Source: Geosiphon pyriformis uo1
Lineage: Eukaryota > Fungi > Glomeromycota
Reading direction: 5' to 3'
Length of the DNA stretch: 64,000 bases
Assembly: GCA_016748015.1 (NCBI GenBank)
Contig: JAAOMT010000602.1
Coordinates: forward strand, 1,579,367 to 1,643,366
In this document: positions 1 through 64,000 of the stretch, piece after piece
How positions within the stretch are numbered: the stretch's first letter is position 1
How the letters are laid out: each line of letters starts with the position of its first letter
Made by a program: the position numbers and the translations under genes
The notes under the pieces: model-generated
Told to the model about the DNA's origin: nothing
The model's input: the letters and a program-made list of their open reading frames with translations, nothing else
The model's database searches: none

Positions 1-27
1 ATAATAATAATAATAATAATAATAATT
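1..27. repeat. (AAT)n microsatellite
   Basis: Direct reading: ataataataa... for about 9 units at the window edge. Confidence 0.9.
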
Positions 28-895
28 ACATTGGGTAATGACAGTTTTACACTAAATGGCTCATTCGGTAATTGAAAACGGTTGTACTTATCATATGTAC
101 AATCCCAATAGATATCCTAGCATACGTTATTTTACATTTCCACGACTCTACTCCACATATTATTGATCATTTCTGAAAAAAAAAATTTAAAATGATTTTT
201 AAGCTATGCTTCGGATTGTTATACTATTGGAATCGCCATTCATTACAAACATTTGTTTTTCTTTGGATATAATTGGAAATTATATTACCTGAATTTTATG
301 CAAACACAGTAATAATAAAAATTATAAATATCTGGCTTTTGAAAAGATTGATGGTTTGGGTTTATTAAAATTAAGGTCTATTTATCAAAAATTGAAAAAT
401 AGATTGAAATAAAAATTAATAACTATTTGATATTTATAAAATATATGAAATGAATCACTGATTTTTATAAATATAACATGTCTTACAAGTTCCATCATAG
501 CTTATACTTTATAAATAGTTTGCTTTTTCTAGGAAAAACTTATACTGGTTGCGTATATTTAAACTTTTATCCAAATTTATCAATTTCTATTGCTATTTAT
601 TCTCGACTTTTTATTTTGATAACGTATTGTTTATTGAGTTTGACTTATGCCTAAACTTCGAAAGATTGCTCTATATTAAAATTTAATGTGGGTAATTCTT
701 ATGTTTTTATTTAAAAAGTAAGAAAGTGTTCTCTAAAAAAAGATTCATTAGTAATCCTATTCAGAATGTACCGCGTTTAAAATAAGATTTTATTTGTGAA
801 TTTGGCTTTCTTGGAAGGGGGACAAGAGCGATAGACTATAAAAGATTTTATAAGTACAAATTTCAAAATTGTGAGAAAATATCTTATGCAGTGAT

Positions 896-2375
896 TTAAT
901 TTTTGATAATTAAAAAAACTTCATACTCATCAAAAAAAATTCTACCATTGTGTTTTCTGACCCAGGCATTATAACGTGCTCATAATTTGTTTACTTTATA
1001 CAACTGCATGGAATAGATTGAAAATTAAGACTATATGTTCGAATACTATCACAGCCAAATTGGGGTCCGAACTCTTTATGACAAAAAGGTCCAAATCCAC
1101 TAATAAACTTGCTAAGTTTGGCATTTTGAGCTTTGCCATCTCCAAGGGTAAAAATAAAACTTCCCTCTCCATTTAAATAATAATCTAAAGAGTTCCAAGC
1201 TTCTGGGCTATAGCCACCAATCAATTGACCAGTTCCTTTGACTTTGGTTACAGCAATTGTTGCTCCTTTGTTATCACACAACCGATGAAAATTATTTGGT
1301 GAGAATCCGTCTCGACTGCCTCGAAGTAGTAATTTAAAATCATTTTCAAGTTGATCTTCCAAAGGAGTATTTTGGTCTTTGCCTTGAATCCAATGATCAA
1401 GCTGTTTTATATTATGTGATTGGAGAAGCTTTGAATCATTTAAGCAGGAAACACGTAATGGCTGAGCATCCACAGACTCTTGATGACTACCCGGTACTAG
1501 ATAATGCTGTAAAAGATCTTCATATAAGGTTCCAGGTAAAATCCTCGCAAATGGCTTTACTTATGATAAAAGTCAACTGAAGAGATGTTAAAGAACCGGA
1601 TTAAAGGTAGAAGTTCTCCAATAGATTCCTTAAAAGCTTCAAAGTTTTCATCTGTCCAATTAAGAACTTTTTCCAATTGAATGTCATTGCTTAATTTAGC
1701 GACTCCCCATTCTATAATCTTTTCCCATATTTTACTTTCTTCAATATTTAGGTCATCCTGGGATAAAATTGAGCAAAGAGCATTTTTATTAAGGGAGATA
1801 AAATCTTGAGAGTTAAAGACTGCAGCCGGATTGTTGACAGCTATTTCGGTGCAGAACTTTTGTAGCTTTTTGAACGAATTATGGATGAAGGATGTTTCAT
1901 GAAAGGTGGCAAAAGTTTCTTCCAACTCTTTTGCATAATGTTCGATTAAATAATCTTTAAGGTGATCAATAAGTTTTTTTAGAATAAGCTCGTCAGCGGC
2001 AATAAGCAATTCTAAGATTGTAAGTGGTCAGTGTTCATTAAGAGATATTTCACCACTATAAATGTATCTAGATAAAATAAAAAAAGTAAATAGTCATGAA
2101 TAGAAATATTAAGCAAAAAAGTTACTCACCGAACAATCACCTCAAAAATATCTGGCGATATATTAGGTTTAGAAAAGACGATAGTGTTATTTTCTCTTTT
2201 AACCCAATCACCAGAGAGTGCCATAGCAAAATACGAGGATCTTGCTGCTAAAATTTGTGAATGAACATGAAAAGTTCTAGTATTAGGCGCTTCGCCAACA
2301 ATAATCCTAACATCAGAAAAATTCTGACTATTCAATAAGCTCTCGAAATCGTGAGATAAAGCGTGAAAGAGTCAT
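896..2375 (-). pseudogene. BTB/POZ-BACK-TLDc protein pseudogene (paralogue 1)
   Basis: Collinear with the intact copy at 4462-5952: BTB (SDVRIIVG..FHVHSQILAARSSYF), BACK, TLDc (FKLLLRGSRDGF..FHRLCDNKG) and the same intron. Lesions: 11-nt deletion after the ATG (2373-2375), GGA>TGA near 2020, 1-nt deletion near 1560, GAA>TAA near 992, short T-run near 935. Confidence 0.92.
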
Positions 2376-3057
2376 TGATAAGATATGAAAAGTTGATTTT
2401 AAAAAGAATTTTAATTTTATATTAATATTAATATGCATTGATTACCATAAATGATAAACCTGCTGCATTTAATATCGTTTAAAGTTGTTTTGACAGAAAT
2501 TCTCATTGTGAGTTAAAATTGCATTTTTGAAGAGCAAGGATAGCATTCGAAAACACTTTTCATAAAAAATGGTATTTTTTTAGAAGTTTTCTTTATTTAA
2601 ATCAAAAATTCACTAGAAATAACTTAAATTTTTTTGAAAATAAGATTATAAAAGCTGTGCTAAATATTATATACAAGTAAAATTTAATTAAAGAAATTTT
2701 GGTGTGAATAAATAAAATGAATTCATTAAATTTATTATAACATAAAATGTTGAAAAAACTTTGTCTAAACGTAAATGTTCGTATTTATGCTTCATTTAAT
2801 AGCTTACAGCTTTATATGTCTTCTTATAACTTATTCATTATAGATTTCGATTAAAATATATAATATTATTAATTATTCATGATGACTATACTAAATCTTT
2901 ATAATAACAAAATTGAATTTATTTAAAAAAAATTTAAAATCTCCTAATGTGAAATAATGCAATATATAATATGTAATTATTTATTTTAAAATTCTAATTT
3001 TAATTTTTGAATCAAAATTAATTTAATGATAGGTATAAGTACAACTGATATAACAAC

Positions 3058-3690
3058 ATGCCTCACTCGGCATTATTAAAATTCAATAATAGTCAAAGGA
3101 TGTAGCAAGCAAATCCTAATCTTTGTTCTAAAATTAAGTAAAATCACTAAACTACCTACTATAGAATGTCAAAAAGTTGAAAAAATAAGAAAAATTGAGC
3201 ACAAAGACAGTAATAGTCTTCGTAGAAAAACTATAAACAAATATTGAGAAAAGTAGGTCAATATGTTTATAAAAATTCTTTGTCTCTGCAATCACACACT
3301 TAGCAGACATTAAAATCACTTGGATATATGAAAACCTACCAATTACTACAGAAATGCTCATGCAAATTTAAAAGCATAAACGTGTTAAATGAACCAAATT
3401 TCATCTTAATGATATCAGGAAAAAACCTTATTTTCTGATAAAACAGCGTCTCAACTGTTCCCAAACACAATTCAACATGGGGTATAAGGGAAAACAGCCA
3501 ATTTGTCCAAGAGCAAAAGATTGTACAAAATTTGTTGTATGGAATAGTTCTTGTATAAGGAGAAAATCTAATTTATTTTGTTTTTGGCGTATTATGGATG
3601 ATTAGTTTTTATATTGAAATTTTGCAACAACATATTGGAAAAGTTAATGGAATACTTGGGAAGAAGTGGTGCTTTGAACAAGATAATAGT
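3058..3690 (+). mobile_element. Degenerate Tc1/mariner transposase relic
   Basis: Reads LFSDKTASQLFPNTIQH (cf. VFSDETAF.LF.NT) and ends in a degenerate W.FEQDN motif. Clearly homologous to 15381-15957. Many stops and frameshifts; no TIRs recognised. Confidence 0.7.
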
Positions 3691-4461
3691 TGAAATTCAT
3701 ACTTAATTATCTTAATTAATTGTATAATAATAATTACATGATGTAATAATAGCTTTTACACTAAATCACTCGTTTGCTATTTTATATGTTGAATCACAAT
3801 TTTTATTAGTAGTTATTTAAAATATCATGCAAAATACCTTCTCGCTCTTTCATTACAAAATACTCCAATTCTAATAGAGATTCTAGGATCTGTTTTTTAC
3901 ATTTCCCCAACTATACTCCACATATTTTTGATAGAATTTAAATTAGAATTATTTGGCTATATAGCAAATGTGTTTCGGATTGTTATACTATTGAATCGCC
4001 ATTCACTACTAACATTTTTTTTTCTTTGATATATGTTTCCCAATAATTACTATTTAAATTATATGGATATAACTGGAAGAATAAAATTATAAATATTACA
4101 AGTTCCATCATAGCTTATTCTTTACAAATAACTATATATATATATATTCCTTTTTTATTGACTTTTTGTTTTGTTAACTTATTGTTTATTGAGTTTGACT
4201 TATTCCTAAACTTCGAAAGATCGCTCTATATTAAAACTCGATGTGGGCAATTCTTATGTTTTTATTCAAAAATTAATAAAATGTTCTCTAAAAAAAAGGT
4301 TCATTAGGGTAAACCTATTCAGAATGTACTGCGTTTAAAATAAGATTTTATTTAGGAATTTGGCTTTCTTGGAATGGATAGATTCTCTAAGTGCAAATAT
4401 CAAAATTAGAAGTCCTATTTAGCCTAACCTTTAGAAAAATATCTAATCCAGTGATTAAATT

Positions 4462-5952
4462 TTAGAGGATTTGAAAAACTTCATACTCATCAAACAAGAA
4501 TTCTACCGTTGTATTTTCTGATCCAGGCATTATGGCGTGCTCATAATTTGTTTCCTTTCGACAACTGCATGGAATAGATTGAGAATTACTACTATAGGTT
4601 CGAATACTCCACCAGCCAAATTGGGCCACGCAATCTTTATGACCAAAAGGTCCATATCCACTAACGAATTTGCTAAGCTTAGCATTTTGAGGTTTGCCAT
4701 CTCCAAGAGAAAAAATAAAACTTCCCTCTCCATTTAAATGTGAACCTAAAGAGTGCCAAGATTCCGGGGTATAGCCGCCGATCAATTGACCAGTCCCTTT
4801 GACTTTGATTACAGTAACTGTTGCTCCTTTTTTATCACATAACCGATGGAAATCATTTGGTGAGAATCCGTCTCGACTGCCTCGAAGTAGTAATTTAAAA
4901 GCATTTACTGGTTTGTTTTGAAAAGGAGTGTTTTCGTTTTTGCCTTCAATCCAGTGATTAAGCTGCTTTATATTGTGTAGTTGAAGAAGCTCTGATTCAA
5001 TTTTTGATTGTGAAAACCGTAATGACTGAGCGTCAAGAGATGTTTGATGACTCCCCGGTACTAGATAATGGTGTAAAAGATCTTCATATAAGGTTCCAGG
5101 TAAAATTCTAGCAAATGGCTTTACTTTATAATAAAAGTCAACTGAAGATATATTGAAGAACCGGATTAAAGGTAGAAATTCTCCAATAGATTCCTTAAAA
5201 GCTTCAAAGTTTTCATCTGTCCAATTAAGAACTTTATCCAATTGAATCCCATTGCTTAATTTAGCTGCTCCCCATTCTAAAATCTTTTTCCATATTTCAA
5301 TTTCTTCCATATTTAAGTCATCCCGAGATAAAATTGAGCAAAGAGCATTTTTATTAAGAGAGGTAAAATCTTGAGAGTTAAAGACTGTAGCTGGATTGTT
5401 GACAGCTATTTCGGTGCAGAACTTTTGTAGCTTATTGAACGAATGATGGTTGAAGGATGTTTCATTAAAAGTGGTAAAATTTTTTTCCAAATCTGTTGCA
5501 TGGTGTTCAATTAGATAATCTTCAAGGAGATCAATAAGGTTTTCTAGAATAAGTTCATCAGCGACAATAAGCAATTCTAAGATTGTAAGTGCTCCGTGTT
5601 CATTAAGAGATATTTCACCACTATAAATGTATCTAGATAAAATAAAAAAATTAAATACTCATGAATAGAAATATTAAGCCAACAAAATTACTCACCGAAG
5701 AATCACCTCAAAAATGTGGGGTGATATATTAGGTTTAGAAAAGACGATGGTTTTATTTTCTCTTTTAAAATCACCACTAGACAGCGCTACAGCAAAATAC
5801 GAGGATCTTGCTGCTAAAATTTGTGAATGGACATTAAAACTTCTAATATTAGGCGCTTTGCCAACAGCAATCCTAACATCAAAAAAATTCTGACTATTCA
5901 ATAAACTCCCAAAATCGTGAGATAAAGCGTGAAAAAGTTGTTGGGGTGCCAT
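4462..5952 (-). CDS. BTB/POZ-BACK-TLDc domain protein (putative Cul3 substrate adaptor), paralogue 2, 475 aa
   Basis: Exon 1 5952-5696, GT-AG intron 5695-5633 (63 nt), exon 2 5632-4462. The splice restores ILR|YIYSGEISL, a typical BTB motif. TLDc motifs LLRGSRDGF, FHRLCD, IGGY, SFIFSL, EYEVF. Confidence 0.93.
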
Positions 5953-7046
5953 TAATAAGATATCTTAAAAAGAAAGGGATTCAAATTTTATATCTGGAAA
6001 GATGATAAACCCGCTGCAGAAAAATGATCTATTAGAAGTAAACTTTTATACAGTACATCACGAGTCTAATTACTGCATATTAAATAAATTCTAAATTTAA
6101 AGATTCGAGATTTTTTAGCATATAGCTTATATTTTATTATGTTTATAAAAACATTCTGCTTTAAACTAATTTTAAGAAGTGTTATGTCATGAGATTTGTT
6201 TAAATTATCAATACATTTGAAAACAGCAGCATTTAGTGTTGAATAATATAATTAAAAGTGCTTTTTTAAGAAATTAATTTTCTTGCAAGGTATATTTATT
6301 CATTTCTATAAAATAAAGCTGCAAGCTTTTCAAAGTATCTGAAATAAAAAACATAATATTTAAAGCATAACTGTCTTAAAAGTAAAAATATTGTAAAAAG
6401 ATTTATATCTTGACAAAACAATGGTCTGTCTCCATTAGTAAACCAAATTTTAAATTTTTTTTTTAAAAGTAATTGAGATTTTGCATGATTAAGAAAATAT
6501 AAATAGCTAAATATTATTATTTAAAATCATCAATGAAAACAAAATTTTTTATAAATATATACAATATAAAAAGAAATTTTCTCTTTTAATATGAAATTGT
6601 GTGTATGTATATTTTTCCTAAAAAGGGATTATCATACACCATGATATTAGTATTTTTCTTTATTTAAATCAAAATTCCTGAAAAATAAGATATAAAATCT
6701 GTGCTAAATATTATACACAAGTCAAATTCGATTAAATAATTTTTCATGTGAATAATAAAATGAATACATTCATGTAAAATGTGAAAAAAAGCTTTTAAAT
6801 AAACACAAAAGAAATCTTCAGATTTTTATTTTATTAAATAGCTTATAGCTTTGTAAGTCTTCTTAAATGTTTTATAATTATTTAATAATATTATATAAAA
6901 CTATTTTTAAATTAATTATTATTTATAAAAAATTTCTAAACCTAATTTTAACACAATAATTAATAAATTGGCAAAAACTTGATAGTAATATTAAAAACAT
7001 TAAATTTAAAGATATATTATAAATATTGTCAAATTTTTATCCAACA

Positions 7047-7146
7047 TTTTTTTTATTGCTTACACATATGTTGTCTATCTAAATACATCCATGTTCCACA
7101 TTAGACGCAGCTCATGCTTTTTTCTACACGTGATCAGCCACTCCTT
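7047..7146 (-). mobile_element. Poly(A)-tailed retroposon 3' end (LINE 3'UTR/SINE-like), copy A
   Basis: Reverse complement reads gagtggctgatcacgtgtag..agcatgagctgcgtcta..taagcaataaaaaaaa, matching 10287-10397 and 44772-44886. Confidence 0.6.
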
Positions 7147-7812
7147 ATTTATCAGACTAGTTTAAGGGTTTCATCAATTCCATACTTACAAACCAACATG
7201 AAATAATAGAAATTAATTAAAAATATTTATTTACGATTTAAATTTATATTCAATATTAAATATTGCAACTAAATATTAAAAGTAGAAAATTTCTTTAAAT
7301 TCTATTTTATAGCGATACCAATTTTATATTAAAATTATACTTAACAAGAAATTTCCAATTTATATCAAATCTGCAAATTCATTTTTTGATAAGTTTTCTG
7401 TTTTATAATCAACCTAAATTAAAACAATGTTGGAAATACTGGTTTTTAAAAAATTCACTAACTGAAATATCAGATAACCATCAACCCGTTCTTAGAATCA
7501 CGAATAGGGAAGTTCTACACTGGAATTGAAATACCAAAAAATTCCTATTAAAAAATTGTCAAGGTTAGTAGTAAAAATCCAAATTCAAATTGTGTAATGG
7601 ATATAGAATACTAAAATTTGAAAATGCACAAAAATTCTAAATTCTTTTTTCTCTTTTTTTATATAGAAAACGTTTCATTTACATGAACTCATATGATTCT
7701 TTTTAGAGCATTCCTCAATCAATAAAACTACCTTTTTCAAGAAAGAATAAAACGAGTTTTAATAAAACTGCCTCTTTATTTTCTCTATTTCTATTTCTAT
7801 TTCTTTTCTTAA

Positions 7813-8620
7813 CATGGAGAACTTTAACAAAACATTAAAATATTATTCTAAAGCTAACCCTCGATAATAAGTGATGACAAAAATCTAATAATTTCTTACA
7901 AGCTAAATACGATATACTCATTGAACATAGCATTGTAACCAGTAGAATTGAAAGGAATAAATACATATACTATTAACTCCAATGCTCCTTTACTACAATA
8001 AGGGTGAAATATAACAGTTTCCCATTCCTAAGGATATTTTTGGAGGGACTTGGGCGATTGTCTTTCTTGAGATATACACAGTGAGAAGTGGTAGACAGTA
8101 AATGGCAATAAAAAAAATGTTCAGCATGAATTTCCATTTGAATTTCAAGTCCTGGCTAAAATGCTCTATAACATTTATTTCAACAATTACAGTAACTAGA
8201 GTAGTGTACACAAAGAAATCTGCACCCGACTAATACTTCAAACTTTTGTTTACATTGGTCTTTGTTTATCGTAACCAGGAAAAGTTGTAGATCAAATATT
8301 TCAACAGGAATATGTGTGTCAATATAAATCTATTCTTACCTTTATTAAGCTACAAGTATTGATTTAATCAACGTGAAATGTTTTTTGAACAATAGAAGAC
8401 GGAATTTTTCTGATTTTGTATTTTAGGAGTAACAACAGAGGCATTGATTGCTTTCAGAAGTGGCTGAGCAGGCTTTTTGAATTTATTATGTTCTTGGTAA
8501 AATGCCACAACCACTATGTATAACATAATAATTTAGAGACTGTTCTGATAAATGCGATGGTTACTATTAAATTTCTAAACTTCAAAACCCTAAATTTGCA
8601 ATTCTATGAAACTTGGTTAT
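7813..8620 (+). pseudogene. Decayed coding relic, possibly arrestin-N-like
   Basis: GC is higher than the flanks. The fragment HEFPFEFQV (8125-8151) resembles the arrestin-N F(P)F.F.(I/L)P motif. No continuous ORF. Confidence 0.25.
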
Positions 8621-8721
8621 GGTCAATTATGAATAATTTAACAAAAGTTTAAATTTGCAAAAGTAATTTTTAAAGCAGGGAAATAAAAATATTAGTTGCA
8701 GAAAAAACCAATAAATTTTTT

Positions 8722-8940
8722 AAAAGCTTTAAGGTTTTTGTCTGCCAATTGAAGAACTTTTCCAACTAAATGCTATTACTTAATTTAGCAACTTCCCATT
8801 CTACAATCTTTCTCCATATCTTACTTAAGTCATCTGGGATAAAAGTGAAGAAAGAATATTTTATTAAGGGAGGTAAAATTTTGAGAGTTAAAGACTATAG
8901 CTGCATTGTTCGGTGTTGAGCTTTTATAGCTTTCGAATGA
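8722..8940 (-). pseudogene. BTB-BACK-TLDc gene fragment (BACK region), paralogue 5
   Basis: Nucleotide homology to 1630-1875 and 5197-5440 (aaaagcttt..ccaattgaagaactttt..cccattcta..ttattaagggaggtaaaa..ttgagagttaaagact), with deletions. Confidence 0.8.
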
Positions 8941-10397
8941 TTAATTTTAATGTATTTTGTTATATTTTTCTTTAAAATAGGCTAATAGCATTATACTAAT
9001 GTCTTTTTTATTGTTTGTTTTTTCAAAGTGTTTTTGCTAATAGACTTGTATACATATTATATATATAATTTTTTCAAATCAGATAATTTTTGAAAGCATT
9101 TAATTTTTGTAATATAATTGGTTGATTGTTTTGCAAAAATTTTTTTTGTCAATCATATTTTGGTAATTATTGTTTTTTATCCAAAATTTGATGAATGTTG
9201 AATAATTTTCCGAAATCATTGTTAGTGTTGTTTAAAGTAATTATATTAATAATTAAATAGTTTGTTTAGTTTTGGCTTTTTTATTATTGAATTATTAAAT
9301 AAAAGAAAACCAACATTTTAATAACTTATTTTTTGACATTTAATTTCAGAATTGTATTTATTTACATAAAGAATTTAACAAACTATTTAACAATATTTAA
9401 ACTTGTTTTATAACCAAATAGTTTTTCTTAATTAAAAATTTCAAACATTAGTGTAATAAATAAATAGTTTTTTTAAATGAGATTGTTTTAAAATTGGTTT
9501 AAAGATAATTTTTTTTAATAGCTTTTAAAGCTTTTTGTTGGTTTGTACTCTATTAATAAAGGCAATGGTATTTTTTTGTAATATTAACAGAGACACTTCT
9601 ATATTTTTTAAAACTAAATGGAATGTTTTACTAATAATATTGTAATTGTATAAATGGCTCTAAATATTTGTAATTATACTTTAAGCAAAGTAAACTTTTT
9701 ACAGAAATTTTCTATTTGTAAGCTATTCAAAATGTGTGTGCATATATTTTTTTTTTGGTATTTAGAAAGCAAATCTCTTTAATGTTATGCGTTAAAGTTA
9801 ATTTTTAAATGATTATAATCAGGTTAAACTAATTAAAGTGAATTTATTTTAACAATTCGGTGTGTCATTTTACAGAAACTTTGACTGAAAAAAGTCCTGC
9901 CAAAAAAGAGAGAGATGCTTTCAACACAACCAAAGGCTGCTTTGTATCAGTAGTACTTAAGGGAAATGCTTTCACAATGTTTTGCTTAGTTGCTTTTACT
10001 ATTGAAAGAGCTTTTTTGGGTAGTTGTTTTCTTATTTACTATAGGGAAAATACAGTTTCTTCTATTTTGCTTTTTGCTCTGTGTCATGGTCATAAAATTA
10101 GAAAAGAGAAAGAATTTTGTTGTATACAATTTTTTATTTTAATTCTTGATTATTTTAGTTATTATTTTTAAGCCCAAAATTTTATTAATATTTGAAATAA
10201 AATTTAAGCAAATTATTTTTTAAACTTAAATAATTAAAACAAAACAAAAATCCATCATGTATGTTTATTAATTATTTTAAGCTCTCGGGTGGCGGGTCAC
10301 GTGCTGACAAAGCATGAGCTGCGCCTATTATAGAATGTTTTTATTTTTATGTCTGTAGATAGTGGTTGGGACACACTTCGTTAAGCAATAAAAAAAA
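8941..10397 (+). mobile_element. Hypermutated non-LTR retroelement relic ending in the conserved 3' motif and poly(A) (copy B)
   Basis: A T-rich, CpG-poor tract begins where the BTB fragment breaks off. It ends in gggtggcgggtcacgtg..agcatgagctgcgcc..taagcaataaaaaaaa (10287-10397). Assigning the body to the element is inference. Confidence 0.45.
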
Positions 10398-10983
10398 TTT
10401 TAAACTTATTTTTTGTGTACTATTTTATTTTGTTTTATTTATCTATTTCTAACCTAACATATTTATTATCAAGATATTTTCTATGAAAATAAGAAAAGCT
10501 ATGATTAATAAAGAGTTTGTTTGATTATAATGTAGGTAGTTGAACCATTCTATTTATAATTTCTTTATTTACAATTAGTCCTGTAATTAAAATCTTTAAT
10601 TGATTATTCCGTTATAATTGCTTTTGATCGAAATAAGAATTGGAGTTTGCTCGTACTAATCAATGAATTCAGACGTTTCTAATTATTATATTTCCCCAAA
10701 ACTCGTTACCATTTTTAATAAAGCAATCGTTATATTTAGTTATGCTAAAGATCTCAAATATTAAAATAGCTTAGATCAATTCCTAATCTGAGATGGGTAC
10801 TCTATTTAGACAAAAAGATTTTTATATACTTGGAAAAGAAGGCCCAAAAATTGACCTATATTTACATGGACACTATAATAAAACTAGGTTGATTCTGAAA
10901 ACAGGGAGAACTATCTTATATTGTAAATGTTCCGTTGGATGAAAGATACAATTTTTTCAACGTATCAAAAACTTTTTCTTGAA

Positions 10984-12807
10984 TTAATTGGATGGATCTG
11001 AAATTGTTTCTTCTTTTCCAGATTCAGTTTCATGATGGGAGGTGATGAACAAACCAATTATGGTAGCAATACAAGAGGAAATCATTGCCATGAAAAAAAC
11101 TTTTTTCAATGCTTCTGTATAAGCCTCAAGATCTTTGTCACTCTCACTCTGGGATTTATAAATATTAAATGATTCATTCTCATGCGATATGGCCAATTCT
11201 CTTGAATTCATCTCAAAATTGTACACAGCTCCAGCGATAACAATCCCAAGACAACTGCCTATTGTTCGGAAAAGCACAATTACTGAAGTAATCAATGGAA
11301 TGTCCTTTGAGTTAATAGCAGCATTATGAGCTGTTATAAGAGAGGTTTGTAACGAACATCCGAGCCCAGCTCCAGCAAGAAATTGAAATCCGAATATAGC
11401 TGCTGTACTTGAATGCTGGTTAAATCTAGAGAATGAATCGGCTGCAAAGGCAATCATGGCAAACCCAATAGTAGCCATCCAGGGTCGAAAATAACGAGTT
11501 CTTGATGTTGTAAATCCTATAAGGGAGAGAGGAATGTATCCAAGTAATAATGGATAAATCTGTAATCCGGCTCTCACAATACTGTACCCTTTCACAAATT
11601 CAAAGTAAATTGGCAAGTAAAATATAAAAACAATTAAGTTTAAACCTAATAAAAGGTTGAAGATGAAAATAACGAGATAATTTCGGATTTTAAATAAATG
11701 TAAAGGGATAATTGGTTCACTTGCAAAAAATGATTCGACCAGAATGAATCCCAAAAGTAAAACTACACCAGTGCAAAATAGCATAATTACAAAAACAGAG
11801 TCCCATTCGTATTTATTTCCACCCCAAATAAGAGGAAAGACGATCGCTAGTATCCCCAAAAATAATATGGTGATACCCAAAAAATCAATGTTTTTTAATT
11901 TACCACTGACCGAATCTTGAATTTTGGAAAGATACCAAAGAGCAAAGATAAGAGAAGTGGTCAAGCTGCCAATCAAAATGTTTAAATAGAATTCCCATCT
12001 CCATGATGTGTATTCGAGAAATATTCCACCAATAAATGGTCCAATAACTGTGCCAAGAACATAAACACCTTGAATTATTCCATGATATTTGCCATGAGAT
12101 TGAACTTGAACAATATCTGATGTGATCAGTATATACAAAGAAAGGATTCCACCGCTTCCAAATCCAGATATACCACGACTCAAAATTAGCATTATCGTAT
12201 TCTGTGAAGCGCCACATAAACTGGATCCAATTAGAAATATCAACATGGCTAAAAGAAACATATATTTTCGTCCAAGTATAGCTGAAATCTTTCCAAAAAG
12301 CGGTTGGGATGCTACTGACATTAGCAAGTATATGGTGTTAATCCAGACCAAGTTTGATGATGAATTAGAAAATAAATTTATTTTTGAAATAGAGGTAGCA
12401 AGTATTGTTTGATCCAGAGAAACGACAAATATTATAAGCGAGAGCGAGCAAAAGACAATGATTCTTGATGAAATTGGCAGTTTTGTTTTAGGGTCAAAAT
12501 GAAATTCTTCGTATTGGTTTCCTATTTGAGTATCAGATAAACTTGGCTCCATGACTTCTACCAGTGTTTCTTCTATATCATTACTTAATGTTAAAGTGGG
12601 ATAATTGGGTTCTTGGGTGATTGTCAAATCGTTGTCTGAATCATTCCAACGTTCGTTGTTGTTGATGTTGATCATTGTGAACTGCGATGATAGTCTTGGA
12701 ATTGTGTGATATTTTCCTTTAGAATGTAAATCAGAAGGATCTATATTCGTACTGGAACTCTGAAAATTCTCGCTCTCAATTGATTTTACTAAATTATGAG
12801 CTGCCAT
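10984..12807 (-). CDS. MFS drug:H+ antiporter, DHA2 (14-TMS) family
   Basis: 607-aa intronless ORF. Motifs SLDQTI (D1), GKISAILGRK (motif A-like), GSSLCGASQN..LILSRGISGFGSGG, GPFIGG..SWRWEFYLN, DFLG, EPIIPLHLF. Confidence 0.93.
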   Translation of the reverse strand: MAAHNLVKSIESENFQSSSTNIDPSDLHSKGKYHTIPRLSSQFTMININNNERWNDSDNDLTITQEPNYPTLTLSNDIEETLVEVMEPSLSDTQIGNQYEEFHFDPKTKLPISSRIIVFCSLSLIIFVVSLDQTILATSISKINLFSNSSSNLVWINTIYLLMSVASQPLFGKISAILGRKYMFLLAMLIFLIGSSLCGASQNTIMLILSRGISGFGSGGILSLYILITSDIVQVQSHGKYHGIIQGVYVLGTVIGPFIGGIFLEYTSWRWEFYLNILIGSLTTSLIFALWYLSKIQDSVSGKLKNIDFLGITILFLGILAIVFPLIWGGNKYEWDSVFVIMLFCTGVVLLLGFILVESFFASEPIIPLHLFKIRNYLVIFIFNLLLGLNLIVFIFYLPIYFEFVKGYSIVRAGLQIYPLLLGYIPLSLIGFTTSRTRYFRPWMATIGFAMIAFAADSFSRFNQHSSTAAIFGFQFLAGAGLGCSLQTSLITAHNAAINSKDIPLITSVIVLFRTIGSCLGIVIAGAVYNFEMNSRELAISHENESFNIYKSQSESDKDLEAYTEALKKVFFMAMISSCIATIIGLFITSHHETESGKEETISDPSN

Positions 12808-15003
12808 TTTAGACGTTTAATATTTAAAGTAAGATTTGAGGTAATTTTTTAGGTTTTAAAACGGAGTTTTTCTCGGTGGTTTATGAGAAGATTTCAAAAC
12901 TGAGGTCTTCTCAGTGATCTCTCAGGAAATTTCCAATGTCTGAAAGTAGAGGAATTTATAATTTTTCAGATATTTATCGATCACATTATTTCAAAAAAAT
13001 CTTTTCCTTAAATAAAAACGGAAAACACGAAAGCGGGCCAATTAAAATCTTTTTGAGCTAACAAATACTTATACGAATATATATATTATTCTTATTTAAC
13101 CGATAAGCTTAAATGTAATAGTTATGTAATCTTGTTTAAAAGTTACTTTGAAACTCTTTCAAAATTTTCCCTCAATTTATTTTTCCAAATAATACTTTTT
13201 TACTATTTGTTTTTATATTTTTAGAATCTGCGCACTTTTTCTTGGCAAAAAAGTTTGAAATCGATTTTTCCGATATTTTATTAATTGCTGAAAATGGTTA
13301 AAGTCTATAATATTCCCGAAAAATTCTTTAAATAGTTTAGAAACTTTTATTTATCAGTTTCTCGACAAAGATCTTATATAGCATTTTAGTTTAATTTTAA
13401 ATTTAGAAAAAATGTATTGATTGAAGAAGCCATGAGAGATTTGAACCTTTGACCTTTCCTATGACTAAGAATATTTATCATTTTTGCTGTGGCACAGCAC
13501 ATAAAAAAGATATATTTTTAAGATGTTATAAATGTAACAGTCAAATTTCTACCCATATATTATAGGGAGCGGTTAGAAATTATTACCGCCTAATAAAAAA
13601 TAGCGCTTTGTTTGGTTATTATTTTTTTTGCGGATTATCATCCTCTGACTTTATTCTTACAATCAATCAAGAGAATTTTTTAACAAGAAAAAAGTTTTTT
13701 CAATGTTTTATAATTTAATAAAATAATTGTTTCCTTTAACGCAAAACAAGCCATTATCTGTTTTTAGTTTCAATTTATTCTATTTTTTTAATGGCCTAAC
13801 TTTATATTTCAAAATAATTAGAACGGCATACAGTATATTTTTCTTTAAAATAGCCGAAATAAGTCAAAAAAATATATATATATTATTTAATGCGATATAT
13901 TCGATTTCCTTCACTAAATTTCAAAACTTATTATTATTATTATTATTAGAAAATGCAAGTATTAAAAAAAATACAATTTAATACTAAAATTTATATTTCG
14001 ATAAAAACATATCATCATCAAGTAAACAAAATCTTGGATTAAATTTTATATATTACAATAATATTTTGTAAACTCAAAACTATTTTTATACATAGTATTT
14101 TTTATTTTAAAGCAAACTAGAATGCAAATAGGTTTTTTAAAATTACAAAGATTATCGGTGCTTTTCCATTTTTTGGAAAACTTAATAGCGTCTCAAAAAA
14201 TAGTAGTTCTTTACCTCTTATTTGAGTGTACAAAAGCAATAAAATTAACTTTTTAGTAAAATATTAATCTCTAGAAAGTCAATAATTATTTAGTGCCAAG
14301 AATAAACCAAAAAAATCTCCGACGAGAAATTTTCACTATTATTGTTACTGAATGGCATCAGTGTTAACCAATTGTTTTCTATAGTTGACATCATCGTGTA
14401 AATAATGATCATACACGGCATTTGGCACCCCGAAATCCCAAAATAAAACTTTGTTTCGTGTGAACTTGTAATCATTCATAATAGAAATTTCAGGTCAGAT
14501 AGCTGTCGTATTTCATAATTTTTCCCTTTCCCTGAATTTCTGCGCATCGTTAATAAACCTTAGATAAATAAGTCTTACACAAAAAATATCTTCTATCGCT
14601 ATATAAATCTCCGGTAACTCCTTTTCAAAATACGGGTTTTTTATTTAACAATAGCTACCCAATTTATATGGTGCTGTGTCTACTAATTACCAATTTAAAT
14701 AGTGTTATGGTGTTATCGCTATTCAAATAGAAATCAAATGATTTACATATATCTTTTCAATTTTTCTAAAGAGATACATTAATATTAGGTATTATAGATT
14801 TTAAAAATAGTAATCAAATTATGTCGTTTTTAGATAGTTTAATTGAGTGAGAAAAATCAGAGATTCTTATTATTTGCATTAGATAAAACTTGTCAAAAAT
14901 TAAATTATCATTCTATCGTTTTTCATCGTTTAATAATTTTGGGAACAAAACCAAAGTAGCCGTGTATGCAAAACCTGCACGTTTCTCAAGTACAATATAT
15001 ATA

Positions 15004-15022
15004 CTGTCTCTTATACACATCT
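15004..15022 (+). other. Tn5 mosaic end / Nextera adapter sequence (probable library artefact)
   Basis: Exact 19/19 CTGTCTCTTATACACATCT. Confidence 0.93.
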
Positions 15023-15380
15023 CAGGAATAAAATATTCCGGGAATAAAGGTATTAAGTCATTCAAATTGCTATTTTAAAAAGTTGTTTTTCATCAATATT
15101 ATTTTCTATAAAATTTCTTTTTCAGGCAATATTTTGAAGAATCTCACATCTGATCCTTTCCACGTGTTGATTATTATTTTTGAGGCAAATGTTTCGTGTG
15201 ACAAAAAAACTAAAAGATCAATAAAACTTTTTTCATTTTTTTATCCGATCCGAATCAAAAAAAAAGTTCTAAATGAACCCCTCCCACCAATGTGATAGAT
15301 TTCATTTCTACTGTTTTCAAAGTGGAAATCAATTTGTATAATTCACATTAGAAATGAATTTGTCTGTCAAGGAACATAAC

Positions 15381-15957
15381 ATGCCAAAGCTATTATATGA
15401 CTGGAATGAGGGTGAACCCTCCGTCTCAAAATTAAAGTAAAAGTCACTATACTACCCATCTCAACTTTATGATACAATGTCAAAAAAAAACAAGAAAAAT
15501 TGAGCACATAGACGGTAATGGTCGTCGCAAGAAGATTACGGGACATTTATTGAGAAAAGTAGGTCAATATTTTAGTAGAATTCTTCTTTTGCCTCTGCAA
15601 AAATACTGCATTAAACTAGATACAGAGGGAGTATACATTTTATATCGCACAATTGACAGGCATTTGAAATTATTTTCAATACTTACGAAATTTCAAAAGC
15701 AGAAACGTATTAAATAGCCCAAGTTTCATCTTAATAATGGCTGAAAAAAACTTTATTTTTTGATGAAACAACATTTCAACTGTTCCCAAACACAATTCAA
15801 CATTGGTACAAGGAAGAAGTAGCGCTTTTAACAAGATAACGATCCCAAGCATGCCAGTTGAGTAGCTAAGGGATTTCTTGCAAAAAATATATCCCAAAAT
15901 TAATGACTGGCCGTTCTGCAGTCTAGATCTAAATCCTATTAAAAATCCGTTGGCCGC
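15381..15957 (+). mobile_element. Internally deleted Tc1/mariner transposase relic
   Basis: Fragments EHIDGNGRRKKIT, FFDETTFQLFPNTIQHWY, QDNDPKH and DWPFCSLDLNPIKN (cf. WPSNSPDLNPIEN). Confidence 0.8.
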
Positions 15958-17001
15958 CTAAATATTGATGATTCGGAACGATATATAATTTAAGTAACGG
16001 CGTTGCGAGTTGATTATCGAGATATATTTATTTAAATTGATTGTAGGGCCTGAAATCTCAAAAAAAGAACCCAATTTGAACTTTCAAAAATCAGTATTAT
16101 AAGGTTGAAAAATGAAAGTGGCAGGTTCGTCACGTAAATTTTATTCACCAATTTTTCCTTATAAAAAGGAAGAAAAAAAGAAATATTTATTTTCTATTCA
16201 AATATATATATATATATACATATATCTTTTACGAATAAAAGAAATCTAAGTCTATTCTTTTTTCCTTTTTCCTTTTTCCTTCCCTACTTATTTGGACTGA
16301 AAAATCCATTCGCGTCTTAATGTATTTTTCCTTTTTTCAAGATCCACGATAGAGTGAACAGATAAATAATTAGGACATGATTTTTTTTTTAAACTAAAAA
16401 AATTTTCAATTAGTAATTAGCACAACTAAAATCAAAGTTATTTTTGAACTCCAATTCAATTTCAAATTATTATTAAGAATCTTTGAAATCGTTTGATGTT
16501 TGACACAAGAAAAACTTTTTTTTATCAAACGAAACTTTTTTTTTCTAAATTAGAAAAGATTTCACAAACAATTTAGTGCATTACGAATTTACATATTAGA
16601 ATTTTTAACTTATTTACATATTAAAATCTTCCTTAGGGTGGTAATATAATTTAAGAAACGAAATTATTTTTCAAAAAATAGAATGTACGAAAATGGGTGA
16701 TTGTAATCGAAATTTTTAAAAATCATGCAAGGAATAGAACGCGAAAACGAAAAAAAAAGAACGTTAGATAGACAGAACAGAACAGAACAGAATAGGAATT
16801 AAAAAGGTTAGAATAAAGAAAGGGATTTTGAATAAAAAAACTTAAAAAACTTTTTAAAGCTTATGGGATATTTACAAGTGGCTTTATATCTTAATTACTT
16901 AGATTATCTACAAAGTTCCTATGGTTGATATTAAAAAGGGTGTTTGGAAGGGGCTGAGAACCATGTTTTGACCGATTAAACGGGTATATCTTGGGATTTA
17001 A

Positions 17002-17002
<1 letters not shown>

Positions 17003-17037
<35 letters not shown>
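17003..17037. repeat. (TTA)n microsatellite
   Basis: About 11 direct units; gives the poly-N/poly-L ORF artefacts here. Confidence 0.85.
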
Positions 17038-17038
<1 letters not shown>

Positions 17039-17494
17039 CACATTGGAATGATTAATGCCCCAATTCCAACCGCACACAAATATTTAAAAATAGCCACGAT
17101 ACATTTAAGTGATTTATTTGTCTCCGTTTTTCGTGTAGCAAACCCATTGGCTGTTACAGAAATCGTAATAGAAAACTGTTCTTAGGCTTGAGATAAAAAA
17201 TAAACTAATTAATTTACTGAAATTGACAGTTAAAAAATTTATTAAGATTGCAGCTAACTGATTTTGGAGTTATTGGTTATAGTAAAAATGATTTTTGAAA
17301 GAACAATTAATTGCTTTAAATTGTGTTTATAAAAAATAGGAATTTATTAATTTGTATTATAACTAATTTTATGCTATAAATTATTTTAACTAAAATACAT
17401 TTTTCAAAAAAAGAAGCTTTTATTTTATATATATTTAAATGATACTATTTCAAGCTCTAGCACTATTTTTTTTGTTAATATTTCGGTTACTAAA

Positions 17495-17650
17495 GGTTGA
17501 ATATATATTTCAATAAACTACGAAATATTTCAGTAAACTATTGAATATTTTAGCAAATTTCTGAATATTTCAGCAAATTTTTGAATTAAATAGTTTGGAA
17601 TGTTGTTTACCTTTAGTTATGCTTGAATATTATACAAATTAGATGATCAA
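17495..17650. repeat. Dispersed repeat with ~20-bp internal units (gaatatttcagcaaa...), further copies near 32020-32130 and 34190-34320
   Basis: Shared aaactattgaatatttt..caaattttt.aatatt.. blocks at three loci. Confidence 0.55.
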
Positions 17651-18524
17651 TTAAATAATAAAATATTAGTAATTTGGTTAAGTAATAATTGAATAATTAA
17701 TAATAAAGATAATTCATATTAATTTTGGTTTAAATTTCAACTAATAAGAACTTTAATAATAATTAAAAAATTTTACAAATTTATAATAACATAAAACTAG
17801 TTCAAAAAAAAAATTACAATTTGTGAATTGTTTAAACTTTAGTACTTTTTTATTTTAACAAATCAAAAATGATTTGATCTTTTATAATGAAATAATCTAA
17901 AAAAAAGATTTGATTAGATTAATTTAAAGATTATTCTTAAATTTTAATTATTTAAATTATCAAAACCAACCAGCCTTTAGTAAGATCAATCAAAAAAATT
18001 TTAAGAATAAATAATATAATTTTAATTTTCGTAGAATCTAACAATACTAATTTCGAGAAATTTTCTTTCAGTAATTAAATATTTATAATTTTTATTATAG
18101 TATGATTTTATTTTCTAAAAAATAAATGATATTATCTACAAAAATAAATTAATATATGAATAAAAATAATTTTTTATGTTTATTTTTTAATGATTGATTT
18201 TTTCTGTCAGAGTTTTGAAATTCTAAACTAGTTGTAAAAAGTTGTAGCTTTTTAAAATAAAAAAAACAGTTCCAATGACCACTTTTAATTCAGAGCAACT
18301 CAAGTGGTTTTTTTAAAAAAATTAATAACAGAAAACTTATTAATTTCAATGTGGGTCAATCAAATATGGTTTGGTTTTATTTGAAAAAGTGAATATTAAT
18401 GTTCTGTTGTAATTTATTGTATTGAAAATAAATATATATTCTGCTTCAAACAATAATATTTCCAGTTAAATTTTAATTAATAAAAATCTCAATGCTCAAA
18501 ATTTGTTGGCTACTTAGCTGGCTG

Positions 18525-19068
18525 AATCAAAAAGTTAAATACAATTTGAGAATTTTGCTTTGAATAATTATTACTATCATCTTCAGAAGTTTTGGCCATT
18601 GTCACGGTCATCGTTATATTTGGGTTTGGGTGAATTGTTTGCCCTTACTCTTTTTTCGCTAAGTGTCATCAAAAACAAGAAACAGGGTCCTATGCCAATT
18701 TAATCAAGATTAAAGACCCATAATTATCATACCTCCATCTTCCTTTTTTCTAATTTTGAGCAATAATATTGGGCATGACACCAACCTGGGCAATCGTTAC
18801 ATTCCCAAACAATTGATCTAATTCTTCGTAGCTAATTGTAAATGCCGTGGAATGATCCGACCTTTTTTATTATAATTTGCAATCCGATCTGCATATCGGG
18901 CTTTACGCAACTGGAAAAATGAGGTCAATGATTAGATGCCTTAAAGCAAAATCATCATTTCCCAATAAATAATACGTTGAATGAACGTGATACTGCAGTA
19001 GATTTGCGTCAAATCTAGTTAAATTCAAGGCTAACGCACTTTTTACCTTTACTCTTTCCTGTAGACAT
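18525..19068 (-). pseudogene. Histone H2A variant pseudogene
   Basis: Minus-strand fragments: MSTGKSKGKK.., [47 protein letters not shown], plus an intron and acidic tail exon homologous to 39738-39850. Helix alpha2 is deleted and there are stops. Confidence 0.85.
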
Positions 19069-20127
19069 TTATTTTTTTTTTAAAAGTTTTGTTCAAGAAA
19101 AACTTTGGTTTAAAATTCTAGTTAAGCATAAAATTCGATTCCTATTTTTTTGGAGCCTAAATGATGGTCCTCCACAGACTTCTTACAAGTTATGAAACGG
19201 TTTAATCGTCATATTATATATCTTTATTATTCCTCAATCACTTCCCGAAATAATGATTATTATAGGATCGAATCCTTAAAGATTCCCAATTTCAAGAATG
19301 AGACAGAAAGAATTATGTTAGTATGAGACTTTTGATACTAATTTCAAGGTCATTTATCAAAAAACTTGGTCATTTAAAATTTCTTATCACATTAACATGT
19401 TACACTACTTTTCAATCAACAAAGGTTTATTATGAGGAATTCTAAAAGCTCGAGAATATTTAAAGATTTTAAATTAACCATCTAGCTTAGACTTATCTTT
19501 TTAATGCTGACACATTTTAATCTTTGTTGGAAAAGTCAAAGTTACTGTGAGAAACTTGAACTACTATCATTTTGAAAGAAAGGTTTGGAGTTATTTCGCT
19601 AAATTTCGAGGGCTTCATATAAGGCAATATTATCTATTCAGAAAGTAACATGATATTAAAGAGATTGAATACTGAAATTCAAAAGGGCAGTTTTTTATAA
19701 TTATCAGAGGATATTTAATACTCTTTCCAAGTTTCTGTGCTGTGACATGAATTATTATCTAGAGAAAATTTTTATCCTAATTTGCTTTTTAATCTTTTGA
19801 TGTAACTTTTTCGTTAAGATATCAACACAATATGTGGAAGTCTGATTTATTTTTAAGCTTTGACACAAAGTTAAATTGTTAGGACAAACATGGACTTATG
19901 AGTTTTGATTGATTGATTGATAGATTGATCACAATTCACATTAATGAAAGGTATAAAGTAGGTTACGAGGGGATAATATTTCGTATCGATATAAAATTTT
20001 CAATGCAATTTTGTTTTCAAAAATCCAGGCATTCTCTAATAGGCCTAACAATAGATCGCTCTACTTGAAACTTTTTGTTTCCACTATCACAAAAGAGATA
20101 TCAAATTTGCTACCGATATATTAAATA

Positions 20128-20800
20128 ATGTCGAATAGCACGGATAAAATTGTAGAGACAGTAAAAGGTGTGGGTCTTGGAAAAGGAAAAAATTTATTGG
20201 CTGTGTCAGGGGGAAAGCGTATTGTGGTTTCTCGTTCAACCAAGGTATTTCTTAAACAAAAGGGGTGATAAAATGAAAAACTCTTATTTAAAATGGTAAT
20301 CCTTCATTGTTCATAAGGCCGACCTAATATTTCCAGTCGGTAGGATCGGACGTCATCTACGTAAAGGTCGATACGCTGATCGAATTGGTAGCGCGGCTCC
20401 AGTTTATATGGCCGCTGTTATTGAATATCTCACCGCCGAAATCCTTGAACTGGCCGGTAACGCAGCAATTGATCACAATAAAGTTCGAATTATCCCACGA
20501 CACTTACAATTGGCCATCAAAAATGATGAAGAGTTAAACAAATTGCTTGGAAACGTCACAATCGCTCAGGGAGGTGTTTTACCTCACATTCATAAAGAGT
20601 TGTTGCCGCAAAAGTCGAGGTCGGGAGATGGCGGTAAAAACGATTCTGGCTATTTAAATTTTTTTTTCCGAATTTCCAAATATACTTTTGGTTGTTAAAA
20701 ATATTCGTTTTTCTTACTAGTCGGAAAGGGAGGTTCACGCAAGAAAAATCTTGACAGTAGCGACGACGATCAATCTCCGGACAATGTGGAAGATTGCTAA
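20128..20800 (+). CDS. H2A: Histone H2A, divergent variant with extended N-tail and acidic C-tail
   Basis: Exons 20128-20244, 20318-20633 and 20721-20800 give [29 protein letters not shown]|[87 protein letters not shown]|[26 protein letters not shown]. Confidence 0.92.
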
Positions 20801-21513
20801 AAACGTTTTTGAATATCCAAAATATATAAAACACAGTAAATATTTTTGTTTCTCCTCAAATTTTAATACATTCCCAAAGCTATTTAATCTTTTTAGAGTA
20901 TTGTTAGGTTTACGAAAATTAAACTTACTATTATTAATCTTTAGTGCTTTATAGAGTTAATTTTTAATTTTTTCAAACTGGGGATTGTGGTTTCTTGAAA
21001 ACCAAGATCATTTGAATCCCAAGTTTTTTTATTTTCTTCCTCGAAAATTAAGATCCAATCGTCTTCATTAAAAGAATGTAGTTCAACAAACTTCAATTGA
21101 TAATAGACATGTTAAACTGGGGACAGTTTTTTTTATGTATAGCGAGTACTAACAAGAAAGCCTTGTTAATAATATTTTTTATTTGAAATTCAAAATTTCA
21201 TGTGTTATTGCTAATAGCTAGTAAAACTCAAATAAGTCAAATATTTTTTAAAAAGACTATGCTCATATTAGTATAGGTTCGTCTTTAATCTGTATGACTC
21301 TCAAAGAATTTTTATGAAGAAATTAATTGATAGTAAAGTAATTCTGATAATAAATTTATTAATCCGGGAAAGGGATAATTTTTAGCCTTACAAACAGAAC
21401 AATGATCAATCTCCTGAACCTATTCCGATAATTTGCTGAAAGAATTAGGGCAATAAACTTTTTAAAACAATTCAGGAGTTTTATTTTACAAGGATTTGTA
21501 TAAGCAATAATAA

Positions 21514-21516
<3 letters not shown>

Positions 21517-21552
<36 letters not shown>

Positions 21553-21560
21553 GCATAATC

Positions 21561-21600
<40 letters not shown>
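21517..21600. repeat. (AAT)n imperfect microsatellite
   Basis: Direct reading. Confidence 0.9.
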
Positions 21601-21602
<2 letters not shown>

Positions 21603-23253
21603 TTTCAATCGATTTTAAAGTTTTTAAAAAAAAGAAAAAGGTTTTAAAGACTACTGGTTAATTAATATAACATTTAAAATAGTATTAATTGATACATTGG
21701 TGGAATTTAATTCTGAATAAAGTACCATTAAGTTTCATGTCATTTGAAGCCAAAATAAAGTGAAAAAGGTTGAAGGGGGAATACTTTCTGTAAAAGATGT
21801 TGAAATTCATTAATTAATTACTTAGAGCATGTAACCCTTTCATCATAGATTTCGTATCACCAGGATTTGAAATTTGTTTAAAGAATGATAAGGCTCAGAG
21901 TTAAAAAATTTAAATATTGAATGAATATATATTTAGAAAGAAAGAGGATCAACGTTTCTCCAAAAATATTGTTGAAATTAATTTTAAAAACTTAAACGAA
22001 TTGATGCTTTGGACTTTAATTTTTACCAAATAACTTAATTTTGTGAGCATATTTAAATACTTATTTTTAGAACATAATCATTTTCACGACAATATTCATG
22101 GGGGGGGGGAGGAGGGGGGGTTTACGATATAACCATAATTTAAAAGATTTTTTTAGATATTTCTTTCATACACTCGGAGAATAAAGTCTGAAAAGAAGTA
22201 TGATAACCACATAATTATTGAAGTGAAAAGTTGATCCTTCGTTGCTATATAAAATTTCTAATTTTGTATTATAAAATAAAAAAGAAGATAATTTTTTTTC
22301 TCATTATCACATATGAATTCGATGACAATTTTTTAAGGTTACGCGACTTGTGATACAATACCTAATAGAGTATTTTATTCTATTAAGTATTAACTAAATT
22401 TGATTTGAAATTAATTGTTTAAATTATGCATTTTTAAAATTTTCAAGAGAAAATTGTGCCAATATAATGATTACTGAAATTATAACTAATATTGTACTAG
22501 AAAATTTGCTAAAAAGTCATAATGTGGCCGCCATTTAAATAGCTAGGCTCATATCGCCATATTTCAAAATTAATCGAAATAGAAACGTATGACTAATTTT
22601 AAATATTCCTCTAACTATCCCCAGTATGTGAGCGTGTGAAAAACTCGTAAAATATACAAAGAATTGTCTAGATAATTTTCGGCTAGCGTTTAAAACAGAA
22701 TATTTTTACGCCGAGATTAACCGAGTCTTTTCCAGTTGTACGCTATCTTTTAACGTCTTTAGTGATGTAAAGTGAACAATTTAAAAAAGAATTAATTAAT
22801 TAATTAATTTTGTAAAGAAAAAGGTTCCTTTTTTATTTGCAGATTTAGTTTCCTAACTATAATATAACAGGTAATAGGAAAATTAAATGAAAAGAGCTTT
22901 GATGTTACATCGGTTACTAACAGTTAAAATGCTCGTTTTTGAAAAAATTGATTGAAATCTATCAGGAATGAAAAAATTGTGAAAGGTAAAGAAAATGAAT
23001 TATAAATTGAATGAGGTAAATAATGAAATGAATTTGACTAGCCTTCAGTGTACCAAAATTTTTACTAAAGTTTCTATACAAACAAAAAGGGATTTGCAGT
23101 TTATAATGGATGAATTTGAAAGAGAATAAGTGAATAAAATTATACATTTTTGATATATCCCTATAAAACCTCGGCTCAAATATTTACAGTCCCAAATATG
23201 AGATATCTTATCATCATCATCATTCTTCTCCATCTAGAAATGTTAAACTACAT

Positions 23254-24188
23254 TTATCCTCTAACTTTCAATCCACCCATTCTCTTCTTGATCCTTCCCA
23301 GAAAACTTCTTGTGCCAGCCGTTTCATCAGAATTTCGTAATTGGCTCTTCATCACGTGATTACGTGATATTGGAGATGGCATTTGAAGTAACGCTTCCAA
23401 CAAGATTTGACTTTCGTCTACAGTCCAAGAACGATTATATGACGCGTTAGAGGCGATTCCGGACGAGCGAGAAGATAAGATATCGCTAGAGTGTTTGGAA
23501 GATGATTTTGATGGTGAGACGACTGAAAATCTGTTTAATTGCTATTTGACCAAAAAACGTTGAGTGGAACAGTTTTTATTAGTATTTGTATTATCGTTTG
23601 TTTGATATTGGTTGATATCAGAAATAGTTAAAAAACAATAGAAAATGATTTGGCTTTCAAATATCATACCGAAAACGTAGCAAAAGAATCCATTAAGAAA
23701 ATAATAATTGTGAAGATAACTAGTTTTTTGTTTATAAACTCTTGAAAACAAGGTCTAAATATAATAAAACTCGTTGTTTTAAACTTAAGCAATATTTAAA
23801 AAATCCTTATTCGTTTTTTTAACAAACTATCGTTTTAATATTTCAAAAGCAGGAGAATACAAAATTAAAATCAAAAGAGCAGCAACTTGACAAGGTACAA
23901 AAAAATTCACAAGTTATAAAGTTTTTCTTTTAAAAATAATTAAATAGGAGCTGATGATGATGATGATGATGATGATGAGGATGATGATGATGATGCCTGG
24001 TCAATTTCCCAAGTCTTTGTTGTTGTTGTTGTTGTTGTTGTTTTAAGTTTATGCAAAAAAGAAACGGTGTTGGCTGTGATGGTCGACATAGAATGCTGAC
24101 AGGGATAAAAAATAAATGGGGAAATCGAGCAACGTATTCACCCTCTTGAATTGGTTGACCAGGTATTCTTTTCTCCTTTGAGAAACAT
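23254..24188 (-). CDS. Small Ser-rich hypothetical protein (~107 aa, 2 exons), not in the ORF track
   Basis: CpG-rich open exon 23530-23254 after a CAG acceptor: FSVVSPSKSSSKHSSDILSSRSSGIASNASYNRSWTVDESQILLEALLQMPSP..FLGRIKKRMGGLKVRG*. A compatible phase-2 first exon is 24188-24142 (MFLKGEKNTWSTNSRG). Exon 1 is tentative. Confidence 0.5.
23953..24040. repeat. (TGA)n and (TTG)n microsatellites
   Basis: Direct reading; these generate the poly-H/poly-Q ORF at 23930-24202. Confidence 0.85.
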
Positions 24189-25090
24189 TTATTGCTTTTC
24201 ATTCAGTCAAGGGGAAAGTTCGAGGTTTTCCCTTTTCGGCGAATTCTGAAACGTTTGAATTAATTAGAATGAGATCTACGGGTTGATGTGTACATTGTCT
24301 TACAAAGCGAACAATCGATTAAGTTTAAGTTTTAGTAATGAGTGTTGTTAACCCCCCTGTGAAAACTTTAATATGAAAAAGTTATCATTAAACTATTTTA
24401 CAAATAAAAATATTGTCAATATACAAAGTTTTTGTGTTCCAAATTAATTTTTTTTTTGCTTAAACCATTCTCGAAATAAACTTTTTAACGTTTAAGTATG
24501 GCATAATTATGTGCTACCAAAGAAAAATATTTGAAACTTTTTATCAAACAATTTTTCGACAAGATTAGATCCAAATGTTAACATATTTGTTTTGACATAC
24601 ACCCATTTTTCAACTTAAAAAAGATGAATTTAAAAATAAGAATAGTCTATAATTCTAGGGAAAGATATTCAATTTATTTATTTATTTTTTATTTCACTTA
24701 ATTAATTTTCTCAAGAAAAATATTAAAAACTTTTAAAAACCCTTATTTTTTTTGGTTTCGATTTAAGATTTGTATCATAAAAAAAGTTTTATCTAATATA
24801 ATAAGCCTGATTCCCAACAAGTTTATTATTGGTTTCAAAAGAAGAATTTTTTTTTTTTTGCACTTTGTTACTTATACTCATCCACTAAATCTTTTTGTCC
24901 ATCTTACCATTTTCATTTGAATTCATCAGATTTACATACAGATAACGCCATTGTTCTGTTGAAGCAATTAAAATCTATGGATGCAGCAAAAATGAAGTTT
25001 TGTCAAAAAAAAAAAAAATCTCAAACATTTATTATAAAGAAACAGCTATATTTTACTTTTTTTTTCGCGTTCCAAAATATTTTACATGCA

Positions 25091-25123
<33 letters not shown>

Positions 25124-25141
25124 CATACATACATACATACA

Positions 25142-25175
<34 letters not shown>

Positions 25176-25178
25176 CAT
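25091..25178. repeat. (ATAC)n tetranucleotide microsatellite
   Basis: About 20 units; generates the HTYI-repeat ORFs. Confidence 0.95.
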
Positions 25179-26336
25179 ATCTTTGCAAACCGAAGAAAAA
25201 ATTTTTTCACTGTTTGAAATTTATCTCTCAAAATATGTGAAAAACAAAAGTTTAACATAACAGTGTGTGTGTAGGTGATCGAGAAAATTGTGACCTTTTG
25301 AGCTCTTTAAATTTTCATTCGCAAAAAATTTTCCTTTCACTCATGCACGATTCATTTATAGTAAGAGAGATATTTTCATGCACATTAATTACCCTCATAA
25401 TCATTCTTGGAAGGGAAATCGTTAATCTTTTTATTTTCCCAGGATCAACCAGTAGTAGTACACAAAAATAGTTCCCATTGTTCTTAATCCTATTTCAAAA
25501 GAGGGTTTTTAACCTTAAACAATATCATTCAGACTTTGCATAGTACGCAAGATTTCAGTTATTCATGATCATGTGTTGATATCAACCTGGGAAAACTCTT
25601 AAAGAAAAATTAATCGTTCCTGTCGTACATGTTCATTGACCGTTTAGTTTGTATCGGGGATTTCGGCCTGACTCGTATTCCTCCAATCAATTTACCAACT
25701 TTTTAATTTAATACAGAAAAAGATCTAGTGTATTTCGAAAAAGGGAATAAATTTGTCATAGGATAAACATTTATCGATTTCTCGTTTGTTTAACTATTTT
25801 CTTTTTACACCCCTATTTGATACACTACACAAAAATCGATATCGGTATTTTTTACTTATGTATCATCGACGCTTCGTTTCAAAAAGATAAATTTTCCGCG
25901 ATTAACCAATTTTTCAAATAGACAATGCTACAACAGGTAGACAGATTTTTGAAATTTCAACTACCCAATAAACATATTTTGAGTTTTGAATGTTCGGACA
26001 AAGTATCTTTTATATTTGCATTTGATTCACACCTCACCATTTACATGAATTAAAAAGTATTTTAACGGTTAGGAGAAAGTCCAAACATTCAAGTTTTTTT
26101 TTTCTTCAATTTATATCAAGTGATAGATACAATAAAATATTTTCACCGAAAAACTGGGATTTAATCAAGATATAAATACGTCCCATATTTTTGCAATCTC
26201 TTTTCAATTAAAAAAAGGAGGAAGAAATCCTTGACTAAAAACCATATTCATTCGATTCAAAAAAAAAATCTCCCCTTGACTTCATATATATTTGACTGAT
26301 TTCTCTCGATCTTGATTCAAAACACTTTTCTGAATT

Positions 26337-28322
26337 ATGACGACACCAAAGAGTTTAGGATTCTGGGATGTGTTCAAGTATCGAAAGCCAGTGATTTTTT
26401 ATGCTGGTCGATTACACTACGTCGAAAGGAATCCGGCCGAAGAAATTCAAGAGGCAAGAAGGTATGCGTTGTTTCGAGTCTATTATTTAAAGGTATTTAT
26501 TTATTGTCATTGTGATTTTATCATTCTTAATTCTATAAAAATAATTGCTTGGATTTTGATCTTTTATGAAGGGCACATTGTCTCAATTACGAAAAGAAAT
26601 CATATTGGCTTTGGGCCTGTCTACTAAGATCTCATTTTCGAATGGTTCTACATACGTGCGACGACCAATTGATTCGTCAACGGATAATGATGTTGGTATT
26701 GCTAAACCTGACATCGTTAAGGTATATTTTTAGTGTTATTGAAAATGAATTTAACTTTTTTTATAAAAACAACGGAATTTTCAATTTTTCTAACCCATCT
26801 TGAACACTCTTAAGATTCAAATCTCATTCAAGCATTTGAGCCATCTTACATTAATCAATCGATTAAGGAATTCAAAGTTGATCTCCAAGATAACGCAAAA
26901 TGGCTTCTTGGATTGGATCCCTCTTGATAGATCATCTTATAATGCACTTAAAACGACCTGGAATCTCATCGTAGTTTCCCAAGATCCCTATCCATCAAGA
27001 AATGTTATTGTCAAGCAAAAACGTCTCCTGGCCGGTATCTACGATCTTTCTCATCAAAAAAGAGCATACCAAGGTCTAGCTGAACTTTTTCATGGACAAG
27101 TGTATAAAGTTGTACGAGAAGGAACTGGGGAAGAGATCGTGGTTGTTGAGACAAAGACATATAGTGCTAATATTGTTTTTATTGAAATTTTAAATTGGAT
27201 TTTTGAATACGTGACTTTAAATCAGGTTTGTATAAATCATTGGAAAGATTTGTTTGATATTAGAAAATCTATTCTTTTTCTGAGCTTTTTGAAATTCCTT
27301 TCAACTTTACTTTGGAGAATGTCGACACCCCATTTATTTCATTATTAGTGAGTGCTTTAAATATGTATGCAACATTATTCTGCCTAAATGATATCTACCA
27401 GAATCTAGCGGCACATGGCTGGGGTTCCTATGGCACCAATAAAAAAGGGGATAATGCAAATACTATATTGGCTCGTCGATTAATTTCCTTAGAAGATGTA
27501 CTTACAGAAATTCAATGGGATAATTTTACAAGTAGGAAAAGTTCTATTTTTACTTTGGATCTCTTTAAACTAGAAGGTTTTCGTAATCCATTTGAGAATT
27601 TGTAGGTCAAACAAAAAAATTGCGCGAAGCGATTGAACGAATATCCTGTTTATTTCAAAAAGATGGTAAAGATTTAGAAATTAGGACAAGAGTATACGTT
27701 TTGAAGAGATTAAGATTTTTGGTGGGCTTTTTTATCATGTGAGTTTCATCGTTGATATTTTTGGTCACTTCCTGATATGGGAAAAGAACTAATTAAAATT
27801 GTTTCGGATACAGTATCGCAATATATAGTATAGTAATTTTCTATCATTATTGGAATTTGCAAGATAATTTACTCTCTATGAGTGAGGTGGGTTATTCTGG
27901 AATACATCTTATTCTTCAAAACTTCTTTGTTTTTCCTTTGATTTCCCATAATTTTTTCCTTGCAGATGGTATTGCTTGCCACAATAGTTTCAATATCAAC
28001 CTTGATGTTTCTCTACATCAGGAGAGGAATAAAAAATTATGCTCGATTTTCAGCCTGGTTTATGAAAGCTGCAAGTTTACATCGTGATACGGTGAAAGAA
28101 ATTTTTTGGGAGTTTGGTGACAATTTAAACAAAACTTCTCAAGAAGGGATTTTGCAACAAAGCAAAAATATTGCTGCTTCTGGGAAAGAAAGTCATATGA
28201 GCAATAGTATTGGTGAGTTTGGAGATAATAGCAGAGAGGAAGTTCTAAGGCATGTGATGAATTGTACGATAGACGTTTGTGGAGATTTGAGGGATACTAT
28301 TATCATGTTTGGTGAAAGTTAA
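26337..28322 (+). CDS. Multi-exon (~7) hypothetical membrane protein
   Basis: Successive short GT-AG introns join the ORF-track pieces in frame: ..VYYLK|GTLSQLRKEII..PDIVK|IQISFK..TLNQ|..ENVDTPFISLLVSALNMYATLF..DNFT|SQTKKLRE..LVGFFII|IAIYSIVIFYHYW..MSE|MVLLATIVSISTLMFLYIRRG..FGES*. It has 2-3 hydrophobic segments and no recognised family. Confidence 0.75.
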
Positions 28323-29049
28323 AAAAAAGATCGGGATAAAAATAGAAGAAACCTAATTTATTGAAATATGAAAATTTGTTTCGTACTTTGAATTGCGAGT
28401 TTCATCAAAATTAAAATTTTTTAAATGTCAGAGGATTATTTCATTTTCATCTATAATCGAAATTGATTGGAAGATTATTTCGAGGGTTTTAATAAAAACT
28501 AGAGGTCACAAAGACTTTTTTTAAAATGTGGATATTTTAGTAATTCAAGAATTTAAGAAACCCCAAAGTAAATTGAACTTTGGAAATGCGATCGACTTTT
28601 TTTTCGATCATGTTCATTCGCTTTACCACGTTCTTAATATTAATGTTAGTTTGATTAAAAATATAATTTTCTTACAAATAATAATAATTTTATTATAAAA
28701 ATATTATTCCCATTTCGATGTTTTTTAAAAGTTACTTACCTTGTACCGGAAGGCCACAAAACGATGACATCCATGATATCTATGTTATCATGAATTATTT
28801 TATCTAATGAATCCTTTATTTCATTCACAATTTTACCATGTCATTTAATAAGCCTTTTGCCATAATGTTTTGATGACTTTACTTTTGTCACTAGCACATA
28901 CTCTTTTTTATACTTGATTGAAATGGATACCATAAAAAGTCTGGCATTTTTTCTTTCTTAAGAAGAGGAGCAAAAAATTTTATTTGCAATGAACAAATAC
29001 ATTAAGTTCATTAGTACACTTAGCAATAATAAAAATTCATTAATTTATT

Positions 29050-30088
29050 TTAATACCTAATACATTTAATTGGTATACATAGTTCACATACCATTCACAA
29101 GTCAAAAGCTCATTAACAAAAAAAGAGATTCTAAAATTTTATGAATAAAGTATTCTCAGTGGGAATAAATGAGCTCCACAATGATGATCTTTAAAGTCTA
29201 TAAGAAAAATAAGTGCAAAAAAAAAGAAGCCAAGAAAATAATGCTGCTTAAAAAAATAATAAATAAAAATTAAGTCAAGTAACAATAATCAACACAATAT
29301 TAACATAAATAATTTGTCAGTTTAAGAAGTAACAAAAATATATATTAAATAATATTTAAAAAAATTTATTTTAAAATTAAGTTTATTTTGCACTAAATTA
29401 TTGAAAATATGAGTATATATAAATATTATTATTTATTTATTTATTTATAAAATAGCTAAAATAATATTAATGGACTTTTTTAAATAGATATGTTAAAATA
29501 TTTTTTTCATGTTGCAAAAAGAATTATAAACTTTTTTTTAAACTTAAAATTAATTAATTTTATTAAGTTTATTAACAAACTTGAAATGTCTTTAAAAAAA
29601 AAAGTATTAAATTTATCTTTTTCGAAATTACAATAATTCTGACATATTTTAAAAAGCTATAAAAGTCTTAATACAAACAAAAATTAGCATTTATTGCATA
29701 ATTACTTTAAAATTTTACATTATAGTCTATTAATTGCTGTAGTTTTGCAAAAAAAAGTATGCACTTTTATATTACATCTTATTCAAAGTTTTATTTAATA
29801 GAAATATAATATTAAATTTAAAATTAAAATTAATTATTTAGAATATTGGGTATAGTGTTTTAAATAGGTTGAATCAGATTAAATTAAATTAAATCTTAAT
29901 TTTTTTATAAAAAAAAACTAAATAAATAAAAAATACTAGTTTAAACTTATTACTTTATAATTAAATAATAAAAATAATTAAAACATATTTAACAAATAAT
30001 ATTAAAAAAAAAAAACAATTTTTTTTTATTTTAAATTAAAATTTGAGTCAAAATTTAATATAAAATTATTAGTATAATTATTGTTTAC

Positions 30089-30119
<31 letters not shown>

Positions 30120-33100
30120 TAATTATTATTTAGTTAAATTTTCAATAATTATTACTTAATTTATAATCTAATTTGTAATTAGAAAAATTCTGTCAAAAAT
30201 TTTGTTAAACCATATTTTTTTGCTTATAATAAGTTTAATATGCTTTATGAAAACAACTTTTTAGTACTTAAAAACATTTTTATGCAAATTTCAGTTTTTG
30301 TAGTAGACTCTATTATTAAAGATACTTTAGAAAAAAAAATTTAATTGGTTTTGTAAAATATGTATAAAGCTTATAATTCTATTAATTAATTTAGCTAAAA
30401 CTAAGCTTAAAGTAAATATAAATATATAATAAGTTTATCAAATTTTTTGCAATTTATATAAAAATAGAATTAATAAGGTGATAACTAATTTTAGACTCTT
30501 AAATAAGTACAAAATACATAATAACTTGAACTAAAATAAAGTCTTTTTTTCTTTTCTTTGAAAAATATTCTATGATCTTTTGTTGTATAAAATTAAAAAA
30601 CATAAGCATTTGTGTAGATACTGTATAAATACTAAGTTTGTTGTAAAGACAAAAAATGTAGAAACCAGTTTAAACAAAACTTTGTTTTTTGTAGTAAGTG
30701 TTTTCATTAATAATACAATATAAATAAAGAATAGTCATATATCTATATAATATATCTTGAATATTATCAGTTAATTTTTTTCTATTAATGATCTTTTAAT
30801 TAACAATAAAAAAACAATAATTATTCTTATTAAGTAGAAAATTAAAATTGTTTTTTGTTCATTAGTAAACTGTTAATTATGATAGCAAAAAAAATAAGCT
30901 TTACAAATACCTGAAAATTTTTTGTTGTTTAAAGATATATTTAAGCCAAGTTTAACTAAAATGTATTTGGATATCAGGATTTTTTTAATTTGGTCTTAAG
31001 AAAAACTTTGTTAAATAAGCAGTTTTTTATTGGGTGTTAACTGTTTTGTAACTAATTTTTAAGTATAAAATTTAATTCAGTTTTATTTCAAAAAGTATGT
31101 ATAACAAATAAAATACTCTTATAAGAAAAAAACTCAAAGTCAAAACTGATCTGCCAAAAAATTTTCCAGTAAATTATTGTATTACTTTTCTTTGTATGGT
31201 TTAAAAACTTTTATGCAAATATAGACAAAGGACAAAATGGCTTCAGTAGTTGTTTTTCTAATAGTGCTAAGATTTTTGAATAGTTGTTTGATTATTGTTT
31301 TTGAATTTGCAGATATTGGGTTAGACACTATTACTAGAGGTTTTTGGTTTTTTTTTTGTATGTTATTAATATCTGTTTGCTATTAATTCACATTTTTTGG
31401 AAGCAGTTAAACCTCCAATAACTGATTTTATTTTCAAATTATCTTTTATAATTTAAACTGCTGGGCTTATAAGTGGAATGGTCAATTCTATACCAATTAC
31501 TTTGTATAGTTACGTTGTAGTAAATATCAACTTTTTCCCAAAAATTGCTTGTCTGGAAGCTCACTAAAAATGTGTAGTTACTTTATAGTAAAAGTTAACT
31601 TTTTTACAGGAATCTCATCTGTAGGCTACCTAAATAATTATAATAAGAAAAAAAAAGAAAATAAAAGCAATATAAAAGAAATATGATTTTGTCAATAGAA
31701 TTGTTTTCTATCCAGACCTGGAGTTGCTAATAAATTACTAAAATTGGTAATTAGTCAATTTCAAAATGTTAGTTGGGTTTTAGAGAATGTTAAGTGTAAT
31801 TATTTTATGAATTGGTTTTCGAAATATATCTTTATTTTGAATTGTACTTAATGAGAATAAATCTAAAGTAAAATATCTATGATAAGATACATTTTTCGAA
31901 AAGAGAAACTCTTCTTTTATACAATTTGTTATAGTACTAGTCTATGAACTTGAACTTTTCTCTTTTGTTATAATTTAGACAAACTAAAAATACATTTTGA
32001 TAAGCTACAAGTTATTTCGACAAACTATTAATTATTTTGGTGAACTATCTATTATTTTGGCAAATTCGGCAAAATTCGGCAAATTTTTGAATATTACATA
32101 GTTCAGAATATTGTGTAATTTGATCATCCTAATTTTTATTGTATAAATTGGATTATTAATTAAATAGTAATATTCGATAATTTGATTGAGTAATAAGTAA
32201 TAATTAAAACAATATTAATATATGCTAATTAATGATAGGAATTATAAGGGTAATTTTATGCTAATTAATAGCTAATATTTTACTAGTAACAGCACTTATA
32301 ATTTCATTGCAATTTTTTGTAAATCTAAATGTTAGCTCAGTAAACAATTTTTTTGTAAGCATAGTTAAAATTTTTTTGGACAATAAAATCTCATTGGTAA
32401 TAATATGCTCAGTGCTTTTTATAATTCTGACAAGTTTCTAATATTAGTTATTTTGAAAGCTTCTTATTACTATGGTGTAATCAATTTTTTGAAGCATTTT
32501 GGTATGGTTTTTGGTAATAAACTGTCGAATAAGTATAGTATAATTGTGAATTGAAAAATATTTCGTTATTAAAAAAGATTAGATCTAAGAGATTTAGTAT
32601 TTTACTGATTTAATTTGGCTTATAAATTTATAATAAACTTTGATTTTAAACTGTCGAATGAATTTCTGACTGGTAATATCTTCAATGTTTTGAATTCTGG
32701 TGAATTTTTATCTGTTTGAAAACATTTAGATAAGATTTGGTCTGAATTTTTTGTTATTTATATTGATAAATTTTTGAAAAATAAGAGTTCTGTATTCATA
32801 ACTTGTGGAATAGTAGCTTAATTTTTAAATATTGTGATAAGTATTAGAGTAAAAATTCAGAGTTTTATGTTTTTAACAATGACAAACTGCAGATAATTGC
32901 TTTAATTCTGGAGTATGTATCTTTTTTTTGTTCTATAATTCTATATTTAAACAGTTAAGCTGCAATTAATATGTGTTTCTTAGATTTAAATTTATGTTGT
33001 TCTGATTTTTATGCCAGTAATTAATTAAAATAGAGACATGTTGCTAATTTAATTAGAAATAAGAATATTCAGGTAAAATGAATAAAGATTAAGAATTATT

Positions 33101-35130
33101 TAAATAATAAAAGCAATAATTAAACAGATGTATTTGTTAATATTGCTGTTTATTCTTACATGTTTTTTCTTTATTGTATTTTAAAAAAATTTATTGGGGC
33201 TAATAGTTAAATAATATCTAATAATATTCATTATTTTATGTATAATTTTACAGATTAGTTTGTTGTATCTGATAGAAAGTGGATTTAATATAGATATTAT
33301 AACTAATTTGCTTGTTTATAGTATTAATTGAATTCACATTATTGTAATTTGGCATCCAAATTCTTACATATAATTTAAGTTTATTAGCAGAACATTTTTA
33401 GATCTGTGCATTTATATGATAATGACTATTTATAAAAAATTGCCAGTTGTTATTATAAAAAAACTTTATAACAAATGCTATTTTGGTGTATTGTGTTTAT
33501 TGTACAGTAAAGTAAAATTTTTTGATTATATTTTTATCTGTTTGAAGAATATTATTTTGCATAAAAAAGTGGCTTTAGTAATAATAAAATTTGCTTATAA
33601 GATTGTAAATATTATAGAATAATAGTGTGAATTTTTAGATCTAAATTTAAGGCAAACATAGAGATTAGTAGTTTAATTAATAATATGAGTATAATTTTTG
33701 GACTGTTATATTCTTTGTTATTTTACTTTTTAGATAATATAGTTTATATGCTTGGTATTTATAAAATTTTTGCTATTTGTTTTGGTTTTATAAGTTTTGT
33801 TTATTTTTTTTGGATTGGATGATAATGTAAAGTACAAATAGATATATAATGTGGTTTTAATTAATTCAAGTGGCTGATTATATAAGTTGTATTTAATTAG
33901 AATTTTTTAATTTTATTCTTTGTACTAGATAGCAATTAAGCTACACTTATTAAATAAATTTTTTTTTAATGCTTAAAAATTTTTAAGCTGTTATATAATT
34001 ATTTTATTAAAAATAATTGTACTTTTTTTATATTATTAAATAATATTAAATTTTTAAATGTTTTGCTATTAATATTAACAAATATTGTAATTGTAAAAAT
34101 AACCAATTTTTTTTAATTTATTATAGTTAAACTATATTTTTAATAATAAAACAAAAACAAATAGTAATATTTTGCAAAAATTTTAGTAAATTTTTAAAAA
34201 CAAAATATATATTTTAGCAAACTATAAAATATTTTAATAAACTATTGAATATTTTGAAAAATTAATATTTTAACAAATTTTTTAATATTACATAATTTAG
34301 AATATTATATAATCTAAATATATTATTTTAGTTGTATTTTTTTGTTGTTGAAATTGGATTAATAATAATAAAATTTTAAGAAAATAATTTTTAACTAGTA
34401 ATACTGTGTACAATTTATTTAACAAAAACTTTAATAGCAAAATATATTGAAAAATTTGTTTTATTTTTTGTTTTTTTAATTTGTTTATGTAATTTATATT
34501 TATTTTGTAGTTTCAAAATTGTTTATCATATTAAATTTTTTAAAACAATAAATTATACAAAATATGTTACAACAATAAAAAAAAATTTATTTCAATTTAA
34601 GCAATTGTATACTTTCCTTTTTAGTTAACTTAAAATTTATTATTCACAAAATATATAAAACTTTTTTTCTAATGTGGCCAACCAACCTAATTGTAAGCTT
34701 TATTTATGTTTTGTAATATTATTTAAAAGTTTTTTTCTTAAAAAATAAAAAATTGTTACTTTTAAAGCATTATTAATTGTTTGCAAACTGTAAATATAGA
34801 ATTTACTAATATTTTGAATAAAATTTATTTTTGTTATTTTAATTAAAATTAATAATTTAATATTTGTAATTATTTATTTTTATTTACATAACTTAGAAAT
34901 TATAAACAATCTGATTTTTTAATTATTAATCACATTTTTAGTTTTTAAGAAAAAATTAAAAAACATACTTAATTGGTTACATTATTTTTAAAACTTATTA
35001 AAAATTTTAAATAAGCCAAAAATCTTATTATTTAGTAATTTAACATTATATCCACTAGTTTATTATTAAAATTATGTTATTTTCTACATATAATAATAAA
35101 TTATATTGGTTTTATAACTATACATATAAT
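29050..35130. mobile_element. Extremely AT-rich tract of hypermutated TE relics
   Basis: About 6 kb with very few CpGs and almost no ORFs, containing copies of the dispersed 20-bp-unit repeat. Element class cannot be resolved by eye. Confidence 0.5.
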
Positions 35131-37078
35131 TAAATATGGAATGTTGCATTGATAATTCTGGTAGCCGGCTGCATATCAATCAAAAGCAAATAGGTGAGGC
35201 GGTGTTACAGCTAAAATTTTTGACAAATAGAGTGGCTTCAATATTGGTTGCACTTTAACTATTTATCAGATCTTAATTGTAAGATATCTCTTAATTTAGT
35301 TAATTCAAAAGTCTTTTTATACTAGTTTGAGTTCCAATCACAAGGGGAGGTAGCGAAATAGAATTTTGGGATTGAAGACCCTAATTCATTGTTAAATAAT
35401 ATATGATTCGAAAGTTTGAGGTTCTGTCATTTTATTGTGCTAAAACACAGTTTTTAATTAACAAAATAGCAGCCAGCTGAAGAACTAGAGCAATTTATTT
35501 TTTTATCATGTTTCCAATCTTTTTTTCAGGTTCTCAAAAATATTTTTGGAGCATTTATCTCAGCTTTCAGAATTTGGAATTTGATATATATGTAATTTTT
35601 TAAAATTTTATTCCATGTATCATTTGGGCAAATTTTTTTTGAAATTCGAAAAGATTAAAATGTAATTAGTTTATGTGTCATTTTTTGTTTCAACGATATC
35701 TGGCCAAACATTAATTATCAGTAATATACTGAGATATTGGTTATAGATACAGAAAAGCCTTTTAAACGTTTGAAAATTAATGAAACTGGAGGTGAATTTT
35801 TTCCGAACAAAAAATTATTATTAACACTAATTACATGGATCAATTTAAAGCTTCATACTTAATCCAGTTGAATAAATTATAAATCTAAAAACTATCAATG
35901 TTTTTAAATTTCTCATATATCTCCCAATGACCTCTTTTGAATAGCGAAAATACCACTAATGTTTGAATTATTATCTTACCAAACCCACCATATTGCCTAG
36001 AATTTTAAGGTCTCTCATATATATTTTTTTTGAGTTTGCTTAAAAATTGTTTGACCAAAACAAATTAATGTTTTTTATTTTTCTAGATAGATATATTTAT
36101 ATTAGGAAAACTTCTCTTGATGAAAACGAAATACCTTAATTCTTAAAAATACTAACAGCTTATTCCAGTTTTCTCACATATCTTTAGTTGGATTGCTCTA
36201 AGAACTAGAATAAAATAAGTGTTGTTTATAATCACTTTTTCTCTGGAGTCTGCGAATAAATGACTAGTTGAATAACAAATCGATGAAATCGATCGGCAAT
36301 GAATATACATGTCATTAATATTTTTGTGGTGAAGAAAAACCAAGCCCTGTTCAAAAAAGGTCTTTTACTGTTGTATTTCCAATTTTTATTATAGTTCACC
36401 TATAAAAACACACGTTTTATCTTTAAATTTGACCTCAAGTTGGAATAAAACACATCTATTAAAACAAATAAGCTGAGGATTTGAAAAATTAGAAAACTCA
36501 CCTCCCTCGAAAATACTAGTCACCGATGTCCTAATTGATTTTTTAACAAAATGGCTGAAGTAGTAATTGTTTTCCGCGAAATAGTTAAAATGATAAATAA
36601 TAGGTTATTATGAATGAAATTTTTATTTTCGAAAGAAACTTTACAAAGTTGCCGCTTTTTTTAAATATTTTCCCTCTAAATTTTATATGAAGTGTTCTTT
36701 GATGAAAAAAGGAGATTAGACATGTTTCAAATTTGTTTTCAATTCTGAATTCAAGAATTTCAATCTTCTATTATTTTTAAATAATTTTCATACGCCCCAC
36801 GATGACAAGATTTCAATAAAAACTTTGTGAATCAAAAAGTAAATATAAATAATAAATTATCAATATATGGTATATTGCAATATAAAAGACACAAAATTGA
36901 CAAATGAGCTAACTGTACCAAAGTTTCAATTAAATACTAGAATTTTGGCTGTTGAGTTTTTCAAAGAGGTACTGATAAAGTGCCCGGATAAGGATCAGAC
37001 ACGTGCCAATGGTATACATATTCATATGTGGGAAAAGAAAGATAGGTAGATTAAAATAAGACTACTCATATTTTACCA

Positions 37079-38575
37079 ATGTCACCCCAACAACACTTCC
37101 AAGCTTTATCTAATGATTTCGGGAATTTATTTAACACTCAGAAGTTCTCTGATGTTAAAATTATAGTTGGCGAAGCGCCCAATATCCAAACTTTTCATGC
37201 CCATTCGCAAATTTTAGCAGCAAGATCACCATATTTTGCTGTCGCACTCTCTAGCAATTGGATTAAAAGGGAAAAAAATATCATTATATTCCCTAAACCT
37301 AATATTTCACCAAAGATTTTTGAAATAATTCTCAGGTAAGGGTTTTCATTTGCTTCAAATATTTTGGCCAACATAAGACTCACTGTTTTGTTTCCTGTAG
37401 ATACATTTATAATGGCGAAATTTCTCTTGATAAACATGGAGTACCTACCATTTTAGAATTCCTTGTTACAGCTGACGAGCTTATTCTAGAAGACATGATT
37501 GACCACCTTGAAGACTATTTGATCGAACACCGTGCAAAAGAGCTAAAAGAAAATTTCACCACTTTGCAGAAAACTTCATTTATGCATGATTGTTTCAAAA
37601 AGTTACAAAAATTCTGCATCGAAATAGTTGCTGAAAATCCAGCAATAGTCTTCAACTCGCAAGATTTCACTTCCCTTAGTGAAAATGCACTTTTCTCAAT
37701 TTTAACCCGGGATGAACTAAATATAGAAGGAAATATGGGAAAAGATTGTAGAATGGGGAGTTGCTAAATTGGATAAAAATATTCAGACGAAAAAAGTTCT
37801 TTACTGGACAGATGAAAACTTTAACGCCTTTAAGGAATCCATCGAAAGGCTTCTACCTTTAATCCGCTTCTTTAACATATCTTCAGTTGACTTCTATCAC
37901 AAAGTAAAACCATTTGCGAGAATCTTACCTGGAACTTTATATGAAGATCTTTTACATCATTATCTCGTACCGGGTAGTCATCAAAAATCTGTAGACGCTC
38001 AGCCATCACGTTTTCCACAATTAAGTATTAAATCGGAGCTTCTTCAACCCCACAATATAAAACAGCTTGATCACTGGATTCAAGGCAAAGACGAAAGCAC
38101 CCCTTTTCAAAACCGACATGGAAATGATTTTAAATTGTTACTTCGAGGCAGTCGAGACGGATTCACTCCAGCCGATTTTCATCGATTATGTGATAATAAA
38201 GAAGCATCAGTAAGCGTAATAAAAGTGAAAGGAACTGGTCAGCTAATTGGCGGCTATAACCCGCAGTCTTGGCACTCTAGGAATAGTTGGTTGGAGGGAA
38301 AACGAAGTTTTATATTTTCCCTTGGAGATGGCAAACTTGGAAAGGCTAAACTTAGCAAATTTGTTATGGAATTTGGACCTTTTGGTGGGCCATATAATGG
38401 ACCCTCTTTTGGAAATGGCAATATTGGATTGTATGGCAAGGATTTTAAAAATAGTCCAGGGGCCTATTGTAAAAAGACAATAGATTATGAGCATGCTATA
38501 ATGCCTGGGTCAGAAAATCAACAGGTGAATTTCTTTGTCGAGGAGTATGAAGTTTTTCAAATTATAAAAAGATAG
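37079..38575 (+). pseudogene. BTB/POZ-BACK-TLDc gene, paralogue 3, single frameshift
   Basis: Exon 1 37079-37335, intron 37336-37400, exon 2 from 37401. A ~5-nt deletion near 37729 (ata gaa g|gaa ata tgg vs EEIEIW) shifts the frame. The rest is open to TAG at 38573-38575. Confidence 0.85.
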
Positions 38576-39737
38576 GTTTGCTTTTATTTGATTTAATTAT
38601 TCATTTTCTGTAAGTTATGCTGCTTATCTTAAAAGTTGTCATTAGCAGAATATTCTATAGTCTACTATTTTAAGCCCTAAAATAAAGTTAAAGAATAAAA
38701 ATTTTTATTTTAAACATCAAAAAAACTTTAGAAATTATAAGTTGTTTGACAAAAAGTGATCTTTGAAGTTTAGGTTTTTATCACAGGCTAAAATTATAAA
38801 ACGCTCTTTTAGCTGAATAACATTAGAAATATAATATATTTGTATTTCCTCTCTAATTAAAATTATAAACTTTGGATGGCGTTTTAATTTTTACTGTGCG
38901 ATAATATAAAAAAATACTTTAACGAAATATTCAATACGGAAGTTTTGAGATATTCGAAAAGAGTAAAAGTTTTCAAACAAAACATATCCTCAGCTTTCTT
39001 TTTTTATTGACTGTACTTTGAAATTCCGATTATTCAAAAGAAATGCAATTGAAAATGCCTTTCAACTATTAGTAACATTATATTTTTTGCTTTATTCCTT
39101 TATTTTTGCATTTTAGAAAAATAAATTTAGTTAACTGATAAAAGTAATGAAGATTATATTAATTATGATATCGATTAGAACCAACATAAAAAAACAAATG
39201 CAAAACAATTACCTTAAAGTGAATAAAAGTTATTAAATATTAAATTCATTTAAAACTTTAAATAATAATTATCTGCAAAAAAACAAATGCCTTAGGATAC
39301 TTTTCTTATAAAAATATAGAGCTATTAATATCATTGCAATAATAAAAATTTCAATTAGATAAAATTTATATTCTTCCCAAAAATGTGCTGAAGAAAACCA
39401 TTCATTAAAAAAGTCTCATTTGAGATACAATTTGAAAGAAATCAAATCTTGAAGATTACTTAATGTTTATTCATATTAACTTAGAATCCATATGGGAATG
39501 ATGCTAATTTAAGTCATGGCCTGACAATCCTAATTTCGATTAAAACTAAAGGTCTCAAAAAAATTGGGTATTGATTTTCTGTTGTAACTTATTGTATTAA
39601 GGTCAAGGTTTAAGAATAATACTTTTGTTGAAAAATGTATAGTAATGAATAATATTTCCAGTTAAATTTTAATTATGAAAATCTCAATGCGCTAAATTTA
39701 TTGGCTATTTAGCTGGCTGACATATTTAAAAATTAAA

Positions 39738-40977
39738 TCAAATTAAATACAATTTGAGACTTTTCTCTGAATCATTATTACTCTCATCTTCAGAAGTTTG
39801 GCCATCGTTATCTTTGGTTGAATTGTTTGCCATTGCTCTTTTTTCGCTAGCTATCATCAAAAACAAGAATCAGGATCCTATATCGAAATAACTCAATCTA
39901 ATCAAGATTAAAAACCCATAATTATCAGACCTTCATCTTCCTCTTTTATAAGTTTGGGCAACAATTTTTTCGTCACATTCTCAAACAATTGATTCAACTC
40001 TTCGTCTTTATGAATAGCTAATTTCAAATGCCCTGGTCTGATCCGAGCTTTTTTATTATCACGTGCAGTATTACTAGCCAATTCCAAAATTTCTGCAGCA
40101 AGGTATTCGAGGATAGCGGCCATGTATATAGAAGCACAATCACTAATCTGATCTGCATATCGGCCTTTACGCAAACGTCGACGAATTCGACCAACTGGAA
40201 AAATGGGACCCGCCTTGAAGAAATTACTGCTCAGCGGATTATCATGATGTTGGATAGGTCGACCTTTCTCTGTCGCCTCTGTCTCCGTTTGCGTCCCTTC
40301 AATATGATAAATTTATTTAAATATAAGAAAAATAAAGGAAACAATTTATAAATATACCACAAAGAGTCCAGCGAGGTAACGTAAACGAAATTCTTTTCAT
40401 CTCCCTAGTTAGCCAGAGTTTGTCCTCCTCTCCTAGTTTGCGTTTAAGATTTGCAGAACCAGCAGAAGTTAGTCAATGTCGCAAACATTATATACCAAAC
40501 ATTCTCTCAAATATGGATATTTCTTCCAAAAAACGCTTAATATTACAAGATGAAAAAATAATAATATAGATAGTATGGATAGAAAGGTAAATTTACAAAA
40601 TTGTTACCTGTCTTTTTTATTTCTGTTATCGCATTGTGTAACTTTTCCACCTCCACCTTCAACTCGTTCTTGTCTACGAAGCTGTTACCTGTTTTACTTG
40701 TTTCTGTCAACGCATCTTGGAGTTTTCGCACCTGCAACGCCCATATATTTTTATTCGTTTTTAGCTCGTTCACCTCTTCTTCCAGCTCTTCTTTTTCTTC
40801 TATCCATGCCTCCTTTTCATCAGTGTCCGTCCACTTTTTTCCTCTCAACTTGTTCTTTAATTCACTTAACCTATTTCCCTCCTCACTCTTCCTAAACTCC
40901 TTTAGCTCCTCCACGCATCTCTTATATTCGGTTATAGTGTCTCCTAATCCACGTTCGATCTTGTCCACACTAGCCAT
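39738..40977 (-). CDS. Putative coiled-coil::histone H2A fusion protein (4 exons, 307 aa), docking domain partly deleted
   Basis: Exons 40977-40608, 40432-40358, 40296-39931 and 39850-39738, all joined by phase-1 GT-AG introns, total 924 nt with no internal stop. H2A core: [56 protein letters not shown]2A homology is certain; the fusion splicing is inferred. Confidence 0.6.
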
Positions 40978-41074
40978 GATGTTATGTGCGTTTGTTATGG
41001 TTCGGGAAGATAGGGCCCTAACATATGTTTGGTTCGTGTCGATGACGTTTCAGATCTTTAATCTATCAGTATAA

Positions 41075-44000
41075 ATTACAATTTTATGGTAATAATTATT
41101 GTATTGTGTAATAATTATTAATATTATTATTAACTATTTTTTGAATATATTAAAATAATTTTAAAGTTATTATTGCATTGTATATTTTTAGCATTTTAAT
41201 TTAATTTAATTTAAAAACTTTTTTCTTTTGCATTTTTATGAGTTTACTTAAAACAAAGAGCAGTATTACAGATCGGAATAACATGCTAACTGATAGCAAG
41301 GTGGAACAAATATTTTCTATTTTTTCATAGTTTTTTATAAGTTAATAATAAAATATACACTAATTTTATATTCTATTATAATTTGTTTTTTAATAATAAA
41401 CAAAGTATTTGGTAATTTTTTATCTAATATTTATCAAAAATTAAAAAAATATTTTGTATATTTAATCAAAAAAATATTTTCTATGTTAAATAAAATATAT
41501 ATGTTTTAAAATTATAATAATTCTACTTATACTTGTTTTAATGTTTTATTAATCAATACTATAATTATTATAAACTAGTAACCAATTAGTTTTTTTCTGA
41601 TATTTTTTGATTTTTGTATTATAAACAGATTAATTATTAAATATTGTTTATATTAATTTTATAAAATATAAAATCTGTTGTTTAATACTTTTTTAATAAT
41701 AAATGATCTTTTTTATTAACTTGAAAATTTGTTACTAAAAATACTGTTTCTATCTGGTTTGTATTTAAAAACTAAGTTATTAAAAGATTTTATGAGTTTT
41801 TTTTTTTTAAGTCTTTCTTAAAACTATTTATGTTTTTACTAAAGAATTTAAAATTGTTTCAAGTTTTTATTGTAAAATATTTTGGGTATTTAAGTTTTGT
41901 TATTTTTTTAAAAGATATTGTCTTAATATTAGTTTTAATAAATAATATTGCTATATGTTTATACAATTAGTAAAAAAGTTTATAATTAAATATATTATAA
42001 TATTATGATTAAATTTTTTACTTTTTAGCTTTTATTTATTTACTTAGCCAAAATTATTTATATGTATTAGTCATTAATGTCATTAATTAGCCATCTTATT
42101 TTTAGAATTAATTATTAATATAATTATTAACATAATCAATAACTTAATTATTAACTTAGTTATTAATTGGGTTATTAATCTAATCATTGACTTGATTACT
42201 AATCTAATTATTAATTTTTTTTGAAAGTATATAAATGAACTTTTTAAAGCTATAAAAAGACATTTACACTTGACTTATACTCAAATTAATATAATAATAT
42301 TAACTTTTTTTAATTTTTTATTATTATTTGTATAATTATTAGTTTTTGTAAAGTATATTGAAGAAATATTTACTGAAAAATACAATTAATATCTAATATT
42401 AAATTCTAAAAGCATTAATATAAGACATAGAATTATATTAATGTATTATTTTTTGTTAACAATACAGACTATTTTTTTATTTTTGAATTTTTTTGTTATC
42501 TTTTAAAAAAAATAACAACTAAAATATTTATAAGACTAATCTTACACATTAAATTTTTACTAATTTAATTTACTTATTAAAGTTGAATTATTTTTTTGAT
42601 TGTTTTATTATTATACAAAGTTATTTTTTCTTGCTATTTATTAGTTTGTTAATTCGACTGTAATATTATAGTTGAATTTCTTATTTATTTAACCATAATT
42701 AATCATATGTATTAGTTATTAATATTATTAATTAACTATTCTATTTTTAGAATTAGTTATTAATATGATTATTAACTTGATTAATAGCTTGATTATTAAC
42801 TTAATTATTAACTTGATTATTAATTTAGCTATTAATTTAATTATTGATTTAATTATTGATTTAATTATTAACCAAATTATTAATGTAATTATTGCTCTAA
42901 TTATTAATTCTTTTATAAAACTATATAAATAAAAACTCTTTAAATTTTAAAAAAAGTATTTATATTTAAATTATATTTAAATTAATATAATAATATCAAC
43001 TTTTTATTTTTTTTTACTTTTTTTTACTTTTTTTCTTGATTTGTATAATTATTAGTTTTTGTAAAATATATTAAATAAAAATTTACTGAAAAATACAATT
43101 AATATCTAATATTAAATTTTAAAAATACTGATGTAAAACATAAAATTATACTAGTGTGTTATTTTTTGTTGACAATATAAATTATTTTTTTACTTTCAAA
43201 TTTTTTTGTATTTTTAAAAAGAATAATAACTAAAATATTTATAAAACTAATCTTGTATATTAAATTTTTATAAATTTAATTTGTTTATTAAATTTAAATT
43301 ATTTTTTTAATTATTTTATTGTTATACAATACTGTTTTTTTTTGTTATTTATTAACTTGTTAATTAGAATATACAATAATTTACTATTTAATAAACAAAA
43401 AATATTAAAGACAAAACTTTGTTTTATAAGTTTTTTGTTTTTTGGTTTTTATTAAAGTTTTACAAAGTATTTAATTAAAATACTTTATCAATTTATTTGT
43501 TTGAAAATATTAAAAAAAAGATTTGTAATATAATTTAAGTTTTTTTGCTAATAAATTAACAAAACTTTTTTTCTATTTAAAAGTAAATTTTAAGATATTT
43601 ATAATAATTTATAATTTTTTTATATATATTATTAACAATTAAAATAGCTATTTAATTTGATATTTTATTTATTTTTTTAAGTAATTATTGCTGTAATAAT
43701 ATATTTGTTTTTATTAAAAATTACTGTTAAGAATTTAACTATATTGATTTTAATTTTTTTAAAAAGTTGATTAACAAATATTTAATAAATGTTTTCTTTT
43801 TAATTAAATTTTTTTATTAATAAATAATTTAAAGATTAATAATAATATTATATTAGTGTTTTTTAAATTGTTTTATTAATAAATTTATATACATATTATA
43901 TATTTCAATTTTTTTTTGATATTTTTGATACAATTAATTCTAATAAATCAAATAGAAATTTAAATATTTTTACAAATATTTTTTTTGGAGATGATTATAA

Positions 44001-45900
44001 TTTGATAAATATTATTTTTATTTAAAATTTAATAAAAGCTAAATTATTTTCTAAGTCTATTATTATGTTTGATTTTAAATAATACAAATAATTAATTTGT
44101 GAAATTTTTACTAAAATTTTTTATTGCTAAATTGTTAATTAAAATAAAGTATTTGTATTTTGATTATTTTTTTTGATATTTAATTTTATAATTATAATTA
44201 TATAATTGAGAATTTAATAAATAATTTGTTTATATATCAATATTTTTTTGTTTTATAATTAGACTAAGGTTTAATAATTAATATATATTATAAAATAAAT
44301 ACTTAAAAAATATTGATTTTAATAGTTAATTGTTTAAACTATTATTAAGCATTTTTTTTTAATAATAATATAATTCTGTTTGATTAAAAACATTATTCTA
44401 TTTATATAAACTATAATATATTCATTTTTGTATTGGCTGGATTAAGAAAAATTTTATTTTTTAAAATAAAATAACTTAAAAAACAAATAAATTGATATTT
44501 AAAAAATAATTTAATAGGATTTATTTTGAAATTTGTATTAAAAGTTTGTTAAAAATAAGTTAAATGCTTTTAAATATATAATTATATTATTATATTTGGA
44601 ACTTTTACTTTTTAGTTTTATTTATTTATTTATTTAGTTATATATATTAGCATTAATAATATTATTAATTATTTTATTTTTAGAATTAGTTATTAATGTG
44701 ATTATTAACTTAATTAATAACTTTATCAATAACTTGATTATTGAATTATTTAGTGTTGTCCTGACTGGTTCGAGTGGCTGGTCACGTGTAGAAAGTGCAT
44801 GATTCGCGCTTAGTTTAGATCATTTCTTTGATGTATAGTTCTAAGTAGCGTTTGGACTTCACTCGTTAAATGTTAAAAAAAAAAAATTAGTTATTAATTT
44901 AATCATTAACTCAATTATTAACCAAATTATTAATATAATTACTAATTTGATCATTAATTTTTTTTATTAGTATATAAACGAAATTTTTCAAAGCGATAAA
45001 AATTTATTTACACTTCGATTAATTTATTTAAAGCAATAATTAATACAATAATATTGACTTTTTTATTTTTTTTAACTATTTTTTGACTATTTCTTTCTTA
45101 ATTTGTATAATTGTTAGTTTTTGTAATGTATATTGAATAATTATTTACTAAAAAGTACAATTAATATTTGATATTGAATTTTAAGAGTATTAATATAAGA
45201 TATACAATTATACCCGTGTATTAATTTATATTAATGATATAACTATCTTTTTATTTTTTTATTTTCTTGTACTTTTAAAAAAAATAATAACTGAGATATT
45301 TATAAAACTGATTTTACTAATTCAATTTGCTTATTAAAAGTTGAATTACCTTTTTATTATTTTTATTTTTATACAATACTGTTCGCTTTTGCTATTTATT
45401 AGTGTATTATACCTAATTATAACATAAAAGTGATGCTTTTTGTAAAATTGTCAAACTATTGAATTCATTTATTATTGTATGGACAATTACTTTTTTTTAT
45501 AGCACAAAAAATCTAAAATAATTTTACAGCCCATAATTAAAATGATTTAGTTTATATTAAATTTAATCTTCTTTCATTTTATCTTATTTGTTTTCCAGTT
45601 GAAAAAAAATCTAGTTAACAGTTTCAAAATTTTTTGATCAATTATATAGTAGAAATTTATTTAGCATACACAGTTTACTTTTTTAATAAGAAAAAATTTG
45701 AAGCAAAAAACAATTATATTAATTACTTTTAGTCAACTTTTCCTCGAGTTTGAAATCTTAATTAACAAATTCACAATTGAATTACTGCTCATTAATTGAC
45801 TGAAACTTTTTAAGAAACCAAAAACAAAAAAGCTATTCAACAACTCCTAGTTTTAAACTTTTTTTAAGCAATTTAGACTTCTTATCTCGAACTTCAACAT
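41075..45900. mobile_element. Hypermutated retroelement relic region containing a triplicated ~600-750 bp unit (42061, 42706, 44641)
   Basis: Three alignable copies, each with 12-bp internal repeats (minus strand gttaataatcaa = VNNQ). Extreme AT content. Confidence 0.65.
44745..44886 (+). mobile_element. 5'-truncated poly(A)-tailed retroposon insertion (copy C)
   Basis: A GC-richer block (gagtggctggtcacgtgtagaaagtgcatga..A12) interrupts the third repeat unit and is absent from the other two units. Confidence 0.7.
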
Positions 45901-46900
45901 TTGTTATGGCTCTTGTTAAAGCATATATATTACTTACTCTTCAAGATATTTAAACTGTTCTAAGTTGTTAAAATATAAGTCTTTTATCTTTGTTTTGAGA
46001 AGATTCTCAAGATCCAATAGATTGGCTTGAAAAATTTAAAAAAACTACTACTGCAAATTAGTATAATAATAATTACAAGTTTCAAATAATTAAAGGATAT
46101 CTTTAAGGGTTTTCTGTTATATAGCTCATCCAGAAAATAACTAGTGGAGCTGTTTAACAAATTGTTTAATAATTTTCTAAGAATACTGGTCAAAATAATT
46201 ACTGAATATGCCAAAGCAATTCAGAAATTAATAAAATAGGTAGATTCAAGAAGAAACTGGATGGAAAAAAAAGATTCACTTTTTTACTAGAGATTTATAA
46301 ACATATTTATTATATGTTCTATGGCCTTTTCTTACGATAAAAAATAATTTCACATTAGATACTACAGTAGAATTGGAGTGCATAGAAGACAATTAACAGA
46401 TTCACTTAAGAAACATTCTTCCACTGCTGACAACTGCTTCAACCTTTGCTCCTGCTCTCTAAATGACTGTTATATTATTTACTGTCTATGTTCAAGACCC
46501 AAATAAACAATTAATAAATAGACTGATGGCAAATTTGGCCAGACTTTTAGAACAATTAGCAAGAACTGTTCAAGAAAATCAGAGATCCCCAAAACCTCAA
46601 TATCAGTCTTGTTATAATCAGCAGCAACAACCCCAATATAATCCAAGGCCTAAAGAGCAAAGTCATTCAGTTTGTTATTGATGTAGAAATACTAACCACA
46701 AGGCACAACACTGTAAAATCCTCCTATGCCTCTGCCAAATTTGAGAAATAAAAATCAATAGAATAATGGAAACAACAACAACCGTGCTCCTAATCAAGAA
46801 GCTAATCAGGCCTATGTAAACTTCTTTGGAGAAAATCCTTTACTCAAAGCAACAGAATAAGAGTTTTTAAGCCAGCGGGCACATCTTTCGAGGTTAAGAG
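45900..46900 (+). mobile_element. Ty3/Gypsy-type gag relic with CCHC zinc knuckle
   Basis: Reads QDPIDWLEKFKKTTTAN*Y..YKFQIIKGYL* (retrotransposon gag pattern), a Q/P-rich linker, and C-Y-*-C-R-N-T-N-H-K-A-Q-H-C (CX2CX4HX4C) near 46673-46714. Confidence 0.8.
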
Positions 46901-47087
46901 TGCAAGCCGAGAGGAAAAAAACTCCTTGTTTAGTTTCAATTTAATTGATAAGAATATGGAGTTACAAGAGATTTTATGCCTTTCTTGGAAGGCTTAGAGC
47001 AATAGGCTATATAAAACTATGTGTGTACGAATTTCAAATTAGGAGCCTTATTTAGCCTAACCTTTAGAAAATATCTAATCCAGGGAA

Positions 47088-48584
47088 TTAATTTTTCTGG
47101 ATTTGAAAAACTTCATAATCATCAAATAAAAATTCTACCGCTCTTTTTTCGGACCCAGGCATTATAACGTGCTCATAATTTGCTTCATTTAGACAAATGC
47201 ATGGAATAGATTGAAAATTAAGACTATATGTTCGAATACTACCATAGCCAAATTGGGGTCCGAACTCTTTATGACCAAAAGGTCCATATCCACTAACGAA
47301 TTTGCTAAGTTTAGCATTTTGAGGTTTGCCATCTCCAAGGGAAAAAATAAAACTTCCCTCTCCGTTAAAATGTGAACCTAAAGAGTGCCAAGATTCCGGG
47401 GTATAGCCGCCAATCAATTGACCAGTCTCTTTAACTTTGATTACAGTAATTGTTGCTCCTTTGTTATCACATAATCGATGAAAATCATTTGGTGAGAATC
47501 CGTCTCGACTGCCTCGAAGTAGTAATTTAAAAGCATTTCCTGGTTTGTTTTGAAAAGGAGTGTTTTCGTTTTTGCCTTCAATCCAGTGATCAAGTTGCTT
47601 TATATTGTGTGGTTGAAGAAGCTCTGATTCAATTTTTGATTGTGAAAACCGTAATGACTGAGCGTCAAGAGATGTTTGATGACTCCCCGGTACTAGATAA
47701 TGGTGTAAAAGATCTTCATATAAGGTTCCAGGTAAAATTCTCGCAAATGGCTTTACTTTATAATAGAAGTCAACTGAAGATATGTTAAAGAACCGGATTA
47801 AAGGTAGAAATTCTCCAATAGATTCCTTAAAAGCTTCAAAGTTTTCATCTGTCCAATTAAGAACTTTATCCAATTGAATCTCATTGCTTAATTTAGCTGC
47901 TCCCCATTCTAAAATCTTTTTCCATATTTCAATTTCTTCCATATTTAAGTCATCCCGAGATAAAATTGAGCAAAGAGCATTTTTATTAAGAGAGGTAAAA
48001 TCTTGAGAGTTAAAGACTGTAGCTGGATTGTTGACAGCTATTTCGGTGCAGAACTTTTGTAGCTTATTGAACGAATGATGGTTGAAGGATGTTTCATTAA
48101 AAGTGGTAAAATTTTTTTCCAAATCTGTTGCATGGTGTTCAATTAGATAATCTTCAAGGTGATCAATAAGTTTTTCTAGAATGAGTTCATCAGCGGCAAT
48201 AAGCAATTCTAAGATTGTAAGTGCTCCGTGTTCATTAGGAGATATTTCACCACTATAAATGTATCTAGATAAAATAAAAAAATTAAATAGTCATGAATAG
48301 AAATATTAAGCCAACAAAATTACTCACCCAAGAATCACCTCAAAAATATCGGGCGATATATTAGGTTTAGAAAAGACGATGGTTTTATTTTCTCTTTTAA
48401 AATCACCACTAGACAGCGCTACAGCAAAATACGAGGATCTTGCTGCTAAAATTTGTGAATGGACATTAAAACTTCTAATATTAGGCGCTTTGCCAACAGC
48501 AATCCTAACATCAGAAAAATTCTGACTATTCAATAAGCTCTTAAAATCGCGAGATAAAGTGTGAAAGAGTTGTTGGGGTGCCAT
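47088..48584 (-). CDS. BTB/POZ-BACK-TLDc domain protein, paralogue 4, 477 aa
   Basis: Exon 1 48584-48328, 63-nt intron 48327-48265, exon 2 48264-47088. Intact and very similar to paralogue 2. Confidence 0.93.
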
Positions 48585-48886
48585 TGATAAGATATAAGAA
48601 GTTTAAAATAATATGTTTTAAAAAGAAGGGTATTTTAAATTTGATATTCGGAAAGATGATCAAAAAAATTGCCTATCTATTTTTATACTGTATATCACAA
48701 GTCCAATTGAAGCTCGCTTTAAGATAAAAAAATAAATTATCCTTTTGAATAAAACGCAAGGTAAATTAGCATTTCTTTTATTCCATCTGCTATTTTTATG
48801 ACTTAGTTTTTAGTCTATTATGTTTAAAATAAATGTTCTATTTAAACTAATTTTGAAAAAGGTCATATCATGTGATTTATTAATTA

Positions 48887-50159
48887 CAGTGTGTTGCAAA
48901 AATTGGACAAAAATGCACATCACAAAACTTGATACAGTTTAACCAATTTTAGTTAGTTTGTAGCGGTTGAATTAGGAAGTGAATGCTAAGATAAGTGGCT
49001 AAATATGATAAATTTTTTTCGCGCGTTTTACTAATAATATTTTTAGAAATTTTCTTGCACAATGCTACCTTCCAAGCAAGAAACACAGCGCCAAACCGTA
49101 TTATATTTTTGGAATGAAGGGATACGAGGCTCAACTGAAATAAAACAGCGAACAAATATACCACGCTCTACTATCTATAATATCCTTAAAAAAATTCGAA
49201 AAAACAGGGATGTTGGAGCATGCGGGTGGAAATGATCGGCCGCGAAAAATTAAAGATGCATCACGAACATTAGGACAACACCTCCGTCGAGATTCTTCAA
49301 TATCTTTGAGGACTTTGAAAATAAATTAGCAAAAAAGAATGTAGACGTTTCTCCTAGTACTATCCAAAGGCATTTAATTAATCATGGATATAAAAGACTT
49401 GCCTTTGGCAACTCCAATGCTCACCAATCTCCACAAGGAAAATCGTGTAAAGTGGGGTCAAGAACATCTCAATGATAATTGGAAAAGAACTGTTTTTTCG
49501 GATGAAACAGCTTTTTGTCTATTCCGAAATACAGTAGAACGTTGGTATAAAGGCCAGCGACCAACTCGTGCTATACCAAAAGATCGAACAAAAATTATGG
49601 CGTGGGGTGGATTTTATGAGAAAGAAAAGGTAAGTTTATTTTGTTTTACCCAAATAATGGATGCTAAGTTCTATGTAGAAATTATTCGTGAACATTTACC
49701 TGAGATAAGAGGAATGTTAGGGAATGAGTGGCGGTTTCAACAGGACAATGACCCAAAGCACACAAGCCATCTAGCCAAAGCCTTTCTTCAAGAGAATATG
49801 CCTGAAGTTATAGCTTGGCCATCTAATAGTCCTGACTTGAATCTCATTGAAAACTTATGGGCTATTGTGAAAAGGAATGTGGAGAAGCGTATGCCCAAAA
49901 ATCGGGATGAATTAGAGCAGTTTATAAAGGAAGAGTGACGAAATATTCCCCGATCTACCCTAATTGGGTTAGTGGGATCAATGAAACACCGTTGTGAGAT
50001 GATAATTGCGAATAAGGGGGAAAGAATATCATACTAAATTTCTTTTTAACAAAATAATGTGCTTTTAACTTTCTAATTGTATATAATTTATATCTTTTGG
50101 TGCATTGGATAAAGCATAGTGATTATTTTTTTCTGTCCAATTTTTTTTGCAACACACTG
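48887..50159 (+). mobile_element. Tc1/mariner (DD34E) DNA transposon with complete ends and a defective transposase
   Basis: TIRs CAGTGTGTTGC(A)nTTGGACA at both ends and TA TSD (48885-48886, 50160-50161). Transposase 49062-50037 has VFSDET, QQDNDPKH and SPDLNLIENLW (34 residues D to E), three frameshifts in the N-terminal half and a TGA at 49936. Confidence 0.95.
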
Positions 50160-51957
50160 TATATCATTATATCCGAAAAACATAGTTATTTCTTACAGCA
50201 TTAGTATTGAATAATATATATTAAAATGCTTTTTTGATTAATTCATTTTCTCCCAAGTTAAGTCTATTCAATTCAATAAAACAAAGTGTGAGTATCTTTG
50301 AAAAACTCTTAGAATTAAAATATAAAATATTAAAGTATTTAAATATAAAAATTTTCTACTTAAAGCATAACTACGTTAAACTAATAAAAATAGATTTACT
50401 ATTATATTAATGTTGTTTATAAAATTCATTATAGAAATTTATAATAAAATTTATCTTAAAGTTTAAATCTTCGTTCAAAAATTTCACAACTAAATTTTTA
50501 AATCATTATATTCAAATTTGAATTTTTAAAAACAAAATATAGTAGAGTATATAAGATTTATATTCTTGACAAAATAATAATCTAGCTTCATTTGTAAATT
50601 AAATTCAAGAATATATCTTATAAAAAATATTTTTCAAATACAATTGAAATTTTTTATGAGTGAGAAATCTTTGCTAGTTAAATTGTGATTATTTTGAATT
50701 ATCATTTTAAGTAATAGGTTTTTAAGCATATTACATGTAAAATATCAAAGTTCTTTTTGTTATAGGATTGCGAATATTTTATTTTTTTATAAAAAATTGT
50801 TGACATACAGCCTCATGTAAAGGTTTTTCCTTACTTCAACCAAAATTAACTTTAAATAAGTTTATAAAAGCTATTCTCTTATTACTGAAAATTTCAGACT
50901 TTTCTGGTTCCTTTTGAACTGGCTTATTAGGCTCATGCTCATTTGGATTTTTTTTTGCTTTCTCTTTTTGATTTCAGGAAATAAAAGTTGTTGCTGTTAC
51001 TTTTGTTGTTGTTTTTTTGTCTTTACGAGGGTTCATCCTCTAAAACTTTTCTTTTAATGTGAAATTTTTGTTTAATTAATTGGGTATCAAATATTTTTTG
51101 GCTCTAAAAAAGTGAGCCTGTGATAAGGTAAACTTTGAACTTAATTTGAATTACCTTTGAAATGGGCCTTATTTTAACTTTTTACTAAAGTAGAATTTAA
51201 AATGATTTACATCTGATAAAAAATTGTCAAAAGAATTCAAATAAATTGGTTATTGGTAAAATAAAGAATAATTTTTTTTATTCTATCCCATTTTTTTTCA
51301 TTATATTAAGATTTTTAAATAAATTATTTTCATCTTTTGGAATAACAATAATTATAATGACATTAAAATTTTTTTTGATGTTTGAAATCATCTAAAACAC
51401 TGGAACTAGTTGAGGAGTAAAAACAATTATTATTAAGAAGTGCTTTTGCAAATACATTATTCCTTATAGTCGATCAAAGAAAACAAATAATCCATTTTTA
51501 TTTATAACTATATTCAAACCAAATAAATTAGGTTCTATACACTGTATACTTGAAAATATAGAATTTATTAGCACAAGCTTCAAATCTGTGTGTTAAAAAC
51601 AAATCTATTAGTTAAATAGTATTAGAAGAAACCTTTTTCCTGACCACATTTAAAATTTTTAACTTATGTCATTCTCAAGTAACATCATTTCTCAACGGCA
51701 ATTACAATTCAGTGTAAAATTAACTTATGTTCCATAGATCAATATTCTAAAAAATTCGAGAGAGAGTGGTCTATCTTAGCTTTTAAAAGAAATAACTTTC
51801 AGTCTCCATATCAAATATTGACCTTGGAAAATTTCTCCCATAAAATAAATTTGTTTAATCTTAAAAAACAACTCCAGAAATAATAAATCACCACCACAAC
51901 CACTTGATTTCAAATATGATTTCTCAGAATTGGGCTTGCTTATAATGGGGTTTTTTA

Positions 51958-53341
51958 TCAAAATTGAGGGCAATTTTGTAACATGGTGTGACCGAAATAG
52001 GGACCGTAATGATCATCATCAGGATGTGATTTTTTGTAGCTATTTAATGAATCCCTTAATTTGGTTCCCGGATAAGTGATCCTATGGAAATGCTTTCTCG
52101 CATTGCATTCCTATAAAAGGTTTTGTTGTAATTTTAGGGTACTAGGTCAATAAATTCGGAGAAATTCAAAAATTACCTCATGTTCATGTAGAGTAACCGT
52201 ATGAAAACAAAAATAAAATTTTGGATTTGAGCAGTCACATTGAGGTTCTATCCAAATTTCTTTTTGAAAGTGTCTGTACATAACCCTGGAAGATATCAAA
52301 TTTTGATGTATAAGCCACCGTTTTCCACGATCAAGCCCCTCAATTGGAAAATTAGGCATCCAATCATCACCATAAGTGACCCTCCAAACCTTTTGGAGCA
52401 AGTGTTCGGTGTAATGGACAAATAATTCATCCCCAACTCGTGGTTGACCAAAAGTAATAAGAGTTATTGATGCTTCCAAATGCATTCTTTTATATTCAAG
52501 TGCAGCAAGTACGGCGAAGGCTACATTCAAAAAACTTGATAAATTAAAAATTTTACTCCATGAATTTATAATTATCAATAAAGAAATTTTATTTACCAGC
52601 TCCATATCCGAAGCCTGTAAAGGTCAAGCTATTTCTTAGCTTATTTTTCATTTCAAAGCCTTTTAACTTTTCCCAAAATAGTGGTATATCTCTTTCCCAA
52701 CGCCAATAAATAGTTTTCAAGACATACCCATCTTCTACATGTGGGTAAGGTATGACATCCCACAAATTGCGTGCTGTATATTCTGAGATAGAAAACCAAT
52801 CGTGTGCTAAAGCACCAAAAGAAATTGTCGTTTCTGAAATAATTACTGTTTTACAAATAATTATTCAATTAAATTTGAGTTAAGAAATTTGCTTCCCTTT
52901 ATGAAAAATGTTAATCAGTATATAATAACCCCAAATTTCTTTCCTTAAGGAGAATTCTTCATTCGTTCGAATAACTTGTTGACAAGATGCACGCCATGCA
53001 AAAGCTGCATTGGAAGCTAGTTCATGCAAAACATTTTCATCTTCAATAATCTCTTTTACAAAGTTAACACTTGACTCATCATTAGTACTCGATATAGTAA
53101 AGGGTTGAGTAAAAAGATTTCTTTTTTTAATAGGTTCAGTGATAATATGTTTTTGTTTGAGAAATGACGGGTCTTTAATCGGTTTGAAATCATTTTGACA
53201 TATATTATTGAATTTTTTGAAATAAATACTCTCTTTTAATGTTGGTGAAATAATATCTTTAGCTCTAATCAGTTTGATTTTATCAAGATGAGAAATTAGA
53301 ATTAATAGAGAAAAGAATGAGAATTTGAATAGGTAAAACAT
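51958..53341 (-). CDS. Secreted class-3 lipase-fold protein lacking the catalytic Ser (4 exons)
   Basis: Signal peptide, KKR site, LTFTGFGYGA|AFAVLAALE, ITFGQPRVGD, RVTYGDDWMPNFP, YRHFQKEIWI, final exon ECN..DHYGPYFGHTMLQNCPQF*. Confidence 0.85.
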
Positions 53342-53464
53342 TTTTAAATTTTAATTTAGAAAGTAAAAAGTTCTCGGATTTTTATCAAGGATCAAAAATA
53401 GATTAACAGGTTTCATAGCTCATTTTTGGAATTTATTTGTATGAAAATATTTTGTGTTTCTACA

Positions 53465-53467
<3 letters not shown>

Positions 53468-53497
<30 letters not shown>

Positions 53498-53525
53498 CAT
53501 AATCATAACAATAATGATAATAATG
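53468..53525. repeat. (AAT)n imperfect microsatellite in the bidirectional intergenic spacer
   Basis: Direct reading. Confidence 0.8.
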
Positions 53526-53584
53526 CTGATAAATGCTAGACTTTGACTCTTTCTTTTCGCAAACTTGAGATATTTTGGCAAAAA

Positions 53585-55180
53585 ATGATTTTTTTTTGGG
53601 AAAAAAACGTACCTTTTCCAGAATCCAAAAAGGCTTTTAAGCAAATTTTGGTCGCACAAATCATAGCCATTAATCTTTTTATCCTTTTCAAAAAAATTTT
53701 GTCTCTTCCAAAACTAATAAGCCATGATTATTTGATACAAAATAAACCAAATTATAATTATTTTAATTGCTCGCAATCGATTTCATTTGCTAAAAAAAAT
53801 TTAACCGAGCATTGGCTAGTTTCAAAAGATGATAACTTCAAAAATATACATGAAAAAAAGCCTTTCACAAAAAGGAACTCTCTTGGTCCTTTGTATAAAA
53901 AAATTCTAGTTGAAGATGAAAATCTCTTGAAATTTTTTGCTAGCAAAGCAAATTTAGCCTGGACATCCCATTGTCATCTAGAGTATCTAAAGAACCGGAA
54001 AAAAGGTAAATAAATAAAATTTTTCAAAGATTAACTTTTTTTTTACATCCTAATACATTATTGGAAGATCATTCTTGAACTAGTCAAAAGCAGGGCTTCG
54101 GCTTATTTTTTAGCACATGATCAATCGAAAATTACGTTTAGTTTTTCAACGACCGAATTTCACAAGTTTTCGACTTTGGCATTCAGCACAAGCAAGCATA
54201 ATCTAGCTATTCAATTTCCTAATGTAACTGGTGCCTGGGTTGTTCAACGTTATTACCTAAAATGGAAAAAATATACCGAAATAAATTTTTTCCGCGGTTT
54301 TCAAGTGTATTTGAAAAACTTACTGATCCAGCCTGATTTTTCTGACTTTGAATTTACCGGATTTGGTGAAAGCAATTGTAAGTTTCTTCTTTCTTTTAAC
54401 AAATAAAAATAAATAAAAAACTAAACCATATTATGATTTGATTTTCATATCTAAATTGTTTTCTTTTCAAATTAGCCTATGCAATCTTTGCTGCTCTTGA
54501 ATTTTCAGAAAGATATCAACCGAAAAAGAAGCCGATTATTGTTACTTTCGGCCAGCCCAAAATAGGAAATGAAGTTTTTACTGCTTTTGCTCACTCCAAA
54601 CTTGAGGCAAATATATATTGATTTTTAGGTTAAAAAAGTTTTCAAAAATCCTGCTAAAATTTTTCAATTGAAACCGAATTTCCAGATTTTTCGCGTTACA
54701 CTTGCAGATGATTTGCTACCATTAACACCCATAAGAGGATTAAGAAAATTTTCCAAGTGGAATGACGAGGACAGTAGATTGAATACTATAACGGTGGTAG
54801 CACATGAAGAATACGCACATTTTAAACCTGAGTTTTGGATCGAAAATGGATCAAATTGTGCATGTTCGGAAAATGTCTACCCAATTGTGTACAAGTGCTT
54901 TAACACGCATTCTTTCAGGGAACATCCGGTATGAATTGGATTTTCAATTTTTCCAAAATATTGAAATTTTTATGTTCTCTTAATGATTTAAGATTTTTAG
55001 GAATGCAATCATCGTGATCATAACCTTAAAACTTTTCGAAAAATTACAATCCTTGACAATGATGATGACTTTCGTCATGGACCATATTTCGGGAAAAATT
55101 TTATGGATTGTGAAAATGCAAGTACAGATAATATTCGACACGTCATATATCAAGAAGTAATACGAGGAAGAAAAAAATAA
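53585..55180 (+). CDS. Secreted/anchored class-3 lipase-fold protein lacking the catalytic Ser (5 exons)
   Basis: N-terminal hydrophobic segment, KR site, FEFTGFGESN|SYAIFAALE, VTFGQPKIGN, RVTLADDLLPLTP, YAHFKPEFWI, final exon 55001-55180 ECN..RHGPYFGKNFMDC. Confidence 0.83.
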
Positions 55181-58100
55181 TATTTTAAAGATTCATTTAT
55201 CTAAAAAATTATTAAAGGATATCTTTTTTATCAATTTTAATATGTTTTTCTTAATAATATTTAAAAAGAAATACTATATCATCAAATTGTATTTTACAAC
55301 TGCCTAAACTAGGTTTCTAGTATTAATGAAGTTGGAATAATTGAAAAAACCATCTCATATCCTTTCCTATCCTTAATTTCACCTTAAGATGGCTTCATCA
55401 CCCTCTTATTGAAACAATCTTATCATTAAAATTACCGGCTGGTATTAAATATCTGAGTCAAAGTTGTAAATATATAAAAAAAAATTATTCATTTTCACTC
55501 TTTAAACTAAAAAAAAACTAAATCTTCAAAAAATAAAAGTTCAAAAATAAAAAACTGATTTGCAATAATTTATAATTTTGGCTATGTCGTTTCCTGTTCT
55601 GTGAAAATTTAAAAATAATTGATTTTTATATTGGATATTTAGTCAAAATTTATTTAATTAAGACTTCTTTTTAAAATTTTTATTTTAAAAAAATCTAATT
55701 TAAATTGAATTATTATTATTATTATAGTGAGCTGGTTTAAATGCCCATTTGAGCATAAAATTAGTATAATCTTTAAGTAATTATGAACTCAACATAGCTT
55801 TTTTTTAATATAATAGTCATTCTTTTAATAGAATTTCTCAATAAACACACTGACTTTTTGAAAGTTTTATTTCTAAATGACTCATTGCTCCATTAAAAAT
55901 AAATTGATTTTTTCCACAGCTTTTTATGTAATCTAGTTGTGATTACTTTTAATAGAAACAATGACATTTTGCAATATTAAGATGTGCTGATAATTTTTCG
56001 AAGTGAATATTAAAGAAATATCATTTATATTCTACTTTTATGCCTTCTATAGTGCCAAACTTAATATTTATTTTATTGCTTGTATCTGAATATTTAATGG
56101 AGGCAATTTTAAAGACTGATTTGCAGATAGATAAATATGCTAATTTTAACATAGAATAATTTATATTTTAAATTTTAAAGTTTTCGAAAACAAAAAATTT
56201 AAAAGATTGAAAAATTGGAGAGAACAAAAAACCAATTCTAAAAATTATTTTCAAGCCAAAAATAAATTGTAAGGTTTAAGAACTAGATTACAACTAAAAA
56301 ATTATGTGCAAAAAGTTTACAAACTGTAGAAATATCCTCAAAAGTAAGCAATGCTAAGAATTTAAATATTAAACACAAGCTACAGCAAAACATTGTTTGT
56401 AACAACGTGGAAGTGGTACTAGTTTTACAACCATGCATGTCTTTTGTATGTTCAAATAATAAGCTTTCATGTCTGGACTACATTTAAAAAAACCCGGGAC
56501 AGAAGGATGACAAGGACCGGTCTGCTGCATGCAGGGAGTTGCAGGTAAATAAGAAAATTTCTTATAGTATAGACAAACTTAAATTATCACTAAGAGTTAA
56601 GCTAGTTAAAGAAAGGAGTGAGAGGTTCAAAATTTATTTTCAATGATTAAATAAAAATAACTGAATTTAGATATATGATTTCGGGATAAATAAATAATAT
56701 GAAATTACCTAAAAGACGTCAACCAGTTTATTCATTAATCTATTTATTTTTATTTCCATCCTTTCATTGAGAGAAACTAGACAATTTTAATATACTCACT
56801 TTGGCGAATGCTGGAGCAAGTAGCATTTTCATAGTTCAATGCGCAGTCAATGACCTTACTCATTTGACATCGCTTGTGTTCAAATTTCGATCTTCCATTG
56901 ATAACTTCTGTTATAATCCAAAAAAATTCGCAATTCTAACCTAGCAAGCATTCAAAAAGTTAGAAACCTTTAAATTATATGTGGTAATTAATATCAGATA
57001 AAAATTGAGAAATCTCATATCATAAAAACCAATTGAAATTTATGTGTTACTATAGAAGACTACTAACGGAGATTATACATCAAATAATTGTATTTCAAGG
57101 TGTATGATTTAATATTTTTATGGTTATGACCATATAAAATACGAAAAATAATTTCAATACTTAACATTTAAAGTCGACTTTTTATAAATAAAAAGATATC
57201 AATTGATAAATAAACATGTAACAGTCTTAATTTTTTGTATTTTAAAGTTTACTTTACTATTTTTACAAATTAACTTTTAAACCTTCATGAAATTTTCAGT
57301 TAAATTTAACAATCTTAAAAAATTGTGAAAAATGCTTAATGCTACATCATGTTTGGAACTTTATGCAAAAAATAAATCGTCAATTTAGAATAAATAATTG
57401 AAAAAATAGTTTTCGAAATATTAAATGGAAATTGAATTTTCATAATTTTTTTAATTTACCACATAATTTAAAGCTTTAATAAATTAAATATTTAATGAAT
57501 AATTATGAAATAAATCTAAAATTTCAGATTTGAAATTGGATTATTTAACAATTAATAAACATTAAATGCAATGTTTTATTATAAATAGTCATATGCCTTA
57601 AAAATTATAATGCTCACATTAAAAAATATTTTATAACAGCTCAAAAATATTTTTATTTAAATAAGTTATTTTTAAAACAAATCTCCCAGCAAATTCTTTT
57701 AAATTTGGCTTAATTATCATTGCTTTTAATTTAAATTTTTTTGTTCTGAAAAAGAAATAAGCTGCAAAAAAGACTATAATAATTTATAATATTGAAGTGA
57801 GAATTCCAACACAAAGGCATTTCATTTTTGCTAATAATATATTTTTCAGATAATAAATCACAAGAGTATTTTTATTCTGTAAATTTTTTAATATCAAAAA
57901 AATTCTTGTAAAAAAACATTCTTATTATGTGTTCAATAAAATTTAAAATTAATCTTTTAAGAAGCTGCTATGTTTGACACAAGTATTTTACATTACAATT
58001 TGATTTTAAGCTATATGCAATACTAAAAACTAGAATTTGGCTTTAAATGAGGCATCTAACTGATTGAATTTGCCAATTGAATATTATTGATTTGATCTTT

Positions 58101-58565
58101 GATAATCGAAATGATCTATAAGGTCTCCTTTAAATTTAAATTCTCAATTAAGGTAGTAAATTACTCATCATGACAAATATAGAGCATTGGAATAAAAGTT
58201 ATAAAGTGAAAAATATCTTTATCCTAGGTTAAAGCAAATAGTTCTCTTCGATTGCTCTCAAATATTTAGTTTTTTTATTTTTAAAAAGAACTTTTGATTC
58301 TATCAATCTCGAATTTCCATAATTAAGGCAAAAACCTTTTCATAAAAACAATTAAATTAATACTATTCAATTTAAAATAATCGTGACTTGGTTGATCAAT
58401 ACAATCACCACAAAAAGGCGGAATGACTTTTGTGTTTATTACCATTTTGGGCATCCTATATATAATTAAAATATATTTAAACACTTGACTTACTCTAATT
58501 TTAAGCAATATTTTCGAAAATTCTATAATCCTAGTATTTACTATCTTAACTTTTCAGACATAGCA

Positions 58566-59020
58566 ATGAATCCGCAAGTCCATAGTAATTATCACAACGA
58601 TTCATTAAACGAATCTTCCCAATTATAACGGCTCCGATGATGCAAACTTCACTTCCTTATTCAACCGCCCTCAATACCACCTGCCGGCATATCCAGAATT
58701 AGGAATTTATCCAAACCAGAAACGCAATTTACAAGATTTAAACCAACCACCTTCTAATTCAGATAATATTCAATCAATTTCAGGTTTAGGAATTATGAAT
58801 AATCCCCCACAAACATTACAACAAATGATTCTCACATCTCTAATGCTAACCAAATCCTAGATTTCCAACCAAACCTTAACCCGGTTTTATTTGAGCGCTC
58901 ATTAATTTTATGGGAAGATATTTTAAATATGGAGCAAGATATTATTTATGAAAAGCGTAATATTTTGATTAAACAACGAGATATTTTTAAGAAAAAGCAA
59001 GAATTAGCCCAACTGAGGTA
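58566..59020 (+). pseudogene. Frameshifted N/Q/P-rich protein with C-terminal coiled coil
   Basis: Three consecutive open segments (MNPQVHSNYH.. / ..FNRPQYHLPAYPELGIYP.. / ..LFERSLILWEDILNMEQDIIYEKRNILIKQRDIFKKKQELAQLR*) separated by two apparent frameshifts. Confidence 0.4.
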
Positions 59021-60091
59021 ATTTATCAAGCTAATTATAATGCTTGTTAAAATAGCCATAATTCTTTTTTTAAATTTTTTTTTTTTGTTTAACAATTAGC
59101 ATATCATTTTAAATTAAAAGAATAAAAAGCATTTGATTTATAAATATCTTATTGGTCAAAAGAACTTTTTTTAATTATTCACTTGAGGAAAAAATCTGAT
59201 TGTTTCATTCATTTAAGAAATAAGAATCTACTAATTAACACTTGGAAATGCTATTTATCTAAATATCCTTTATTGTCATATGAATTATACTTTTTAGCTT
59301 TATAGTTTTAAAAGGTTTTATTTATATACTCATGAACCTTTGTAAAATTATTTATTGTCATTTCACACCTGTTTTTTACTTAAAAAAATCTAAATAACTA
59401 TATCACAATCAAGTGAAATGATAAAAAAATAATTCTAACGAAATAAATTTAACGGATGTAGACATATTTTTAAAGTGAGAGGCTCTGCCTATCCTCATTT
59501 GAGACGTTTAAATAACGACAAAAAGTCTTCAGACTGTAAATAATGTGACCAGAATGAACAATACATTGATAATCTTGAAGCTCGTCTCGATAATTTAGAC
59601 AATGTAGTTCAAACTTAGTAAAGATTGAGGATTTTGATTGCCTTAGAAATAAATAAAAAAAGGTTGCCATTTCCAATTAGAATCTTGAATTTGTCAAAGA
59701 GAGTAGGTTTCATCTCTTTTTATTCTGTTAAATAATAACTTGAAAATATAAAAAGCTCTTTTGTTTTGCATACTGATTTTATAACTTTTTCATTTTATAA
59801 AATAATTTAATGATTTATTAGAAATTTATAAGATTTTTATAAAATTAAATTTTTCAATAATTAAAATGATATTTGCAAGCTTTAAAACCCAAAAAAGTAA
59901 ATTTAATTATTATTATCTTTTTAGCATTAAAATTGGTACTGTTTCAATATAAAAAAATTATTTTAAAATTTCTTTGTTGATATATTCAAAAATGTGGAAT
60001 CAATTAAACAAATTGATATTTATCTGACTAATACTATATCGCAAGTTTTGGGGTTCATCAACTATTTAACAAAAAAAAAGCAAGATGACTG

Positions 60092-60647
60092 CTAGAATTC
60101 TTCCATCACTTGAAAGTCGACCAAACCATTCCCATGATCATATCCACCTTCTGCCTTAGTAAACTTGACTTGACCCGTACCAAACCCACTATATTCACCA
60201 CTCGCCGTAATTTCCCCAGCTTTTAAAACAGCATAGTTTTGCTGAGCATTAAGCTTAAAACTGCCCTTCTTCCCTTTGAAAGTTATATGGACATCTGGAC
60301 CTTTGGGATTTAAACCTCCATCACTTTGTTTAAACACCAATCTTGCCACATTTCCATTGCCATTGGATGATTGGACAACGCCACCTGCATCAGGAATGGC
60401 TACTGCTCTCCCTGCTGATGTTTGCGCATCTTGAAATCTTATCGTTCTTGATCCAAAGTTTGTAACTGTAACAACAAGATATTTGGCTTCCGAATATGAA
60501 GACTCGCCTTTTAAAACTGCATCTTTATTATCAGAATTATCAGAATTATAAGAATTATTCCTAGATATAATTAAAATTCGCTCGGTGGAGTAAAAGATAA
60601 AAAACTTTACCAGCATTATATTCGCTATCAGATTGATTACCAGACAT
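60092..60647 (-). CDS. Small beta-rich protein, aegerolysin/actinoporin-like candidate (~153 aa)
   Basis: ATG 60647, exon 1 to 60611 (MSGNQSDSEYNA), in-frame CAG acceptor giving exon 2 60516-60092. TATAAAA lies ~30 nt upstream. Alternating beta pattern YLVVTVTNFGSRTIRF..SAGR, Gly-rich, no signal peptide. Family call is inference. Confidence 0.7.
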
Positions 60648-60754
60648 GATTAAAATTAATTGGGTGCAGATAAAAAAGGGAATATGATGTCTCTTTTATA
60701 TCTGAATAAAAATTCGCACACGACGCAAACAATCGTTCCATCTAGAACTGTTGG

Positions 60755-61315
60755 CCTACTCGCTTCTTGGTAAGGAAACTATTTAGATAATTATCGAACA
60801 AAGAATAAACTGCGGAATGAATTATCTTAGATTCGATTAGGTGCGAAAAACCTATTATAGCTGTTTTGGTAATCAATCCTGTAAAGCAGTGTCTGATAAT
60901 CAACCTACTCGCTTCTTGGTAAGGAAACTCATTCAACAATGAATAAACTGCGGAATGAATTATCTTACATTCGATTAGGTGCGAAAAACCTATTATAGCT
61001 GTTTTGGTAATCAATCCTGAAAAGCAGTGTCTGATATTCAACCTACTCGCTTCTTGGTAAGGAAACTCATTCAACAATGAATAAACTGCGGAATGAATTA
61101 TCTTACATTCGATTAGGTGCGAAAAACCTATTATAGCTGTTTTGGTAATCAATCCTGAAAAGCAGTGTCTGATATTCAACCTACTCGCTTCTTGGTAAGG
61201 AAACTCATTCAACAATGAATAAACTGCGGAATGAATTATCTTACATTCGATTAGGTGCGAAAAACCTATTATAGCTGTTTTGGTAATCAATCCTGAAAAG
61301 CAGTGTTTAATAATC
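60755..61315. repeat. 138-bp tandem repeat, ~4 near-identical copies
   Basis: cctactcgcttcttggtaaggaaact recurs at 60755, 60904, 61042 and 61180 (periods 149, 138, 138). Confidence 0.95.
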
Positions 61316-61467
61316 AGGGAGCCTACACGACTCTGTAAAGATTCTCTTTTTGTTAAGTATATCCGATATTTTTAATATGTATTAACTAATTTGCTGTTAT
61401 TGAGTCTCCATAAATGAAAAATCTTGTCAAATCAGTGTTATTCCCAACTTTTTCTGATAAAATGGGC

Positions 61468-62433
61468 GAATTTTTGTTTTTATGCTTAAATAGTTTTTTA
61501 ATTATGATTAAATTGGCGTAAATGTTGTTCTACGCACACATTCTTTTTTTCGTTGAGTGAACCATTTTATTCAGATTGAAAGTTGTAAACTTAATTTTAA
61601 GTTGTTTTTGGTGTTTGATTTTGTCTTAATACTTTCAGCATATTTCAACCAGAAGACCAACCATAGAATCAAAATTGTTCATGAATGTATAATTTTTGGC
61701 CAAAGCTTCTTTCACTAGTCGTATAAGGTGAATTTCCCGTGATTAATAATCGATGTAAAATATGGGTGATATCGATTGTAAATCCAACGGCCAAAACTAT
61801 ACAGTTAGTTATGAATTATATAAAATTAGCAAATTGCAATAACAAATGAAAAAAAATTATTTTTGTTGTTATTCAAATCATTTGCTAAATTTACTAAATC
61901 AACCATATTAAATGCAGAAAAACACTCGATATAATATTTTTTGGCCATTAGTACAGGGGTTTTTGGTTTTTAATATTAAAATTTAAAAAGCTTATATTGC
62001 AATTCCAATTTATTTATTTTTATTAATGCGTTAACCAAAGTGTGATCCAACAAAAATGATACATGGTAGAAGTAACTTATGTATTGACTACATGTGACAG
62101 GCCACCTTAAAAATAGAACTTGAAACAAAGCCATCCTAACTCCACACATGAAAATTACATTATCAAAATCTCTATCAAGCACTAATGCCAATCTTAGAAA
62201 AGCCATGTCATTCCTTATCATCGCACCCATCTTTTCTGAATCTGCTCTAAGAATCCATATTCTATTATAATGTCTAAAAACAAAACCCCTAACCAGGTTG
62301 GCGATTTTCAACCTTGCCAATTTACCAATCAATCTGAATTAAATGGTTCGCTCAACGAAAAAAAGAATGTTTGCGTAGAACAACATTTACGCCTATAATT
62401 AAAACAACTATTTAAGCATAAAAACAAAAATTC
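61468..62433. mobile_element. ~105-bp inverted repeats enclosing ~750 bp (non-autonomous TIR/foldback-like element)
   Basis: 61468-61579 (gaatttttgtttttatgcttaaatagtt..ggcgtaaatgttgttctacgca..cgttgag.gaaccattt..attcagattga) is the reverse complement of 62329-62433. No TSD identified. Confidence 0.75.
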
Positions 62434-62679
62434 ATTTAAAAACTTTATTATTAATATAAAAATTGGTTTTAAGAGCTGTTTAGTAACAATAAATAAAATA
62501 ATTTCTTTTGTAATGTAAGTAGTAATTGTTAATAATATGAAATATTGCTTTTATCAAAAGTATTGTAATAATTCTTTTGGTTTTGTTTTTAAGAAAAATT
62601 TATTAATTTTTTACACTTCTAAAATTTTTGATATGACAATTTTTAGATGTCTTTTTGCACAACAAATTCTCGCACTTTT

Positions 62680-63540
62680 TTATAAAAATGGATAGGGAGC
62701 GATAAAAATTTTAGAAAAAGCATTTGAACTCTATTCAAAAGTTGCAGAGGCGGGAGATTTAGTTTCACAATACTGTCTTGAGCTTTATTTTTATAGCGGA
62801 TCAGGAACAATAAAACATCTTGAAAAAGTGGAAAATCCAAGTCCACAAAACAATCTTGGAACGCGTCGTCGAAATGAATGGGGAACTATGAAAAATCCGG
62901 AAAAAACATTTGAACTTTATTCAAAAACAGCAGAACGAGAAAATACAACTGCACTATATACTCTTGGATGGTGCTATCAAAATGGAAGGGGAACAGCGTA
63001 AAATCTGGAAAAAGCATTTGAACTCTATTTAATGGCAGCAGACAAATAACTTAAGCCAGTGAAGTGAACTTTCTTATTTGAATGCCCTTGACCTCAATTT
63101 TGAAGATAAAGATCAAGATGACCTGCAGCGTTTCATTTTAAAATTCTGAAATCGAGGTTTAAAATGGACTACTAATTCCAAAGGAGAATGTATAAATTTG
63201 GAAGGTTTCTTTGACCAGCTTTCAGATGAATTCAAATGTCTTAAATGTGGCAACTCGGGTATAATCATTAGTAGATCTCCCGACAAAAGTGATAATATCT
63301 TTGAAGCCGGCTTGCCGGTATGTCCATTTTGTGATGATATCTTTTGCCCACTCAAAATGTCCAGAATGCTATCACAGATTAAAAGATTCACTTTGGTGTG
63401 GGTCTTGTGAGAAAAGACTTTTTTCCGAAGAGATAAAAGGTGCCCAACATGATGTGACAAGAAATGAAAGTCAAATAATCTCAATCTCAAACTCTACATT
63501 TTCAATGAATGGTAAGACTTTCATTTATCCTATTTAATGG
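62680..63540 (+). pseudogene. Sel1-repeat protein pseudogene followed by a Cys-pair region
   Basis: Repeats LEKAFELYSKVAEAGD..SQYCL and ALYTLGWCYQNGRGTA*NLEKAFELYLMAAD with in-frame stops, then CLKCG..CPFCD..CPEC as in Glomeromycotina Sel1/kinase genes. Confidence 0.8.
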
Positions 63541-64000
63541 CTGAGAATTTTTGATTTAAGCGTCATTTTTCTAGATTTGGATTGTGCTATTAGCATCAGT
63601 AATTCGAATAAAAACAGACTTGACCAAATCAGTAAGCACTTTCAATTCATTTCAATAATGTGATTAATTGTTTTTATTTATATTTAACTATAAAATGGTT
63701 TGAAACAGATGAATAATTTGAAGGAAGAATTGGTTGTTTATAAAAAATTATCATATATAGTTTTATATTATTTTTTTAGTAAGGGATTTAAAACGTGTTT
63801 ATTTAATTCACTAACTCCATTTTTAAGTATGAGAGCTAATATTAACTGTAAACAGTTTTCCTATCAATGATATTTCAAAACAAATGGTCAATTTTTATAG
63901 TTGGTAGATTATTGATGAAAATTTTTTTCTAATCTGAAGATTATAATTGCTTTTTTTTGAATAATTACTTAAATATCCATAAAAAGAAGAATTTATTTGA

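Follow-up and report, generated by a model that had tools for sequence, protein, structure and literature searches.

A gene on the reverse strand of a Geosiphon pyriformis contig joins the header of a large Crinkler-like gene family to the second exon of a histone H2A gene, and it is probably an accidental DNA-level join, by now with little or no constraint on its amino acids. A first-pass annotation, made from the sequence alone, had proposed a nucleosome-destabilizing variant resembling the short H2As or a decoy for H2B, with a young accidental chimera as its fallback. The former proposal was not supported: the H2A part has an approximately neutral substitution rate and has lost 12 conserved residues and its first exon, and our searches returned neither an orthologue nor a spliced transcript. 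The fallback is supported by the same observations on rate, residues, orthology, and splicing. We infer an accidental origin by rearrangement and no chromatin role, and the evidence on the chimera points to decay.

The window (the whole 64,000-nt stretch of DNA that was analyzed) lies on contig JAAOMT010000602.1 (C639) of a 128.3-Mb assembly of 792 contigs. Within it, four exons of the chimera at 40977 to 40608 (370 nt), 40432 to 40358 (75 nt), 40296 to 39931 (366 nt), and 39850 to 39738 translate by script into 307 amino acids without a stop. All three introns (175, 61, and 80 nt) are GT-AG introns in phase 1, so that the 307-aa frame and the 61-nt second intron (40297 to 40357) described in the first-pass annotation were borne out, as was the GACTAAC branch motif ahead of the 75-nt exon, which is present at 40474 to 40468 in intron 1. 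The first AG past this motif, at 40433, is in frame. Alternative sites are also available: an in-frame donor at 40688/40687 gives 280 aa, and an acceptor at 39847 in intron 3 gives 304 aa with a non-acidic tail. The public model of the locus (KAG9290164.1, hypothetical protein G9A89_010470, Geosiphon pyriformis; 277 aa), whose residues 1 to 123 are identical to the exon 1 product, has introns 1 and 2 as first proposed and then reads through into intron 3; it is a prediction and, as proof of splicing, is not independent of the sequence. Given the acceptor at 39847 and this read-through, the presence of the acidic tail is not certain. The features of the locus and of its two relatives in the window are as follows.

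40978 to 41162, reverse strand: upstream region and 5′ leader common to the header family (blastn, about 25 family loci, 80 to 89% over 41084/41072 to 40951; reaches 41162 in L007 and L035).
40608 to 40977, reverse strand: exon 1, Crinkler-like coiled-coil header, a mosaic of A and B (110 genome matches; tail best against L064, 79%; helical model).
40433 to 40607, reverse strand: intron 1, 175 nt, family derived, with a cryptic AG at 40433 (alignment to the donor subfamily).
40358 to 40432, reverse strand: exon 2, 75 nt, a remnant of the second exon in donor-subfamily genes (70 to 71% identity to C706, C721, C710, C716, and C367).
40297 to 40357, reverse strand: intron 2, 61 nt, conserved among donor-subfamily genes (alignment).
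40220 to 40296, reverse strand: the "linker," the first ~26 codons of the donor's third exon (homology stops at 40221 in four relatives).
40214 to 40219, reverse strand: fusion junction, ending in the intron 1 acceptor of the H2A parent (aag followed by GCG), now coding (acceptors of L051, L054, and L055; exact DNA unitig).
39931 to 40213, reverse strand: H2A exon 2 remnant, residues 21 to 101 and then 113 onward (Pfam Histone, 2.6e-10; no Histone_H2A_C).
39851 to 39930, reverse strand: intron 3, 80 nt, from the H2A parent (87% identity to the sister copy).
39738 to 39850, reverse strand: exon 4, acidic tail of the H2A parent, with the alternative AG at 39847 shifting the frame (spliced model; sister comparison).
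39559 to 39737, reverse strand: 3′ flank of the H2A parent (match to the sister's flank).
18452 to 19068, reverse strand: sister H2A pseudogene with exon 2 deletions of 20, 78, 10, and 11 nt (73% identity over 463 nt).
20128 to 20800, forward strand: intact divergent H2A gene G9A89_010466, 170 aa, same exon plan (genome and protein comparison).

The 5′ half belongs to a family of more than 100 copies: exon 1 has 110 matches across the Geosiphon genome, and N-masked stretches were left out of the family loci. In annotated relatives, the same header stands ahead of kinase, P-loop-like, and other unrelated C-terminal regions (kinase in P0004, P0008, and P0009; a weak AAA match in P0015; others in P0006, P0010, and P0013), which it always joins after a phase-1 donor at the header end. 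The kinase matches were above the cutoff, and the putative nuclease side of the payload carries PD-(D/E)xK-like motifs, with a weak HSDR_N match (E, 0.002) and atlas leads at 0.78. The structure model of the header is an all-helical hairpin (pLDDT, 92.8), for which atlas and fold searches returned generic coiled-coil matches and no specific structural match. No signal peptide or hydrophobic signal stretch was found in the chimera header, and LxLFLAK and HVLV motifs are absent from it. All 14 named close header matches that were looked up came from Geosiphon, the weaker ones being unnamed or generic coiled coils; relatives of one family payload, with different N termini, occur in Entrophospora and Paraglomus.

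CR/Crinkler families combine unrelated headers, some of them alpha-helical, with REase-kinase or NTPase-REase payloads and recombine at the header end (PMC5289972). The donor family resembles them in its reusable N-terminal header, in recombining where the header ends, and in its diverse C-terminal domains (kinase, P-loop, and payloads with nuclease-like motifs), but its header is a Geosiphon-specific helical hairpin rather than the Ubl domain with LxLFLAK/HVLV of strict CRNs. The chimera departs further from this pattern, having a host histone exon in place of an enzymatic payload, since the donor is cut at about 40220.

Two headers make up exon 1. Header A (40977 to 40688) has a phase-1 donor of its own at 40687 and is followed by 23 nt of A's intron and then by the tail of header B (about 40677 to 40608). 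The upstream and promoter region of the family is intact at the chimera by blastn. Private changes in the header (4 synonymous and 11 replacement) are similar to the family median pN/pS of 0.52 and are uninformative on selection. Elsewhere in the genome, header exons commonly occur as tandem pairs separated by a few hundred bases (L009, L016, L020, and L002 on C538, C627, C515, and C559), which is consistent with frequent recombination among headers.

The middle of the gene was inherited from the donor. Positions 40520 to 40221 match five other loci at 70 to 71% identity, and the alignment assigns intron 1, exon 2, intron 2, and the linker to the donor family gene itself. The first-pass annotation had called the linker non-histone, which is correct, but it is not new sequence, having come with the 75-nt exon and the 61-nt intron. 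Donor homology ceases at 40221-40220, with none beyond; in relatives, the third exon runs on into a nuclease-like and kinase region. Stops or frameshifts disrupt every one of the five closest donor-type genes, which were compared and read as stop-bounded pieces. Within the window, no piece of the donor's payload (the 3′ half) is left, and there is no trace of an H2A first exon or promoter upstream of the chimera. Both halves kept introns, which argues for genomic rearrangement rather than retroposition. Three other origins were rejected: retroposition or trans-splicing, because introns and flanks are retained in both halves; insertion of a family gene into an H2A intron, because the H2A exon 1 and promoter are missing upstream; and insertion of an H2A exon into an intact family gene, because payload sequence is missing from the window. 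A dispersed repeat with more than 50 copies occupies 38645 to 39461. On C543, C716, and C367 it immediately precedes donor-type genes, whereas at the chimera it is downstream and inverted, a hint of a local inversion.

The H2A part begins at 40213, right after the AG that serves as the intron 1 acceptor in three intact paralogues (L051, L054, and L055). It retains a histone fold (Pfam Histone, 2.6e-10, above the cutoff, with CBFD_NFYB_HMF the only other domain); no match to Histone_H2A_C was found in the chimera. Over 81 residues it aligns ungapped with solved H2A chains, from which residue numbers were taken. A deletion of 33 nt between 39971 and 39970 has removed residues 102 to 112 (human numbering), confirming the clean in-frame 11-aa deletion noted at first, and is followed by the LLPK segment and tail, with L at position 119, the site of the K119 that short H2As lose. 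The acidic patch and acidic tail had both been reported as kept; the patch is retained at six of six positions (E56, E61, E64, D90, E91, and E92), but the tail is not certain for the splicing reasons given above. Also retained are R29, R32, R35, and R77. The part carries R42Q, R81G, R88H, and N89K along with the fold substitutions L23P, G44S, G46C, V49I, V54I, G67S, and A69T, and the E/K-rich header (net charge, −4) has replaced H2A exon 1.

The nearest relative of the H2A part is the sister pseudogene at 19068 to 18452, and the likeness extends over intron 3, the tail exon, and the 3′ flank. Since most of the segment missing from the chimera is still present in the sister, the 33-nt deletion arose on the chimera branch. 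The sister and the intact H2A gene at 20128 are arranged head to head. The latter had been used as the reference H2A in the first-pass annotation; it is indeed intact but is not canonical, being itself divergent (G22D, G46A, R71I, N73H, K74N, and R88K), and the protein search returned no close orthologue of it. It is one of three intact divergent H2A genes in Geosiphon (with L054 and L055 on C650), which have long N-tails and an additional acidic-tail exon. This subfamily (G9A89_010466 and the two C650 genes) shares identical intron positions and the acidic tail exon with the chimera and is the parent lineage of the H2A half; unlike the chimera, it retains the first exon, the docking domain, and a low dN/dS. 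Apart from the chimera, the genome encodes five intact H2A genes in all and an H2A.Z, including a canonical H2A on C661, so that the chimera's H2A copy is dispensable. One H2A, L052 (C789:326527-326817), has a basic C-tail whose last stretch contains SPKK. Protein searches were run exon by exon, the sole joined protein queried being the public P0001, by id; no orthologue of the chimera was found in searches with both H2A exons and the protein, and it forms a single-member protein cluster on one contig.

Measured against the sister, the H2A part gave a pN of 0.154 and a pS of 0.186 (pN/pS, 0.83; Fisher P = 0.53) in a test limited to 54 codons with a pseudogene as partner; non-coding divergence (intron plus 3′ flank) was 0.126. 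Functional nucleosomal H2A is under strong purifying selection, which this ratio does not reflect, and it has the intact docking domain and conserved arginines that the chimera is missing. Seven replacements fall on the chimera branch (the one at position 22 is ambiguous, the residue there being the same as the canonical one), compared with expectations of 6.1 at a dN/dS of 1, 0.6 at 0.1 (P = 4e-6), and 1.2 at 0.2 (P = 3e-4). A dN/dS near 0.3, which is within the short-H2A range of 0.24 to 0.32, is possible if all or most of the non-coding divergence lies on the chimera branch (P, 0.11 to 0.22). Comparison with the intact H2A paralogues by dN/dS was uninformative because synonymous sites are saturated; the intact divergent genes have a dN of 0.08 to 0.21, with low dN/dS and likewise saturated synonymous sites. 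Among residues with at least 90% conservation across 114 H2A homologues, twelve are changed in the chimera, including R42, R81, and R88, versus 0 to 6 in intact paralogues. Every one of the 21 derived residues in the H2A part is one base from a paralogue residue, and 11 of them are explainable as G>A or C>T, against an unweighted expectation of 14%, as expected from mutation pressure. These sequence comparisons suggest that the H2A part evolves about neutrally, with little or no amino acid constraint.

The comparisons show that a header-family gene was severed 26 codons into the third exon and that the cut donor was joined to the intron 1-exon 2 boundary of a local H2A duplicate, the frames matching by chance. 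The H2A copy would thereby have been left with neither its promoter nor its first exon and been freed from histone constraint, and the docking-domain deletion and neutral-rate substitutions would then have accrued with a G/C-to-A/T bias. Any protein made would be a helical hairpin attached to a histone fold, which might still meet H2B but would be without the parts that hold the H2A-H2B dimer on (H3-H4)2 and DNA. Those parts are the N-terminal arginines, R42, R81, R88, and residues 102 to 112. Entry of the product into stable nucleosomes is unlikely, and it would have little effect at the expression seen.

Four sequencing runs were compared as contigs, from which rare forms drop out. Two of them, X2 and X3, appear to be RNA-like, since single-copy flanks are missing, paralogous headers are deep (343 to 7500 in X2 and 127 to 1071 in X3), and proportions are alike between the two and unlike those of the DNA run. 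Neither X2 nor X3 has an exact contig for chimera exons 1 and 2, and X3 has no chimera contig at ≥99% identity. Spliced reads linking the coiled-coil exons to the H2A exon had been put forward as a check on the gene model; no spliced join at any proposed intron was present in the contigs of X2 or X3, a form of the data in which rare transcripts are lost. One exact 206-nt contig of the H2A exon (39987 to 40192; depth, 8.7) was found in X2, with a 10-nt loose end finishing in a run of G. We take this end to resemble a template-switch oligonucleotide, in which case the contig would be antisense. Expression of the chimera is low at most in the sampled runs, and silence is not implied.

It is possible, though doubtful, that the two halves are adjacent remnants that are never co-spliced, in which case the header would be read alone (as a 144-aa frame into intron 1) or nothing would be, and the 307 aa would exist on paper only. 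The donor subfamily's polypyrimidine tract and AG for exon 2 are deleted in the chimera, which leaves the AG at 40433 as a cryptic acceptor, no branch-like motif was found in intron 2, and the single exact RNA-like contig covers H2A alone and is possibly antisense. This reading sits uneasily with the position of the in-frame AG at 40433, the first after a perfect branch motif, and with the intron 2 sites, which were inherited intact; the NCBI pipeline also picked the same first two introns, a choice that is not independent of the sequence.

A young fusion that functions off chromatin is unlikely. Here the header would carry the H2A fold as a decoy for H2B or for acidic-patch or chaperone partners, and the captured histone exon would be kept as a translated, docking-deficient fold expressed in an unsampled stage, a proposal to which we likewise give a small chance. 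The header could possibly be a dimerization or delivery module, with loss of docking and DNA-binding residues tolerated or favored. The chimera has an open frame of 307 codons, in contrast to the sister H2A and the five closest donor-type genes, which are all broken, and this frame was kept by the junction, the 33-nt deletion, and additions of 81 nt in the header and 9 nt in the linker. In simulations of neutral change at 6.3% divergence (d = 0.063), the whole model escaped a stop with a probability of 0.06 (0.48 for the H2A part), for a frame picked among more than 100 headers by a scan favoring open frames; some frame-keeping events may predate the fusion, from when each parent still worked. 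The complete acidic patch and the intact family promoter region fit such a fusion as well, and there is a precedent in RiNLE1, an effector of an arbuscular mycorrhizal fungus that is reported to interfere with host H2B ubiquitination (PMC8048545). Against it, substitutions have occurred inside the fold too, from L23P to A69T, at a neutral rate and with a mutation-biased spectrum, no spliced RNA was found, and the header has no signal peptide or LxLFLAK-type motif. Geosiphon's known partner, moreover, is a cyanobacterium, which is without histones.

Very unlikely is a nucleosome-destabilizing variant that works like mammalian H2A.B. Short H2As (H2A.B/L/P/Q) evolve fast, with a dN/dS of 0.24 to 0.32 (10.1101/165936), and the chimera is like them in its shortened docking domain, with segment 102 to 112 missing, in the loss of the L1 arginine, and in its fast evolution. 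However, its deletion is internal rather than a C-terminal truncation, its acidic patch is unaltered, and of the L1 and L2 minor-groove arginines, R42 was lost (R42Q) but R77 was kept. The arginine-rich N-terminal tail is absent, and the chimera has no arginine-rich tail at all; in its place is a large N-terminal fusion of 176 aa, the H2A first exon being gone. It is a fungal gene of unrelated origin, with a neighboring fungal pseudogene as its nearest relative, outside the eutherian X-linked clade, and it occurs in a single genome at near-zero expression that lends the variant no support. With an internal deletion, an intact acidic patch, and a tail that is not arginine-rich, the likeness to H2A.B is superficial. 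Like macroH2A, the chimera fuses an H2A fold to a non-histone domain, but its fusion is N-terminal, Pfam finds no macro domain, and it is not conserved and its histone fold is degraded. A limited literature search found no description of a comparable header-histone fusion.

The junction is a real DNA join. In the DNA run X1, an exact 1135-nt unitig (39352 to 40486; 90x) covers the junction and the 33-nt deletion, with more than 250 nt on either side of the fusion, and other exact pieces tile the chimera, including exon 1, at 80 to 95x. X1 is possibly the assembly's own sample; scaffolding error is nonetheless excluded. Misassembly at the junction, which the first-pass annotation had named as grounds for refutation, was ruled out by this short-read unitig, which spans it with no differences. 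The region is repeat-rich and the header has more than 100 relatives, but with one exact unitig across the junction and 80 to 95x tiling of the gene, an artifact uniting two unrelated loci is scarcely conceivable. In the same run (87x) and in X3 (53x, a 1859-nt contig with intron sequence retained), we also detected a single-copy paralogue of 40305 to 40573 that is at least 90% alike and has an 88-nt deletion; it is absent from the genome search matches.

Even as an accident, the chimera is a snapshot of a modular, effector-like family in Glomeromycota gaining a new C-terminal part. The captured part is a host histone exon and not another nuclease or kinase, and the donor type, the sister, and the junction are all readable. 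Should its product prove to be expressed and to bind H2B, the chimera would count among rare fusions at the N terminus of H2A and would exemplify the birth of a gene from an effector header.

The rest of the window contains repeats and duplicated genes; the gene and transposase names given here come from the look of the sequence. Four or five BTB/BACK-TLDc-like copies, 76 to 95% identical, lie at 991 to 2009, 4462 to 5574, 37495 to 38575, and 47088 to 48206, with a fragment at 8708 to 8910. A Tc1/IS630-like DDE transposase frame is found at 49384 to 49938 on the forward strand, with a remnant at 3402 to 3687. Two regions, 41000 to 46000 and 29000 to 35000, are very AT-rich (GC, 10 to 19%), with an old tandem duplication at 42036 to 43368, and a tandem array with units of about 143 to 149 nt lies within a 182-codon frame at 60755 to 61316.
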